A DNA stretch of 64,000 nt from a virus (lineage: Duplodnaviria; Heunggongvirae; Uroviricota; Caudoviricetes): IMG/VR virus record IMGVR_UViG_2518285548_000002, positions 1-64,000 of that record. One strand, given 5' to 3'. How positions within the stretch are numbered: the stretch's first letter is position 1; every line of letters starts with the position of its first letter. Under the pieces are notes generated by a model. The model ran no database searches. It had not been told where the DNA came from and worked only from the letters and a program-made list of their open reading frames with translations. The translations under genes were made by a program, and so were the position numbers. Below are positions 1-64,000 of the stretch, piece after piece.

Positions 1-585
1 TTAAGCCAATTCTTCTTTAACTAGGATACGTACATTGAACTTCCCTTGCTCGTCTTTCAAGAAGCTACTGATCTTGTTGAAACGAGCCAACAGCTCATCT
101 CCACTGAATGTTCCATTGTAGTTGATCTTGATGCCCTCTGATGATTGCTCAGGGGCAATGCTCTCAAACACCGAGATGTTTACGGAGAATTCACCACCCT
201 CATCTTCCAAGAACCCAACGATTTTCTTGAACTTAGCTTCGAGGTCAGTTACATTAAACTCCCCTGCATAGCTTATTCCTAATCCCTCGTTGTTTAGTGT
301 TACCACGTTACTTTTGTTCTGACGTTGGACGCTATTGGCACCTATTGACTGTTGTTTACTTTTTGCATTACCTGGAACAGCCGTTTTCAGACCATGTTCT
401 TTAACTACCTTGTAGTACTGATGGGTTTTCATTCCCCAGGTGCGCTCAATCGTAGCGTTGTTGAACTTGTCTCTCCACCCTTGCAGTACTTGAGCACGTT
501 TTTCTTGTGGCTCAATCTTCATAAATTCCTCATATGGCATGATGTTCTCGTACATATTAGACACCTCAACTTTTCCTGGTTTCAC
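1..585 (-). CDS. hypothetical phage protein with two tandem ~45-aa internal repeats
   Basis: Complete ORF with stop at 1-3; repeated EF(N/S)V..L.A.F.KI..FL.DE.G.F segments. Confidence 0.5.
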   Translation of the reverse strand: MKPGKVEVSNMYENIMPYEEFMKIEPQEKRAQVLQGWRDKFNNATIERTWGMKTHQYYKVVKEHGLKTAVPGNAKSKQQSIGANSVQRQNKSNVVTLNNEGLGISYAGEFNVTDLEAKFKKIVGFLEDEGGEFSVNISVFESIAPEQSSEGIKINYNGTFSGDELLARFNKISSFLKDEQGKFNVRILVKEELA

Positions 586-804
586 GAATTTCCTATCTTG
601 AAGGGGAATCGTTTTGACTTAGCCTTATGAGAGATTAGGAATTACTTCCAATCGGTTTATTTTCGTTAACGTCATCCTCAACAATTTTACTGATCGGTTC
701 CCCGACTGACACTGATTTCGACCCTTCCAAGGAGTTTATACGAAATAGTATACACTTGCCCAAAAGAAAAAGGAAGTGGAGTACCCACTTCCTCTCGGAA
801 TAAT

Positions 805-2295
805 CTATACAATCTGGCTTTGGAGTCTCGCGCGAATCTCTCCTAAGCTCTCGTCACGAAGCAACTTACCGTCAAGGAACACTACTTCGAGCTGATCGAG
901 GTGCGCGATCTCGTTATAATCCTCACGGAACATTCCGTCAACATACTTGAAACCACCGTTACCGTCAGACATTACAGCGACCAAACCTCTTTGGGATTTC
1001 TTAATGCCACTGTCTGTCTTAGGGTCTTTGTAGATTAGCTGTTCCTGACCGTTAATAACTACTTGAGTGGCTTTCATAGCATACATGAATGTGTCACGGG
1101 TGTTGTATTGGTAGGTGAAAGAACCGATTCCAAACACTACGTTTGTAGAAGCAAACCCCTTTGCCATTAGAAGCTTACTGATTTCCTCAGCGCGGTCGAG
1201 AGTAATGGAGTCTCCGTAGATAGCTCCAATATGAGGGTCGAGCTGTTTGTACCCCCTAGGTGTTAACGAGCCATTGAAGGTATCCCATAGTACTTCGATC
1301 AATCCCTTGCGAACGATCTCATCCTCCGCATCAGGGTCACCACATAGGATAAGAACAGGGTCTCCTGAGTCAGGGCGAATAACCACTCTACCGTCACGAC
1401 CCATGATCTCTTTTTTAAGGGAAGGGATAACCTCTCCCACAACATGCCAGAAGTCCCACGTATCACAAACGATAGACGCGAATCCTTCGGGATATACCTC
1501 TGTAATCAATCGTTTAATTACAGTCTTTTCATCCTGCCCATTGGCACACATTACAGCGTGTTCGGTAGCAGGAATAGAGGTTCCCACTAATTCCTTCTCG
1601 ATGTCTGCGTTATAGTACTTCTCAAGATAGCCGATAGCGGGGCAGGTGTCCGTACCACTAAAGGATAGAAGATGACCTGCACCGCTTGAAGCCGCCGCTG
1701 AACGACCTGCCATACCACGCATAGAGAAATCATGACCTTGGAATTGTACAGCGTTCAGGTCGCCCCCTGTCAATTTTGCATACTTAGTCAGAATCTCAAG
1801 GTATTGGAAGGCAATCGTAGCACTCGTTGACGGCATCCAAACTTCGCAGGACATAACTGTTTCGATGAAGTTTGTAAGCCAGTAGAACTCTGGTAAAGTG
1901 TTCTCTACTGTAACTACTGGAACTCGTATCTCAGCGCGACTACCTTCTTTCAAGGCTTTGATCTTCAGCGGCAGGTATCCTAGGTCATGGAGAGCGGCTA
2001 TACGTGAACAGTCAGGATTTGTGTGACCTAATGTATGACGAATAAAGCGAACATACTCAGCGATCACAGCTTCCTTCGGGCGGGCGAAGAAGTTGTCATT
2101 GAAGTAGTTAATCAAGAAGTCCTTAATGAATCCCTGTACCCCGAACACCACAACTTTATTGATACCTGGATTGCGGCTACCACGAGGAGTCCATGTGGAG
2201 AACACATACTCTGTTCCTTCAGGGTACTGCTCGGGGTGAGACAGTTTATAGAAGTCACACATGAGTTCAGGCGGGAAGTTATTGGTCGTAGACAT
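805..2295 (-). CDS. nicotinamide phosphoribosyltransferase family protein (NadV / Namat-like)
   Basis: NAMPT-family motifs (DFYK, GTDT, ATEHAVM, IRPDSGDP, YGDSIT). Start taken at internal ATG MSTTNN (2295), which has an AAAGGGG RBS and sits 1 nt after the HAD gene stop. The ORF-track upstream extension to 2535 is unlikely. Confidence 0.85.
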   Translation of the reverse strand: MSTTNNFPPELMCDFYKLSHPEQYPEGTEYVFSTWTPRGSRNPGINKVVVFGVQGFIKDFLINYFNDNFFARPKEAVIAEYVRFIRHTLGHTNPDCSRIAALHDLGYLPLKIKALKEGSRAEIRVPVVTVENTLPEFYWLTNFIETVMSCEVWMPSTSATIAFQYLEILTKYAKLTGGDLNAVQFQGHDFSMRGMAGRSAAASSGAGHLLSFSGTDTCPAIGYLEKYYNADIEKELVGTSIPATEHAVMCANGQDEKTVIKRLITEVYPEGFASIVCDTWDFWHVVGEVIPSLKKEIMGRDGRVVIRPDSGDPVLILCGDPDAEDEIVRKGLIEVLWDTFNGSLTPRGYKQLDPHIGAIYGDSITLDRAEEISKLLMAKGFASTNVVFGIGSFTYQYNTRDTFMYAMKATQVVINGQEQLIYKDPKTDSGIKKSQRGLVAVMSDGNGGFKYVDGMFREDYNEIAHLDQLEVVFLDGKLLRDESLGEIRARLQSQIV

Positions 2296-2296
2296 A

Positions 2297-2740
2297 TTAG
2301 GTAAGCCCCTTTTCGATTTGGGATACTGCTTCAAGCAGTGCGTAATAAGACGAGTGCAAACCTGCTCTGTCGTCAAGCAGGATGTTGTAGTATACCTTGC
2401 GACCACCAAACGGGGTGAAGTCCATGTTCTCATTGATCTTGTCGTAAGGAATAAGATTCTCGTGAAGGTACTCACGGATGTCATCGTACTGACCTTCATG
2501 ACAGCAGGTAAACACGATGAAGTGGGCACCTGCACGTTTGCACCGTTGAAGGAGCGAGATCACGTCATTGTACTTATCCCCTCGCTTATGGAAGTCGAAT
2601 ACGGTGTCATCGAAGTCGTAGGCTATAATTATCTTGCCATGCTCACGCCATTCCTTCAGAAGACGCTGAACTACGTTGTACTGGTCTAGGAAGAAGTCAG
2701 CCACTAGATCATCTCCGTTACTTGGATACTGCTCTCCCAA
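2297..2740 (-). CDS. HAD-superfamily phosphatase
   Basis: DxDxT motif (IIAYDFDDTV) near N-terminus; translationally coupled between the Prs-like and NAMPT-like genes. Confidence 0.7.
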   Translation of the reverse strand: MGEQYPSNGDDLVADFFLDQYNVVQRLLKEWREHGKIIIAYDFDDTVFDFHKRGDKYNDVISLLQRCKRAGAHFIVFTCCHEGQYDDIREYLHENLIPYDKINENMDFTPFGGRKVYYNILLDDRAGLHSSYYALLEAVSQIEKGLT

Positions 2741-3534
2741 ACCTCAGGGATTTCGATTAGCAGTGTGTTGGTGGTGTACACCTTGTCGATCAGATCGGAT
2801 GTGAACACACTGCCCTTGAAAATGGAGTCCTCAGCGTGGGTAACTAGGAGGTATACCTTATCCGCGCCGACATCACGGAGAGCGTTAGAACTACGGATGA
2901 AGGTGTTACCGTAGGAGCAAAGGTCATCAACAATAATAGCCTTGAATCCTTTACCTTCGACAGAGCCAACCAATTGGAGTTTGTCAATCTGCCCTGTCTT
3001 GAAGTCACGCTCTTTAAACCCTACCAGTTGCTTAAACTTGGTGAAGTGCTTGCCATACCGCTTCTGAGCACCCTGATCGGGGAAGAATAGGTAATCCTTT
3101 TCAATGTCGAAGTTCAGGTCTGCCATGACTTCGTGTAGCAACCTGGTTGTAGGGTAGAGTGCTACACTACGATCAAGGAGAGCCATAGTCACGTCCGAGT
3201 GCGGCTCGATCACCGTGACATACTCAAAATTCATGCCGTTAATCATATTGGCTACATACTTTAAGGTAAACACAGAGTTCCCTTCTACCCTATCCATCCT
3301 GCTGTAAGGCATGTACGCGATAGTTAGGTTGGTTGTGAAATAATAGCTATCCAAGAATGATTTAACGAACAGGAGCTTCAGAAGATCGCTATCGTTCTCA
3401 TACTTGAGAGTTACTTCAACTTCTACCTCTCTTGATTTGAATTTAAGAAGTTCGATAATTTGTTCCCCGTCAACCAAAGTCTCCCCGTTAGGGAAGACTT
3501 TGAAGTTGAGGGGGGTACCGTTCAATTTAATCAT
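2704..3534 (-). CDS. ribose-phosphate pyrophosphokinase family protein (Prs / Adps-like)
   Basis: PRPP-synthetase-like fold motifs incl. IIVDDLCSYGNTF (cf. Prs DD..DTGGT PRPP-binding loop); 276 aa, shorter than canonical Prs. Confidence 0.8.
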   Translation of the reverse strand: MIKLNGTPLNFKVFPNGETLVDGEQIIELLKFKSREVEVEVTLKYENDSDLLKLLFVKSFLDSYYFTTNLTIAYMPYSRMDRVEGNSVFTLKYVANMINGMNFEYVTVIEPHSDVTMALLDRSVALYPTTRLLHEVMADLNFDIEKDYLFFPDQGAQKRYGKHFTKFKQLVGFKERDFKTGQIDKLQLVGSVEGKGFKAIIVDDLCSYGNTFIRSSNALRDVGADKVYLLVTHAEDSIFKGSVFTSDLIDKVYTTNTLLIEIPEVWESSIQVTEMI

Positions 3535-3557
3535 AAAATGGCTCCCCCTTTATTTGC

Positions 3558-3785
3558 TTACTTACCAAGACCTTTAGAAGTACCATACTGTAGCTTGTCA
3601 TCAAACGCCTTCAACTGCTCAGCGATTTCATCATGAACCAAACCCCACCCAAAGGAGAATACTTCCTCCGTGGTTTCGCCCTTCGCAGGTACCATACGAA
3701 CACCCGCTGTCGGCTTGTAGTTTTGATAATTAGGTAGAGATTTAGTGAATGTTGCTTCAACGTACACTTCGGTTACTTTAGGCAT
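3558..3785 (-). CDS. hypothetical protein
   Basis: ORF in same operon, overlaps next gene start by 13 nt (coupled). Confidence 0.5.
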   Translation of the reverse strand: MPKVTEVYVEATFTKSLPNYQNYKPTAGVRMVPAKGETTEEVFSFGWGLVHDEIAEQLKAFDDKLQYGTSKGLGK

Positions 3786-4069
3786 GGGTGAATCCTCCTC
3801 GGATAGTAGATGATGTATTTACAGAGCGATAACTTCTGCTTATGAGTGATGTAACCAACTAGTTGGTGGTGGTTACAGATACTTTGTACGAGTCTGTCAA
3901 ACCCGTCCATTTGTCCTGAAAGCTCTTTGGAAGCTCGGTAGAGTATGCGTATCCTCCTAATCAATTCATCTTCCTGTACAGCCATTAGTTCATCCATTGG
4001 GTCATCAGGTTGATCGAAATAAGCATCCATCATGGCTTGCTCGTAGTAGTAATCAGCGATCTCACCCAT
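3773..4069 (-). CDS. hypothetical protein
   Basis: ORF, packed in minus-strand operon. Confidence 0.5.
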   Translation of the reverse strand: MGEIADYYYEQAMMDAYFDQPDDPMDELMAVQEDELIRRIRILYRASKELSGQMDGFDRLVQSICNHHQLVGYITHKQKLSLCKYIIYYPRRIHPCLK

Positions 4070-4503
4070 CAGAACTTATCCCTAACACATTTGTCGAGGA
4101 AGGTTTCGCTCATAACGTTGTAGAACGGTGTACCGTTTCCTTTGATAACCTCAACGAAGTAGGTGAAGCTGTTATTCACCCCACACAACTGAGGTGATAT
4201 GCTGACAACCTTCATGGTACGGCTAGACATAGGGTGATCGAACTGGTCTCCTACATGGTACTTAGGACGAGGTACCTTAGCTAGATCATTTAGATCGACC
4301 AGTTGATGCAACTCACTTAACGGATGCATCGAAGGTCGATCATGGTCGCTAATTTTTAGCACAACGTAGTCCTGACCTTCAATCTTCATAAACGATACAA
4401 TCTCGTACTGGACAAACGTAGTAGAGCTACGGTAAACGTCTTCAGCTTGGTACTCAGTACCTTTGTAATAAACACTCATGGTTGTTTTAGCCATGGTTAG
4501 TTT
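4069..4503 (-). CDS. hypothetical protein (start trimmed to internal Met)
   Basis: ORF-track version overlaps upstream gene by 200 nt; internal MKLTMAK start removes overlap. Confidence 0.45.
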   Translation of the reverse strand, partial: KLTMAKTTMSVYYKGTEYQAEDVYRSSTTFVQYEIVSFMKIEGQDYVVLKISDHDRPSMHPLSELHQLVDLNDLAKVPRPKYHVGDQFDHPMSSRTMKVVSISPQLCGVNNSFTYFVEVIKGNGTPFYNVMSETFLDKCVRDKF

Positions 4504-4912
4504 CATCTCCTTGCTCAATAGGTAGTGGATATGTGCAGTCTTGACAAAGCGCTGTGAACTCGCCAGTTGTATTACAATGACACCGTTCGCAGAATGTGAC
4601 TGGTAGTAGGTTCCCAAAGTGGTGTAATTCTCCGTGAGTGTCCCAAATATTAGGATAGGGCTTGGTCTGTATCTCGATAACCTCACCCGTCAGCTTGTTA
4701 AGGCAGGGACGGTTAATTGAGAACCAGGAGTAGTAGTCCTTGGTTGAAAGGACACTATGGGAATCGAATCGGTACAGGATGTCGGTGCCCTTGAAGCGTA
4801 ACAACAAGGGCATTAGCTCATCCTCGGTGATCTCCATAACCTCTCCCCACCTTCCTGCAAATCTTAGGGAGTGGGCGGGGAGGACAAACACAAGGTCACC
4901 GACATTAATCAT
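4487..4912 (-). CDS. hypothetical protein, Cys-rich C-terminus
   Basis: CERCHC..C..C cluster suggests Zn binding. Confidence 0.5.
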   Translation of the reverse strand: MINVGDLVFVLPAHSLRFAGRWGEVMEITEDELMPLLLRFKGTDILYRFDSHSVLSTKDYYSWFSINRPCLNKLTGEVIEIQTKPYPNIWDTHGELHHFGNLLPVTFCERCHCNTTGEFTALCQDCTYPLPIEQGDETNHG

Positions 4913-5379
4913 CCTTTGACCGCCGATACAATCAGACGAGGAGCATCATACTTCTCAATCCAAGCATGAGCCTTCAGTGCTTCAAGGTCGATTTCACCAC
5001 GCTCGATATACTCAGAAAGCACCCCTTCATTGACAACCTTACGAACCTCTATAATGGATTCCACCACTTTGTATGGGAGGTTGGCTTCAAGAAACTCTTT
5101 GACCTTCTCCATATCGAAGTTGGATTTATCAGGCGTAGAGTAGGAAGCTCGGAATCCACCCCAGTCAGCCTTACGCTTTCCTAGCTCTTGCAGACCCTTT
5201 AGGATTAGACCCTTGTTTACCTTGAGCCACTTCTCGTCCTGCTTCTTGCGCTCGTTACGGAAATGATACTCTTGTAGGGTTTCTTCACCTACCGAAGATT
5301 GCTGAGCGAATACATCCTTTTCTGCTTCAACCTCAGAGGAGGTTTCTTTACCTAAAACATGATTTGCTAGTGAGTTCAT
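4909..5379 (-). CDS. hypothetical protein
   Basis: ORF with RBS AAGGGAGATGAG; first gene downstream of promoter-like motif P1. Confidence 0.55.
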   Translation of the reverse strand: MNSLANHVLGKETSSEVEAEKDVFAQQSSVGEETLQEYHFRNERKKQDEKWLKVNKGLILKGLQELGKRKADWGGFRASYSTPDKSNFDMEKVKEFLEANLPYKVVESIIEVRKVVNEGVLSEYIERGEIDLEALKAHAWIEKYDAPRLIVSAVKG

Positions 5380-5399
5380 TTGCTCTCATCTCCCTTCAC

Positions 5400-5432
5400 T
5401 TTCTCTATACGAAGTCGGATAAGAGCAGTTAA
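5400..5432 (-). promoter_or_regulatory. promoter-like motif P1 (TTAACT-N17-TATAGAG, minus strand)
   Basis: rc of 5403-5408 = TATAGA, rc of 5426-5431 = TTAACT, exact 17-nt spacer; ~20 nt upstream of gene start 5379. Confidence 0.5.
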
Positions 5433-5445
5433 GACCTGCATAAAA

Positions 5446-5480
5446 AAAGCCGCTCTTTAAAATCGTGAGCGGCTTTTTGG
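5446..5480. terminator. bidirectional rho-independent terminator
   Basis: GCCGCTC-loop-GAGCGGC hairpin flanked by A7 on one side and T5 on the other. Confidence 0.6.
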
Positions 5481-5533
5481 GCGGGCTATGTTGATGACCT
5501 TCTCCCAAAGATATTCTTACCAAACTTCTTGCT

Positions 5534-5562
5534 ATTGACTAATGACACAAATGTGGGTAATT
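5534..5562 (+). promoter_or_regulatory. sigma-A-like promoter (TTGACT-N17-TAATTT) with downstream palindrome TTTTGATCAAAA
   Basis: Hexamers at 5534-5539 and 5557-5562; palindrome at ~5583-5597 could be an operator. Confidence 0.4.
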
Positions 5563-5656
5563 TATCGTATTACTGTCAAAAATTTTGATCAAAAGTTCAA
5601 TAATGTTTAACTGTTATCTTAAATGTTAAGACTGTTATCAAAATGATTAATGGGAG

Positions 5657-5863
5657 TTGATATTTTTGATCGGCACTCTAACAAAGAATTTTCAGGGTAG
5701 ATATGCCTTACCTAACGGACAATACTTTACAACAGGTGATGAAATTGAGGTTAAGCTAGATATAACTTGGATAAAAACAAGCGTACATCATGACTTAAAA
5801 GATTATTACCTAGTTGATTATCCAAATGTTCCAATGAAAGGATTATTGGCAAGGAAGCCATAA
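5657..5863 (+). CDS. small hypothetical protein (TTG start)
   Basis: GGGAG RBS 5 nt upstream of TTG; lone plus-strand gene in minus block. Confidence 0.45.
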   Translation: MIFLIGTLTKNFQGRYALPNGQYFTTGDEIEVKLDITWIKTSVHHDLKDYYLVDYPNVPMKGLLARKP

Positions 5864-5878
5864 TTCGTGTTCTGATCA

Positions 5879-6145
5879 TTAGGTACCTTTTTTAGGTCGA
5901 GTAGAAATCTCCTTTTCTCCATCGGGAAGTCCCCCAATCACTTCGTTATCTTTTAGATATTCAAGGTCATAAATAAAGTCATGCCCACAGGTTGTGTATT
6001 TGAAGTTAGGCATTTCAGTAGAGTAGGGGATGTAGTCGTAGTAAGATATTTCATCACACTTCCTGCACCACATCCATCTTCTTTTATGCCCCTCAGGAAT
6101 AGGGGGGACATCAGGAAGTTTTACTTTACCAATAGGTTTAGACAT
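5879..6145 (-). CDS. hypothetical protein (CxxC..C.H)
   Basis: ORF. Confidence 0.5.
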   Translation of the reverse strand: MSKPIGKVKLPDVPPIPEGHKRRWMWCRKCDEISYYDYIPYSTEMPNFKYTTCGHDFIYDLEYLKDNEVIGGLPDGEKEISTRPKKGT

Positions 6146-6149
6146 TTCA

Positions 6150-6350
6150 CTACCTCCATAGTTGTATTTCTCTGTTTGTAGCCCTTTTTACAGATGGTTT
6201 ATTAACGGGGGTATCCTTTCCATCGAAGAGGTACCACCACCCACATTCACTTACTTCAGCTATCCTGCCGTAGCCGTGACGTTGACAAAAGCCCCACTCA
6301 CCAACTCGCGGTTTACGATATTCGTTTAAGTCAATAACCTTCATCAGCAT
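6150..6350 (-). CDS. hypothetical protein
   Basis: ORF. Confidence 0.45.
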   Translation of the reverse strand: MLMKVIDLNEYRKPRVGEWGFCQRHGYGRIAEVSECGWWYLFDGKDTPVNKPSVKRATNREIQLWR

Positions 6351-6375
6351 AACCTTCTTTCATAATGAAACCGCC

Positions 6376-6582
6376 CTATAAAGGACGGTTATTCAGCCAG
6401 TTATTGAAGTGCTTCACGTCTTTTATGTCAACACAGTCGTCTATGATTGTGATTTTATCAGGATGAACTTCATTATATTGAAGGTATACCGCGTAAGACT
6501 CCATGTATATTACAGCGGCTTGATCTGATTGTCTAAGGAAGTTTTCTGTATTTGTGACTTTGTTCAAAATTCTAACCCCCAA
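6376..6582 (-). CDS. hypothetical protein
   Basis: ORF. Confidence 0.45.
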   Translation of the reverse strand: MGVRILNKVTNTENFLRQSDQAAVIYMESYAVYLQYNEVHPDKITIIDDCVDIKDVKHFNNWLNNRPL

Positions 6583-6751
6583 TTACAATTGTATCTGAAG
6601 CTCTAATCCAACGGGCGACATAACCAACCACGGAATATCTCATGGTACCCAAAATGGACTCAGCTTCCCCTTTAACGAGTAAGCCTTGACCAATCTTATT
6701 TCGGTACCGTGCTCCTTTACTGGTCGCACCCGTTATGAGCACGGTTTTCAT
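6572..6751 (-). CDS. small ORF (59 aa) MKTVLITGATSKGARY..., ATGA-coupled to helicase stop
   Basis: Not in ORF track (<60 aa); ATG overlaps TGA of SNF2 gene; N-terminus resembles a Rossmann TGxxxG motif. Confidence 0.35.
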   Translation of the reverse strand: MKTVLITGATSKGARYRNKIGQGLLVKGEAESILGTMRYSVVGYVARWIRASDTIVIGG

Positions 6752-8607
6752 GTAATCATCCTTTCATCAATACCTGCAAGTGACGCTATGATCTGCTTCG
6801 CCACGCCAAGATCGAGGTTGTTGATTCCCTCATCAAGCATGGTTTGAGCCATGGCTTCTTTGCGCTGTAATGTCTCCTGAACATGCTCGTCAATCGTTCC
6901 CTCACACACAAGATAGTAGACCGTCACGGCGTTCTGCTGACCAATACGGTGGGCGCGGGAGAAGGCTTGCTCTACATAAGCAGGTGACCATTCACAGTCA
7001 AGGAAGATAACGTGAGTAGCCTTGGTAAGAGTTAGCCCCTCACGACAAGCAGGTGTACACCCGATGAAAATTTTGCAGTCATTGTCATTCTGGAATCGGT
7101 ATACTTCCTTCTGCCGATCAGATGTCATGGTCTCATCGAGTAGCTTCCTTTTCTGCTCCTCAGGCATGTCGTACCATTCCTGTCTGTACTTTTTCTTCAG
7201 GATACGTACAGCGGAGTTCTCTGTTTTACCGTTGGCATCCACGTCACCATGTATAACCGCAGGTTGGTATTTAGAATACCGTTTTTCAATAAGTTCAACC
7301 ATTGTGCGAAAACGGGAGAATATGATAACTTTTTCCTCGCCACTATCAACCAATTCCTCGATCATCTCATCAAGGGCAAGAAGCTTAGAGCTTGTGTTCT
7401 TACCTGGGGAAACCCCGATTAACTCAATAGAGTCTGTTACTTGCTGAAGTCGTAGTAGCTTGGTTAGTGCTGATGGAATCCTATCTAATGACGTATCCTT
7501 CAATTCCTCCGTGATCTCTTCCTTGACAGCCTGATACAACTTGGACTGAGTAGGGGTCATGCTAAGGTTGATCTTCTTAAATGCTACCTCAGGAAGCTCC
7601 TTGAGCTTGTCCTTCTTACGTCTTCGGAGCATGTTGATCTGAATAAGGTTCTTCAGCTCCATAATATTCTGATAACCCACAATTTCCTTACCATTGAAGC
7701 CACCCATGATAGCGTAGCGGGCTTGGAACTGCCACCAGTTGTAATCCGTTCGTTTACCGAATCTAAGGTAGTTGAAGGACTCAATAGGGCTGTTGGGGAG
7801 TGGTGTGGCGGTCAGAACATAGCGACTGCGAAAGTTAATTCTATGAATCAGGGAACCAATCTTACTATTAGGGTTCTTAATCTTGTGAGCTTCGTCCATG
7901 ACGCAGAATTGAAGTTCCCTATAGTTGTCTAATAGCTCAAGATTATGGATATCACATCTAAAAGTCTCGTAGGACATAATGATGACATCCCAATCTTCAT
8001 CATTGGTTAGTTGGTTGTACAGCTTGGCACGTTGATTAACCGTTCCCGCCATGACAACTGACTTGAGATTAGTGTGCATGTGTATCTCGTCACGCCAGTT
8101 AAATAGCAGACTAGCCTTCGCTAGGACAATTCCGCGCTTTAAATGACCAAGCTTCTTCTTAGCTTCGATGGCATTAGCTACCTGCCAAGACTTCCCGAGT
8201 CCCGCATCATCGGCTAAGATCAGGAAATCCTTGCTAACCATGAGGTTGAACCCTTTGACTTGAAATTCACCCCAAGGGCGTGTCTTGAACCCCCTATGGT
8301 CAATAATCTCTCCATGCTCGTTATAAGTGACTCCGTACCCAGGAACAGTAGGCTCAGAAGGGATGTCGTCTTCACTTATACCGCCGTTGCTTCTTTTTTC
8401 CTCGTCAGTCCAGTTGATTAGGAAGCCACCCATCTTACTTTCAAAATCCTCACGAAATGCGAGAGGGATAGCCCAAACCTTTTGAGCAGGACTGTAGATA
8501 GCCCCTTTAACTTGACTCATTGCATCAACTAGGGTTTTGACGGAGCGAAAAGAAGCCTTAATCCACCATTTACCATCATTGCCTTTAATCTTTTCAGCTC
8601 TTATCAT
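6748..8607 (-). CDS. SNF2-family helicase
   Basis: Walker A DDAGLGKS, DEAH box (VMDEAHKIKN), C-terminal helicase motifs; RBS AGGAGGTG. Confidence 0.85.
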   Translation of the reverse strand: MIRAEKIKGNDGKWWIKASFRSVKTLVDAMSQVKGAIYSPAQKVWAIPLAFREDFESKMGGFLINWTDEEKRSNGGISEDDIPSEPTVPGYGVTYNEHGEIIDHRGFKTRPWGEFQVKGFNLMVSKDFLILADDAGLGKSWQVANAIEAKKKLGHLKRGIVLAKASLLFNWRDEIHMHTNLKSVVMAGTVNQRAKLYNQLTNDEDWDVIIMSYETFRCDIHNLELLDNYRELQFCVMDEAHKIKNPNSKIGSLIHRINFRSRYVLTATPLPNSPIESFNYLRFGKRTDYNWWQFQARYAIMGGFNGKEIVGYQNIMELKNLIQINMLRRRKKDKLKELPEVAFKKINLSMTPTQSKLYQAVKEEITEELKDTSLDRIPSALTKLLRLQQVTDSIELIGVSPGKNTSSKLLALDEMIEELVDSGEEKVIIFSRFRTMVELIEKRYSKYQPAVIHGDVDANGKTENSAVRILKKKYRQEWYDMPEEQKRKLLDETMTSDRQKEVYRFQNDNDCKIFIGCTPACREGLTLTKATHVIFLDCEWSPAYVEQAFSRAHRIGQQNAVTVYYLVCEGTIDEHVQETLQRKEAMAQTMLDEGINNLDLGVAKQIIASLAGIDERMIT

Positions 8608-8626
8608 GTCAACACCTCCTAGTTGC

Positions 8627-8655
8627 TCTATACGAATTAAGTATGGGTATGTTAA
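8627..8655 (-). promoter_or_regulatory. promoter-like motif P2 (TTAACA-N17-TATAGAG)
   Basis: rc 8627-8632 TATAGA; rc 8650-8655 TTAACA; 17-nt spacer; precedes helicase start. Confidence 0.5.
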
Positions 8656-8659
8656 ATTC

Positions 8660-8701
8660 TCTTTTTAAAAAAGAAAACCTCAAGTCCCTAGAGACTTGAG
8701 G
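8660..8701 (-). terminator. rho-independent terminator (overlaps last codons of 8680..9174 gene)
   Basis: CCTCAAGTC-loop-GACTTGAGG then T-run on minus strand. Confidence 0.5.
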
Positions 8702-9174
8702 TAATGTTTAACGTCAACACCCTGCTTTTTAGCACGGTAGTAGACTTTGTTGTATATGGACTGAGGAAGGGGAGGGAAGGAGCCATCATCTGCCCTTAGC
8801 TTCCTCAGATCTTTTTCGATGTCAATTGTACGGGATTTGTATTGAACCTTAAAACCCATGCCCTCAACTACCTCCTTAGGTGAGCCTAGTTCAAGGAGGT
8901 AGTTATATACCGTCCTGTATACTTGCCTGACCTCAGACAAGTCAACGATCTCTCCATAGTGGTATCTTAAAAACATCCTGATCTTCTCATATGATCTTAA
9001 AGTTTTTGAATCATCCAGTACCTCCACACCTTGTTCGGCAAGTGAGGGGGCAAGGTGCCCAAGATTGGACTTCAAATATAGGTAGAGGGGGTAGTTTCGG
9101 GGCTTGAGCGCACTAAAAATAACAATCCCATTTCGTTTATATTTGGAAATAATGTCTAATGAATGCATTAGCAA
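8680..9174 (-). CDS. hypothetical protein
   Basis: ORF. Confidence 0.55.
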   Translation of the reverse strand: MLMHSLDIISKYKRNGIVIFSALKPRNYPLYLYLKSNLGHLAPSLAEQGVEVLDDSKTLRSYEKIRMFLRYHYGEIVDLSEVRQVYRTVYNYLLELGSPKEVVEGMGFKVQYKSRTIDIEKDLRKLRADDGSFPPLPQSIYNKVYYRAKKQGVDVKHYLKSLGT

Positions 9175-9417
9175 CTATACCTGATGCATTGCCAAAATAT
9201 CATCTTCAGTAAGGTCAAGGTCAAGCTCAGAAAAACCTCTACATACCTTCTGGAAAGCAGTAAGTGTTTTTGTATTGTACATAATCTCCGTAGGGTCGAA
9301 TCCAAGCATAGCTAAAGAGTCTACCAACTCAGATTGGTCAACCTCCATCCCTTGCAGTGCTTCAATCATTGTTCCAATAACTGCAAGATAGAGTACTGCT
9401 CTGTTTAAATTCTCCAT
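9175..9417 (-). CDS. hypothetical protein
   Basis: ORF. Confidence 0.5.
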   Translation of the reverse strand: MENLNRAVLYLAVIGTMIEALQGMEVDQSELVDSLAMLGFDPTEIMYNTKTLTAFQKVCRGFSELDLDLTEDDILAMHQV

Positions 9418-9617
9418 ATGTTCTGCTCCTTCCGTTTTCTCCGCTCCTCATACCATCCTATAAGGTATATTACTAGGATAACCAGGGTGAGGTGGAAAAT
9501 AACGCGAAGCACCTGTATAAATGAATAATTTGTGATTGTAGACATCCCATATATAAGGAAGCATAACATGCTTACAGGAAATAACTTGGAATAAAACTCT
9601 TTCACAACCAACCTCAT
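9405..9617 (-). CDS. hypothetical small membrane protein
   Basis: Two hydrophobic segments. Confidence 0.45.
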   Translation of the reverse strand: MRLVVKEFYSKLFPVSMLCFLIYGMSTITNYSFIQVLRVIFHLTLVILVIYLIGWYEERRKRKEQNIWRI

Positions 9618-9628
9618 TTATGTATGTT

Positions 9629-10054
9629 TTATTTTCTTTCTGCCTTAACTTCTTCTATTATTTCAGTAACCATCTTATCATCTATAAGCGTGCTTGCTTT
9701 CTCAAGTGCCACTAAGACCCCTTGAGGGTTATCAAAATAAACCTTAAAAAGTATTGGAGCTACATCACTTAATAAAATTCTCTCGGCTTCAACCATACTT
9801 ATTAAGGCAACAACTATCTCGTGCCCCTCAACTTCCTCTCTCATAAACCTGTCCCTAAGGTGGGTAGCTATCGCTTCGATTTGTGCATTTGAATACGTCA
9901 TCTTGATAACCTCCGAGATAAATGATCTTGTTATGCTCTCCCCTTGAGTGTAGTCTAATCCCGCGTTGTCTGAGGAGTCACCAACAATAATAAGACAAGT
10001 GAGGGAAATTAGCAATAGCACCTCGAACACTTCACTTTCTAATATTTCCCTCAA
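9629..10054 (-). CDS. hypothetical protein
   Basis: ORF. Confidence 0.5.
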   Translation of the reverse strand: MREILESEVFEVLLLISLTCLIIVGDSSDNAGLDYTQGESITRSFISEVIKMTYSNAQIEAIATHLRDRFMREEVEGHEIVVALISMVEAERILLSDVAPILFKVYFDNPQGVLVALEKASTLIDDKMVTEIIEEVKAERK

Positions 10055-10065
10055 AAGTCTAAACT

Positions 10066-10212
10066 ACTCATGAACAATGTTCTTACACTTTCGACACTTA
10101 ATTCGGACAGAGCCATTAACATAATCATTCGTCGCTTCGTAGAGCAGGTGGTTACAGTAAGGACACCTATGCTGTTTCCAAACAACCCTTGATAATTTTT
10201 TCGACCTCATTA
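10066..10212 (-). CDS. possible 49-aa zinc-ribbon protein (CPYC...CRKC), overlaps 3' end of next ORF out of frame
   Basis: ATG...CxxC-17aa-CxxC; weak RBS; not in ORF track. Confidence 0.3.
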
Positions 10213-10385
10213 GTCGCTTGAGTGCATTTAATATCTGCACCCACGATCACCTCCTTCCGTAGAGTCTCTTTAGCTTCTAGTATAAATTGATCTACTTCAA
10301 GTAACAACTCTGTATGTGATAACATGTTAGAGGGTTTTCTGTTTCGTAAACAATTCATAAAGGATGTTCTCCTCCTCGTTCGCAT
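10167..10385 (-). CDS. hypothetical Arg-rich small protein
   Basis: ORF. Confidence 0.4.
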   Translation of the reverse strand: MRTRRRTSFMNCLRNRKPSNMLSHTELLLEVDQFILEAKETLRKEVIVGADIKCTQATNEVEKIIKGCLETA

Positions 10386-10433
10386 AAAGAAAAGACCTCT
10401 CGTGTAATGGAGTAGGTCTCCTGTAGTAAACTA

Positions 10434-10973
10434 CTATTTTTCTGAGTACTTATTTGCGAGAAGTTCAGACAACTGTTCTGCCCTTACCTTCGATAAATCT
10501 ACATTCTCCCATTCCTTAGAGAGTGATGAGATCATCCTAGTCATTCGGAGAACACCGTACCTACCCATCATGTTCTGCAACATTTGACGAGTCTCAGACG
10601 AGACTTCAGTACCCGTGACCTCTTGGAAATAGTCAACGATTTCTACTTCCTCTTGAGAGGGTATATGACCAAAACCGAACTTTAGCCACCCGCGTAACAT
10701 CCCGATGACATACGGGAAGTTTCTCTTTTCTACATTTTTCTTAGAAACTACATGAAAGGCTTCGAGAATCCACTCATAAGCAGGAAGACCTCTGTTCTGA
10801 ATCAATCTGTAGTACTCGCTAACTCCCTCTCTTACTTCTGAAGTGATAAAGTTGTACTGCATCAAGTCTTTGAAGATATTGCACAGAACATCTAAAGTCT
10901 CTTTATCTCCATTAGGTTTTCCGTACTTTTCTTCATAGTACTCTCTCAATGAAGTGGCAACATTTTCAATCAT
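10434..10973 (-). CDS. putative DnaD-domain replication protein
   Basis: FPYVIGMLRGWLKFG resembles DnaD C-terminal Y-x3-I-x3-W motif. Confidence 0.45.
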   Translation of the reverse strand: MIENVATSLREYYEEKYGKPNGDKETLDVLCNIFKDLMQYNFITSEVREGVSEYYRLIQNRGLPAYEWILEAFHVVSKKNVEKRNFPYVIGMLRGWLKFGFGHIPSQEEVEIVDYFQEVTGTEVSSETRQMLQNMMGRYGVLRMTRMISSLSKEWENVDLSKVRAEQLSELLANKYSEK

Positions 10974-11079
10974 CTTAAATCTCCTCTCGTAGTATCAGGG
11001 CGAGGGTGTGGACTACCACTGATGCACTAGGGCACCCCTTTCTACCACCGTCCGTAGACAGTGGCAGGGTAGTGGTGTC

Positions 11080-11259
11080 CTAGTTAATTTCATGGAAAGC
11101 GTATTGGAACTCAGACTGATCTTCCATGGGAAGCTCAATGTATCGGTAACGCTGTTCACTGGTGTTCAGTTCAAAAGTCCCGTCAGCGTCTATGAATATA
11201 TCCCCGTACTCAACTCCAAAATGCTCCATGATTGCATCCACTACGCCTACTTTATTCAT
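11080..11259 (-). CDS. small hypothetical protein (59 aa) with strong RBS AAGGAGG
   Basis: Not in track; antisense partner 11092..11283 (+) judged spurious. Confidence 0.45.
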   Translation of the reverse strand: MNKVGVVDAIMEHFGVEYGDIFIDADGTFELNTSEQRYRYIELPMEDQSEFQYAFHEIN

Positions 11260-11354
11260 ACGAATCCTCCTTGTGTTAGTTAATACTTAGATGAAATTAG
11301 TCCTTTAAGACCAGTGTCCCAATACCACCTTTGGTGTTTGTCACACCTTCATAT

Positions 11355-12323
11355 TCAACAGACATCACTCTGTTCCTTTATGAACCGTTCTAAGTCTAGT
11401 GCTTGGAGGGCACGGTTATACATGTCCAAGCCCACCTCGCTGATGAAATAATCTCGGTTGTAATCCTCAAACCACCTAACATCATTCTCATCAACGTACC
11501 CGAACTCAATCGCCTTGTAGCAGACATAGGTAGGGGTCATGTCCGTGCCGCACTCTTTAGGGACCATGAACTCCTCATCCTCGTGCTCACCCTTATTGAA
11601 CCTTATGACAGCCATACCTAAGTCTTGAGCGAGATCGTGGTTAATCGTCCGTTTGTATCCGTAACGGTATATATAGTTCAGCATAATCTCATCGCAAACT
11701 AACTCACCCAATTCACTTAACTCATCCTCTACCCAGGCTACTCGGAGTTCATCAATCTCGTCCTCAGCAACCTGTTCCGATTCATGCTCGGACTCCAAAT
11801 CTTTCAGGTCACCGTTATCGGGGTCATACTTGAATATTACATAATGGTTTCGGAATGACCAATTAGCTTCCTCGTCACTATGCTCCTTGAGGTAAGCAAT
11901 AGCCTCCTCAGCATCTTCCACATCCGTGCAGGTGGAGCCTTCAACTGCTTCGCTACCATCCCATCCGAAGGTAATAGAAGGGTATCTTGGGTCGTAAACT
12001 ACAAATAGCGATTCGATCTTGTAAACAAGAGCAGATTTTTCTTCAAGGTGCTCACGGTATGCTTCTTCTGATCTCCATTCGCTACCATTAGGGGCGGTGT
12101 GGGTACCCGTCACAATCTCGTAATCGGTCATCCATTCATACTCACTGATGTCGGAGGACTTCATAGTGATACTGCTGACAGGAATCCACGCCTGAATATT
12201 ATTGTACTGCACCTGCTTAATCTCAGTCACAATGTAGCTCAGGCTCTCACGAAGTGGTTTTTCATCCTCAGGAATGAAACGGATGAGAGCATTATAAGCA
12301 TTGTCGATCTTGGAGTAAGACAT
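11355..12323 (-). CDS. hypothetical acidic protein
   Basis: ORF; start ATG overlaps stop of an 18-codon upstream uORF (TAATG). Confidence 0.6.
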   Translation of the reverse strand: MSYSKIDNAYNALIRFIPEDEKPLRESLSYIVTEIKQVQYNNIQAWIPVSSITMKSSDISEYEWMTDYEIVTGTHTAPNGSEWRSEEAYREHLEEKSALVYKIESLFVVYDPRYPSITFGWDGSEAVEGSTCTDVEDAEEAIAYLKEHSDEEANWSFRNHYVIFKYDPDNGDLKDLESEHESEQVAEDEIDELRVAWVEDELSELGELVCDEIMLNYIYRYGYKRTINHDLAQDLGMAVIRFNKGEHEDEEFMVPKECGTDMTPTYVCYKAIEFGYVDENDVRWFEDYNRDYFISEVGLDMYNRALQALDLERFIKEQSDVC

Positions 12324-12417
12324 TAGGTTACCTCTTTTCTGTGCTCGGCGGCACTAATAGTGAGGGGTAAGCCCTCCATGACACCCACCACCCGAAGGTG
12401 ATGGGTGGGAGCAGGGT

Positions 12418-12960
12418 TTAACGGAAACCTTCACCAAGTTCTACACCATATACATCGTTGACCCACTCACGAATAGTATCGCCGTATCCAATAAACCCGT
12501 TCCACGTAAGCAGTAGGTTGAATATTTCATCCTTGGGCATCTTCATAATCTTTTTGTCCATAGAGGTGTCGTCACTCTCAAGATCGAGGTTCTGGCGTAT
12601 AGCTTCCATAACCTCATCAGGGTACTCCACAGGCTTACCCACAGGCTTATCCACAGATTTATCCCTCATCTTTGCGTCAAGGGCAGGAAGGAGGATGTCG
12701 GTTACTATACTCTCAATGACCACAGCATCACCACTCATGATGTCATGCTCCTGAAGTTTATAGGCACAATTGGTAGGTTGTGTAGTCTCCATAGATACCC
12801 AATAGTTAGGAGCCGAGATAATGTATACCTCACGGGCAGGGTTATAAGCTATGGATACCTGATACCTGCCCCCCGACCAACCTGAGTCAACCTCTACAGC
12901 TACGGAGATGATCTCCTGTACATTCTTAATTTCCTTTAGTTCCAAGTCAGTTTTCTGCAT
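12418..12960 (-). CDS. hypothetical protein (start trimmed to MQKTDLE with AAGGAGG RBS)
   Basis: Upstream 126 nt of track ORF correspond to the conserved leader element. Confidence 0.55.
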   Translation of the reverse strand: MQKTDLELKEIKNVQEIISVAVEVDSGWSGGRYQVSIAYNPAREVYIISAPNYWVSMETTQPTNCAYKLQEHDIMSGDAVVIESIVTDILLPALDAKMRDKSVDKPVGKPVEYPDEVMEAIRQNLDLESDDTSMDKKIMKMPKDEIFNLLLTWNGFIGYGDTIREWVNDVYGVELGEGFR

Positions 12961-13113
12961 GATAAATCCTCCTTGATTTGAGTGCTCGTGGCACTTGTTA
13001 GAATTGGGTGGAGTGGGGAAGCGGCTTCCCATGGGAGGGGTGTCCCTTCTAAGGGATACCATAGACCACTCCATTGAACAACCCACCTTCAGGTGAGCTA
13101 TTCTAGTAGGGGT

Positions 13114-14160
13114 CTATTCCCAAATCTTTATGGTATCGTGAGGACGTTCAATAAGAAAGTACTGAACGCCCATGTTTCTCAAGTACTTGAGAAAGTCATT
13201 TTCATCGAATATTTCCTGAGCTTGTTTATGACAATTATCAGGGTCAACATAATCGTCCCCATCAGATTCACTCAATGAACTTTCCTTAGCTTTTTCGATT
13301 GCTTGTGATCGAAAGTCCGCAAGGTGCTTTTCCACGATGTCAGGAGTTATATCGGCATTGATGTAAGCGATATTACCATCATCGTCATTCCAAAGGTCAT
13401 ACCAATGACTCCCTGTTGGCTGTAGCAAAGGCTCCCAATGAACTTCCCTAACCCATGCGCTAAACTCGGCATAGAATAGATTTTGCGAATCGAGCGAGAA
13501 CACCACCTCGGTGAAATTCTTGCTTTGTAGGTCGGCTAGAATTTCATAAGGTTTGTCGTTCATACCTTGGTGCAGTCCCAACTGGTAGCTATGCTCGTTG
13601 TACTTCCTGAACCCTGCGGCGATCAGCTCATCTTTGGAGAGGAGGGCGGACTGCACTGCCTTATTGGGATTGTTGATGCATTGATTCAGGTAGTCGTCCT
13701 TGTAGTTTTTATCCTTGAAGCACGAGGTGCATACTTTTCCGTTCTCTATCTGATAGTAAATGTCAGGGGATGATGAGTTGAACTCAATTACCTCCTCACA
13801 CTCAGAACACTTTTCGTACTGATCTGAGAACCCATACTCACCGTATATGTCCTCGAACCATAGCCCATCAAACCCTGCCGTACTCAAGGCTACCTCAAGC
13901 TCTTTAGGAACCGAAAAACCTCCATACGCTAGGCTACCGTAAGTGAGCAACTGATCTAGTTGAACCAACCCTGCTTCACGGTACATTGGCATAACCTGTG
14001 GGGTGAGGGAGCTGACCAAGTGAAACAGTAATCTATTAATAGCTGACCAACCTTCCACAATAGCGAAATCCTCACCATTACGTAGGCAAGGGATAATTCC
14101 GTCATAAAGGTTGTTCTCAGTCATCCATTCACGGATAGTGTTTTTCGTAGGTATAATCAA
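13114..14160 (-). CDS. hypothetical protein with CxxC pairs (start uncertain, TTG at 14160 after AAAGGAGAG)
   Basis: Track start 14232 lies in terminator T-run without RBS. Confidence 0.5.
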   Translation of the reverse strand: MIIPTKNTIREWMTENNLYDGIIPCLRNGEDFAIVEGWSAINRLLFHLVSSLTPQVMPMYREAGLVQLDQLLTYGSLAYGGFSVPKELEVALSTAGFDGLWFEDIYGEYGFSDQYEKCSECEEVIEFNSSSPDIYYQIENGKVCTSCFKDKNYKDDYLNQCINNPNKAVQSALLSKDELIAAGFRKYNEHSYQLGLHQGMNDKPYEILADLQSKNFTEVVFSLDSQNLFYAEFSAWVREVHWEPLLQPTGSHWYDLWNDDDGNIAYINADITPDIVEKHLADFRSQAIEKAKESSLSESDGDDYVDPDNCHKQAQEIFDENDFLKYLRNMGVQYFLIERPHDTIKIWE

Positions 14161-14239
14161 GCTAATCTCTCCTTTACCTTCTCTATACGTGGTATAGGGA
14201 TGGTTGTTTAGTAGCACTCGATAGGTGCTCAAGAAAAAG

Positions 14240-14275
14240 ACCCATCCAATGGTATCGGATGGGTCTCTCTATCAG
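14240..14275 (-). terminator. rho-independent terminator
   Basis: GACCCATCC-loop-GGATGGGTC then TTTTTCTT on minus strand. Confidence 0.6.
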
Positions 14276-14330
14276 CATCTATTCTGTTAAGGGTTACCTA
14301 TGTAGCTACCTAGGGATATTTTTCCGTCTT

Positions 14331-14789
14331 TCATCCGAACACCCATTCTCCGAAGATACCTAATTGGAGTATCACGTCAGAATCACCTGCGTCAAGCTGA
14401 CCTGCGTCTAGCTTCCCATCGTAAACGAAATTCACCGTGTTACGCTCTGCTCGGTTGGCAACAAATAGCTCAAGACCTTTCTTTAGTCCTTCAAGAGTGA
14501 GAGTACCATTGTATTCGCCGCCCTCGTTGTCCTCGAAGTAGATAGTTCCACCATCTAGTAAGGCATGGAAAGCCCACTCTGAGGTGCACCAGTCATGGGC
14601 ATGTGCTTCCTTCTTGTCAGGGATGGTCGGGTGGTTGACCTCAACTTTACCTACCCAGTATGTACTACCACCTTCCCAAGCACCAATCAGGATGCACTCT
14701 AAGTCGTTCAATGTGTAGCTGATCGGCACTGGTACAGTACCCTCAGCCTTGTTATACCTCTCTTCTAACTCTTTACGGTTGATCGTCAT
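14331..14789 (-). CDS. hypothetical protein
   Basis: ORF. Confidence 0.55.
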   Translation of the reverse strand: MTINRKELEERYNKAEGTVPVPISYTLNDLECILIGAWEGGSTYWVGKVEVNHPTIPDKKEAHAHDWCTSEWAFHALLDGGTIYFEDNEGGEYNGTLTLEGLKKGLELFVANRAERNTVNFVYDGKLDAGQLDAGDSDVILQLGIFGEWVFG

Positions 14790-14791
14790 GG

Positions 14792-15508
14792 TTACTCACC
14801 TTTACCTTTCTGTATTTTGTAGGTCTTAGCTTCCTTAACAGCATCAGGGTCGAGGATGATCTCCTTTTCAGGGAACCATCTTACCTCACCGTTCCTTAAC
14901 CTACGGTGATGACCCTTCCGAGTCCATCTGTGGGTGTGACGTTCATAATCTCTCTTTTCCCGTTCCTCAGTAGGGGATGGGGGAGGGGTGACTACTCTGT
15001 AGGTGGTCTGCCTAATGTATACCGTGCGGTTCTTACTTTTCTTACCTTTAACCTTGCCTTTTTTGATCTTGGGTACCTTGCTCTCTTGCTTCTTAACCTT
15101 AACAGTGTTGTCAGTCATACGTTGCATGACTGCCTTGAATAGGTTGCTGAAGTAACGAGCTATATCGGTTAGCTTATCACGATCACCAGGGTTGCGAGGG
15201 GTGGTTAGGAGAGTGATCTCCGTACCTGAGGTCTTCCACTCAAGGATAAGGTCTTCTACAGGCTTATTCATCTTAAAGTGACCGTTACCTGATTGGTCAT
15301 CCTCAAGGTGAAAGATTATCTCCATATCATCCTTACCACCGTAATCTAGGTTCAAGATACCCCTCAGTAGGGGGTACCTGAAGTTGCTAAGGACTCCAAA
15401 TAGTGCGAATACACTGCTAGTAGCGTAGTTCATCATGTCGTACTTCTTACATAATGCGTCAGCAAACTGACCTTCAATCACGACTTTATCATAGGCTGCC
15501 TTGTCCAT
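14792..15508 (-). CDS. hypothetical protein with basic K/R-rich C-terminal half
   Basis: ORF. Confidence 0.55.
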   Translation of the reverse strand: MDKAAYDKVVIEGQFADALCKKYDMMNYATSSVFALFGVLSNFRYPLLRGILNLDYGGKDDMEIIFHLEDDQSGNGHFKMNKPVEDLILEWKTSGTEITLLTTPRNPGDRDKLTDIARYFSNLFKAVMQRMTDNTVKVKKQESKVPKIKKGKVKGKKSKNRTVYIRQTTYRVVTPPPSPTEEREKRDYERHTHRWTRKGHHRRLRNGEVRWFPEKEIILDPDAVKEAKTYKIQKGKGE

Positions 15509-15523
15509 TTAGGTCAATCCTCC

Positions 15524-16003
15524 CTACACCGCTTCATTGTGCCACCGTAGACCACGCTTCTTGTAAAGTGGAACCCAGTGGCTTTCGTAGAAGTTGTACC
15601 CTGCACCATTGATGCCGAAGAAGATACCTAAATCATCGTCATCGTACACCCAAAAGCCACACTCTCGCATGGCTTCGAGACCGCCATGATTTCGTACCCA
15701 GTCAGTATCGAGAGAGTCACCGAACGTCCACATAGTTCCCCACATAGGGAAGTCGCGGGCTTCATGGAACTCGTTACGCCCACATGACATGCAGATTAAG
15801 GTGTCGTCATCTTCATCATCGGAGCTTTCTGTGGTGTATTCAGTACAACCGCAATAGTCACATGTAAGATCAGTAGCAAGTACCTCAATGTGGCTGTCAT
15901 CCAGACCGTAAGGGAAAGTGCGGAGGATGAATGATTGCGGGATAGAGTTGAAGTCCCTTACCCAGTGTTTAGTTGCTTCCAATACATTTTCAAATTTTGA
16001 CAT
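15524..16003 (-). CDS. hypothetical Cys-rich protein (CDYCGC..CMSCG)
   Basis: ORF. Confidence 0.55.
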   Translation of the reverse strand: MSKFENVLEATKHWVRDFNSIPQSFILRTFPYGLDDSHIEVLATDLTCDYCGCTEYTTESSDDEDDDTLICMSCGRNEFHEARDFPMWGTMWTFGDSLDTDWVRNHGGLEAMRECGFWVYDDDDLGIFFGINGAGYNFYESHWVPLYKKRGLRWHNEAV

Positions 16004-16103
16004 CTAAAGTCACCTCATGCTATTTAGTGGTGGCGTTGCTCTAGGCAATCAGGCACCCTATCCTATACCCCACGGCAGGGTGGGGTATGGTAACGGTGTC
16101 CGA

Positions 16104-16976
16104 CTATTCGGTGTATTCTTTTGCCCACTGGCTGATCTTATTCTGAGTGAACCTATCCACCCTGTTGTAGTAGTCATCCCGTGCTTGGGTGCCGAACTTC
16201 TTCTCGAACTCTACCGCCCAATCGTGAATCTCACTCAGGAGGCGGCGGGAGTCGTAACCGTCAGGCATCTTGTCTTGGTTTAGGGCTATCCAAGCACCGA
16301 CCTGAATGGATATGTCCATGATTACCTCGTCCAGTCTTCGGTAGGACAAATCCTTATAGCTACCATACGGCTTCTCTTTGTTGGAAGCCCTTAGGTCAAG
16401 GCTGTATAGATTGTGTTTAATCCTATCCTCCTGAACCCTCGGTGTACCATTCGGAGTGAATCCAATCATTTGCTGACCGTTCTCACCGTGATACTGGATG
16501 TCAACAATCACATCCTTGCGGTCACGCATAATCATGCCGCATACCGTAATGTGGTCACCTGCGGGTAGCTTCATGACTAGGGTGTGACCGTCCTCAACCT
16601 CACCGAAGTCAAGAACAGTGTGGTTATACCAGTTGAAAATAGGGGTACCACTCGATTCAAGCTGATTCAGCATGGAAGGGGAGTATACCGAGGTGGGGAG
16701 GGGCTTGGCTTCAATCATAGGTACAAGCACCGAGTACTCACTATGTAACACTTGGATTAAACCTTCGTCCTTCTTAACTAAAACCTCCTGACGGTTATAG
16801 TCAGATACCTCATACACCTGACCTTTCTTGTAATGACCTATCGTTTTTGTGGTGATAATCTTCTCACCGCGTTTAGCGTTGCGGCTCTCTACGTGGTACG
16901 GAACACCTTCATGGGTGTAGAAGTCCTTGGTCAGGATGATTGCAGGTTCATAATTAGCCAGTTTCTTAGTGTTCAT
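16104..16976 (-). CDS. hypothetical protein
   Basis: ORF preceded by conserved leader element. Confidence 0.55.
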   Translation of the reverse strand: MNTKKLANYEPAIILTKDFYTHEGVPYHVESRNAKRGEKIITTKTIGHYKKGQVYEVSDYNRQEVLVKKDEGLIQVLHSEYSVLVPMIEAKPLPTSVYSPSMLNQLESSGTPIFNWYNHTVLDFGEVEDGHTLVMKLPAGDHITVCGMIMRDRKDVIVDIQYHGENGQQMIGFTPNGTPRVQEDRIKHNLYSLDLRASNKEKPYGSYKDLSYRRLDEVIMDISIQVGAWIALNQDKMPDGYDSRRLLSEIHDWAVEFEKKFGTQARDDYYNRVDRFTQNKISQWAKEYTE

Positions 16977-17078
16977 GAGAACAGCTCCTCATCGTGGTAG
17001 TAGTACTCGTGCTCTTGGCACTCATAGGTACTCCATTGGAACACCTCACCTTTGGGGGGGGGGGTGCCCTAGCAGTGT

Positions 17079-17453
17079 CTATGCGGCTTCAGCTTCCCGC
17101 TTATCCTTCAGGTACTCCTCGGTGTAGTACTCATCAGGTACCTCACCGTTAGCCTGAACAAAGTCACTGTTGGTGTCATGAGTAAGGAACCAAGGGACGA
17201 ACTCAAGGAAGTTCTTGCCGCTCCCTGCGACATCCTTGAACTCTATCGCATCCCCAGGGTAGTATACGATGGTAGGGTTCATGTCGCTGACCGATTGATA
17301 GTAACGGTCAGTAACATTGCCCTCATCGTCAAGCTCAGCTTCCCCGTGAAGTATGGCTTGCTCAAGCTCAAGGGTGAAGCTGTTCAGGCAGGTTACAGCA
17401 TCCCAGTTTAGGTCGTTTCCGTTCAATCCGTATTTATAGCTCATGTTTTGCAC
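17079..17453 (-). CDS. hypothetical protein
   Basis: ORF. Confidence 0.5.
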   Translation of the reverse strand: MQNMSYKYGLNGNDLNWDAVTCLNSFTLELEQAILHGEAELDDEGNVTDRYYQSVSDMNPTIVYYPGDAIEFKDVAGSGKNFLEFVPWFLTHDTNSDFVQANGEVPDEYYTEEYLKDKREAEAA

Positions 17454-17638
17454 ACCTCGTTTTTAAATTTTTTGATGGTTTCACCGCTTTCCAACTGGAT
17501 GAATACTTCCTTCTTCCAGTTGTACTTAGTACCGTCAGGGGAGGGGGCGACCCTACCGTACATCCCTGCATGGTCTCCAATCTCAATACGTACCCTCTCA
17601 TCCTTGTTGAATCTCACTCTCATTCCTAAACTTCTCAT
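17441..17638 (-). CDS. hypothetical small protein
   Basis: ORF. Confidence 0.45.
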   Translation of the reverse strand: MRSLGMRVRFNKDERVRIEIGDHAGMYGRVAPSPDGTKYNWKKEVFIQLESGETIKKFKNEVCKT

Positions 17639-17677
17639 TTTTCTATCTCCTCTTAGCTCAGCTCATCTAGGCTCGTC

Positions 17678-18376
17678 TTATTGCAGTGCATCAAACATAT
17701 GGTGGTACTCTTTGGGGATGTTCTCGGCTATCCCGTTCTCTACAGGGTTGCTACCGTAGAATCCCCAATAGCTATCCTTATCAGTGAGAAATCGGTTCAG
17801 CTCATCCTCACTCAAGTCATCTCGCTCGGCACCGATCAGCTCAAGGTACTTACCCAGTTTTTCGGTGTCTATCTTTGCGAAGGTGAACCCGTACACATCA
17901 CCTGTTAGGTACTGGTCGTATACCTTAACCTCGTTCCTTAGCATCTCCTTAGCCTTGCCACCTTTGAACAGTTCCTCCTCGGTGTAACCTGTCTCGTTTC
18001 GGAACGCCTCTTTTGTGGCATATATCCAACCAATCTGACCACTATCCCAAAGGCAAGAGAACCCAGTTGTGTTCATCGTTATTCCGCTGTGGTCGTACAA
18101 GAACAGGGGGAGGATGACTATATGAGGGTCGATAATCTCCATCAACTCGTAGTCCTTCAGCTCGTCCAAGTCTCTGTCACTTTCGTCATAATCAACAGCA
18201 AGCGACATCAGGAAGTCACGTGGTGAATCATGGGTATGTTTATCACCCAAGGAGTAGCGGCTGTGCCAACAGACCATCTTGCCAAGATTGTCCCAGTTGC
18301 GGGGGCTATCAGGTATTGTGTCCTGTTCAATCACCAACAGAGCCGTATCAGTCATAGCTTTCTTTTTCATAAACAT
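17678..18376 (-). CDS. hypothetical protein
   Basis: ORF preceded by conserved leader element. Confidence 0.55.
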   Translation of the reverse strand: MFMKKKAMTDTALLVIEQDTIPDSPRNWDNLGKMVCWHSRYSLGDKHTHDSPRDFLMSLAVDYDESDRDLDELKDYELMEIIDPHIVILPLFLYDHSGITMNTTGFSCLWDSGQIGWIYATKEAFRNETGYTEEELFKGGKAKEMLRNEVKVYDQYLTGDVYGFTFAKIDTEKLGKYLELIGAERDDLSEDELNRFLTDKDSYWGFYGSNPVENGIAENIPKEYHHMFDALQ

Positions 18377-18455
18377 TCACCTCATCGTATAAGTAGCACT
18401 CATAGGTGCTCCATCGGATACCCCAACCATGGTGGAGGTACCCTAGTAGCATCTA

Positions 18456-18989
18456 TTACACCAATGTCATTTGCTCGGGCTTATCCGACTTCGATAGGTC
18501 GATAGGTGCTTGGGCAGGTGTCTTAGGTACAGGCTTATATACGTTCAGGTTCATTTTGATGGTCTTAAACAGCGGCAGGTTACTACCTGTCTTGGCGATA
18601 AGAATGTTCTTGCCGCTACCCGACTCACCAAGGTCAGAGGTCAGGTCAACCGCAATAGTCAGCTTAGAACCTGCTACCTTGGCAGTACCACCTGCAAAGC
18701 CGATCTCAGCCTTGGCTCCTTTGAAGTCAATCGCAGGTTCTTCTGCACTCTTAGGCAGAGCCTTGTATACATTCAGGTTGATCTTCACACCGCCCGCACC
18801 GATTGGCATATTGGAACCTGTTTTTGCGATAAGGATGTTCTTGCCGCTACCAGATACGCCCAGGTCTTGCGATAGGTCTACCTCGATGATTGCCTTGTTG
18901 TTAGCTACCGATTTTACGATTACGTTTTCCATGTGTACATTCTCCTTTTTGCCCTCAGTGGGGCTAGTTATTTTGGTGCCTTTAGGCAC
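18456..18989 (-). CDS. hypothetical protein with two tandem ~65-aa repeats (IEVDLS..SGSGKNILIAKTGSN..NLNVYK)
   Basis: Internal repeat; paralogous to 20579..20977. Confidence 0.55.
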   Translation of the reverse strand: MPKGTKITSPTEGKKENVHMENVIVKSVANNKAIIEVDLSQDLGVSGSGKNILIAKTGSNMPIGAGGVKINLNVYKALPKSAEEPAIDFKGAKAEIGFAGGTAKVAGSKLTIAVDLTSDLGESGSGKNILIAKTGSNLPLFKTIKMNLNVYKPVPKTPAQAPIDLSKSDKPEQMTLV

Positions 18990-19032
18990 TCCTTTAGGTA
19001 CCCCACGGGTGGGTGAGGTACCTTAGTAGTGT

Positions 19033-19266
19033 CTAATCCATCAATCTTCTCAGCTCAACTTGTAGTGAGTTCAATCGTCTTCCTTGCTCTCTAAGTTCCC
19101 TCAGCTCTAACTCAACTGCATCTATCTCATCTATGCTAACCTTGCCGTTCATCAATCTATCGGAAAGGTTAGCGATCTTGAAACGATTGCTCTCTATCGC
19201 TTTCTCAAGCAACCCTTGGGTACTTGATAAGATGGAGGTGGATCTATCAAGAGTCATTACACCCAT
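19033..19266 (-). CDS. hypothetical coiled-coil protein
   Basis: ORF. Confidence 0.5.
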   Translation of the reverse strand: MGVMTLDRSTSILSSTQGLLEKAIESNRFKIANLSDRLMNGKVSIDEIDAVELELRELREQGRRLNSLQVELRRLMD

Positions 19267-19852
19267 TTCAGTTCCTCTCCCTCCTGTACCGCCTTGACTA
19301 GGTAGCGTTCGTCATTCTGAATCCAGTGACTCCGATCGTTTTCATCAGGGGTTTCCACATCGACTACATCATCAAACCAATCTTTAAATTTCACACCAAT
19401 CACCTCGGTGAATTAGTAGTGCTCGTAGGCACTCCATGGGGATACCTAACCAGAAGGTTAGATACCCTAGCAGTGTCTAAGATGAGTCACTTGGGCGATA
19501 GTTGACCATAGATATATAGATTCCTGAATGCTAGTCTTCGGGATAGCCTACTAATTGCCACGATCTGCTGAGTCCTTGTGAGCATATTAGGCACCCTTCC
19601 TTTCCTGTTCAGCTATAAGTTGTCTGAGATATTCGATGAGTCCGCCGACTTTGCCAAAGTAAGCCACTATCAATTTAGTCACGCTGATTCCTCCTTGAAT
19701 TTGACACATCTATGCCAACCAGAAACCCAGGATATAAGCACACTCCGTTTAGGTACTAGCAGTACTCATGGGTATGCTTTTTCCTGCACCACCGTACCCC
19801 AAATCGGGGTGGGGCGGGGGGTAGGGCTAGGCATGGTCAGGCACTCAACTCA

Positions 19853-19881
19853 GCTATACGATACAGATATATAAGAGTTAA
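19853..19881 (-). promoter_or_regulatory. promoter-like motif P5 (TTAACT-N17-TATAGC), candidate start of long minus-strand operon
   Basis: rc 19853-19858 TATAGC, rc 19876-19881 TTAACT, 17-nt spacer. Confidence 0.45.
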
Positions 19882-20512
19882 GAGCTTGAACATACCTAGC
19901 CGTGGGTATGGGTAGCCTTCTTGGGCACTCAGGTATACCAATAGGGTAGAGAGTGGGCACCTCAAGCTATCTCCACCACAGCTAGATGGGTAAAGTATGG
20001 TTGACCGTATCATGTGACTACTCACACTGCACTCGGGATTAAAGGGCATGTCTATATAAGCCTGAGCGGTATCCCGTGGGGATGGCTAGGCACACTCATA
20101 CCAAAAGTGGGGCGGGCGGGGGCAGAGTATCCTGTTGGATGCTTACACTCCTATATAAGAGACACCCATCATATAAGAGCATGACACTAGAGAAGGAAGC
20201 TATAAGAGAGACTGCCGAGGTATCGGTCACCATCATGGATAGACTTCACCCGTGACTCGTACTTGCCTATGCAGTCTCATACCCGCTACATATTAGCCTT
20301 CTAGGTACACTCCTAGACGTACCCTTGTGGGTACAGAAGTACTAGGCTTCGCTTTCTCTGCTCAAGCTCTCGGTTGGTGCGTGGTGTGTGAAGTGGTAAT
20401 AACTTAGACCCAAATTGCGGCTGTTGAACTGACTTCTTTATATAGGAATAGCGGCTCATTGGATTATTGGCTAATTCCACAACATCACATAATACGGATT
20501 ATGTGCAATAGG

Positions 20513-20575
20513 CTCCTAGGTCTGCCACTCATGGGCTAGTCAGGACTACCCAAGCATAGGCATGGGTAGGTCTTG
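20513..20575. repeat. left arm of ~40-bp inverted repeat flanking gene 20579..20977
   Basis: AGGTCTGCCACTCATGGGCTAGTCAGGACTACCCAAG; its rc matches 20993-21055. Confidence 0.6.
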
Positions 20576-20578
20576 ATA

Positions 20579-20977
20579 TTAGTTAGTGCCTTGCATCGCT
20601 TTGAACTGCTTGAATGCTTGGAACTCAGCCCAAAGTTTAGCATCTTCCTCGCTCATGGTAGGTACACTGGTAGCAGGTGTAGCAAGTTCTTGTACTGGTG
20701 AAACATACTCGTCAATAGGGATATAGGCGTTCAGGTTCAAGACTACATTCTGAAAGCCTTCCTTTTTCAAGCGAATACCGCCTAAAGTAGATGCTACGCG
20801 GGCAGACTTCTCGCTTTGTGTGAGAACTTCCTTATCAATCACGTTCAAATCAACCTCAATAATGAGCTTGTTTTTGTCGTTCACGCTTATTTTCATGTTC
20901 TCAGGTGCCTTCTTTGATTGCGCTCGTTTAGCCGCTTCCTTCTCGAATTTAGGCATAGTGATAGCTTTGTTTATCAT
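20579..20977 (-). CDS. hypothetical protein, single-repeat paralog of 18456..18989
   Basis: Shares IIEVDL...GFQNVVLNLNAY motif. Confidence 0.55.
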   Translation of the reverse strand: MINKAITMPKFEKEAAKRAQSKKAPENMKISVNDKNKLIIEVDLNVIDKEVLTQSEKSARVASTLGGIRLKKEGFQNVVLNLNAYIPIDEYVSPVQELATPATSVPTMSEEDAKLWAEFQAFKQFKAMQGTN

Positions 20978-20992
20978 GGATAATCAGTCTCC

Positions 20993-21055
20993 TTTGGTGT
21001 GGTTTGACTACCTTTGGTAGTCCTGATTAGCCCATGAATGAACAGACCTCTAGCA
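20993..21055. repeat. right arm of inverted repeat
   Basis: GGTAGTCCTGATTAGCCCATGAATGAACAGACCT. Confidence 0.6.
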
Positions 21056-21908
21056 TAGCAAGGCATCTGTAACCACCGAACCAGTCGGCTCTCGCACCTT
21101 GTACTATGCACGTCATAACGCAGACGTATTGCGTGATATCCTCGCCATGTTGGGCATGAACTGTAAAGCGTAGGCTGTTGCCATAGTTCAATCCGTCATG
21201 TCACACACATAAGTGTGGCAAGAGAAGTTGCGTATCCCATGCACATGTAGTGCATGTTTCGGGTATCGAGTTGTCAAAGGACGTGAGACACATTTCGTGC
21301 CTTGCCACATGTCTTGCATTCGAGTTGTTACTCGTTCGAGTCGTTCGTGGCGACCGATTCGACACCCATATCTAAGAACGCAATAGAGTCGGATTGCAAT
21401 ACCTCTTGAACAGGTTTTTTTATAAAAAATAAAATCAAACAGAAGTCAAAATCGTACTCCCCCCAGTGTCTTGGTTTTTTCAATGATTCCGAATCGGCGC
21501 ACGGAGTGTCATGATACATATGGGAAATTTTTAGTGAACCTTGATGCGCGATAGGTCTTTTCTAAAGGGGGTGTCTCGTGAGGTCTCGGATGGTGCGAAA
21601 GGGGAAAGGAAATTGTCTTGGAGAAATGTTTTGGGGCGAGGGTGGCGGGGTCTTTGGCAAGGGGGATTGGTAAGGTGTTGGGAGAGGGGAAGGGCAAATT
21701 GAAAGAGAGTCGTTCCTCTTATATAAGGAAAGCGACTCTCTTGGGGGAGCAGGGAATTTTTTGTGGAACCTTGGTGCGGTACGGTTCCGTGATTGTTACG
21801 ATGTTACCTTACTTTATATGTATTATACGTTTTTCCGCTACGCGGATTACTGTTATGTTCGGCAGGGCGCACTTCCCTAGCATAGGTACGAGCGTGATCA
21901 GACCGTTG

Positions 21909-22187
21909 CTATCTGTTTTGAGGTTCACCTTTGTCAAATACCTTGCTTACTACTCCTAGTGCGAACCCTAAGGCGGCGGCTACAAGCCAACCCTGCTTAC
22001 CGTTTTCTTCATCTATTAGATACTCCAAAGCTCCTAAGTAAGCAAGAGCCACACCGATCAGAATGCAAGATATGAAGCTAGTTGCAGGATACGAGTGGGT
22101 GAATGCCGCTATTAAAATGAATATAATGATTCCAATTGCGATTGTCATGTTACACCTACTTACTCGAATATTTAGATAGCTCGCCAT
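21909..22187 (-). CDS. small membrane protein (2-3 TM)
   Basis: Hydrophobic segments; overlaps end of SLH protein gene. Confidence 0.5.
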   Translation of the reverse strand: MASYLNIRVSRCNMTIAIGIIIFILIAAFTHSYPATSFISCILIGVALAYLGALEYLIDEENGKQGWLVAAALGFALGVVSKVFDKGEPQNR

Positions 22188-22953
22188 TATCCTTTAGGTG
22201 GTTGTACAGGCGATGTAATATGGTCACGGCTTCAGCCCTGGTGACCTGATCGGCGGCTTCAAATTCTCCATTATATGTTGTCATGATACCGTGCTGTTGA
22301 AGGGATGCCACTTTCGGGGCAACAACTTCCGTGTAATCGTCAAAGATTTTCATAGTACCATTGTCTAAGTAGTCAATTACGAAAGGGAATACAGTGTTGG
22401 TCATATCGACTCCATACATGTATCTGTTGTCATCGTAGTTATCGGAGACTACGATCTTGAAGTCTTGCATCTTGGAGACTCTCTTATACGCTTCGTCTAA
22501 AGAAATTGGACTGTAAACTTCAGGCAGAAGGTTCACGACCCCCATTCTTGTAAGTTCTTTATCAGGATCGAACACCTTACCTTCCTTTGTATAGTAAGAG
22601 AAGTTCCCAGTATCCATCATTGGTGCCATGTCGTAGATCGCAGTGTACGCCCAGTAATTCTTCGGGACATCAATGAATTTGTCCACAACTAGCTCCTGTG
22701 ATCTGTACTTGTCAAATAGCTTGTGAGTCATCGAGATAAACTCGGCTTTGGTGACTTTCTCATCAGGCTTGAATGTCCCGTCCGAGTATCCCGTGACTAC
22801 TCCTTTCTCGGTCATGAAGCTGATGGAACTGATCGCCCACGAGTGTTGGGTCTCACTCACATCTTTGAAATTGGAGGTCTGTGCGCTTGCGGCAGTGGAG
22901 CCGATAAGCAGTGATGAAGCTAGTGTTATCGCTAGTACAATCCTCTTCTTCAT
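22156..22953 (-). CDS. secreted SLH-domain protein
   Basis: Signal peptide MKKRIVLAITLASSLLIGSTAASA; SLH motifs (..GYSDGTFKPDEKVTKAEF.., ..ADQVTRAEAVTIL..). Confidence 0.7.
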   Translation of the reverse strand: MKKRIVLAITLASSLLIGSTAASAQTSNFKDVSETQHSWAISSISFMTEKGVVTGYSDGTFKPDEKVTKAEFISMTHKLFDKYRSQELVVDKFIDVPKNYWAYTAIYDMAPMMDTGNFSYYTKEGKVFDPDKELTRMGVVNLLPEVYSPISLDEAYKRVSKMQDFKIVVSDNYDDNRYMYGVDMTNTVFPFVIDYLDNGTMKIFDDYTEVVAPKVASLQQHGIMTTYNGEFEAADQVTRAEAVTILHRLYNHLKDNGELSKYSSK

Positions 22954-23237
22954 AGTTACTACCTGCCTTTCTTATGATGTTTCCCCATATTAGCATAGAA
23001 CGATTTGATTCGTATATACGAGACAATACACGATAATCCACCTATAGGAACCTATAGCATCGTCCACTGCTAGGAGCGTACTACAGACTTCCATCGTCCC
23101 CCTTAAAACACAAATTCCCTTCTCATCAGAATCTAAGATATTTATTACATAATTTAACTACTATTTACAAATATATACATTTAAGGTAATATGTTAAGAA
23201 ATATCACGTTTTATTAATTTTCTGGAAGGGGATTTGT

Positions 23238-24524
23238 ATGGACGAAATTTTAACTTCCACAACATTGGGGGAACTGATAAAGAAGAAAAGAGAGGATTTA
23301 GGTATTAGTTTGTCTGAGGTTTCCAGAAAAACTGGCATTAGCAAGGGAGGGATTTCCAAGATTGAAAATGGTGAAACAAAAGGACCAGAGCTGGCTACTT
23401 TAAAGCCAATTGCCGATGTTTTAGAAATCCCTTATGAGGAAATAATTGAATATTGCATCAGGGCAGAATATCGTTATGATGTCTACGATGATCTCTTGGA
23501 AGAAGCCATAGAAATTGCTAACCCTTCTTTGATTGATAAAGTGGCAATCAAATTCCTAGAAAATATTAAGCATGAAACAGATTCAGCGCTGGAGCATTTG
23601 GAACGATTTGCAGATTCCAGCACAAACAACGATACAAAGGTAACGCTCTATAACACAATTGTGAAGTACTCTAGACAGCATGGGCTACCACATTACATAG
23701 CTAAAGGGTTATATCAAAAATACTTAATTGAGAGACAAAATTTAAAACGTTTGGAAGAATCCTTTAGAGATGGTGAAGAAATCACTCACTATGTTGATTT
23801 TTTATCTGATAATGAAAAGATAACATATTACTTTAAAATGGCTTTACATGCTCATAATACTAAAAAATATAATGAGTGTATCGAGTATTGTGAAGCAGGT
23901 CTTAGACTAGATGTTTCAAGCAACGAGTTGAAGGCTAGAGCTTATTTATCTATGATAAATTCCTATGGTTTCCTGAAAAATTACGATATGGCAGAGTACC
24001 ATCTGGACTTTTTAGAAAAATACGGATTTGAGTTCGTTTCCGATTCATGTAAAATTACTAGAGCTATTATACAAGGGAAAAGGAAACATTTCAGTATAGC
24101 TATTCCAGCACTAAGAAAATGCTATGAAGTGGTACAAAGTGACTTGAAGATACATGTAATCAATGAATTATTAGATTTGTATCTTCAGGAGAGTGATTCT
24201 ACTTCGATTGAAGAAATTTTTAACCTTGAGCCAGAATTTCTACCTCAAAATCCAACAACTCCTTATAAAAAAATAGCTATCGGTAAATACTTCCAGTATA
24301 AAGGGAATTATTTGACCAAAAATTGCATATTTAATGAAGGAGCAAGATCATATTTACTAAGCTTAAAGACATTTGGAGCTGTTTATGCAATTCAAGAACT
24401 TGCAGAATGCATGACCGAATTTTTAGCTTTGTTTACAGCAAATTCTAAATCAATGGATTTGGAATATGTTGTAAGACTAAAAGAGGTGTATACTGATATT
24501 GCAAACAAAAAGGAGGGGTTATAA
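23238..24524 (+). CDS. RNPP-family regulator (N-terminal XRE HTH + TPR-like helical repeats; AimR/NprR/PlcR-like)
   Basis: HTH LGISLSEVSRKTGISKGGISKIENGET; long helical C-terminal region; coupled downstream peptide gene. Confidence 0.7.
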   Translation: MDEILTSTTLGELIKKKREDLGISLSEVSRKTGISKGGISKIENGETKGPELATLKPIADVLEIPYEEIIEYCIRAEYRYDVYDDLLEEAIEIANPSLIDKVAIKFLENIKHETDSALEHLERFADSSTNNDTKVTLYNTIVKYSRQHGLPHYIAKGLYQKYLIERQNLKRLEESFRDGEEITHYVDFLSDNEKITYYFKMALHAHNTKKYNECIEYCEAGLRLDVSSNELKARAYLSMINSYGFLKNYDMAEYHLDFLEKYGFEFVSDSCKITRAIIQGKRKHFSIAIPALRKCYEVVQSDLKIHVINELLDLYLQESDSTSIEEIFNLEPEFLPQNPTTPYKKIAIGKYFQYKGNYLTKNCIFNEGARSYLLSLKTFGAVYAIQELAECMTEFLALFTANSKSMDLEYVVRLKEVYTDIANKKEGL

Positions 24525-24525
24525 T

Positions 24526-24669
24526 TGAGAAAAGCATATGGAATGTTGATGTTGTCGTTAGCCTTAGTGATGACTCTAGGCATTACAGCAAATACTGAAA
24601 CTGCAAGTGCTAAAGAATTAAATTCTCCGCAAAAAGCTCAATCTTATTTTGTTGATCCTGGTCATTAAT
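24526..24669 (+). CDS. secreted signalling pro-peptide candidate (47 aa, TTG start)
   Basis: AAGGAGGGG RBS; signal-peptide-like MLMLSLALVMTLGITA; starts 2 nt after regulator stop. Confidence 0.5.
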
Positions 24670-24696
24670 TCAATTGTTTTATCCTCAAATAAAAAA

Positions 24697-24730
24697 GAGA
24701 GCGCTAAATAAATAGCGTTCTTTTTTTTTG
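24697..24730 (+). terminator. rho-independent terminator
   Basis: AGCGCTA-loop-TAGCGTT followed by T9. Confidence 0.55.
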
Positions 24731-24972
24731 TGAAAATTTTATTGCTCATCATAAATATAGTTAGAACGTTTCCTCGAAAAAAAAATAGGGGGATTCCCCT
24801 AAACGGATGGTAAAATAATCAATAACAGGAAAAAGGAGGGATTTAGTTAATTGGTATCAGTTAAACAACGGGGTGTCCCAACGGTCGCTAAACTAATTGG
24901 AACACCCCGCTTTGATCAACTAAAAACGTTGTTCAGAAAAATTATATCATCGAATTAAAGGAGGAAAAAGCA

Positions 24973-25158
24973 TTATTTCACTGTCTGAAAATGATTTATT
25001 AAAGTCTTTTGAAGACCTCCAGCAAAAATTAGTAGAACTATATCGTACAGAAGGTTCATTTTTAAGTCCAACAGTGTTGCAAATAAGTCAACAACTAGAC
25101 GAATATATTGTCGCAATTCAGAAGATGGCAAAAAATCTAAATGAATGTCGAGACTAGA
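24973..25158 (+). CDS. Spo0E-like small protein, apparent AUU start
   Basis: SQQLDEYI matches Spo0E family signature; no ATG/GTG/TTG in frame after upstream TGA; GGGAGG RBS 7 nt before ATT. Confidence 0.4.
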
Positions 25159-25249
25159 ATAGACTGTACGGAAGCCCTTGCGATATATGAATAGCCGTTT
25201 TTAGCTATTCGAAGTCCGACAGACCTTTAAATTAGGAGGAAATGCACGA

Positions 25250-25810
25250 ATGAGAAAAAAACTAAAGATTGCAATTGTTACTACTTTATCATGTGTATCT
25301 CTTTTTTCTGCTGTAGCATATGCTGATTACGGCAAGAAATATCTGTTTACGGGAGGGTTACGGGCTTCAGATGTTAAGAAAATCAAGTATGTAATAGCTG
25401 GCGGAAGTTCTTCCTATCAAAGAAATGTAATGAAAGCTGGAGTTGAGGCTTGGAACGGAATTTCATCAAAGGTTAAGCTAACTGAGGGTAACTCTGGTGC
25501 AAAAGTGAGTGTGATACTCACAAATGCTGATAATGATGATTTATATGGGATTATGATGCCATTTAGCAATGGAGCTAGAGATTATGATCTAGATGAAATT
25601 TGGGACAACATAGATGTTATTGGATATGACAATACTCTATCGAGAATTGGGCTTAGCGAACAAAGGGGCGTATTTACTCACGAGATGGGACATGCATTGA
25701 GTTTAGCACATAATAACTCAGACTCAGATTTGATTATGCACCCATATGCATTAAGTACAGATATTCAGACAGATGATGAGAAAAATCTGAAGTTGAAGTG
25801 GGGGAAATAG
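25250..25810 (+). CDS. secreted zinc metalloprotease (HExxHxxxxxH, matrixin/snapalysin-like)
   Basis: Signal peptide; THEMGHALSLAHNN. Confidence 0.7.
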   Translation: MRKKLKIAIVTTLSCVSLFSAVAYADYGKKYLFTGGLRASDVKKIKYVIAGGSSSYQRNVMKAGVEAWNGISSKVKLTEGNSGAKVSVILTNADNDDLYGIMMPFSNGARDYDLDEIWDNIDVIGYDNTLSRIGLSEQRGVFTHEMGHALSLAHNNSDSDLIMHPYALSTDIQTDDEKNLKLKWGK

Positions 25811-25813
25811 TTA

Positions 25814-26401
25814 ATGAGCATGAAAAAACTGGCAGGAACAATTGTTTGTTCGGTTGCATTGGTTGCTGGTGGCTTTTACTTTTTGACGCCATCTAAAATT
25901 ATGAAGGTCGAGGCTAAAGTAGTAGGTTACAAAAATGTCGAAGCGTTAGAAAGGGGAGCAGATTATATTGTAGTAGGACATCTTGAAAGGGACTTCTCAG
26001 AATATGAGCCAACCTTTAAATATACTTCAGAGGGAAGAGTTGGAGAATTCTATACAAAAACTGATATCATCATTGATAAAACCCTCAAAGGAGACGCTGA
26101 TACAAAGGTTATTCCTGTCCTTCAAGCCGCCGCCTATGTAGAAAGCTCTTTTAAATATCAAGCCGATTTAGAAACAATAGAGGGTTTTACACCTATGGAA
26201 AAAGGAAAAGAGTACCTTCTGTTCTTAAAAAAGGCTCATGACGGTGAAAACTATAGTTTGTTAGGTGTATACCAAGGCAAATTTGATATTGATGAGTCTG
26301 ATAAGGTACAAGGGTTAGCATCAGAGAATAGCCACTATCAAAATTTGAGAGATGAAGTAGTGGAAAAATATAAAGATATTTTCGAAAAGTCAGTTCCATA
26401 A
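25814..26401 (+). CDS. secreted/membrane-anchored hypothetical protein
   Basis: N-terminal hydrophobic anchor. Confidence 0.6.
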   Translation: MSMKKLAGTIVCSVALVAGGFYFLTPSKIMKVEAKVVGYKNVEALERGADYIVVGHLERDFSEYEPTFKYTSEGRVGEFYTKTDIIIDKTLKGDADTKVIPVLQAAAYVESSFKYQADLETIEGFTPMEKGKEYLLFLKKAHDGENYSLLGVYQGKFDIDESDKVQGLASENSHYQNLRDEVVEKYKDIFEKSVP

Positions 26402-26425
26402 AGTTGAGACTTAGGGGGAAGTAAT

Positions 26426-26626
26426 ATGCAAGCTTGGGCTGATTCCGACCCTATTGATTGTACACAGCTTCAAAGGGACAAGAAAAAGGTTCAGAGAGCA
26501 ATTGACTTTGAAAAGTCACTGGAAGGTAAGCGTCTTACAGGAGAAAGTCCCCAAAACAAAAATCAAACAGGAGTGCTTTTGTATGACAGCGCTAAAGAAA
26601 CTTGCAACCAGTCCAATACGGGCTGA
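26426..26626 (+). CDS. possible small ORF (66 aa) with strong RBS, overlaps start of next regulator
   Basis: GGGGGAAG RBS before ATG. Confidence 0.3.
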   Translation: MQAWADSDPIDCTQLQRDKKKVQRAIDFEKSLEGKRLTGESPQNKNQTGVLLYDSAKETCNQSNTG

Positions 26627-28016
26627 GATCGAACACCATCTCAAATCATATAACTACACGCTTAGTAAGCTCAGTGAATTGACCAATATCAATACTGGTC
26701 ATCTAAGTGGGTATTTGAAGGGACATAAGTATAGGAAACTAACACTTGACCAATTGAATGCAATTGGACAAGTGTTTGAAAAACCTGATGGGTGGTTATA
26801 CGATTTATACGTTGAGGAATACTTCTATAGAGTAAAAATTACTCTCAGACGAGCGAAATCATTTCTGGTGCAATGTGCAGAATTAGGGAGATATGATTGT
26901 ATTCAGTTGGTAATTCCTCTACTCTTGGAACACCCTGATAAAATTAAAATTTTTTTTGGTGTAGCAGAACAGTTGTTTTACAAAGGGAGACAGAAGGAGT
27001 CCATCTTTTTTTACCAATTAGTGGTCGATAACGAAAAAAATATGTTCAAAGAACCAATCATCATGAGTCACTACCGGCTATTTCAACTCTCAGAGAGCAC
27101 AAACACCGAGGCACTATGGAAGGCTGTTCTTATTTTTGAGCCTGTTCGGAGGGAACTGTCTATATATTGCCAATTGGATGCGCTTTTACGACTAGGAAAT
27201 CATTGTTGTACATTGCGTAGATGGAAAGAGGTAGAGAAATTTGCGGACGAACTTTTAGAACTTACTAATTTGGTTTACAAAGATGAGCTGTCTAAGAAAA
27301 AGAGGGGAAATGGTGACGGAATAGAACTGCTTAATCTTGAGAGTCATTTGGTCGCTTACTATGGTCAGGGCTATCTTTTAAAAGCAGTATCTTTAGAGAA
27401 ACAAGGGCTGTATGAAGAAGCCAAGGAATTTGTTTCTGGTTATGCTGATCTGAGCTGGTTTGAACTACTTGACGAGTCTGGACAGGCAGAGGTAGCTAAA
27501 TATAAGAAATTAGCGTTGCTTAACATGTGTAGGCTAGATCTCCTCATGGGAGATACAAGTATACTTCCTGACTTTGTGGAATTCCTTGAATATAACCCAA
27601 CAGAATTATTGTTTGGTTTTATAACAATCGTGGAATCAGCCAACAAGTATGGATTTTCAATAGACATCATACTAGACAAGTTCTCGAAGGAGATTAACTA
27701 TTTTGATAATTACCATGATTCAGCCAATGTAGATCGACATCTACAATTTAGGTATCAGTTAGCTGTTTACCATTTAAAAAATAAGCGCCCTAACAGTGGT
27801 ATCAAAGAAATATTAAGATGCATGACTTTATCTACTGTATTGAATGGCAGTAAAGATTTCATACGATGCGTAGCACTATTTGAAGCGCATAGATACCAAG
27901 CATCAGCTCATCAGGAAATAGAATACAAAAAAAAATTGGAGGAGGTGATGCGTGATGAAAGATTAATTGGACGCTCCCAACCCCTCAGTAAGGAACGTCC
28001 AACAGTAAAACATTGA
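26583..28016 (+). CDS. HTH-domain regulator with long helical (TPR-like) C-terminal region
   Basis: Start trimmed to MTALKK (AGGAGTG RBS); HTH LSKLSELTNINTGHLSGYLKG. Confidence 0.6.
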   Translation: MTALKKLATSPIRAEIEHHLKSYNYTLSKLSELTNINTGHLSGYLKGHKYRKLTLDQLNAIGQVFEKPDGWLYDLYVEEYFYRVKITLRRAKSFLVQCAELGRYDCIQLVIPLLLEHPDKIKIFFGVAEQLFYKGRQKESIFFYQLVVDNEKNMFKEPIIMSHYRLFQLSESTNTEALWKAVLIFEPVRRELSIYCQLDALLRLGNHCCTLRRWKEVEKFADELLELTNLVYKDELSKKKRGNGDGIELLNLESHLVAYYGQGYLLKAVSLEKQGLYEEAKEFVSGYADLSWFELLDESGQAEVAKYKKLALLNMCRLDLLMGDTSILPDFVEFLEYNPTELLFGFITIVESANKYGFSIDIILDKFSKEINYFDNYHDSANVDRHLQFRYQLAVYHLKNKRPNSGIKEILRCMTLSTVLNGSKDFIRCVALFEAHRYQASAHQEIEYKKKLEEVMRDERLIGRSQPLSKERPTVKH

Positions 28017-28276
28017 AGTATTGTAACTATCTTAGCACAAAATGATTGCGATTTACAAAAATTCACAAAACTTTTAAAAGAATTAGACACTAGTTGGTCG
28101 ATATGAATAGGCTGTACGGGAAACTTTACAAAGCCCAATAGGGGGAATAATTATAAAGCCGTGTTCCAGCTATTCTTTGAAGACGACTAAAATTCCCCAT
28201 TATAAACGCTGATCTTCACAAGATGATGAAGTAAATATTTGTAATTTTTTAATCAATTTGGTATATTATAGAAGGA

Positions 28277-28930
28277 GTGTTATGTATGAAAAAGGAAATA
28301 TTAACTGGAGTATTATCCGTAACCTTGTTATCAACGGGTATCATTCCAGCAGTAGCTTCAAATAACATTGACTCTAATCTGTCGATCGAACAAAAAAACC
28401 AATATGTTCAAGCGGAGATGGACAAAGAAGGACTCTCCTTGTTAGCAGGTTTAAAAGTTGACATGGGGCAATATGTCACCTTGGGTAAAGATAATTTACT
28501 ACATCTCGATCCTGAAGCTAAGGAACTGATTGGTGAGAAAGCGTATAGTATTTTCGAGCGTGGCGTTAAGACAATCAATGACGCTTTAAACAGCGGAGAA
28601 TATCAAATACAAAATAACAAATTAGTAAAAACAGACCTAGTACATCCTCAATTTGATCACGAAGAATTTTGGTGGGGAATATCACTGCAATACAATAATA
28701 GAGAAACAAAAGAACTTGCCGCTTTGTGTGAAGAATATTCTACTGATTGGTCATTAGCGTCAGCACTTACTGGCTTGGTTCCAGGTGGACAAAGTATAGG
28801 TATTGCTTCAGCAATTATGTCATGGGGAAACGCAAAATTTGCAAGAAAACTTACTAGCAAAAATAAGGGGAAAGGTGTAAACGTCGATATAGCTTGGGTA
28901 CCAGTAGTTATCTCGATCTATGGTAGGTAG
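28277..28930 (+). CDS. secreted hypothetical protein
   Basis: Signal peptide; strong promoter TTGTAA-N17-TATATT and RBS AGAAGGAG. Confidence 0.6.
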   Translation: MLCMKKEILTGVLSVTLLSTGIIPAVASNNIDSNLSIEQKNQYVQAEMDKEGLSLLAGLKVDMGQYVTLGKDNLLHLDPEAKELIGEKAYSIFERGVKTINDALNSGEYQIQNNKLVKTDLVHPQFDHEEFWWGISLQYNNRETKELAALCEEYSTDWSLASALTGLVPGGQSIGIASAIMSWGNAKFARKLTSKNKGKGVNVDIAWVPVVISIYGR

Positions 28931-28970
28931 TAATTACTTATAGAGATAGCTGGAAGGAGAGAGTTATACT

Positions 28971-29123
28971 ATGGTGTCTTTTTTGACAGCTGTCGTCCTG
29001 TTTAGTCTATTAGGTTACCTATATTTCAATTCTGAAGTAAACCCAATGATACTGATCTTATTAGGGATATCAGCTTCCGTAAATGTGTATCGTGGGTTCA
29101 AAGAATTAAAGAAAAAATCGTAG
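28971..29123 (+). CDS. small hydrophobic membrane protein (50 aa)
   Basis: GGAAGGAGAGAG RBS; not in track. Confidence 0.4.
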   Translation: MVSFLTAVVLFSLLGYLYFNSEVNPMILILLGISASVNVYRGFKELKKKS

Positions 29124-29318
29124 TATTTAAAATACGATTTACAGATCGTGTCCCGATAATAACTTTTAAATAGACAAACGTCAGAGTCTCTTGTATTCTG
29201 ACGTTTGTCTTATTATTTAGATTTAAGTTACACTTTTATTTACAAACTAAATTACTTGTTTTGAGTCTCCTGTCTACTTGCAATCTACATCCGTAGATAA
29301 TAGTGGCTGACCGCTCGA

Positions 29319-29936
29319 TTACTTACCAGTTGTTGCTGTCTGAACAGTCACTTTGGACTGACCTGCGGCTACAACAGCATTAGTAGCGATAGATTCAACA
29401 CGGCTGTTAGCAGATTTCAGTTCCTCACGCAATGTTTCGATCATATCTTCCTGAGAACTTACTGTTTCTTCAAGTGTAGCGATGCGGTTTTCAAGAACAC
29501 GCTTGTCGGCTTTGTTCTCGGCATCCTGCAAACGAATCTCGTTGTCGAAATCTTTCTTCGCATCTGTCTTACCTTTATTGAAGCCTTGTGTTTCCGCTTT
29601 AGCCAACAGGTCAGGAATAGCGTCTACCTTAGCTTTAAGTGTTTCCATACTTTGCTCTGCATGGTCGATTGCGTTTTCACGTTCAACTACTTTAGCTTCA
29701 CGATCAGCTACTTCTTTTACTCGATCTTGTAACTCTGTTTCGAGGCTATCTTCACGAGCACGTTTCTCTTTATTGAACTGGTACAGGTCTTCTTCTTTCT
29801 GGCGAGCCAGTTCTTTTTTCCATGTCGCCGCTTGCTCTGCTTTTTCAACTTCAAACTCCTGGCGAGCTTCTTCAATTACAAGTGCGTATGCGTCTAGTAA
29901 AGCCTTTTTAGTTTCTTGAGTAGTTTTCTTAGCCAT
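29319..29936 (-). CDS. coiled-coil protein
   Basis: ORF, heptad-rich E/K/A sequence. Confidence 0.6.
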   Translation of the reverse strand: MAKKTTQETKKALLDAYALVIEEARQEFEVEKAEQAATWKKELARQKEEDLYQFNKEKRAREDSLETELQDRVKEVADREAKVVERENAIDHAEQSMETLKAKVDAIPDLLAKAETQGFNKGKTDAKKDFDNEIRLQDAENKADKRVLENRIATLEETVSSQEDMIETLREELKSANSRVESIATNAVVAAGQSKVTVQTATTGK

Positions 29937-29974
29937 TTTCTCATTTCCCCCTGTTTTCTCTTGTTAGGTTGCTG

Positions 29975-30120
29975 AAGTGTGGGAGTCAAACCCACTTTGC
30001 AACGGGTATGAGCCGCGCTAGAAACCGTCCTAGCCACCAGCAACAGAGACCGTAGGTGGATTTGAACCACCGATACTTTCACCCATTCTATTCGTGAGCA
30101 GGAATCGAACCTGCGTGGAA
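29975..30120 (-). other. three tRNA 3'-half-like fragments (T-arm + acceptor strand)
   Basis: Minus-strand GTGGG-TTTGACT-CCCAC, GGTGG-TTCAAAT-CCACC, GCAGG-TTCGATT-CCTGC, each followed by 7 nt + discriminator; none folds into a full cloverleaf by eye. Confidence 0.4.
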
Positions 30121-30137
30121 GTGCCCCATAACGGTCA

Positions 30138-30211
30138 TGGCAACGGATACAGGAATCGAACCTGTGCGAACGGCTTCAAAGACCGTTGTTCTACCACTAA
30201 ACTAATCCCCT
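30138..30211 (-). tRNA. tRNA-like gene, anticodon UUG (Gln-like), one G.G mismatch in acceptor stem
   Basis: Manual fold: acceptor AGGGGAT/ATCCGTT, D-arm GTTT-AGTGGTA-GAAC, anticodon stem-loop ACGGT-CTTTGAA-GCCGT, T-arm ACAGG-TTCGATT-CCTGT, encoded CCA. Confidence 0.4.
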
Positions 30212-30306
30212 ACACCCCATATTGGCACACCCTTGTGCGCTGTGAGACTCGCTCACTCGCGTGGTGTGATCTGTTAAAACCTAGATTAGGGATGATTTCG
30301 TAGAAT

Positions 30307-30469
30307 CTAACGCTTTTTCAAAAATATTTTCCACTTACTGATCTCCCGAGCACCTTCGTTAGGAAGGGTGATTCCACAATAGGTTGGGTCTTTAATGCAA
30401 CCGTAGTGGGATTCTTCATTAACCGCTATCCTATGCCATTCTTGGATTAGCTCCGTAGTGCTAAGCATC
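30307..30469 (-). CDS. small hypothetical protein (start at internal Met overlapping upstream stop, ATGCTTAG)
   Basis: AGGAGGA RBS. Confidence 0.35.
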
Positions 30470-30622
30470 TTCGCTATCTTCCTCCTGTTCCTTCTTGGCT
30501 TCGATATCATTCTCAGACGCTCCGCAGTCAGGGCAGAATGAGTGCTGACAGCAAGGACAACTCACTAGGAAAGACATGCAATCAGGGCAATCGTACATAT
30601 TAGAATCATCTCCTTTCTTCAT
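30461..30622 (-). CDS. small Cys-rich protein (CPDC..CPCC..CPDC)
   Basis: Not in track; GGAG RBS. Confidence 0.35.
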   Translation of the reverse strand: MKKGDDSNMYDCPDCMSFLVSCPCCQHSFCPDCGASENDIEAKKEQEEDSEDA

Positions 30623-30664
30623 TAGAATAGGAAAAAGAGAGGATTTCTCCTCCCTCTCTCTTCT

Positions 30665-31525
30665 TTATTTGCCAGCCGTAGGTAATGCAGGGAGTTGTGT
30701 GATCGTATTACCACCCATTACCTGAGGGTACTTACCATCCCAACGCTTAGCCATTTCGTAGTCGATTAAATGTTGAGTGATAGACTGTTGGAGCTTAGCG
30801 TTCGCCTGAGCTGTACCTTGAGCTTCCGCAATCTTGGCTTCGGCGTTACCTTGAGCTTCCACCAACTGCTTTTCAGCAGTTACTTCAGCTTGAGCCTTTT
30901 CGATCTTCAACTGCTCAAGCTTGAGCTGTGAGTCAACTAAGGACTGAATAGCCTTGAGAGATTCACCGTCAGGCTCAATTTTACTGAAGTTAAAGGTTTC
31001 GATCACGATTCCAACAGAGTCAAGGTCTTTCTTAAATGCTTCCATAACCTTTACGTTAATCTCGCCACGTTTATCACCATATACTTCAAGCACACCGTAA
31101 TTTGAAGTTATTGTCTGGATGGTAGCAGAGAGGCGGTCTTTCATGTAGGTCGCTTCAATGTCATCATCAGAGCGACCACGGAACTTGGCAAATAAATGTG
31201 GTATACGTTTCTCATCCATATGGTAAGAATACATTAACTCGGCTGTTACGACTTTGCCATCCTTCGTTGCTATACGGAATGCACTTTCTCCCTTGTAATG
31301 TACGGTTTCAGTGCTAATTGGGTATTCTGTCACTTTTTGAGTAGGATAAACTGTGTGCCAACCAGGTTTCAAGGTTTCTTCCTCTAATCCACCTGAGCGG
31401 TCGTATACCACACCAACATACCCAGGGGATATTATGGTTAATGTCAACGCCAGATAGATCAGTACACCAATTATGAGAGTACCTACTAAACTACCACCAA
31501 GGACGAACCAGTTACGATTACTCAT
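30665..31525 (-). CDS. SPFH/band-7 (prohibitin/stomatin-like) membrane protein
   Basis: N-terminal TM helix then SPFH-like domain and coiled-coil. Confidence 0.75.
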   Translation of the reverse strand: MSNRNWFVLGGSLVGTLIIGVLIYLALTLTIISPGYVGVVYDRSGGLEEETLKPGWHTVYPTQKVTEYPISTETVHYKGESAFRIATKDGKVVTAELMYSYHMDEKRIPHLFAKFRGRSDDDIEATYMKDRLSATIQTITSNYGVLEVYGDKRGEINVKVMEAFKKDLDSVGIVIETFNFSKIEPDGESLKAIQSLVDSQLKLEQLKIEKAQAEVTAEKQLVEAQGNAEAKIAEAQGTAQANAKLQQSITQHLIDYEMAKRWDGKYPQVMGGNTITQLPALPTAGK

Positions 31526-31654
31526 ACAATCTACCCCTCTTCTTTATCTTTTAAATTGTCAATGAACGGTTTTGCTAATCTCCTTACGAACTTCGCTACT
31601 CGGACGAAGATCACAGCCGCAAAGAACCAGAAGGCTAGAGCGGCTAAAATCACG

Positions 31655-31909
31655 CTAAACAAAAGTGCAATCAATGTACCCAATGGCAATCACGTCCCTC
31701 TCTGCGATAAGGTTCCCCTCATCGACATGTTGATCTCGGAGGTAATCCGATGTGCAGTCTGTGTGAGTGATCTCACCTCCATGCAGAACGTCAATGTTGT
31801 CGCCTTCAACAATGTCTTCCTCGCAGTAGGGGCAGGTCTTACCGATAGGCAGTGGCTCGTCTTTGTGATCGGGAGCCTTAAATCTGTCCATCATTTTATT
31901 CCCCCTCAC
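31655..31909 (-). CDS. hypothetical zinc-ribbon protein
   Basis: CPYC...HTDC. Confidence 0.5.
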   Translation of the reverse strand: MRGNKMMDRFKAPDHKDEPLPIGKTCPYCEEDIVEGDNIDVLHGGEITHTDCTSDYLRDQHVDEGNLIAERDVIAIGYIDCTFV

Positions 31910-31913
31910 TTCC

Positions 31914-31942
31914 TCTATACGAGGTCATTCCTTGAGAGTTAA
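31914..31942 (-). promoter_or_regulatory. promoter-like motif P3 (TTAACT-N17-TATAGAG)
   Basis: Immediately upstream of 31909 start with GAGGGGG RBS. Confidence 0.5.
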
Positions 31943-32203
31943 GGCTTTAATTTAATGCAGGTTCTTTCTGTATAAAATGGAATGAACGATTTTTGGAGGC
32001 ACAGCAAAGGGCTGATAAAGTATTGTGCTCAAATCTATATCATTACTGCTGAAGAGTTCGAGATCAAGGAACGAGCAAAGGAAGTTGCCAAACCATAGAT
32101 AACTTACCAAATAGACCCGCCCCTCTCATGTAGAGGGGTTTTTCGTGATGCGTTTTGGTGCGTTCAGCCTAACCTAAGAGATAAAGCGAAAGAGGTGAGG
32201 TCA

Positions 32204-32803
32204 ATGGCAGAGGAGAGAAATAGTGAACTCTCACTTACCTCGAAGCAAAGCAAGATCGTTAAGTACAAACTTGAGGAAGATGTAGTGAACCTTCGCTTGA
32301 GCGGTATGTCCTATCAGCAGATCGCTGACGAGATGAACGCGAGTGGGAAAGTTCCTGATGGTGATCTTCTCGATAAGTACGTGGTCATGCGATTCTTCGA
32401 GAAACTTCCTGATATTAACAAACAGATCGTGAAGGAAGACAAACGAAGACTTGTTCAAGTCGTAAACAACCACTTGGATATTATCCATGAGGTAACTTCT
32501 CTATTCAATAAAACTAAGGTGCTTCTCGAAGCTATGGAAGAAGATGCTTACGAAAAGGGTAAGTTTGTTAACCCGTACCAGTACAAGGCATTAGTTTCCG
32601 AGATGCGAGAGTTCTTGAAGCAAATGACCGAAATTCAGAAAGAGATCAACGACTACAATAACATCCGAAAGTTCATGGAAATTGTCCTATCCACACTTCA
32701 AGATGAATGTCCTGAGAAGATTCCTGTGATCGCGGAGAAATTGAAAATGGCTAAGGGAACAACATGGTTTGCAGACATGATGAGGGGGAAGCCGAATGAG
32801 TAA
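32204..32803 (+). CDS. putative terminase small subunit / HTH DNA-binding protein
   Basis: HTH-like SYQQIADEM; position upstream of TerL; AAGAGGTGAGG RBS. Confidence 0.4.
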   Translation: MAEERNSELSLTSKQSKIVKYKLEEDVVNLRLSGMSYQQIADEMNASGKVPDGDLLDKYVVMRFFEKLPDINKQIVKEDKRRLVQVVNNHLDIIHEVTSLFNKTKVLLEAMEEDAYEKGKFVNPYQYKALVSEMREFLKQMTEIQKEINDYNNIRKFMEIVLSTLQDECPEKIPVIAEKLKMAKGTTWFADMMRGKPNE

Positions 32804-33341
32804 GCACGGAGAGCTGACGGTGTTTTGGGGAACTATGTTCGCGGGTAAATCAACAAATCTGATCACCAACTTAAAAGAAGCGGGTGCAGGTGCGATCTGT
32901 TTCAAGCCTTACTCAGATAATAGGGACGAGCCTAATGTTATTAGAACGCATGACGGTCTTATGTACCCAGTAACGAGGGTAAAAAAGGCAAGCGAAATAC
33001 TTCTACACGTTAATCCAGGTCTGACTACTGTGGGAATTGAGGAAGCATCTTTGTTCTACGAAGACCCGACTCTTATACCAACTATTCAAACACTAAGGGA
33101 GATCGGAGTTAACGTAGTAGTAACTGGATTGGATATGGACAGGCATGGAGTCCCATTCTCCCAAATGCCCTCTATCGCGGCAATTGCTGATAACTGTTTC
33201 AAATTGAGAACTCGGTGCTCGTGTGGGGAGTTTGCTTCACTTAACTACTACAGAGGTGACGGTAGCACATTTGTAGCTCGGGACGACATGTACGAGCCTA
33301 TGTGCAGAACATGTTTCTCAAAGCAGAAGCCATCCCTTTAA
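32796..33341 (+). CDS. tdk: thymidine kinase
   Basis: P-loop GTMFAGKST, VGIEEASLF, C-terminal Cx2C..Cx2C zinc ribbon. Confidence 0.85.
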   Translation: MSKHGELTVFWGTMFAGKSTNLITNLKEAGAGAICFKPYSDNRDEPNVIRTHDGLMYPVTRVKKASEILLHVNPGLTTVGIEEASLFYEDPTLIPTIQTLREIGVNVVVTGLDMDRHGVPFSQMPSIAAIADNCFKLRTRCSCGEFASLNYYRGDGSTFVARDDMYEPMCRTCFSKQKPSL

Positions 33342-33387
33342 CAGGATGGCTTCTCTATAGGAGGGGTATTAATCGTTCTCTACTTTC

Positions 33388-33416
33388 TCTATACGAAAGA
33401 ACCTACTGAGAGTTAA
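33388..33416 (-). promoter_or_regulatory. promoter-like motif P4 (TTAACT-N17-TATAGAG), no obvious minus-strand gene downstream
   Basis: Direct repeat of P3 (CTCTATACGA-N10-TGAGAGTTAAGG). Confidence 0.35.
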
Positions 33417-33431
33417 GGACGGTGAACATAA

Positions 33432-35135
33432 ATGGGTGATTTTTTAGGGAACTTGATGGACGACTTCATAAATCTTGCGGAAGGTAATATTCAGAAAACA
33501 GGTATTTGGCGGGAGGAGCCTGTTGATCTAATAACCTTTTTCTCATCTAAGGACTTCTGTAACGAGAAGCCATACCCTGGTAAGCAGACTGAGCTTTTAG
33601 AGAAGTGCAATTCTATCTTATGGTACAAGATGACAGGTGACGAAAAGCTGTGCGCTGAAGACCTCAGACAGATCACAGAGCTTGTTGTGATGTTTGGTAA
33701 GGGGTCGGGCAAGGACTTCCTGGCATCGGGTATCTTGGCTTACGTAGGCTACCTTCTGTGCTGTATGAACGACCCTCAGGATTACTTCGGCTTTGGTCAG
33801 GATGAGAATATCGACCTTGTAAACGTGGCAATTAATGCCTATCAAGCAAACAACGTATACTTCAAGAAGCTGAAGGCGCGTCTGAACAATTGTCCATGGT
33901 TCAAGAGGGTTTCTTCTGAACCTAAAGCTTATAATGAGTTCCAACTCACTAAGAACCAAATCCGATTCTACAAAAACATTACAGCTCACAGTGCCCACTC
34001 AGAAGCAGATTCATTTGAGGGATACAATCCTCTCGTTATTATCTTTGACGAGATCGCGGGTTTCGAGTACGACAAGGCTGAGGACGCTTATGCGACTTTC
34101 CGTTCCTCCGCTCTCTCTCGTTATGAGAGTAAGGCTTTTATGATTTTCATTTCGTTCCCGCGTTCCCAAGACGACTTTATGTTCAAAAAGTACGAAGAGT
34201 ATCTGCAAGGAGACCCTGAGGTTTATGGTATGATCGGGAAGACGTGGGAGGTAAACACATCCAAGAGTCAAGCTTCCTTCAAGAAGGACTATGACCGAGA
34301 CCCTGAAGGCTCTATGATGAAGTATGAGTGTATACCTCCGAAATACAAAGAAGGTCTATTCCAGTTTCCTGAACGAATTGACGAGGTTATCAAGGTTGGG
34401 AAGCAGTCGCAATGTCCTAACCTTGTTGTACAGACTAAAATTTCCACACGCACCCTCCAAAACGGTGTAGAGCGCCACTTCCTTGGTCTTGAGTTACATA
34501 ATCTTGCACTAGACCCTAGCTTCACCTACTACCTTGGTGGTGACGGGGGTGTAGAAACAGACTCCTACTGTATCTCTCTATTCCACGCGGAGCCTACGAT
34601 TATTCAGATAAATGAGGGTGGAGGGATAATTGAGAAGTGGGTTAATAAGCCTGTAGAAGACCTTATCCTTGAGTGGAAGCCTTCCAAGAAGGAGAGGCTA
34701 CCTGTTGATCTCCTGAACGTAGCAGAGGTACTTGAGATGATCTGTCAGCAAGTGCATGTTAAGAAGGCAATTTTCGATAAGTTTAACTCCGCAGATGTCG
34801 TTCAGCGGCTCATGCAGTACGGGGTTGAAGCCGAGGACAAGAACTGGTCTAATCCGTTCCAATTGCAAATCTACACCAACCTCAAGGGTTTGATCTATAC
34901 GGGGATGATTGAGCTTCTTGACCATGTAATCCCTGAGGATACTCACATGAACGCCAATGAGGAGCTACGTAACCTCAAGCTTATTAATGGGAATAAGATT
35001 GACCACGACAAGGACAAAACTAAAGACTTCTCCGATGCCCGTGCAGGAGCTACTTGGATTTGTTCCATGGATGAAGTCGAGTCAACTGAGCACTTTGCTA
35101 TGCCAGTAATCCAAGGAGCACGTAGAAAGTCGTAG
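33432..35135 (+). CDS. terminase large subunit
   Basis: Walker A GKGSGKD, ATPase + nuclease-like C-terminal region, size 567 aa. Confidence 0.8.
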   Translation: MGDFLGNLMDDFINLAEGNIQKTGIWREEPVDLITFFSSKDFCNEKPYPGKQTELLEKCNSILWYKMTGDEKLCAEDLRQITELVVMFGKGSGKDFLASGILAYVGYLLCCMNDPQDYFGFGQDENIDLVNVAINAYQANNVYFKKLKARLNNCPWFKRVSSEPKAYNEFQLTKNQIRFYKNITAHSAHSEADSFEGYNPLVIIFDEIAGFEYDKAEDAYATFRSSALSRYESKAFMIFISFPRSQDDFMFKKYEEYLQGDPEVYGMIGKTWEVNTSKSQASFKKDYDRDPEGSMMKYECIPPKYKEGLFQFPERIDEVIKVGKQSQCPNLVVQTKISTRTLQNGVERHFLGLELHNLALDPSFTYYLGGDGGVETDSYCISLFHAEPTIIQINEGGGIIEKWVNKPVEDLILEWKPSKKERLPVDLLNVAEVLEMICQQVHVKKAIFDKFNSADVVQRLMQYGVEAEDKNWSNPFQLQIYTNLKGLIYTGMIELLDHVIPEDTHMNANEELRNLKLINGNKIDHDKDKTKDFSDARAGATWICSMDEVESTEHFAMPVIQGARRKS

Positions 35136-35149
35136 ATGCTTTAGTGCGA

Positions 35150-35235
35150 TAAAATCCTGTTTTTTGGGATATTAAATCCTATTTTTTGGGACGTGAAATC
35201 CTGTTTTTTGGGACATGAAATCCCAAAATTTGAGC
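35150..35235 (+). repeat. three tandem ~22-bp direct repeats (AAATCCTGTTTTTTGGGAC) plus one inverted partial copy
   Basis: Directly visible downstream of terL stop. Confidence 0.7.
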
Positions 35236-35447
35236 ACAAAGAATATAAAGATGATAATAACCAATCTGAGCATAACCAATGCTAATATTCCCTCGCGTTG
35301 CGCGGGACTTTCTTCCAAGGAGTCTACCACTTTTGGTAGGCTCTTTTCTTATACCCTCCCCAACCCCTCCCGCGTCAGGACTTGCGTTGCCGCCTACTTG
35401 TTTCGGTCTAGTCTATATAAAGACTAAATAAGGGGAGGAGAAAGTGA

Positions 35448-36221
35448 ATGAAGCAGTTCTTATCGGGATACAGCGGCTCTCACCAGTCGATGTACGTTCT
35501 ACCGATTGGAGACATCCACTTCGGAAACAGGTACCACAATCCCAAATATCTTGACAAAGCATTGCAGTTTGCTGTTAAGAACCGAAATCGTACTCGCATT
35601 CTATTGATGGGAGACTTAATGGAGGTAGCTACTAAGACATCTGTAGGACGGTCTGTTTACGATGAAGCATACCCAACTCAAAGACAGTTTGAGATCGCAG
35701 TGGAGACATTTAGACCTGTAGCAGACCTTATAGACATTGTAATCGAAGGTAATCACGAGGAGCGAATCATACGAGACACCTCTTTTGAGATCATGCAAGA
35801 GTTTTGTCATCGAATTGGTCGTCCTGATGCTTATGGCAAGTTCTCTGGAATTGTGAACTTCAATCTTGGTAGTGGGCAGACATATTCCACATACGCATGG
35901 CACGGAGCCACTGGCGGTACAACGGAATCGTCTGTTATCAATGCCATGTTAAAGATGCGTGAGACTGCAATAGCGCATATGTACTTCATGGGTCACACTC
36001 ATAAACTCCTGAAGTTTGAACGTGAAGTATTCTTACCCGCGCCTGGGAAAGACGAGCCTGTAGTACTCAAGCAGATGTTCGTCAACACAGGTGCATCCCT
36101 CGAACACGGCGGATACGGTGAGCAGAAAGGGTTCCCTGCGAGTCTCCCAGGATACGGAGTAGTTCAACTGTTCGCGGAGGAGCATCGAAAAGTGTTCCAC
36201 AAGATTGATGACTTGATTTAA
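35448..36221 (+). CDS. calcineurin-like metallophosphoesterase
   Basis: GDIHFG, LMGDL, GNHE, GHTH motifs. Confidence 0.75.
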   Translation: MKQFLSGYSGSHQSMYVLPIGDIHFGNRYHNPKYLDKALQFAVKNRNRTRILLMGDLMEVATKTSVGRSVYDEAYPTQRQFEIAVETFRPVADLIDIVIEGNHEERIIRDTSFEIMQEFCHRIGRPDAYGKFSGIVNFNLGSGQTYSTYAWHGATGGTTESSVINAMLKMRETAIAHMYFMGHTHKLLKFEREVFLPAPGKDEPVVLKQMFVNTGASLEHGGYGEQKGFPASLPGYGVVQLFAEEHRKVFHKIDDLI

Positions 36222-36236
36222 GAGGAGGTGTGACGA

Positions 36237-37832
36237 GTGGGTTTACTTGATAGATTTACAAGCCTGTTCCGCAGGAAGAAGCCCGAGCAACAAAGCCGAC
36301 AGACCTATCAGCAGTATCAGCAGAAGGCTCCCGAAAAGAAGGGGTTCTTCGGTAATCTGTTCGGTGGCGGTAGTAAGCGCGGTCAACGACTTGCCGCAGG
36401 TGAGATTATAACCAGTAGTGACCCGTTGTGGACGGGTGAAAGCACTTCTGAGTTTGGCGGCACCCGTACCACGATTCCTAAGTTTGCATCGGGCGGCGGT
36501 GGCGCGGGTGGTGCATTACCTCGGAGAGTTCAGAGGGACATGCGTCTTGATGATCGGAGCTTGTCAGGCTCTTCCATTGAAGACCTTATCGACATCCTTA
36601 TGGATGCTCACCCTGATATGTCCTTTGCGCTTTGGAACTTCCTGCGACTTGGGCGAGGAAAGTTCACCACAAAGGTGTACAAGGTCGGCAGTGATAAGAA
36701 CGACAAGGCAGGGGAGAAGCTGATTCAACAGCTTTTCCAACGGCTTGAAGCTCCTAACATCATGCAATTTGAGCCATCTCACTCAATTCATAAGGTTCTG
36801 AACCAGTTGTTGCTTAGCGTGGTCACCCGTGGGGCGGGGGCACTTGAATTGGTTCTGACCCAGGATTTGCAGAACGTGGCTTTCCTGGCACCAGTTGACC
36901 CAGGGACGATCACATTCAAGTTTGAGCAAGACCGCTACGTGCCGTACCAAGACACTGACAAGGTAAACCTGGACATTCCTACGTTCCTGTACGAGACACT
37001 AGATGCCCGCGTAGACGACCCTTACGGACGATCTCCGCTACTGGGAGCAATTAACACGGTAATGTTCCAGATGCAGGTCTTGAACGACATCAAGGCGGTT
37101 GTCCATAACCAAGGTTATCCGAGGTTTGACATTACGATTCTTGAGGATGTTCTTCTACAAAGGATGCCTGTGAACATTCGAAATAACGAATTGGCAAAAC
37201 AGAAGTGGTTGAATGAGAAGCTGAAAGAAATTATCGACATGTACAACAACCTGGAAGTCGATGACACGTTTGTTCACTTCAACAGCATCGAGATCGGAAT
37301 GGTTGGTGGTAAGGGCGGCAGTGGTGGCGGTTCCTTGATCGACCCTGAGAAGCTGATGCGTGCTATAGATGGACTCATCACAGCAGGTCTCAAGACGCTC
37401 TCCACGATCTTGGGTAGACGCTCCACTGGTAACACTGAAAGCTTTGCCAAGATGGAGATTAAGCTCTACCTGAAGGGCGTAGAAGCCATGCAAGAGGTTG
37501 TCGAGCGTATTATGAGTCGCGCACTCACGCTGTACCTCAACATCATGGGTAAGCAAGGAATCGTGGAGTTTAAGTTCGAGCCAGTTGAAATCCGCACAGA
37601 GCTTGAGCAAGCACAATTCGAGCAAATAGCACTTCAAAACTGGGCGTACAAGCGTGACCAAGGATGGATTGACCAAGAAATGGCATCTATTGGTGCTGTG
37701 GGAACTCCTGCGGTGGCTGAGCCTGACTGGGAGCACTTGGGTAAGAGTACGGTTCAGAACAAGGATGGAAGTGACACGAAAGGAACCACAGACGAGAAGG
37801 ACGCGACAGACCCCTCAGACACGACCAAGTGA
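36237..37832 (+). CDS. putative portal protein
   Basis: Size/position after TerL; Gly-rich N-term, acidic C-term. Confidence 0.5.
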   Translation: MGLLDRFTSLFRRKKPEQQSRQTYQQYQQKAPEKKGFFGNLFGGGSKRGQRLAAGEIITSSDPLWTGESTSEFGGTRTTIPKFASGGGGAGGALPRRVQRDMRLDDRSLSGSSIEDLIDILMDAHPDMSFALWNFLRLGRGKFTTKVYKVGSDKNDKAGEKLIQQLFQRLEAPNIMQFEPSHSIHKVLNQLLLSVVTRGAGALELVLTQDLQNVAFLAPVDPGTITFKFEQDRYVPYQDTDKVNLDIPTFLYETLDARVDDPYGRSPLLGAINTVMFQMQVLNDIKAVVHNQGYPRFDITILEDVLLQRMPVNIRNNELAKQKWLNEKLKEIIDMYNNLEVDDTFVHFNSIEIGMVGGKGGSGGGSLIDPEKLMRAIDGLITAGLKTLSTILGRRSTGNTESFAKMEIKLYLKGVEAMQEVVERIMSRALTLYLNIMGKQGIVEFKFEPVEIRTELEQAQFEQIALQNWAYKRDQGWIDQEMASIGAVGTPAVAEPDWEHLGKSTVQNKDGSDTKGTTDEKDATDPSDTTK

Positions 37833-37890
37833 CGTTTGAGGAGAAGTGTCTACTCTAAGTTTAGAATAGATGAATCAAGGAGGTGTTCAC

Positions 37891-39354
37891 ATGCCAAGAC
37901 CAACACCCGAGCAACTTGAGCGAATCAATAAATTCACTGCACGAGAGTTGACTACTGAGGAAGTATATGTCTTCCCCAACATGATGATTGACGATCAGGT
38001 GACTGCTTATTCGTCCAAGTTGCACCCGAACCTCCTTCGAAAATTCGTCAAGGACGCGAACAAAGGGGTAGGACTTCTTATGAACCATAACAGCAGAAGT
38101 CTACCCGTAGGTCGCTCTTTTGGTGCGGATATTCGTGAGGAGTTTGACGAGGAGTATGGGTACACACAATCTGTCTACGGACAGTTCTATATCGACCTTG
38201 GTAGGCAGACCGAGAGCGGTATGAGCACTGATGACATTGTTAAAGGGATTGACGCAGGTACGATCTTCGATACGTCCATTGGATTCAATGCAACACAGTG
38301 GAACTGCACAATCTGTAATCACGACATTAGAGATTACATAAACTGCTCTCACTTTCCTGGTGAGAAGTACGAGGTTAAAGGTGAAGATGGAGTTTACCGT
38401 ACCGATACTTGTTACGTTATGGCGGGCGAGGACGGAGATGGTGAACTGTTAGAGAACTCCCTCGTGTATTCGGGTGCTTGTAATAGAGCCGCAATCAAGA
38501 ATAACTTTTCTCGTGGTGGTGGCGTTAGCGGAGAAACCAAAGGTTCTAAACTACACTTAGTAGAGAACTTCAAAAACATTCCGTTAAACGCGACCATTAC
38601 CCAGTATTACACGAAAGACGGTTCTGTACTATTTACGGATACTGATGATCGCACTGACGGTGCTGAATATCTGAAGCAAAGGAGTGAATCCGAAGTGGAA
38701 TATGCAAAAATCCAAGCTATGTTCTCACAAGTAGGTGTTGAGATCACTGAAAACCTGACTGCTGATGAACTTACTGCAAAGGTTAAAGAAGCGTTCTCAG
38801 CAAAAGACTCGCAAGTTCAAACTTTGACTGCTGAACTTGAATCTGTTCGCGGTGAACTAGCTACAGCAACTACGGATTTAGAAGCTGAGAAACAACTATC
38901 TGCAACTAAAGACCAGGCTATCGAGGAACTTACTCGCACGAACGAGGAGCTGACGGAGAAGGCTGAACTGGGAAACACATATCGGCAAGACTTGACTAAT
39001 CAAGCACTTGAGCTAGGTGTTCGCGCACAAGGCAATGCCTTTAACTCGAAGATGTACGAGAAGTTCTTGGGTACATTGTCTGTTGCTGAAATCAAGGAAG
39101 TCATTCAAGGATTTGATGCTGAAGTGAACACTCGCTTCTCAGGAGCGCGAGTTAGTGACGGAAGTACTGGTGGAGAGCAACGATTGAATAATGGTACTCC
39201 AAAGTCTCGTGAAGATTTCGAGAATGAGACAGAGTTTCGAAACTTCGTAGCCGATGAAGCTACCAAGTACTCAAAGGAACAAGGTGTTTCGATCACAGAA
39301 GCAACTAAGTTCATGTTTAAGAAATATTCTAAACAAGATGGGAGTGCTGAGTAA
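37891..39354 (+). CDS. head morphogenesis/scaffold-like protein (coiled-coil C-terminal half)
   Basis: Start trimmed to MPRPTPEQ after AAGGAGGTG. Confidence 0.45.
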   Translation: MPRPTPEQLERINKFTARELTTEEVYVFPNMMIDDQVTAYSSKLHPNLLRKFVKDANKGVGLLMNHNSRSLPVGRSFGADIREEFDEEYGYTQSVYGQFYIDLGRQTESGMSTDDIVKGIDAGTIFDTSIGFNATQWNCTICNHDIRDYINCSHFPGEKYEVKGEDGVYRTDTCYVMAGEDGDGELLENSLVYSGACNRAAIKNNFSRGGGVSGETKGSKLHLVENFKNIPLNATITQYYTKDGSVLFTDTDDRTDGAEYLKQRSESEVEYAKIQAMFSQVGVEITENLTADELTAKVKEAFSAKDSQVQTLTAELESVRGELATATTDLEAEKQLSATKDQAIEELTRTNEELTEKAELGNTYRQDLTNQALELGVRAQGNAFNSKMYEKFLGTLSVAEIKEVIQGFDAEVNTRFSGARVSDGSTGGEQRLNNGTPKSREDFENETEFRNFVADEATKYSKEQGVSITEATKFMFKKYSKQDGSAE

Positions 39355-39788
39355 TGGCAGGTCAATTCACGAGACATCAAAAGTCTTACCGCATTGATGC
39401 GAATAACGTCAACCCTGACACAGGGAAGAACGAGATTCCTCTGTACCGCATTGTCGAGCACAGCGGCGAAGACTTGACGAAGCTTGCAGGTGCCAACACT
39501 ATCCCGTTGGGTGTCGCTGACAATGACGAACGAGTGGATGACCCGTTGCGTGATGGTGGTTCTCAAGCAGGACGCCAAATTGCAATCAAACTGGAAGGTA
39601 TCGCAAGTATCAAATTGGCGGGTACCGTAGCGGTTACTGATCGCATCTACACGGTTGCAGGTGGTAAGGGTGATTCCGTGGACAACGCTCCTGCGGGCAC
39701 TTACAACGTCTTAGGCTTCGCTGAAAAGGGCGGGGTTGCAGGTGATGTAATCCCTGTACGGATGTCGTACCACTTGTTCACAAAGTAA
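39354..39788 (+). CDS. hypothetical head protein
   Basis: ORF between scaffold and capsid genes. Confidence 0.45.
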   Translation: MAGQFTRHQKSYRIDANNVNPDTGKNEIPLYRIVEHSGEDLTKLAGANTIPLGVADNDERVDDPLRDGGSQAGRQIAIKLEGIASIKLAGTVAVTDRIYTVAGGKGDSVDNAPAGTYNVLGFAEKGGVAGDVIPVRMSYHLFTK

Positions 39789-39846
39789 TAACTGGGCTTC
39801 GGAGACGGAGCCTTCTTATCCTAATATTAACTAAGGAGTGACATAG

Positions 39847-40821
39847 ATGCCAACAGTTCAGAAGGTGCATATCGACAAACCCTTGTCGAACATCTCCATC
39901 GGCTACAAGAACGAAGCGTATATCGCTGACCAAATCTTCAAACCGTTGGAAGTAAAGAAGCAGTCTGACCGTTACTACGTATACGGTATGGAGAAGTTCC
40001 GTACTCATAACGACCTTCGTGCCCCTGGTACAGAAGCGAATGAGATCAACTGGACGCTTTCCAATGATACGTACTTCACCGAAGGACATGCCCTCCGTCA
40101 CGCTATTGCTGACGAAGAAAAGGCAAACGCAGATGAGGAGTTCGACCTCGAAACCGAGGGTACAGAGCTTGTTACCGAAGGTATCCTCTTGAATAAAGAG
40201 GTTGACGCGGCTAACCAAGTAATGAACGCGAACAACTATCACAATGATCTGCGGCTGACTCTCGGTACGGCAGGTACGTACAAGTGGAGTGACTACGAGA
40301 ACTCCGACCCAATCCTGGACGTTCACAAGGCAAAGGAAGCACTTCACCAGAAATCGGGTATTCGTCCTAACACGATGATTATGTCCGAGCAAGTCATGAA
40401 CGTGCTGAAACTTCACCCTAAGATCAAGGAAGTCATCAAGTATGTTGAGCGTGGAATCATCTCCACTGAACTGCTAAAAGCAGTGTTTGGCGTTGATAAC
40501 TTCTTGGTCGGTTCAGCGCTAGTGTCTGACGCGACCAACGCAGGGTCTTACCAGCCTGGACAGCGTGAAGACCTGAACTACATTTGGGGAACCTCGGTAG
40601 TTCTTGCATACATTGCTCCACGTCCAGGCAGGAAGCAAGTGTCGCTTGGATACAGCTTCATGTGGAACAAAGACGGTAACGGTGCTGTCCAAGTGCGTAA
40701 GTGGTACGAGGTTGGTCGTAAGGCTACCATCGTAGAAGCTGAGCGTTGGTACAACCAAAAGATGATCTCGGATGTTGCGGGCTTCATCTTCGCAGATGCG
40801 GTAATTCCGTTCAGCGGCTAA
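39847..40821 (+). CDS. putative major capsid protein
   Basis: Size, position, followed by strong terminator. Confidence 0.55.
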   Translation: MPTVQKVHIDKPLSNISIGYKNEAYIADQIFKPLEVKKQSDRYYVYGMEKFRTHNDLRAPGTEANEINWTLSNDTYFTEGHALRHAIADEEKANADEEFDLETEGTELVTEGILLNKEVDAANQVMNANNYHNDLRLTLGTAGTYKWSDYENSDPILDVHKAKEALHQKSGIRPNTMIMSEQVMNVLKLHPKIKEVIKYVERGIISTELLKAVFGVDNFLVGSALVSDATNAGSYQPGQREDLNYIWGTSVVLAYIAPRPGRKQVSLGYSFMWNKDGNGAVQVRKWYEVGRKATIVEAERWYNQKMISDVAGFIFADAVIPFSG

Positions 40822-40834
40822 TCCGCGTCACAAT

Positions 40835-40884
40835 AGGTCGCTACTGTAAGGCTATCGCCTAGCGGTAGCGACCTTTCTTATTCT
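40835..40884 (+). terminator. rho-independent terminator
   Basis: AGGTCGCTAC-loop-GTAGCGACCT then T-rich. Confidence 0.6.
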
Positions 40885-40910
40885 AAACCAATTGAGGAGG
40901 GCTAACCCCT

Positions 40911-41396
40911 ATGAAGAAGGCTGACGTAATCAAGGCACTCAAAGACCTCGGTGTACCTGCTGAGCAGATCGAGGAAATGGAATACAACGAGCTGAAAGCA
41001 TTGCTCAAGGAGAAGGAGGAGGTTCAGGATGGACAAGCAGATGCAGGAACTCAAGGTGAAGAAGGGGGAACTGGCAAAGCAGTTGTCGAGAAAGAACAGC
41101 TTAAAGCCTCAAGCAATGATGGTACAGACAAAGCTAACAACGCTGAACCGCTAGTTGCTTTCGACTATCATCTACGACTGTACGAGAACAAGATCATCAG
41201 CGTACATCCGCAAGCTAAGCGGGTGGTCATCACAAACTTGGGTGAGGGAGACCTTTACTCGGATGTGGACGCGATTAGCTTCGACCCTGCTGACCGATTG
41301 GAGCCAGGAGCTTCTAAAGAGTTTAAGGGAGCCAACAAGGTGTTCGTTCGATCTGCAAGCCGACCAACGGTACGTATCGAGCAGTTTACTAACTAA
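40911..41396 (+). CDS. hypothetical structural protein
   Basis: ORF with RBS. Confidence 0.5.
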   Translation: MKKADVIKALKDLGVPAEQIEEMEYNELKALLKEKEEVQDGQADAGTQGEEGGTGKAVVEKEQLKASSNDGTDKANNAEPLVAFDYHLRLYENKIISVHPQAKRVVITNLGEGDLYSDVDAISFDPADRLEPGASKEFKGANKVFVRSASRPTVRIEQFTN

Positions 41397-41410
41397 GGAG
41401 GAGGGGCACC

Positions 41411-41845
41411 ATGCTAATTCTAAGCGAAGGTTATGAGACATCTGTCAGGTCTAAGTTGGGGGCTAAGGAGTCTGAGCTTCCTAACCAGGAGATCAACCAA
41501 CCTCTAATAACTGACCTCGCTGAAGCTGTGATTACCAAACGGGTGCCCAAGTACTCCGAAATCACTGATGCTGTCGATCTCCTACTTATTAAAAATGCTG
41601 TGGTCTGTTATATCTGCTACTTGGTTTGCCCGAGCATGTCACGGCGGGTGAACCAAGAGGTATCGACCATTGATGTGAAGTGGAAGAAGGACAAAGTGGA
41701 CTGGGATGAAAGGGCACAGCAGTTCTTGGCTGATTGTGAGAACTCCTTAGGTCAGATCAGTACGGTAGAGGTGGACAACGGAAACGGTGATGCCGCATTG
41801 CTGACGGTCATCAAGTCCAACCGTAACTGGGATTCGGGAGCGTGA
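41411..41845 (+). CDS. hypothetical head-tail joining protein
   Basis: ORF, position. Confidence 0.45.
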   Translation: MLILSEGYETSVRSKLGAKESELPNQEINQPLITDLAEAVITKRVPKYSEITDAVDLLLIKNAVVCYICYLVCPSMSRRVNQEVSTIDVKWKKDKVDWDERAQQFLADCENSLGQISTVEVDNGNGDAALLTVIKSNRNWDSGA

Positions 41846-41849
41846 TTAA

Positions 41850-42461
41850 GTGAAGGACATCAAACGACAAATCATTCTTGATGAGGGCACTCCCGTAGAG
41901 GTTATCGACTCCACGGGATCTGTTGTTGAATCTACAACTGCGCTCGTAGGTAAGGCAAACAAGGTTTCCTACGCTGAAATCTCCCTGGAAGCCCACAGGC
42001 AAGGGCAGTTCATTCCCGAGGTAGCTGTGGGGAACGGGAACCTAATCCGAAGCGTTATAACGGACACTCACTACCTCGTACTTGCTTCAATGGATGAGAT
42101 CGTCCAGGCAGAGAAGATCGCCACCATCTGTCGGATGCTTGAGTGCAATAGCGGTATGACCCTTGAGCGAATTGAGGAGACCGCTGATGATAACGGGAAC
42201 ATCAAGAAGACTCCCGTTAAGGTGGCAGACAACCTAAAAGTCTATGTCGAGTCGGGGCGGGCGACTATCGAGCAGAAGAAGCCAGGACTACAGCCTGAAG
42301 TGGAGTTCCGCGTATACGCTCCGCTGATTGATGTAAGGCTCCTCGACAAGATCACATTGGACATCAACGGTAAGCAGGTACCTTTCAAGGTAGATGCCGT
42401 GGACTATGTTAGTTTTGCAGGTGTTGTCATTGCTGATGTTTGCACTGAGACAAGGAAGTGA
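41850..42461 (+). CDS. hypothetical structural protein
   Basis: ORF. Confidence 0.5.
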   Translation: MKDIKRQIILDEGTPVEVIDSTGSVVESTTALVGKANKVSYAEISLEAHRQGQFIPEVAVGNGNLIRSVITDTHYLVLASMDEIVQAEKIATICRMLECNSGMTLERIEETADDNGNIKKTPVKVADNLKVYVESGRATIEQKKPGLQPEVEFRVYAPLIDVRLLDKITLDINGKQVPFKVDAVDYVSFAGVVIADVCTETRK

Positions 42462-43207
42462 TGCGAATGGCGCGAGGAGGACGAGGAAGACCGTCACAAA
42501 AGAATAATATTATCTACTTCCAAGAGCAAGAGTTTTTGATTGCACTAAAGAGTGCTCTGAAGGAATCGACCATGACTATCAGGCAGAACATCCTTGCTAC
42601 TGCTCTTGCAAATGCAAGGAAACTCGACATGAGGGAAAAGAAGACAGTTCGTATAGAAGGACAGCCTATCACGAGTGACCGTGACCGAAGAAACGATTTG
42701 ATAAAGTCCATTGTGGCTCTACAGACTGAGTGGTTGTCAAGCTCTGTCGGTGGTAAAGCCAATACACTCTTGAGGATGGGTGTAGGGGCAATGGAGCAGG
42801 ACGCATCGTTTAAGAAGTCGTATGTGGGTCTCTACTACGAGTACGGTATTGGGGGAAAGCAAGACCCTTCAGGTTACTGGATTGAAGTTATGGCTGACCC
42901 TAACCCTTGGCGTAGTCCAGGGCAGTATTCTGTAACAAGGTCTAAATTCAAACCTGAAGGGAGGAAAGGACGTTGGCGAGACCTCGGTGGGAACATACGT
43001 ATCACTAAATCACCAAGGGGTGGTGAGAGGAATCCAGTATTAAAGAGGATTGGGCAAGACTTTAGCGCACAGTTTTGGTTTCGGAGTGCCTTTAAACAGT
43101 TCTCGACCAAGAAGTTTGTCCTAGACCAGTACAAGGCGGCAATCAATAAGGTAGACCCGAGAAAGTATATCGTTTCCAAAAAGACATTTACTCTCGGAAA
43201 AGACTAG
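42461..43207 (+). CDS. hypothetical structural protein (TGATG-coupled start)
   Basis: ORF. Confidence 0.5.
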   Translation: MRMARGGRGRPSQKNNIIYFQEQEFLIALKSALKESTMTIRQNILATALANARKLDMREKKTVRIEGQPITSDRDRRNDLIKSIVALQTEWLSSSVGGKANTLLRMGVGAMEQDASFKKSYVGLYYEYGIGGKQDPSGYWIEVMADPNPWRSPGQYSVTRSKFKPEGRKGRWRDLGGNIRITKSPRGGERNPVLKRIGQDFSAQFWFRSAFKQFSTKKFVLDQYKAAINKVDPRKYIVSKKTFTLGKD

Positions 43208-43221
43208 AGGTGGAAAACTAA

Positions 43222-43662
43222 ATGGCAGTAGTTGATTTGTATAACGGTATCTACAAGGTGTTAGCGAATGACACTGACGTTCTAAACTACTTAGGAGTAG
43301 GGGGTAGTACTAATAATCTCACGAAGGCAAGACGCATTCAGAAGCGTTCTAAGCCTACTAACTTGGTTGAGGATAACGTCCCACTCGTGGCTTTCTATAC
43401 ACCTAACGGAGGTCGCAATCCTGATAATCACTATGTGTACGTTTGCCCATTTGTCTTCGACATCTACACCAATGATGATGTGGATGCCGCACAGCGATTA
43501 GCAAATCGAATCATTAAGTTGTTTGATGGTGAGCTACACCCAATGCAAGGAATCGAGAGTTTCGAGTCTTATTTCGTTCAAGGATTCGAAACCGATGTGG
43601 ATGTCACAAATATGTATTGCTTCACGGTAGTCATCGAGTTCTCGGTGACTCTTGAGGAGTAA
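43222..43662 (+). CDS. hypothetical structural protein
   Basis: ORF. Confidence 0.5.
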   Translation: MAVVDLYNGIYKVLANDTDVLNYLGVGGSTNNLTKARRIQKRSKPTNLVEDNVPLVAFYTPNGGRNPDNHYVYVCPFVFDIYTNDDVDAAQRLANRIIKLFDGELHPMQGIESFESYFVQGFETDVDVTNMYCFTVVIEFSVTLEE

Positions 43663-43690
43663 CTTTTACTAACTAAAAGGAGTGAACGAG

Positions 43691-44518
43691 ATGGCAAAGA
43701 AAATGATTATCAAGGGCGTAGGTACATTCATGGCTAAACGCCTCCCTACTGACCCGTTGGGTGCTGTAGAGGTAATTACTCTTGGTACACTTCAAGACTT
43801 GAAAATCGACCTTAACGTAGAGCTTGAGGACATCTTCGGCGGTGACGGTCTGTTCGCAATTGACGTATTGGTTAAATCCAAGTCCATTGAAGTATCCGCA
43901 ACGGACGCGAAGTTCGATCTGGATGCGATTCAGTTGATGATGGGTTCCACTGTTCAGGATCAAGTTAACTCCTTCGTGTGGGTGCTAAATGAACAGGATT
44001 CGGCTTCTGCTAGTACCGTCAACAAAGGGTATGCAGAGGTAACTCCTAACTTCGCGGATACTATCTACGGAGCTGACGGTGAGATGGCTGTTCGCTTGAA
44101 GGATGTTAACAAGTTGCTGAAGAAGAAAGCGTCCCTGGGTACTACACCTGACCTTGCGACTGATGAGTTCTACTTCGATGATACTAATGGAGTTGTTGTC
44201 TTGAACGCGGCTCACGTAGGTAAAGATGTCGTGATGAACTACAAGCGCGAAGAAGTCGTTGACATGGTAGACCTGCTTGTTGACGAAGTACCGTTCCCAA
44301 TCACGGTTATCCACCACGGTACATTCCAACAAAAAGATGGTACGTTCGCGGGTGTAGAAACCGAGCTGTATATGTGCCGTGCAAAGGGTACGTTCAGTAT
44401 CAACGCTCAACGTGCTTCCGCTTCTGCGTCTGCTATCTCACTGCAAATCCTAGACCCTGAACGGGCTGACGGTAAACTGGGTAGCATCAAACGCTTTAGC
44501 GCGACTTCTAGGGTCTAA
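43691..44518 (+). CDS. putative major tail protein
   Basis: Position, followed by compound terminator. Confidence 0.45.
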   Translation: MAKKMIIKGVGTFMAKRLPTDPLGAVEVITLGTLQDLKIDLNVELEDIFGGDGLFAIDVLVKSKSIEVSATDAKFDLDAIQLMMGSTVQDQVNSFVWVLNEQDSASASTVNKGYAEVTPNFADTIYGADGEMAVRLKDVNKLLKKKASLGTTPDLATDEFYFDDTNGVVVLNAAHVGKDVVMNYKREEVVDMVDLLVDEVPFPITVIHHGTFQQKDGTFAGVETELYMCRAKGTFSINAQRASASASAISLQILDPERADGKLGSIKRFSATSRV

Positions 44519-44534
44519 TCTATAGCTGAATAAT

Positions 44535-44604
44535 CCTGGCAAGGTATCGAACGGAATCTGTGTCTTCCCCTGCACAGACCCTTGCCTTGCCAGGTTTTTT
44601 ATTT
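44535..44604 (+). terminator. compound rho-independent terminator
   Basis: CCTGGCAAGG...CCTTGCCAGG + T-run with inner CTGTG/CACAG hairpin. Confidence 0.6.
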
Positions 44605-44637
44605 TCAGGGGATATAAACTCAGGGGAGGATTACATA

Positions 44638-45117
44638 ATGGAAACAGAAAAGGAACGTGCAGAGCGTGAGTTGGCTGAGAAGATGAATGCTGAAGCCGCT
44701 GAACGATTTAAGAATGACCCAAACAACAAGAAGGTAACTCAGGAGGAAGCAGATGCCGCTGAGAGGGCTTTCTTCGAGGATGATGAGGTTATTACTCTCC
44801 GAGATAAACGAAAATACCGTATCCCTCCGTGTAACCTGAAGGATGCCCGCCGATTGATGAAGCTCCTGAAGACGGTGAACGTAGATGCTATCATCCTAAA
44901 CTTCATCCCAACGGACGATGCAGAGAACGATGAGAAGCGGCAAAACGACTTGTTCGACATCCTAGCCATGGCGTTCAAGAACTACCATCATATTGTTACT
45001 AAGGGAGAGAACGGGGAGTATATTGTGAACCGAGACTACCTGGACGAGTACCTTGATCTTAATACCGCACGTTCGGTGATCGACATCCTTATCGGTTTGA
45101 ACGGTCTAAAAAAGTAG
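44638..45117 (+). CDS. putative tail assembly chaperone
   Basis: Start moved from track GTG (inside terminator) to ATG after GGGGAGGA; position before TMP. Confidence 0.4.
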   Translation: METEKERAERELAEKMNAEAAERFKNDPNNKKVTQEEADAAERAFFEDDEVITLRDKRKYRIPPCNLKDARRLMKLLKTVNVDAIILNFIPTDDAENDEKRQNDLFDILAMAFKNYHHIVTKGENGEYIVNRDYLDEYLDLNTARSVIDILIGLNGLKK

Positions 45118-45137
45118 AACGCGCCGAGGGGGAGCCA

Positions 45138-45479
45138 ATGGAGGGCACCGAAATCCGTGACGTGGAGACACAGGAGCCACTGCACTGGGGAGAGATTTTC
45201 TTCACCCTCCATAAGCATTGTGGACTGAACAAGTGGGAGATATGGGAGTACACACTCCCTCAGGTTGCGGAGCTGTGTAAGTCAGCCGATAAGTACATTC
45301 AGTTCGAGGTTGAGCTTATGACAGCACCTCTCCGTATGTTCGGTGGCGGTGGGGGAGAAGAAGCAGAAGCAGTAGGTGCTGACGGAACTATCAGACGTAA
45401 GAGAACCTTCGATGATGAAGACTATATTGAGATTAGCGAAGATGACATCGGTCTCTTAGCACAAGCTCTTGGAGGGTAA
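45138..45479 (+). CDS. hypothetical protein (tail chaperone region)
   Basis: ORF with RBS. Confidence 0.45.
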   Translation: MEGTEIRDVETQEPLHWGEIFFTLHKHCGLNKWEIWEYTLPQVAELCKSADKYIQFEVELMTAPLRMFGGGGGEEAEAVGADGTIRRKRTFDDEDYIEISEDDIGLLAQALGG

Positions 45480-45488
45480 GTGAGTTCT

Positions 45489-45528
45489 ATCCCGTTCTGC
45501 CTAAACTAAGGTAGGACGGGATTTTTTT
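45489..45528 (+). terminator. hairpin + T7 immediately before TMP start
   Basis: ATCCCGT...ACGGGAT TTTTTTT. Confidence 0.5.
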
Positions 45529-48500
45529 ATGAGGACGGTGATTATTTTGGGTGAGACTCAAGGACAAAAACACTCTTTAACAACCGAGATTCTTATGGAC
45601 TTCGGTCAGTCCGTATCTGAGACTGGAAAGTTCGCGGGTGAGGTTACTAAACTGGGGGCTTCATTCAATGTCCTCTCGGACGCTGTTCATAAAGTAGCTA
45701 ACGATTCTGAGCGTATGAACCTTGCTATTGGCGACAAGATTGCTAGAGCTGTTGCTGAAATCAAAGATGGTTCTAACATAAAGCTCAATGCAAATTCGAT
45801 TAAGAGTGCGGTAGAGTCTGCTATTGCATCTAAGCTTATACACGGTAAGGTCAATATCGAAGGAGACCTGTCACCGCTTAGCGTAAACCTTACGCAAAAG
45901 AAGTGGAGTAGTATGACTTCTGAGGTAAGAGCTAAAATGAAAGAAGCCATTGAAGCGTCTTCGATTAAGGTAGGAAATGTTAAACCTTTCGTCTTCTCGG
46001 AGTACGGATTCCGTGAGCTTCAAGAGAGATTCAATAAGGAGCTTCAGAGCGCAATCTCTACACGTATGTCCTTCGCTTGGGGTAGTGTAACTAAGGAGAT
46101 GAAGGACGGTACGATGGCTAGGGTTCCTAAGCCTATGAAGTTTGAGGTGAAGGAAGAAGACCTGAAGCATCTTATGAACACTGTATCCAATGAGTTCATG
46201 AAGCATATTAGTGACCCTAAGAACATTGTAGTCGGAAACATTCAGCCAGTACAGTTCGACTCTGCTCGTTTGAACATGGCTGTAGGACGTATCAAGGAAG
46301 CTATTGGTGACATTGACAAGCATTTGCTGAATGTTAACCTGGACGAACTGAAGAAGCTCCCTAACCTTGACAAGAGCATGATGAACTTCCGTACTGCGAT
46401 GGAGACCACTGTAGCACAGATCACTCAACTTGACGCTGAGTTGAAAGGTCTTCGCCTTAACGGTCAGGAGAAGGAATTGGCATCCGTGCTTAGCAAAATT
46501 CAAGGTCTTAGAACGACAATCGTGGATAAAGTTGGTTTACTTATCACAAGTGTGGGCGAGGAGATCAAGAAAGTCCCACTAGGTACTAAAGAGTACGCGA
46601 ACTACAAGGCTACTCTTGACAATGTTGGTCATATAGTAGACAGGCACATCCAAGCTGAGATCAATGGTATGGTTACGGGTTTGGCGGCTCGACTTGGAAT
46701 TGACCCTGCAACAGGAGCATCCACAAAGGGCGCAGGTGAGAACAATAAGTGGATTGCCAGTATCAAGGGGGTGCAAGAGCTTCTTATTACTTCTGCTGAA
46801 AGTGCGGTTAAGAACCTTGCACATGCTGACTTAGGAATCGACTTCAACCTGATTATCAACCACTTCCGTGAATGGTCTTCTCAGATGAGAGCTAAGATGC
46901 TTCTTGACTCCCAACATTCCTTAGAGAAACTGACAGCACAGCTAACTGCAAGCAACAAGGAGGTTCTTGACTCTTTTTCTCAAGCCATTACTAGGGTTGC
47001 TAAGTTCCAATTTGAACCGACTGCTGTAGGTAACGTGATGGTAAACCTTCCAGTAGATCAGCTACGTCCTCGTGTTCTTGCTGAGATAGAGAAAGTAGTA
47101 AAAGAGATGGTTCAGGGATTCAAGGCAGTCCCTCACGGGGCGGCAGGAACAGTAGATACTGTTACCTTGCCTGAGAGTACTACTTCCTCTATCAATACTG
47201 CGTTAAAAGGTATTCTGATGGCTCAATCCGAGCAGTTGTTGGCTCAGCTTCGTGCGGGAGAAGGTGTAAAACCATCTGCTTCTGATCTTGCTCAACTTGA
47301 TGCAGTAATGGCACAGGAGTCCAAAGAGCTGATTAAGTTGATCGTTGACCAAGCATCCAAGAATGCTCGAACCCTTGCTGAAGGAATCAGTGCAAACGGG
47401 TTCCAATCCTTTACGAAGGACGACCAAGCACGAATTAAAAAAGAGATGGAGATGACACTTCAGAAGACCGTTACTGAGTTTACGAAGGCAGTAGATTCTG
47501 CTTTTGGGGCTTTCACTATGACTGTCGCTACAGCTCAGTCCATGCACAGTAAGTTGAGTGAGGAACTGAACCGTAAGATTGCTACGAGCAATATCACGTT
47601 CCTCGATGCTAAGGAGCCTTTGGTTCTTACGGGAGCTGTCACAACCATTCAGAAGAAACTACATGAAGCTGTATTGTCCAATATCGCGGCATGGAAGCCT
47701 GACTCTATTCCCTTACATATCGCTACTGATGCTCCTGCTACAGCTATGCGTAATGCCATTCAATCCATGCTGAACATGGCTTCGAGCAAGGTTGTTGAAG
47801 GTGTGGGAGGTATTGCTGATGGTGCTAATGCGATCTTTCTGAACCCTAAGAAACTCCATAAAGATGTTAGACGTGCACTGGCTACAGCGGAAGGGTTTGA
47901 TAAAGTAGCTGACTGGGAGAAGGCTTTCAAGGCGGGTGTGTCTCTTGAGAAGGCTACTGGTCAGATCATGGAAGAAGGGGTACGTACTGTACTTAACAAG
48001 TTCCATAACGCAATTGCGAAGAATACTTCCTCAGCAATTTCTGCATACAGCGAAGCTTTGGGGAAAGTAGACGTTCAACCTGATCTTACTAGCGTTCATG
48101 TCCTTGTAAGACGTGTTGGGGAGATGATGGACAATGTTCAGTTCCGTATGGTCGAGGTACTTACCAAGAACTTGGAATCCTTCTACAAAGGTGCTATAGA
48201 CGGAATTAAGAATTTGCCACACATCACATCGAGTATTGGGTACCGTCCACCTGCGGGAGGTTCTTTGGAATTGACCTCTCAGCCATTCCCATTTGGAGAG
48301 CCGAGAGCGAACCTTCCTGTAGACACACGTTACCCTACAGCAGACAAGCCACCTAAAGGGTACTCAGAGTTCGACATGATGAATCGTTGGGAAAGGGAAG
48401 CACGAATTAGGGTTCTTAACACCAAGAACAGATTCGAGAAAAGCAACCTTTCCGAAGATCAAAGAAGTCGTTTGCATGACTTTCTTGACAACGACTACAT

Positions 48501-51500
48501 GGTGCGGGTGCAGGAAGCTGTAAGTAGATTCCAGCAAGGTCATAGAGTAGGGGATATGTCTCCTTATCAAACCTTGCGTGAATCCATCCTTGATGCGTCT
48601 TTGTCACTGAGATACATGGTTGAGCAGTTCAGGAAGATTAACTTGGGTGCAACGACTCAATCCAATGTAGCGGAGATGAAGAACAAGCTGACTGAGTACC
48701 GAGGCAGTTCTGCTATCAAGATGGAGTCTCTAAGAACCAAATTTATCGGAAAGCTCAATTCTGAGCAAATGGGGGACTTGGAAGATCATCTTAGTAGCTT
48801 AAAACGTAGGGTAGACTCTCTTGCCAATGCTGACATTATTAACGAGGAAGACATCACAAAAGCTCAGAAGGCTATGAGACAGCTCAACCGCGAGATTGAC
48901 TTGGTTGCAAAGGGATATGACCGAATCCTGAAGGTAAGTGGTATTGAGCGTGAAATCGACAAGCTTAGCGAGAAGATGAACCGTTTGATGGCGGGAAGTC
49001 TGTTGCCAGTTAATAAGATGGCTCGACTTGGTGACCTCATTAACGATTCATACGCTGATCATTCGAAGTTCAAAGACGCGAAAGAGTACTACGCTGACCT
49101 TGTTCGGGAAAGCAGACAGCTTAATGCTAATCAACGCCATGAGAAGTCCCTTCAAGTATCGAAGAACGCTCTTAACAGAGACCTCGAAACGCTTAGAATG
49201 GACAGCCTCGTTGACGAAGGGCAGTTGAGCCGCTTAGCTGAACTCATTGATCGGGCTATTGACCCTCAGGACATTGCTGAAGCCCGTGCTTTCAAATCTG
49301 AGCTTATGGCGATCAACCGTGAGCTAAAGAAGCAAGAGGAGATCAGACGTAAGCGCGGCGAGAAGATTGCAGAGTCTCCGATGTTGAAGGGTGATAAGGT
49401 AGTATTTACTGAGCAGTTGAACTCTGTTCTGAAGACTGTAGATGCCCTCAAAGGGTATGAAATTACTCAGATGAATGTTAATAATGCTACCAATACCTGG
49501 ACGGTTAAACTAAGGGATGCTGAGGGTAATCTCAGAACTCTTACTGGTTCAATCGACAAAGCTACTGGTGAGCTGTTCAAGCACAGTGAAGCATTGCAGA
49601 TGGTTACTCAGAACGCCATGAGAGCTTCCAGTTCCATCGGTTCAACAATCGGTAGGACGGGTGATATCCTCGGAAACTACGTGAGCAATCCTGTCCAGGA
49701 TAAACGTCAGAATGGCGGCGGGATTAGGGGTGGATTTGGTACATCAGTAGTCAATACCATGCGGTACATCACAGCGGGTGCGCTTATGGGGTACCCTACA
49801 ATGCTTCTGCACGAATCCTTCCAGTCTGCTAAGGAGTTTGACTATCAGCTTGCGAAGGCTAGGCAGAATTTCGAGGTTAAGTACCTGGAACCAGTTGGAG
49901 GTAACTACGAAATTACTGATTCCAACGGGGAGAAGGTTACAGCTCCACGAGTTCTTCCTAACATGTCCCGTCTTGGTGAGGTGTTAGTCGATGGGGCTAT
50001 GAAAGAGTTGGAAGATCGCAACGGTGGTAAGCTGACAAAACAGAAGAGAGATGATGAAGTTGCTCTCGCTACAACCGAAGTAAAGGAGTACATGAAAACA
50101 GGGGTTGTAAAAGACCTTCAGATGATTGCCCTCCTAAACGGTCTTGATCAACAGGAGGTGGGTCTTGCTTACCACATCGCTTCCCGTAGGTACGATAACC
50201 CTTACGAAGCTACTGCTTTTGCAAGGGAAGTCGCTAAGGTACGTTCGATTGAGGAAGTTGACGTTGAGAAAACGGCTACGGGCTTTGAAGCCATCTCCTC
50301 GCAGTGGGGTATTAACGGTTATACTCTCCAAAAAGTCTCTAACATGATGATTATGGCGGCTAACATATCTCAAGCGAAGATCGAAGACCTTATTGCTACT
50401 CAACAAAAGGCAGGTTCCCTGTTCCGTAATGCCATGGGTAATAGGAGCAAAGAAGACGCATTGGCACACTCCATTGCCTTCTCGTCCATGTTCGTTCAAG
50501 CGACTGCCCGCTCTGGTACGGAGGGTGGTACGTTCTGGAAAGCTATCATTGAAAAGCCTTATACCAAACAGGGTCGAGATGAGCTTGTGAAAATGGCATC
50601 TATGAATCCTGAGCTGTTCGGAGACCTTAATCCATACAATAAGGACGGCTCCGCTAGGGACTTTGTAGACATCTTCGGAAGTATCCTTGAAACGAGCATG
50701 AAGATGACAGATAAAGACCGTATCGAGATGTGGAAGCCGCTGTTCCCTCAATGGCACACGGGTAGTGCGGCGGCTGTATCTGCATTCACTCAAGACCTTC
50801 AACATACCATGGAGAAGGTAATGCACGTCACAAAAGACGACAAGTTTGATGCCAACAAGGATGGGGAACTAAGCATTAAGGAATCCATAAATGCTTACGT
50901 TGAGAGCATCAAGAATGCAGATGAAGATACCTCCACGTACATCCGTGCAGGAATGATGGATACATGGAAGTTCCGTCAAAGCCAAGTCAAAACAGCATGG
51001 CAAATCTCCACATATGACGCTTGGGAGGAACTAAAAGGGGAGTTCTCTAACCTTGCAACTTACCTTACTTCTTTCTTGCGTATGATCGGTGAAAATGCGG
51101 GAGGTATTGTAGACACCATGGGTCTAATCGCTCGTATTATGGCGGGCGTAGGGGTTAAGATCGCATGGGGCAAGTTCAGTGATGCGGTGGACAATGCAGA
51201 TAAGAAGAAACACGCGAAGAAAATTGAGAGCTACGGTAATGCCATTAATGAGAACGCTCGAATGGAAAATCTTAGACGCATTGGTATCCAAGAAGAGATC
51301 GCTCACCATCAGAACCGTGCGAACGCTAGAAACTCTTACAGAGCTGAGGTTAACACAAAGATCGTGGGTAAGGAGGGAGAAATTCACGGACTGAAAGCCA
51401 AACGCGACGAACACCAATCTCTCTATGAGAAGGCTATTAAGAAAGGTGATACAACAGCCGCTTCTTTCCACTCTGTAGAGCGAGACCATGCGGAAAGTAC

Positions 51501-53742
51501 AGCCAAAGCTAAGGGTAAAGAGATTGAACAGCTTCGTAAGGAGCTTCAACAATTGGACCAGCAGGACGGAAAGACGAGACGTAGTCTTGAAGCCCTGGAC
51601 GCTGAACTTGGTGACAATGGTAGGGCGATGGCTCAACTTCAAAATCGTGCTAGGGCACTGACATTGGCAATGGACGACATGGGAATCGACTCGACACAGC
51701 TGAAGAGTAACCTGAACTTCTTGAACCGTGAGTTCCAAACTGGCACCATAGATGCTTCTCGATATGATGCCGAGATCAAGAAGATCGGTAAGGAAGCAGG
51801 AATGTCGGACGGCGACATCTCGAAGTTGAAGCGAGAAGTTGATAAGCTCAACAAATCCTTCAAGGAAGGTGCCATGGATGCCACAAAATATGTCAGCAAG
51901 ATGAAGGAGCTTGAACGTGCCCACCTTACAGGTTCCCTGGGTGTCCCTGGTGGCGGTGTTGCGAATGTGGGAAGTGCAGGTCACAGCGGTGTCGGTCTCA
52001 TGGATATGGCTATGATGGGTCTCCTAGCCAAGGATTTGATTGGCGGCGGTAAGCGTGGTGTGTTCGGTAAGGTTAAGGACGTGTTCCAAACCAAGAGCCT
52101 GGGTTCACTGTTCAGCAAGAACACGCCTATGCGTGGAGTTAACGGCGAAATACTCCGCGACCTGGATGGCAAGGTCATCAAAGAGCGGGCTGTTAACGCT
52201 GAACGTGCCGCAAGAGCAGGGGCGGCAGGTGCAGGGGAAGCAGGGGCGGCGGCAAGAGCAGGTAAAGGTCTTCTCGGTGGAATCACCAAGGCAGGTAAGA
52301 CTGTAGGGAAGTTTGGCAAGTTGCTACGACCACTGAAGGCGATTCCGTACCTCGGAACAGCACTTGCGGGGGCAGATGCACTAATGGCTCTTATTGACCC
52401 TCTTACTGCAATGGGAATGACCGACCATGAGAAGAAGGCAATCAGGTCAGAGAACAAGAAGGAGCTTGCTAAGGACTTCAAGGATTGGGAGGAGTCCTCT
52501 GGCTTAGGTGCTTGGTGGAAAGGTGCCAACCTTGCATGGGACGGTGTATTTAGTGGAATCGGAGCCGCGCTCGGTGGTAATAACTCTTCGTGGAGTGACT
52601 ACTGGAAAGGGTTCAAGGCAGTAGGTGATGGTGACGGAAAGTACGTAGAGGAAACTCTCAAGAAAGAGTACAACTACGAACAGGAAGCCCTCGATGCTAA
52701 GGTAGAAGCCCAAATGGAGATTAACAAGAAGTTGGAGGAACAAAACAAGTACCATCCACTTGATACCAACAAGGATGGATTACTTGACCCTGCAACTGAC
52801 GGTGCAAACCAAACGATAACATACGAAAGCCTCGATGCGCTTCTTCAGAAAATCAACGGAGAGCTTGCCAAGAGTGTAGGTAACAACGAGACTGACTACC
52901 AAGTAACACGTTCCCGACTTCTTATCAGCGGGGTTCGTGAGGACTCTAAGCAGATGCGTGACCTGATGGAAAACTACCTCAGGGAAAACATCAAGTTCTT
53001 CGACAAAGCCATCAATAAACTCCAAGAGACTTACGATATGATGGCAGATGGTGTAGAAAAGGACAAGGTTGGTGCGGAGCTGAACGATAAGAAGCAACAG
53101 AAAGCCCAATCCGAGCTTCAGTTGACAGGGGTCAAGAATAGTAAGATTGACGAACTTCAACGTAGGATGACTGACCAACTTGACCTTACTCAAATGGGGT
53201 ACGACAAGAGGATGTACGAACTTCTGGCTAGTAACGGCGGGAAGGAAGACGCTCCTGAGGTTGTAAAGCTGAACAAGGAACGTATATCAGCAGTTAATGA
53301 GAAACTTGCGGGTTTCCAAGGTGAGTGGGACGTTCTTCTCAAGACTGGTGGGTTTAAACCTAACTCTGATGAGTACATGACCATTTGGAAGAATCTTCAG
53401 TCCATTGGCGTGGAACAGGCTAAGAACCTAGCTGAGATGAATAAGAAGATGAGCAAGCCACAGTCTACCTTCAACGTTCCGAGTGGTCTCAAGGTAATGG
53501 ACTACTACGATTACATGACTAAGAATAATACTCACAAGAGTACTATAGTCGGTGCAGGTAACGTCACTGTGAATGTGAACATCGACAACATGACAGGCGA
53601 CACCAAGGATGTTGAGAAGATGACTTCTGCGCTTGAGAATACCCTCAAGAAAAACAACAGCAACCAGTACCTTGTGAACCAGTTCGCGGGCAACGTAAAG
53701 GCGAACATGGGTAGTAACTACAAAGGAATCAAAGGAGGCTAA
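45529..53742 (+). CDS. tape measure protein (2737 aa)
   Basis: Very long coiled-coil-rich ORF in tail module. Confidence 0.75.
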   Translation: MRTVIILGETQGQKHSLTTEILMDFGQSVSETGKFAGEVTKLGASFNVLSDAVHKVANDSERMNLAIGDKIARAVAEIKDGSNIKLNANSIKSAVESAIASKLIHGKVNIEGDLSPLSVNLTQKKWSSMTSEVRAKMKEAIEASSIKVGNVKPFVFSEYGFRELQERFNKELQSAISTRMSFAWGSVTKEMKDGTMARVPKPMKFEVKEEDLKHLMNTVSNEFMKHISDPKNIVVGNIQPVQFDSARLNMAVGRIKEAIGDIDKHLLNVNLDELKKLPNLDKSMMNFRTAMETTVAQITQLDAELKGLRLNGQEKELASVLSKIQGLRTTIVDKVGLLITSVGEEIKKVPLGTKEYANYKATLDNVGHIVDRHIQAEINGMVTGLAARLGIDPATGASTKGAGENNKWIASIKGVQELLITSAESAVKNLAHADLGIDFNLIINHFREWSSQMRAKMLLDSQHSLEKLTAQLTASNKEVLDSFSQAITRVAKFQFEPTAVGNVMVNLPVDQLRPRVLAEIEKVVKEMVQGFKAVPHGAAGTVDTVTLPESTTSSINTALKGILMAQSEQLLAQLRAGEGVKPSASDLAQLDAVMAQESKELIKLIVDQASKNARTLAEGISANGFQSFTKDDQARIKKEMEMTLQKTVTEFTKAVDSAFGAFTMTVATAQSMHSKLSEELNRKIATSNITFLDAKEPLVLTGAVTTIQKKLHEAVLSNIAAWKPDSIPLHIATDAPATAMRNAIQSMLNMASSKVVEGVGGIADGANAIFLNPKKLHKDVRRALATAEGFDKVADWEKAFKAGVSLEKATGQIMEEGVRTVLNKFHNAIAKNTSSAISAYSEALGKVDVQPDLTSVHVLVRRVGEMMDNVQFRMVEVLTKNLESFYKGAIDGIKNLPHITSSIGYRPPAGGSLELTSQPFPFGEPRANLPVDTRYPTADKPPKGYSEFDMMNRWEREARIRVLNTKNRFEKSNLSEDQRSRLHDFLDNDYMVRVQEAVSRFQQGHRVGDMSPYQTLRESILDASLSLRYMVEQFRKINLGATTQSNVAEMKNKLTEYRGSSAIKMESLRTKFIGKLNSEQMGDLEDHLSSLKRRVDSLANADIINEEDITKAQKAMRQLNREIDLVAKGYDRILKVSGIEREIDKLSEKMNRLMAGSLLPVNKMARLGDLINDSYADHSKFKDAKEYYADLVRESRQLNANQRHEKSLQVSKNALNRDLETLRMDSLVDEGQLSRLAELIDRAIDPQDIAEARAFKSELMAINRELKKQEEIRRKRGEKIAESPMLKGDKVVFTEQLNSVLKTVDALKGYEITQMNVNNATNTWTVKLRDAEGNLRTLTGSIDKATGELFKHSEALQMVTQNAMRASSSIGSTIGRTGDILGNYVSNPVQDKRQNGGGIRGGFGTSVVNTMRYITAGALMGYPTMLLHESFQSAKEFDYQLAKARQNFEVKYLEPVGGNYEITDSNGEKVTAPRVLPNMSRLGEVLVDGAMKELEDRNGGKLTKQKRDDEVALATTEVKEYMKTGVVKDLQMIALLNGLDQQEVGLAYHIASRRYDNPYEATAFAREVAKVRSIEEVDVEKTATGFEAISSQWGINGYTLQKVSNMMIMAANISQAKIEDLIATQQKAGSLFRNAMGNRSKEDALAHSIAFSSMFVQATARSGTEGGTFWKAIIEKPYTKQGRDELVKMASMNPELFGDLNPYNKDGSARDFVDIFGSILETSMKMTDKDRIEMWKPLFPQWHTGSAAAVSAFTQDLQHTMEKVMHVTKDDKFDANKDGELSIKESINAYVESIKNADEDTSTYIRAGMMDTWKFRQSQVKTAWQISTYDAWEELKGEFSNLATYLTSFLRMIGENAGGIVDTMGLIARIMAGVGVKIAWGKFSDAVDNADKKKHAKKIESYGNAINENARMENLRRIGIQEEIAHHQNRANARNSYRAEVNTKIVGKEGEIHGLKAKRDEHQSLYEKAIKKGDTTAASFHSVERDHAESTAKAKGKEIEQLRKELQQLDQQDGKTRRSLEALDAELGDNGRAMAQLQNRARALTLAMDDMGIDSTQLKSNLNFLNREFQTGTIDASRYDAEIKKIGKEAGMSDGDISKLKREVDKLNKSFKEGAMDATKYVSKMKELERAHLTGSLGVPGGGVANVGSAGHSGVGLMDMAMMGLLAKDLIGGGKRGVFGKVKDVFQTKSLGSLFSKNTPMRGVNGEILRDLDGKVIKERAVNAERAARAGAAGAGEAGAAARAGKGLLGGITKAGKTVGKFGKLLRPLKAIPYLGTALAGADALMALIDPLTAMGMTDHEKKAIRSENKKELAKDFKDWEESSGLGAWWKGANLAWDGVFSGIGAALGGNNSSWSDYWKGFKAVGDGDGKYVEETLKKEYNYEQEALDAKVEAQMEINKKLEEQNKYHPLDTNKDGLLDPATDGANQTITYESLDALLQKINGELAKSVGNNETDYQVTRSRLLISGVREDSKQMRDLMENYLRENIKFFDKAINKLQETYDMMADGVEKDKVGAELNDKKQQKAQSELQLTGVKNSKIDELQRRMTDQLDLTQMGYDKRMYELLASNGGKEDAPEVVKLNKERISAVNEKLAGFQGEWDVLLKTGGFKPNSDEYMTIWKNLQSIGVEQAKNLAEMNKKMSKPQSTFNVPSGLKVMDYYDYMTKNNTHKSTIVGAGNVTVNVNIDNMTGDTKDVEKMTSALENTLKKNNSNQYLVNQFAGNVKANMGSNYKGIKGG

Positions 53743-53747
53743 AGAAT

Positions 53748-54398
53748 ATGTCCCAACGTGACCCGTTTGGTTCACCCAATGATAAGTACAAGCGTAAACT
53801 GTTCGTTGACACTGGGGCGGGATTCGTGGAGGTAAAGGCTCGTATCATCGAGCCTTACTCCTCCCCATCCCCACAACCGCAGGTTAAGGAAATTAAGATA
53901 ATAAATGCTCCATCACACTTCCATCAGATGGGGGTCTCATCTTATAAAGCCATCCTGAACATGTTATTTAAGGACAAGGAAGCATACCATGACTACGCTA
54001 TGTTCGTAGGTTGGACTCATAAGTACTACGATGAGAAGGGGAACATATATCACGGGGTGGTTGAATCAATTAAGATTGACCCTGTGTTCTATCATCAAAG
54101 AGACCCTAACATAGATCAAAAGGGTTACAAGGTAGAACTTACAATGACCCTGATTAAGAAGGATGGGTATGATGCCAAGAGCGTCATGCAGTACCAGGAT
54201 TTACAGACAACAGAAGGTAAACCTCACTGGGCGAAGGGGGCTGTGGATGAGATGGCAAACCTTGGACTTATCGTAGTCACTGAGCTTGATGGTACACCTA
54301 TTCTATACTTCAGACCAGAGGATTATATCACGAGAGCTGAGTTCGTAACGTTCCTTATGAGAACAAAGAGATTACTAGAGCGAATCATCAGGGAGTAG
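53748..54398 (+). CDS. tail protein with C-terminal SLH-like motif
   Basis: HWAKGAVDEMANLG...DGTPILYFRPEDYITRAEFVTFLMR. Confidence 0.55.
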   Translation: MSQRDPFGSPNDKYKRKLFVDTGAGFVEVKARIIEPYSSPSPQPQVKEIKIINAPSHFHQMGVSSYKAILNMLFKDKEAYHDYAMFVGWTHKYYDEKGNIYHGVVESIKIDPVFYHQRDPNIDQKGYKVELTMTLIKKDGYDAKSVMQYQDLQTTEGKPHWAKGAVDEMANLGLIVVTELDGTPILYFRPEDYITRAEFVTFLMRTKRLLERIIRE

Positions 54399-54447
54399 GG
54401 CGACCTACTCCTTTTTCTGTCTATCCTAAAGTGAGGAGGTGTTTTCA

Positions 54448-55845
54448 TTGCGAAAGTGGGTAGATGTTAACGAAGGTGACTGGTTCTACAACGACATTAT
54501 GGAAGCCACTAACCTATATCTCGAAGACGGGGAACCGCTTGTAGCAGGTATTAATTACAATCAGTTCGCCGAGGGTAAGCCATTCCTTTTTGAGGAGATC
54601 AAAGCTGTCAAAGATCAGAAAGTCTTTAAACTTTCTGTCAAGATCGAGCCTACAGACGGTAATCCTTTGTATGTCTTTATTGACGGTGTTCAGACCATAT
54701 ACAAGATCGCAAAGACTAACACATCAGGTAAAACAGATGTTGAGTTGTTTGTGGGATGCAAGGATGGGCAGATCGTGGCTTTCTGTAGCTACGGAGCACC
54801 ACTACTAGACCCTGATTGGAAACGACCGCCCAAGAGTTGGTTAGGCGATCTTCCAAGAACAGTAATTCCTAAAAACGACCTGTATTTCTACGACCCTTAC
54901 AGCCGAAGCCACCAAGAGTATCTTTATGCTGGAGGGCAACCTCTAAAGAGACTAAGTATTCCAAAAGAGGTTTGGGCAAACACAATGGGTGATGTATCAA
55001 AGGTAACTGAAATTGCAACTAAAGCAATCGGGTACCGAACGGATGTTTACTGTGTAAGCCCAGGAGGTTCATTATTTCTACCATTTAACCTGAACGGGGT
55101 TACTTGCAAGTTCAATTACTGGATTGTAGAGAATGGTGCTTACAAGTTGATGAGTCAGAATGTAAAGGCGGTATCAACCAACCCTTCATATAATAACCGA
55201 TTCTTTCCTAATGCGGTCATTACAAGAGGAGAAGCCTTCCATCTCATCAACAAACTAAGGAAGATTTTCTATTCTCGCTTCACTGATATAGACGCACCTA
55301 CCAATGGAGTTAAGCAGACGGTAATAGCGTACCAAGGTCAGCGTGTAATCCGTATCAACGGAAACTACCCTGCGGGGGCGAAGAACCTGATAGTTAAGCT
55401 AAATGGGTCGAAGCGTGAGGTTGACAAGCACTACAAGGAGATTGATAACCACACTATCGTATTTAACTCCCCATTATTAGATGGGGATAAGGTGTATGTG
55501 GAATACGTTAAGGGTGAGAGCGAACGGTTTGAGGACATCGGAAGACCTTCAGCGTTCTACTATCAAAATAAGAATGAGAGGGTAGATCAAGCCGCTAATG
55601 TTTGGTGGAAGGTGTCCGTATCGGAGATGGAGGATGAGACCTTCTCAAATGGAGACCACCTCATCGAGGGTATACCTATTAAGAAGACCCTAAGTGGAGC
55701 GGCAGTGGTTACCAACATGGGAAGACCTGTTGGTGGAATTCAAACACCCGAAACGTGGTTCTTAGGAGACTCCGCAATGACCCGTGCGGAAGCTGTTACG
55801 TTCCTTAACAGATTTATAAAGTGGACTATCGAGAGATTTAAATAA
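54448..55845 (+). CDS. tail protein with C-terminal SLH-like motif
   Basis: TWFLGDSAMTRAEAVTFLNRF; TTG start 9 nt after GGAGG. Confidence 0.5.
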   Translation: MRKWVDVNEGDWFYNDIMEATNLYLEDGEPLVAGINYNQFAEGKPFLFEEIKAVKDQKVFKLSVKIEPTDGNPLYVFIDGVQTIYKIAKTNTSGKTDVELFVGCKDGQIVAFCSYGAPLLDPDWKRPPKSWLGDLPRTVIPKNDLYFYDPYSRSHQEYLYAGGQPLKRLSIPKEVWANTMGDVSKVTEIATKAIGYRTDVYCVSPGGSLFLPFNLNGVTCKFNYWIVENGAYKLMSQNVKAVSTNPSYNNRFFPNAVITRGEAFHLINKLRKIFYSRFTDIDAPTNGVKQTVIAYQGQRVIRINGNYPAGAKNLIVKLNGSKREVDKHYKEIDNHTIVFNSPLLDGDKVYVEYVKGESERFEDIGRPSAFYYQNKNERVDQAANVWWKVSVSEMEDETFSNGDHLIEGIPIKKTLSGAAVVTNMGRPVGGIQTPETWFLGDSAMTRAEAVTFLNRFIKWTIERFK

Positions 55846-55858
55846 GGGGGAGAGCAGT

Positions 55859-58800
55859 ATGATTCCAATTTCAGAGGAGGTTTTAAAAGTCCTATCTCAA
55901 CGCTTGAAACTAGGGGAGAGGTCTCTCCCTAATGTAAGGGTGGAGGTGGACAGGCTTGCCTTCATCCCAGGTCGTACTGAGGAGTTCAGGAACATTATTA
56001 ACGACCCTAAACAGGTTACGCAGGTTAAGAAGGTTTGGATTACTGAGTCCACTGACGGGGTTTACGATGGGTCTACTTCTGCGAACGGGCAAGACATCTG
56101 CTTCCCAGTACAAGGTAAAACAATAGACACCATCACGATTACAGATGAGTTCGGAGCGAGCCGTGATGGCGGCAAGAGTCACAGAGGTATTGACCTATGG
56201 GACGATATGGGGAAACCAATCTTAGCGGCGTGGGAAGGTAAGGTAGTAAATATTACTCGTAATAGAACAGAAGGTGCAGGGTACTCTGTAACCATTAAAC
56301 ATGCGGGCGGTGTTATGACAAAATACATGCACCTTAGTGAGATCAATTGCTCCTTGGATGAAATTGTTACCCAAGGTCAGATGATTGGTAAGTTAGGGAA
56401 TACGGGAAATGTTTATACTAACGGGCACAAAGTATCTGAAGCTGAACGTGCTGAGGGTAAAGGTCGTCACCTTCACTTTGAAATCTGGGATGGCGTAAAC
56501 CAGGACTCCAAAACAGGTGAGGGAGGGAAGGCGGTTAATCCGAAAGCATACCTTACGGGACAGAGAAAGATGTACGGTGATACTGTGTCAACTGGAAACG
56601 TAGTGGACGAGGGTTTTGTAACAGGGTTTCCAGGAGAGGTAAAGCTAAGCGAGAACTTCGATAAGAGAAACTGGTACGAGAATGGAGTGTATAGGCTAGG
56701 ATTTAACTTCCATCAAGTTGGTTCGATTCAAACAGGTTGGACTCTATTTGATTCAGGTGGAAAACTGGTATACACCTTTGGACAAAGTTCCACTACTGTT
56801 GAGTTCGAGATTGATGTCTCAAAGATGAGTATGCCTACTGAAGGACTTCTTAGTATTGGGCTAGGTACGAACTTCACGAGTTCAACGGACGGGGATTCGT
56901 TTACAGTCCTTATTGATGGCAAGGCTTTCGCAAATGTCACCGAATTCACTGGTGCCTACGACCTCTCAAAGCTAACAGAGCTGAAGAACATTGTAGTACC
57001 TGCTAATTCCAAGATCATAAAGATTAAAGTCGTTTATGGGGGGAAAATGCAGGAGTTCTATAAAGGGTTCCCTGAGCCTAAGAAGTTAGCGATTGACTAC
57101 ATCCGTATTCAAGAGTTGCTTCCCGCACCTCCGACAAACGATAAATCGGAAGAAGGTCTCGACCCTTCAAAAGGGTACTGGCATGAATTGGAATATAATA
57201 CTTTCATTAATAACGAAATAACTCAAGTGGACTACTTACAAGTTGGTTCGTTCGTATACATGGATACCCAAGTTCTTCCGAATATCATTAATGTTGAAGT
57301 TGACAATCAGTACGAAGCAGAAGCAATGGAAGCGAGAATTTCAATCTCAAATCCAAGAGGTTATTTCTCCCCTGATTACAACCCTGCTTACTTTCCAGAG
57401 ATGGTCGGAATCACCTCACCGTGGTCGTACTTCGTCAACGGTTTCCATATCGGGGTGCTTAGCGAGAACACACCAATCAGAATTTACATGGGTTACGGAC
57501 TGCACCTAATGAGGGTATTCACTGGACTCATTGATAAGGTGGATATGACAGGTGAGGGTTCAATATTGGACATCTCTGCTAGAGACATGTACAAGAAAAT
57601 AATCGAGAAAGTAATTAGCGAGAAGAAGGCTTACCCTGACGTAGGGCATGTAGACAATGTTCCCGACCCTGTTCCTCCATCAGGAGGTGGAGGTCGTCTG
57701 AACGAGATCATCTTAGCGGCTCAGACTCAAGCGGCGGCTTACGGAGTTCCCGATCACAAGTTTCTACTTGCTATCTGTAAGCATGAGACAGCCCTTGGTA
57801 CGGCGGGCATGGGTACAGAAGCTAATGGTAGCTTCGTCTTGGGATACGGGTGTGTTAGAGATGGATACTGCCATCCTCAATATAAAGGTGTACAAGAGCA
57901 GATGAAGCGCGGAGCCGAGCGTATGTCGAAAGCATTAGCATCCCGTGGTAAGAAGGTAGCAACTAAGGCAGATGTGTTGTACTTCCATGGTGGCGGCGAC
58001 ATTGCTCCGATGGTTTGGTCAGGAGACCGAGATAACTGGGTTAATAGAGTTTGGACTTATTATCAGGAGATGCTAGCTAACCCAAGCAACTGGGAGAGAA
58101 CTGCTTCGACTCCTTCTGCACCACCTGCCGCTAAACAACCTATGGACTTAGAGAAACCTGCATGGGTAAAGTCTACGGTCATCCTTGATCTTGTAAAACA
58201 TGCAGGTATGGTCGGGTGGCGGGCAACAAGCGAAGACTTAGCCTACCCTGACTATGTAATTGACGAGACATACCTTATCGAAGTAAATCAGAAGACTGGT
58301 AGGGTTATTGTCCCTGTCCCTGGTCAAGAAGGAGAGTTTGAAGTCAAGGTTGCAAGCACTATCCTTACACCTAACGGATGGAAGAATCCTTTTGTAGAGG
58401 AATATGGAAGGACGTTTGAAAAGTATTCTACAAAGGTAGCTGAAGCCCTCTCTGAAGTCATAGGTGATCTCGCTTATAGGAGCTATTGCGACAGGTACGG
58501 AACCTACAGGTTTGAGCGAATTAACTACAATAAGCCAGTTGTTGCAGAGTTCACAGAGCATGAGAACCTAATCTCTATCAATAAATCCCTTGACTGGTCT
58601 CGGGGAAGAAGTCACGTAGCAGTCATCGACTCGGACGGAAACCACGGAAACTTCATTGATAAGGAGATTCTGCTTGAGTTGAAGGGGGAGATCAGAACGA
58701 TGGTCGCTCCTGTGGCATGGGCTAAGACTATTGAAGCAAAGAAGGCTGTTGCAGAAAAGGCATTCTTCGATATGAAGCGATTGTGCCGAACTCTTCAAGT

Positions 58801-58975
58801 TTCCATCCCTGCTAACCCTGCTCTGGAATTGTTGGACAACGTGCTCATCTCGGATAAAACCACCACAACACGTTCCGTCTACACTATTAAGGGAATCAGA
58901 ACTAGCTTCTCTATTGATAGTGGAATGATTCAAGTTATTGACCTCATGTGGTCTCAGAAAGGAGCAATAGTCTAA
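55859..58975 (+). CDS. tail-associated lysin with M23 peptidase domain
   Basis: HRGIDLW...HLHFE M23 motifs; possible glycosidase-like region AICKHETALG. Confidence 0.7.
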   Translation: MIPISEEVLKVLSQRLKLGERSLPNVRVEVDRLAFIPGRTEEFRNIINDPKQVTQVKKVWITESTDGVYDGSTSANGQDICFPVQGKTIDTITITDEFGASRDGGKSHRGIDLWDDMGKPILAAWEGKVVNITRNRTEGAGYSVTIKHAGGVMTKYMHLSEINCSLDEIVTQGQMIGKLGNTGNVYTNGHKVSEAERAEGKGRHLHFEIWDGVNQDSKTGEGGKAVNPKAYLTGQRKMYGDTVSTGNVVDEGFVTGFPGEVKLSENFDKRNWYENGVYRLGFNFHQVGSIQTGWTLFDSGGKLVYTFGQSSTTVEFEIDVSKMSMPTEGLLSIGLGTNFTSSTDGDSFTVLIDGKAFANVTEFTGAYDLSKLTELKNIVVPANSKIIKIKVVYGGKMQEFYKGFPEPKKLAIDYIRIQELLPAPPTNDKSEEGLDPSKGYWHELEYNTFINNEITQVDYLQVGSFVYMDTQVLPNIINVEVDNQYEAEAMEARISISNPRGYFSPDYNPAYFPEMVGITSPWSYFVNGFHIGVLSENTPIRIYMGYGLHLMRVFTGLIDKVDMTGEGSILDISARDMYKKIIEKVISEKKAYPDVGHVDNVPDPVPPSGGGGRLNEIILAAQTQAAAYGVPDHKFLLAICKHETALGTAGMGTEANGSFVLGYGCVRDGYCHPQYKGVQEQMKRGAERMSKALASRGKKVATKADVLYFHGGGDIAPMVWSGDRDNWVNRVWTYYQEMLANPSNWERTASTPSAPPAAKQPMDLEKPAWVKSTVILDLVKHAGMVGWRATSEDLAYPDYVIDETYLIEVNQKTGRVIVPVPGQEGEFEVKVASTILTPNGWKNPFVEEYGRTFEKYSTKVAEALSEVIGDLAYRSYCDRYGTYRFERINYNKPVVAEFTEHENLISINKSLDWSRGRSHVAVIDSDGNHGNFIDKEILLELKGEIRTMVAPVAWAKTIEAKKAVAEKAFFDMKRLCRTLQVSIPANPALELLDNVLISDKTTTTRSVYTIKGIRTSFSIDSGMIQVIDLMWSQKGAIV

Positions 58976-59391
58976 TGGCGGGTATAGTTAATGATAACAT
59001 AGTCTTTCCTGTCCTTGACCTCATCCATAGGGAAATTCGTAAGTATACCAACATCAACAATATGGAAGGCGACCCTCTTGAAGGGGTGCCTTCCGTTACT
59101 TTATTTAGGGAACACCCGATGGATGTTGACCGAGTAACGGGAGCTGACATGCTCTACGAATCTGCGTGGAAGATTTCAGTTTGGATGAAGTTTGGCTCGG
59201 AGGATGGTTTAGGATTTCCAGCGGGCGTTGGATACTCCCACCCTGATTATTCTTATTATAAGCACTTCCGCTTGACGCAAGTCACACAGCGGGCTTTTAA
59301 TCCAAATGGCGAGTCGGTAGTCACTTACCACATCAGTCTAAACTATGATGATGAAGGACGCTTAACTGGGACAAGTGTGAATCGTATATAG
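58975..59391 (+). CDS. hypothetical tail/baseplate protein
   Basis: Start trimmed to ATG after AAAGGAG. Confidence 0.5.
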   Translation: MAGIVNDNIVFPVLDLIHREIRKYTNINNMEGDPLEGVPSVTLFREHPMDVDRVTGADMLYESAWKISVWMKFGSEDGLGFPAGVGYSHPDYSYYKHFRLTQVTQRAFNPNGESVVTYHISLNYDDEGRLTGTSVNRI

Positions 59392-59409
59392 AAATTAGGG
59401 GGTGGTTAG

Positions 59410-59820
59410 GTGGCATTTAATATTGTATATGTCGCGGGCGGAGTTATCGACAAAGTGCGCGAGTTGCCATATCCACACTTCAGCAAGAAAACTATCCCTT
59501 TCATTAGGGGTCAGATGTTGGACATACCTGCCGCTAAGACCACTAAATCTGACACATTTAGCCTTCCATACGATACAGAGTTCTTGTCTATCGCTTTCGC
59601 GGCAAGTCAGTACTGTGTAGGGGATTACTGGGAATTAACTATTGGAAAAGAAAAGGTGTGTCAGACTATTTTTACTAAAGAGCTTCCTGAGTCAGTCTCG
59701 ATGGGTAACAGCTTTGGTATCGTTTACCCTATTGAGGCGGGAACTCCAATCAAATTTGACTTCGTAAACACGAGTGGTCAGGCAAAGTCGGTATGGTACA
59801 ACATTAAATTCTTGAGATAA
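59410..59820 (+). CDS. hypothetical tail/baseplate protein
   Basis: GTG start after AGGGGGTGG. Confidence 0.5.
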   Translation: MAFNIVYVAGGVIDKVRELPYPHFSKKTIPFIRGQMLDIPAAKTTKSDTFSLPYDTEFLSIAFAASQYCVGDYWELTIGKEKVCQTIFTKELPESVSMGNSFGIVYPIEAGTPIKFDFVNTSGQAKSVWYNIKFLR

Positions 59821-59833
59821 GGAGGGTGACAGG

Positions 59834-61786
59834 GTGGTATTACAGAAACCTCTAAACAATGTAGGTGCCTTTATTGATGGGGAAACTGAAGCACAGAACC
59901 TCATCTTTAGCTTGGCTGACGAGATTGTAGGGGCTAAAGTCCCTAGAATCGAGGGAGGCACTGATGCTAATAGGTGGGAGGGAGTTTACCAGTCTGAAGG
60001 GTCAAAGTGGGTTACTTATAAGAAGGATTACCACAAGGACATACAAGGTATGTATAAACATACTGATGGTAACCTCTATGAGGTGTACAAGATCCCAGAC
60101 TGGACTGAAGCAAAGAACAGTAAGGGAGATTTTGCTGTTGATAAGGAAGGTAACCTTTGGGAAGTAAGGCAGTCTTACTGGGATGAAGCAGTCGAAGATA
60201 GGTCTGAGCCTAATTCATCGGATATTGGAAGACATTGTGGGAACTATCAGACAGGAAGGAAGATTCAGGTAGTGCAGTTCTCCTACATAGACAGTCTGAC
60301 AAACGAGACCAAGTATGTAGACGTGCCAGGGTGCTTAGTTACTGTTGTTCCAGACGTTTCCGTTCCTGAGGGATACCGAGCCTATTTAGTTCGTCAGGTT
60401 ATCAAGAAGTTGGACGGGACAACAGTGCCTACGTCTGAGTGGAATCAATTTGAGATTGTCACGGAGATGCCGACTGACTGGGCATACGCTATTAAGTTAG
60501 CGCCTAGAGGTAAGTTCCAGTACAACTTCAGTAGACCAGTTCAAAAATATGATAATTCTCCTGGTTGGAATTGGGGAGCTTTTGTTGACAGCTTCTACGA
60601 ACCTACCAAGCAGTTATACAAGTTTAATGAGCGATTCTATGTAGCAGACCCGTTGCATCATGTACCCGCGCGAGCAGTTATTAAAGGTACTCCAACCGTT
60701 CCGACTGGAATCCCTGTTCGAGATTATTTCGTAATGTTTGAGCAACCCGATGACTGGAACTACATCAACGTATACTACGGAGAAGGTTTTGAGGGAAAGT
60801 TGGCTCAAGGCGAAGGGGCAAAGACCTATGATGGCATTTGTGACCCTGACACCATCAAGATTGGGGTGGCACCAAAAGTTATCGACCAGTTAAAGGCTCA
60901 CCATATGTACCTGACATGGAATGACCCAGAAGCTGTTCAACCGTTCACTCCGCCATCTATTAAATGGAGACTTGACTATGACGGTAAAACGGAGATCGTA
61001 AGCCCTGCGGCTCACTTCTTCCATGGTAGGGATTCAACAACATCATGGTTGCCTAACAAGAAGAGAAGACCTGACTACTTGGTGGCGTATACAATGTCCG
61101 TGAATAATGATCGAGTGGTCTTAGTTCTTGAAGGAGACCCTTCGCCAAACATTCACGGGTACTACCGTAGCTTCGGGTACATTGGTAAGATCGTTTCATT
61201 CAACGAGTACGACCATGCAGGTAACTTCGGTGTTACAGTGGGTATGGGCGACTTGTTAACAGACATGACAGGTTTCACAAAGGAAGACGTACTTACTGAC
61301 CTCAATCCTGAGCTGTACGCGAAGTATGGAGAGTATACTTCAAATGGGATGGATTCGATGTCGATGTTGAGGACGCGAAGTAACGTATTATTCCAACGAT
61401 ACTATCCTGCATTCATTACGCATCTCCCTAATTATCCATCGGTAGGTACACTTCCACCAGGTCTGTCTAAACTAATTGTTGACAAGGACGGTTTTCAAAA
61501 GTCGGTGTGGACGGACAAGTACCATGCAAGTCCGATCTACTTAGTCCATCAAGCTGAGGGTTATCGTGGCTACATGGACGGAGTTGTTGCAATCCACGAC
61601 CATAACTTAATTAACCGTGACGAGCTTATCGTTGACACTGAGATTCATAAAGACAATGAAAATCCTGCGTTAGGTACCTGGACTGAAGTGTACAAGTTCT
61701 TCAGTATCAAGAGTCCATTGAACCTGTTCAAGCACTCACCATCACCTGACGTAATTACAATTGCGTTCTTGAAAGAGATAAAATAA
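59834..61786 (+). CDS. tail fibre / receptor-binding protein
   Basis: Paralogous C-terminal ~150 aa with next gene. Confidence 0.55.
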   Translation: MVLQKPLNNVGAFIDGETEAQNLIFSLADEIVGAKVPRIEGGTDANRWEGVYQSEGSKWVTYKKDYHKDIQGMYKHTDGNLYEVYKIPDWTEAKNSKGDFAVDKEGNLWEVRQSYWDEAVEDRSEPNSSDIGRHCGNYQTGRKIQVVQFSYIDSLTNETKYVDVPGCLVTVVPDVSVPEGYRAYLVRQVIKKLDGTTVPTSEWNQFEIVTEMPTDWAYAIKLAPRGKFQYNFSRPVQKYDNSPGWNWGAFVDSFYEPTKQLYKFNERFYVADPLHHVPARAVIKGTPTVPTGIPVRDYFVMFEQPDDWNYINVYYGEGFEGKLAQGEGAKTYDGICDPDTIKIGVAPKVIDQLKAHHMYLTWNDPEAVQPFTPPSIKWRLDYDGKTEIVSPAAHFFHGRDSTTSWLPNKKRRPDYLVAYTMSVNNDRVVLVLEGDPSPNIHGYYRSFGYIGKIVSFNEYDHAGNFGVTVGMGDLLTDMTGFTKEDVLTDLNPELYAKYGEYTSNGMDSMSMLRTRSNVLFQRYYPAFITHLPNYPSVGTLPPGLSKLIVDKDGFQKSVWTDKYHASPIYLVHQAEGYRGYMDGVVAIHDHNLINRDELIVDTEIHKDNENPALGTWTEVYKFFSIKSPLNLFKHSPSPDVITIAFLKEIK

Positions 61787-61802
61787 GGGGGACTTCAACT
61801 CG

Positions 61803-62948
61803 ATGGCAAACTTCAAATACGTTGAGACAATTACCACTTCCCAGGACGTACTGACACATATTAGAAACGAGGTTACTGGGTTTGATAGTTATCCGTTCGA
61901 GACTACAGCAAAGGAAGCTCAAGTGCAAAACCTGTGGGAAGTGTTCTATGAGGAGAAAGACGAAAATGACCGTGTAAAAGAACTTATTCTTCAAGGGGTA
62001 ATTACGATTGGTACACAAGCCGCTCCGATTACCAAGAAGTTCTATGTAAGCTTCATCAACCATGCACTTGTTCCGCGTGTAACGTCACCTTCATCTAAAC
62101 CTGCTTACGATGAACATAGTACCTTGACAGTTCAGTTGCTTGAAGGGCTGGAAGGTAAGGAGCCTGTAGAGCTTCCATTGACCACACGACCTACATTTAA
62201 GCTAACAGGTCACCCAGTACTATACCAATGGTCGGTTGAGGATTACACTCCTACTGACCGCAACAAAGAGAAGCCAGTGTATATGTACATCAACGTTATG
62301 AACAACCGACTGGCTATGGTGCTTGTTGCCGACCCTGCGGTTAACTTTTTGGACTACAAGAAATCATTCCTGTATGTTGGTGCCTTGAAGCCGTTCAAAT
62401 ACAACCTGAATGATGTGGATGGTAACGTAATGTTGACTGCGGGAGCTGTAATCGCGGAGCCTGACATCACCAAGATTGCTACCGATAAAACGTACTATTT
62501 TGGTCAGTACACATCAGCAGGTAACAACACCTTGCAAATGCTTAAAACGAAGTCGGGTATTGAGTTCCAACGTCACTACCCATCCTTCATAACGCAGGCT
62601 CCACCTAAAGGTAAAGCGTACCTTGACCCTGTTTTGAAAGACACTGGTCTGGAACTAGAACCACAAGGTTTCCAAGCATCCAAATGGACTTCTAAATACC
62701 ACTTGTCACCAATCTACGTTGTCCATCCTTACGAGGGTTACCGTGGTCAGTTTGATAACTGTATTGCGGTTGCTAAGCACAACATTCTACATCTGGATGA
62801 GCTTATCATTGACGTAGAGGGAAAGGCTTGGAGCCAAGAAGTGTACCGATACTTCGATACGGATACAGAGCAAACCTTCATGAACCTTTCTGCTAACCAA
62901 CGAATGGGTGTAGCAATTCTGAAGGAAGTCCGTTACCCAGTTGCTTAG
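61803..62948 (+). CDS. tail fibre / receptor-binding protein paralog
   Basis: Shares YRG(Y/Q)(M/F)D...H..I....EL and FQR(Y/H)YP(A/S)FIT motifs with previous gene. Confidence 0.55.
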   Translation: MANFKYVETITTSQDVLTHIRNEVTGFDSYPFETTAKEAQVQNLWEVFYEEKDENDRVKELILQGVITIGTQAAPITKKFYVSFINHALVPRVTSPSSKPAYDEHSTLTVQLLEGLEGKEPVELPLTTRPTFKLTGHPVLYQWSVEDYTPTDRNKEKPVYMYINVMNNRLAMVLVADPAVNFLDYKKSFLYVGALKPFKYNLNDVDGNVMLTAGAVIAEPDITKIATDKTYYFGQYTSAGNNTLQMLKTKSGIEFQRHYPSFITQAPPKGKAYLDPVLKDTGLELEPQGFQASKWTSKYHLSPIYVVHPYEGYRGQFDNCIAVAKHNILHLDELIIDVEGKAWSQEVYRYFDTDTEQTFMNLSANQRMGVAILKEVRYPVA

Positions 62949-62986
62949 TTAAACTGTATGATAGCTGAATCGTATAGATTCAGTGA

Positions 62987-63025
62987 GGGAACTTTCTGAG
63001 ACTCCTCTCAGGAGTTCCCTTTTTT
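62987..63025 (+). terminator. rho-independent terminator
   Basis: GGGAACT...AGTTCCC TTTTTT. Confidence 0.6.
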
Positions 63026-63044
63026 AATACAAGGGGGCGGTGAC

Positions 63045-64000
63045 GTGAACCGAGTAGTAAACCAGTATGATTTTACTGTAATAGATTACACGACCACTCA
63101 GCACGGTTACCTATTCACCGTTGGGACTACAGGTAGCAGGAGCGAAGAATATCGGTTTATTTACATTCCTTACAGTCGCTATCCTAGTGTCCTTATGCTT
63201 GATTTCCATATTGCTCGATCTATCTCCCAGGGTATGAACCACGATCTTGTCGAAGCCATTCGTAAGGACACGGAATCCGAGGAAGGGTTCATCCTGCTAG
63301 GTGATGGGAAGCAGTCAAAAACGGGGGTAATGCACGAGAAATCAGAAGGTTCTACTTTCAATAATATAGGTAAGATAATGGAGTTTTCGTTTGAAGCCGA
63401 GAGAACGGCACTGATTGAAGCTCTTGAATTAAATGAGCAACCTAAAGCCCATAGACCCAACTTCCTGAAGGACGCATCACTTGATGCTGACATGGGAGAA
63501 AGTTGGCGGGTGGACAACGACAAGGAACTGAAGATCGTTCGTAATCTAGGACTTACCCGCAGGTTAGTTCAGAATCTCGGAAAAATTGACCCTAGTAAGA
63601 TCAGCTTCAGAGAAAATGAGTTCGGAATGGTCGCTGACTACGCAGATAGTGCTGAGATAGATGATAGTGAATACGAATTGGTGATTAGTCAACTCGTGGA
63701 CTCGGTAAGGGACAATCAACCCGACTTGGACTTGGCAGGGGTTTACGCCGAGGTTGAGCGCCTTGTTGGTCATTCCTCTGAAAACGCCCCACTATTAGAA
63801 GCTGTTGTGAACTACCTGAGGGACACCGAAAGAAGCGAGACCATCAAGGCTGAACGTGTCACACGGCATGATGTTGAGCTACTGTACCAAGACCTTCTAG
63901 GTATCCGTGTCAGCGATAAACACGCGACAGTCCAAAAAGCAACTATTACAGGGATCATAGTCACTGACAACCATGGCATTGTCGAACATTCATTTTCTAT
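63045..64000 (+). CDS. hypothetical protein, 3' truncated by window end (GTG start)
   Basis: Open frame with no stop to 64000; AAGGGGG RBS; absent from track, apparently because no in-window stop. Confidence 0.5.
   Translation, partial: MNRVVNQYDFTVIDYTTTQHGYLFTVGTTGSRSEEYRFIYIPYSRYPSVLMLDFHIARSISQGMNHDLVEAIRKDTESEEGFILLGDGKQSKTGVMHEKSEGSTFNNIGKIMEFSFEAERTALIEALELNEQPKAHRPNFLKDASLDADMGESWRVDNDKELKIVRNLGLTRRLVQNLGKIDPSKISFRENEFGMVADYADSAEIDDSEYELVISQLVDSVRDNQPDLDLAGVYAEVERLVGHSSENAPLLEAVVNYLRDTERSETIKAERVTRHDVELLYQDLLGIRVSDKHATVQKATITGIIVTDNHGIVEHSFS

Follow-up and report, generated by a model that had tools for sequence, protein, structure and literature searches.

The entry of phages through S-layer-covered Gram-positive envelopes is poorly understood, and the handles that phages are known to use on such hosts are the S-layer protein itself or CBM-type modules. 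The closest described counterparts of the locus analysed here are found in Brevibacillus phage Jenst, SecTim467 and Bacillus phage EZ-2018a, which carry the same three-gene unit past the tape measure gene (gp155, gp154 and gp153 in Jenst). Jenst is a siphovirus by electron microscopy with a tail of ~286 nm, and SLH (S-layer homology) is not mentioned in the paper on this phage (PMC4909266). Its gp155 shares 36% identity with the first protein of our unit, gpA, and is named 'S-layer homology domain-containing protein' in RefSeq, gp154 shares 28% identity with the second protein, gpB, and is a short form of 347 aa without the middle beta domain, and gp153 is an M23 peptidase like the product of our third gene. 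In GenBank, gp155 is mislabelled as 'glycoside hydrolase family 18'.

According to the Deep-Purple study (PMC9128512), evoDit proteins of Gram-positive siphophages carry carbohydrate-binding modules (CBMs), and the distal tail protein (Dit) ring with its added wall-glycan-type module takes part in adsorption. gpA is similar in having the Dit fold, the Dit position and an added module of a wall-glycan-binding type; unlike the inserted CBM of evoDit, this module is a single C-terminal SLH motif, which is incomplete alone and apparently requires both motifs of gpB. The closest structural analogues of gpA include tube-fold + LysM proteins (9gtp_P, 7aeb_M and 9g8s_T of phiCD508), which sit in the baseplates of contractile injection systems and myophages and with which the 'ripcord' proteins (Pa193 gp38/39 and pyocin PA0626) are grouped. 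The wall-binding-type domain of these proteins is a structural baseplate element. Whereas they use LysM, belong to contractile systems and keep the small domain unsplit, gpA and gpB use SLH, belong to a non-contractile tail and have the SLH motifs divided over two proteins. gpA, in which Pfam found no LysM domain, is an analogue and not a member of this group.

Canonical SLH domains (Sap, 3PYW/6BT4; P. alvei SpaA, 6CWC; SlpA homotrimers) share with gpA and gpB the W / G / TRAE residues and the bundling of helix-loop-helix motifs. It has been documented for SlpA that single-SLH chains form a homotrimer like the Sap/SpaA pseudotrimer, and W, G and TRAE-type motifs are listed as determinants for binding the secondary cell-wall polysaccharide (SCWP) (PMC12285257). 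The ligand of SLH domains is SCWP pyruvylated by CsaB (PMC5817068; PMC6801904). gpB matches Sap/SpaA-type folds by structure, and a secreted 265-aa protein encoded elsewhere in our locus matches Bacillus anthracis Sap by sequence. Unlike S-layer proteins, gpA and gpB are virion proteins made in the cytoplasm, have no signal peptide and distribute their motifs 1+2 over two polypeptides. Single-SLH domains of phage lysins bind cells (PMC12285257; bioRxiv 10.64898/2026.09.23.753664), and Paenibacillus cells were labelled by single-SLH phage binding domains only after S-layer stripping (bioRxiv 10.64898/2026.09.23.753664). LysBT1 (from a Brevibacillus thermoruber prophage) and the Paenibacillus thiaminolyticus CBD probes also have one C-terminal SLH motif and belong to the same host families; hydrolases of the LysBT1 type serve in lysis, from inside the cell or when supplied from outside, whereas gpA and gpB are tail components. 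Our literature search on SLH together with Dit or tail proteins found no link between them, the one paper with both terms having them in unrelated passages. The 1+2 SLH arrangement at the tail tip is a variation on a known theme.

The tail-tip unit and its SLH motifs

The window is the whole stretch of 64,000 nucleotides that was analysed (IMG/VR virus record IMGVR_UViG_2518285548_000002, positions 1 to 64,000), and it comes from a large Jenst-like siphophage or prophage of Brevibacillus laterosporus with an SPbeta-type tail tube. The genes of the region are in the order tape measure protein (TMP), gpA, gpB and M23 protein, which is also found in Jenst, B. toyonensis pBtP18 and a divergent metagenomic phage. 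The features of the region are:

45529-53742, + strand: TMP, ORF of 2737 aa
53748-54398, + strand: gpA, 216 aa, Dit-like, with one C-terminal SLH motif
53775-54167, + strand: N-terminal domain of gpA (aa ~10-140), tail-tube/Dit fold
54219-54374, + strand: SLH motif of gpA (aa 158-209), HWAKGAVDEMANLGL...YFRPEDYITRAEFVTFLMRTKRL
54390-54413, + strand: terminator-like hairpin between gpA and gpB (10-bp stem, GCGA loop, T-run)
54448-55845, + strand: gpB, 465 aa, tail-tip protein with two SLH-like motifs and beta domains inserted in the loops
54454-54552, + strand: gpB motif 1, first half (aa 6-38 of the 468-aa ORF), WVDVNEGDWFYNDIMEATNLYLEDGEPLVAG
55195-55281, + strand: gpB motif 1, second half (aa 253-281), NRFFPNAVITRGEAFHLINKLRKIFYSRF
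55594-55671, + strand: gpB motif 2, first half (aa 386-411), ANVWWKVSVSEMEDETFSNGDHLIEG
55759-55842, + strand: gpB motif 2, second half (aa 441-468), WFLGDSAMTRAEAVTFLNRFIKWTIERFK
55859-58975, + strand: tail-associated lysin-like protein, 1038 aa, M23 peptidase domain at aa 107-214 (Pfam Peptidase_M23, 74.8 bits)

The TMP gene is syntenic with genes annotated as tape measure in Jenst and B. toyonensis pBtP18, and its product is ~1000 aa longer than that of Jenst; its position makes gpA the first gene past TMP. The major tail protein encoded upstream of TMP matches PF27173 (YomU_Tube). The 1038-aa protein also matches PHROG tail and peptidase families and is the conserved third member of the trio, syntenic in Jenst, B. 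toyonensis and the divergent relative L010. A contractile-tail, XkdP-like reading was rejected because the ten structural-module ORFs scanned included no sheath gene, the relatives are siphoviruses and the tube is of the YomU type. An earlier note on this DNA had marked 53748-55845 as two tail proteins; two adjacent plus-strand ORFs are indeed present (53748-54398 and 54439-55845), with the strings that it quoted in gpA (HWAKGAVDEMANLG...DGTPILYFRPEDYITRAEFVTFLMR) and in gpB (TRAEAVTFLNRF). Both are tail-tip proteins, as indicated by their position after TMP, the Dit/tube fold of gpA and the fibre-anchor-like domain of gpB.

The ribosome-binding site (RBS) of gpA, AAAGGAGG, lies 9 nt upstream. 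gpA matches phrog_32188 (E 1.4e-39), and a 100% identical protein in B. laterosporus is named 'S-layer homology domain-containing protein' by NCBI, from which the SLH label of this family is already known. In structure comparison the N-terminal domain shares a tail-tube-like fold with solved Dit proteins, and the gene has the position of a Dit gene, directly after the tape measure and upstream of the tail lysin, with gpB as one extra gene in between. gpA would be the distal tail protein of the phage, with its N-terminal tube-fold domain forming the ring that ends the tube. Against Pfam SLH (PF00395, gathering threshold 20.8 bits) gpA scored 26.2 bits as a single motif (E 8e-6, aa 158-199), and its homologues in Jenst (29.7 bits) and B. 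toyonensis (24.7 bits) were also above the threshold. The motif aligned with the first motif of the canonical 3xSLH family at an hhalign probability of 94.3%. Its SLH hallmarks are W161, conserved in most homologues, G173 and T195-R196-A197-E198; among 45 sequences G173, P190 and R196 are invariant, and Y187 and T195 are at least 90% conserved. The gpA profile gave ~19,900 protein matches, of which the top ~30 were full-length relatives, and the matches listed under these were multi-SLH proteins aligned through the SLH segment of gpA. This segment is the low-confidence part of the monomer model (pLDDT 52-71), which is what one would expect if the motif depends on partners. An ancestor 'complete in cis', with two or three SLH motifs, was sought among the longer gpA relatives (293-344 aa) and rejected, since their extra length is an inserted domain and each still has one motif.

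The ORF of gpB is open from GTG 54439 (468 aa), and its start was corrected to TTG 54448, 8 nt past the RBS GAGGAGG, which gives the length of 465 aa also reported by NCBI. gpB matches phrog_29574 (E 2.7e-33), and its AF2 model (pLDDT 86.4, pTM 0.71) has four helices exactly at the four half-motifs. The insertions that interrupt the motifs are 25 to 210 aa long, and one of them is a beta-sandwich matching solved N-terminal virion-anchor domains of podovirus fibres and tailspikes (T7 gp17-N-like). The first half of motif 1 (D9, W15, E22 and A23 invariant, predicted helix 17-24) resembles, in the family alignment, the W-helix half of an SLH motif, and the second half (F255, F256, P257, R263 and E265 invariant, predicted helix 263-281) aligned with canonical SLH at an hhalign probability of 83%. 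In motif 2, the first half (E398, E400, L408 and G411 invariant, predicted helix 389-397) aligned with the first half of the gpA motif in hhalign, and the second half has a predicted helix at 449-467. The SLH hallmarks of gpB (W15, G31, R263 and E265; W389, G411, R449 and A450) are invariant or near-invariant. In the 25-sequence alignment R263 and R449, which belong to the TRAE-type motifs, do not vary; the loci of B. pumilus and B. tequilensis have Lys in place of R449. Motif 2 is contiguous in the inspected short-form relatives (B. toyonensis, B. tequilensis, B. pumilus, L010, L040, L052 and L055), and the insertion in the L010 homologue is SH3_3, a bacterial SH3 wall-binding domain.

The earlier note had placed SLH-like motifs at the C-termini of both proteins and named an HMM search with PF00395 as the check. 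For gpA this was borne out by Pfam; for gpB, comparison of the family profiles aligned gpA 158-209 with gpB 386-462 (hhalign probability 95.5%, E 1.5e-8) and shows real homology of its C-terminal motif to SLH, but gpB has two motifs, both interrupted, and scored only 13.6 bits, below the cutoff, with its best stretch internal (aa 252-266). When the insertions were spliced out, the single motifs gave 16.1 bits and no hit, and the two combined a marginal 22.1 bits. Foldseek against PDB recovered the fibre-anchor domain of gpB and no SLH domains; in structure comparison gpB aligned with about two-thirds of the Sap SLH domain. The low Pfam score of gpB and its Foldseek result would fit a chance resemblance, in which the TRAE-containing helices are not SLH homologues. 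However, three divergent gpA homologues pass the Pfam threshold, the SLH segment of gpA brings up thousands of canonical SLH proteins in the profile search, and the hhalign probabilities are 94-95%. In addition, the SLH motifs are conserved in 45 gpA and 25 gpB homologues, and a six-frame scan of the 64 kb window for TRAE-type motifs gave four sites only, all among the motifs treated here. Motif conservation, profile matches and the scan together place the resemblance beyond chance; the chance reading is highly improbable overall and effectively refuted for gpA.

The genome loci that we inspected belong to Paenibacillus, Brevibacillus and a small number of further Firmicute genera. Of the 46 loci, 44 have a gpB-like ORF after gpA: in 43 it comes directly next, and in L038 it lies past one intervening gene; L038 and L054 are the exceptions. 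In every genome inspected gpA has one motif and gpB two. A gpA ring protein carrying one SLH motif and a neighbour carrying two have been kept in dozens of related prophages. The relatives are detectable at the protein level only: megablast of the tail region and of the secreted-SLH region against 50,697 phage records gave no nucleotide matches, and PDB chains searched with the sequences of gpA and gpB gave nothing useful. SLH anchoring is used by Paenibacillus, Brevibacillus and the B. cereus group. Prophages of B. pumilus and B. tequilensis carry the module as well, and these hosts are to our knowledge without SLH/CsaB anchoring; our search for a published statement that B. subtilis-group bacteria lack it found none. 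In Jenst the gpA- and gpB-type genes are 2 nt apart and without the hairpin present in the window, which could reduce the expression of gpB relative to gpA.

Possible roles of the split SLH motifs

The functional SLH unit is a 'three-prong spindle' of three motifs, which gpA with its single motif could not form alone. Together with the 1+2 arrangement in adjacent genes, this is why we propose assembly in trans, from a counting argument combined with the fold evidence. gpB is a peripheral tail-tip protein with a core of two helix-loop-helix SLH-like motifs, the loops of which are expanded by beta-sandwich insertions. The gpA motif and the two gpB motifs would form SLH-type modules in trans around the tail tip, and these would attach gpB to the Dit ring. 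Once the tip reaches the wall beneath the S-layer, the modules would probably also bind pyruvylated SCWP by their conserved pocket residues (W / G / TRAE), and the bound tip would keep its position during the cutting of peptidoglycan by the adjacent M23 tail lysin. In short, the SLH motifs probably connect gpB with gpA, and they may in addition keep the tail tip attached to the wall of the host cell. To this overall explanation, a trans SLH module that joins gpB to the Dit ring and probably binds wall polysaccharide, we assign a probability of about 0.5. Its most specific form is less likely than not, namely a complete SLH spindle in trans, built from one motif of the Dit and two interrupted motifs of its neighbour, which would serve as a mechanical joint of the tail tip and as a pyruvyl-SCWP clamp engaging only after the S-layer is breached. 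A Dit hexamer with 1:1 or 1:2 pairing of gpB raises symmetry questions, which count against the trans model. The motifs might mediate adsorption to the SCWP/S-layer, as the earlier note had suggested, but the case for primary receptor binding is weakened by the single gpA motif, the ligand hidden by the S-layer, the prophages of B. pumilus and B. tequilensis and the tube-fold + LysM baseplate analogues.

If the trans reading is true, it would be the first case of an SLH domain split over proteins and of a virion adhesin based on SLH. A Dit bearing the S-layer anchor motif of its host would compete for, or dock onto, the S-layer attachment sites, and infection would be predicted to depend on csaB in a clade of ~120-kb phages and phage-plasmids of Paenibacillus, Brevibacillus and Bacillus. 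A wall-binding domain that is split 1+2 and tolerates large loop insertions would also be a clear case of domain complementation in virion assembly, and the gpA C-terminus with the gpB core could provide new probes that bind the cell walls of Paenibacillus and Brevibacillus. Should the motifs prove purely structural, the result is a modest gain in annotation, with gpA as the Dit and gpB as an SLH-like tail-tip protein.

Such a purely structural joint, in which the SLH motifs were co-opted to dock gpB and its cargo on the Dit ring without binding carbohydrate and larger downstream proteins recognise the host, is possible but distinctly short of even odds. The split over adjacent genes kept in 44 of 46 loci would suit a joint as well, and the prophages of B. 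pumilus and B. tequilensis still have the module, the Arg of motif 2 being changed to Lys. SLH ligands lie under the S-layer in intact cells (bioRxiv 10.64898/2026.09.23.753664), and large virion proteins encoded downstream (650, 381 and >1800 aa) could serve as receptor-binding proteins. These points have to be set against the W, G and TRAE Arg of the ligand pocket, which are near-invariant in all three motifs, although the same residues are also fold determinants. The SH3b wall-binding insertion gained by gpB in one lineage suggests a wall-facing protein, and the inspected loci are those of Paenibacillus, Brevibacillus and some further Firmicute genera, the first two of which, like the B. 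cereus group, use SLH anchoring. It is improbable that the two proteins form independent homo-oligomers, with the gpA motifs trimerising on a hexameric ring into two spindles of the SlpA/OmpM type, gpB forming its own units and no hetero-complementation taking place. Homotrimerisation of single-SLH proteins is documented (PMC12285257), single-SLH outer-membrane proteins are among the PDB matches of the 265-aa protein, and two motifs can suffice for wall interaction (Desvaux review, PMC5817068). This reading nevertheless leaves the adjacency of gpA and gpB and the 1+2 count unexplained, and the two motifs of gpB cover only about two-thirds of a canonical domain.

The secreted SLH protein and the neighbouring membrane ORF

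A separate secreted SLH protein had been proposed outside the tail region, and this proposal was confirmed. The features are:

22156-22953, - strand: secreted SLH-only protein, 265 aa, signal peptide and three SLH motifs (VTKAE, LTRMG, VTRAE), no other domain
21909-22187, - strand: small membrane protein ORF, 92 aa as listed, directly downstream of the 265-aa SLH gene

The 265-aa protein scored 74.2 bits against Pfam SLH in two stretches (cutoff 20.8) and matched the Sap SLH domain 3PYW with E 1.2e-9; its N-terminal signal peptide was recognised by eye. It is a canonical SLH domain with its three motifs in cis. In the earlier note it was suggested that this protein and the small membrane protein could bring about superinfection exclusion, by occupying or altering in lysogens the SCWP sites needed by the tail SLH module. 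The gene lies inside the phage in the lysogeny-control region and is flanked by phage genes; it is divergent from an HTH-TPR regulator and has its own promoter-like site at 23197-23170. The protein is an SLH domain alone, so that it would compete for the same class of ligand as the tail module. However, the full-length homologues of this protein are encoded by chromosomal genes of an ordinary kind among housekeeping neighbours, and no homologue was found in Jenst, SecTim467 or EZ-2018a, all of which carry gpA and gpB, so that the protein is not co-inherited with the tail module. Abundant SLH proteins of the host would already fill these sites, and the membrane-protein partner is not conserved: it was not found beside the chromosomal homologues of the 265-aa gene. 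With the gene not conserved alongside the tail proteins, the exclusion idea is left without comparative support and is rather unlikely, and the 265-aa protein is a host-derived accessory gene product and no conserved partner of the tail proteins. The small membrane ORF has weak Pfam matches to transmembrane families only and no PHROG match, and it probably starts at ATG 22148, which gives a protein of 79 aa.

Structural module and nearest phages

The phage structural module lies on the + strand of the window from about 33 kb, where the neighbouring tail-tip proteins gpA and gpB are encoded after the tape measure protein (TMP):

33432, +, terminase
36237, +, portal
39847, +, major head protein
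43682, +, tail tube protein, YomU-type, SPbeta YomU_Tube family (PF27173)
45529-53742, +, TMP, 2737 aa
53748-54398, +, gpA, 216-aa ORF
54439-55845, +, gpB, 468-aa ORF

The left part of the window holds a helicase gene and NAD-salvage genes typical of phages. The NAD+ salvage pair at 805-3534 (-) consists of a nicotinamide phosphoribosyltransferase (phrog_448, E 1.9e-193) and a ribose-phosphate pyrophosphokinase (phrog_619); phage pairs of this kind are frequently discussed as a means of countering defence systems that deplete NAD. Brevibacillus laterosporus records, for example the 160-kb scaffold of GCA_000374385.1, contain 100% identical gpA, gpB and the secreted 265-aa SLH protein discussed below. 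No relative at the nucleotide level was found among deposited phages; the closest by protein were Brevibacillus phages Jenst and SecTim467 and Bacillus phage EZ-2018a. By EM the first two are siphoviruses, the tail measuring 286 nm in Jenst and 415 nm in SecTim467 (PMC4909266). At ~0.15 nm per residue, the TMP of the window, ~1000 aa longer than that of Jenst, predicts a tail of ~410 nm, similar to that of SecTim467.

SLH motifs of gpA and gpB

The earlier note placed SLH-like C-termini, proposed to serve adsorption, on two tail proteins; its coordinates correspond to two adjacent + strand ORFs, gpA and gpB, and the quoted strings are present. Against the Pfam SLH profile (PF00395, cutoff 20.8 bits), gpA scored 26.2 bits (E 8e-6, one motif, aa 158-199) and the 265-aa protein 74.2 bits in two stretches, whereas gpB reached 13.6 bits, with its best stretch at aa 252-266 rather than at the quoted C-terminal motif. 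By hhalign, gpB 386-462 matched the Pfam-validated motif of gpA (95.5%). A six-frame scan of the 64 kb window returned four TRAE-type sites only, one in the 265-aa protein, one in gpA and two in gpB.

gpA is a distal tail protein (Dit) with one SLH motif. Its gene is the first after the TMP gene in the window and in Jenst, whose homologue gp155 is named 'S-layer homology domain-containing protein' in RefSeq. In GenBank KT151955.1 and KT151957.1 (Jenst, SecTim467; 28432-29052) the homologue is labelled 'glycoside hydrolase family 18', an assignment for which our analyses of the gpA family gave no support. In the AlphaFold model the N-terminal beta domain (aa ~10-140) was well predicted and the C-terminal helix-loop-helix poorly predicted; this C-terminal motif aligned to motif 1 of a canonical 3xSLH family with 94.3% probability. 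A profile of 45 gpA homologues retrieved ~19,900 hits from 1.84 billion representative proteins. Among the 150 hits listed, nearly all below the full-length relatives were multi-SLH proteins matched via positions ~134-197, and the whole architecture was common to ~30 clusters (E <= 1e-30). Longer relatives (293-344 aa) carry an additional inserted domain and still exactly one SLH motif.

The true start of gpB is TTG at 54448, 8 nt past the RBS GAGGAGG, giving 465 aa as called by NCBI. Four conserved blocks were found in an alignment of 25 family members:

Block 1, N-terminus, W-x-D-V-x3-D-W-F-Y...E-A...L-E-D-G
Block 2, aa ~253-281, R-F-F-P-N-x3-T-R-[AG]-E
Block 3, aa ~386-411, W-W...M-E-D-E...G...L-I-x-G
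Block 4, C-terminus, W-F-x6-T-R-A-E-A-V-x-F-L-N-R-F

Taken pairwise, these blocks are read as two SLH motifs whose inter-helix loops hold insertions of ~210 and ~25 residues. In a confident model (pLDDT 86.4, pTM 0.71), helices at aa 17-24, 263-281, 389-397 and 449-467 fall exactly on the four blocks, with beta domains in between, and hhalign matched the canonical SLH family to gpB 221-278 (83%). Evidence from sequence by itself is weak: both motifs together scored just 22.1 bits once the insertions were spliced out, and SLH structures were not among the Foldseek matches listed for gpB. Overall, we regard these anatomical statements on gpA and gpB as highly probable.

Since NCBI annotation already labels the gpA family SLH-containing, the observation by itself is not new at that level. 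In the literature searched, no description was found of gpA as Dit, of gpB as an SLH-like protein whose two motifs hold insertions, or of a conserved 1+2 arrangement. Closest in concept are evolved Dit proteins with carbohydrate-binding modules (PMC9128512), tube-fold+LysM baseplate proteins and phage lysins with a single SLH motif, the first report of which dates from 2025 (PMC12285257).

A strong terminator-like hairpin (54390-54413, +; 10-bp stem, GCGA loop, T-run) is located in the late operon at the 49-nt gap between the gpA stop codon and the gpB start, and could dampen expression of gpB compared with gpA. Jenst, with 2 nt separating the two genes, lacks the hairpin.

Conservation and possible function of the gpA-gpB unit

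Scanning a single genome for each species gave 46 gpA-type loci, mostly from Paenibacillus and Brevibacillus, the other hosts being Aneurinibacillus, Priestia, Anaerovirgula, Desulfocucumis, Bacillus chungangensis, B. pumilus and B. tequilensis. In 44 of these loci gpA is followed by a gpB-like ORF that has both the N-terminal block and the C-terminal TRA[EQH] helix; the two genes are adjacent in 43, and L038 has one gene between them. In L054 a shorter ORF (295 aa) keeps a C-terminal TRAQ helix and lacks the N-terminal block. The order TMP, gpA, gpB, M23 (a lysin-like gene) is shared by the window and B. toyonensis plasmid pBtP18, and the divergent metagenomic phage L010 also has the gene order of the window. 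In this locus (L010 8990-13684) the first insertion of gpB is occupied by a bacterial SH3 domain (SH3_3, 29.2 bits), the C-terminal SLH motif of gpB is contiguous (20.0 bits), and the downstream M23 lysin additionally has an SLT domain and several SH3 domains. Evidently, the SLH-like scaffold of gpB tolerates exchange of inserted domains.

The motif count is always one in gpA plus two in gpB. Replacement of a TRAE arginine is rare and was seen only in L010 (NKGE in gpB motif 1) and in two B. subtilis-group prophages, B. pumilus GM3FR (L051) and B. tequilensis (L053). These two alone show Arg to Lys in gpB motif 2 (TKAE); the B. pumilus locus also has SKGE in gpB motif 1 and SRAQ in gpA. The B. 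subtilis-group substitutions may mean that the ligand differs or that its binding is relaxed. Many relatives are stand-alone replicons of ~115-137 kb deposited as plasmids (e.g. Paenibacillus sp. S-38, 120,923 bp; P. peoriae, 137,220 bp), and members of the clade may often be maintained as phage-plasmids instead of integrating as prophages.

It has been reported that three motifs make up the functional SLH spindle, either in cis as a pseudotrimer or by homotrimerisation of single-motif proteins (PMC12285257), and that the spindle binds wall polysaccharide pyruvylated by CsaB (PMC5817068; PMC6801904). That the motifs are invariably divided 1+2 between neighbouring genes is consistent with complementation in trans, in which the gpA motif would complete the gpB pair and tie gpB to the Dit ring. 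Also counted for this were the three TRAE helices, alike and long (19-20 residues each in the models), the span of gpB over two-thirds of a canonical SLH domain, and the low confidence of the gpA motif when modelled alone.

The assembled module may also bind wall polysaccharide at a late stage, and to this combined model of joint and late-stage wall clamp we assign a probability of about 0.5. Wall binding is favoured by pocket hallmark residues conserved in the motifs, the SH3b insertion gained by gpB in one lineage, hosts mostly of SLH-using genera and the M23 wall lysin encoded immediately downstream. A purely structural joint that binds no wall polysaccharide is considered less likely than this combined model. 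Counting against binding, or for such a joint, are the analogous tube-fold+LysM proteins of baseplates, the inaccessibility of SLH ligands on intact S-layered Paenibacillus cells (bioRxiv 10.64898/2026.09.23.753664) and the retention of the module in B. subtilis-group prophages, whose hosts (B. pumilus, B. tequilensis) are not known to use SLH anchoring.

The secreted 265-aa protein and neighbouring genes

Features outside the tail module are:

21909-22187, -, small membrane ORF
22156-22953, -, 265-aa SLH protein
23238-24668, +, 428-aa HTH_3 + TPR regulator (phrog_32768, 455 bits)
25250-25810, +, 186-aa secreted zincin-like metalloprotease
30665-31525, -, 286-aa protein of the PHROG 'lipoprotein' family phrog_200 (E 2.5e-60)

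Besides its signal peptide and three SLH motifs the 265-aa protein has no domain, and it matched the Sap SLH domain (E 1.2e-9). Its gene lies inside the phage, divergent from the regulator gene, with a promoter-like site. Because full-length homologues (45-70% identity) stand among housekeeping genes in all three chromosomal contigs examined and none occurs in Jenst, SecTim467 or EZ-2018a, it is an accessory gene of host origin rather than a conserved companion of the tail module. The small membrane ORF, paired with it for superinfection exclusion in the earlier note, is not conserved beside the homologues in those three contigs.

Directly after the regulator gene comes a 47-aa ORF whose product has a signal peptide and ends in ...SYFVDPGH. 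The arrangement is reminiscent of peptide signalling of the arbitrium (AimR-AimP) or RNPP type at a lysis-lysogeny switch, a reading confirmed by no Pfam or NCBIfam family. The metalloprotease just downstream (HEMGH motif, signal peptide, weak Matrixin and Astacin matches) may serve in lysogenic conversion or in the processing of peptides. A further candidate for a surface or exclusion factor is the phrog_200 lipoprotein, encoded on the opposite strand shortly upstream of the packaging genes.
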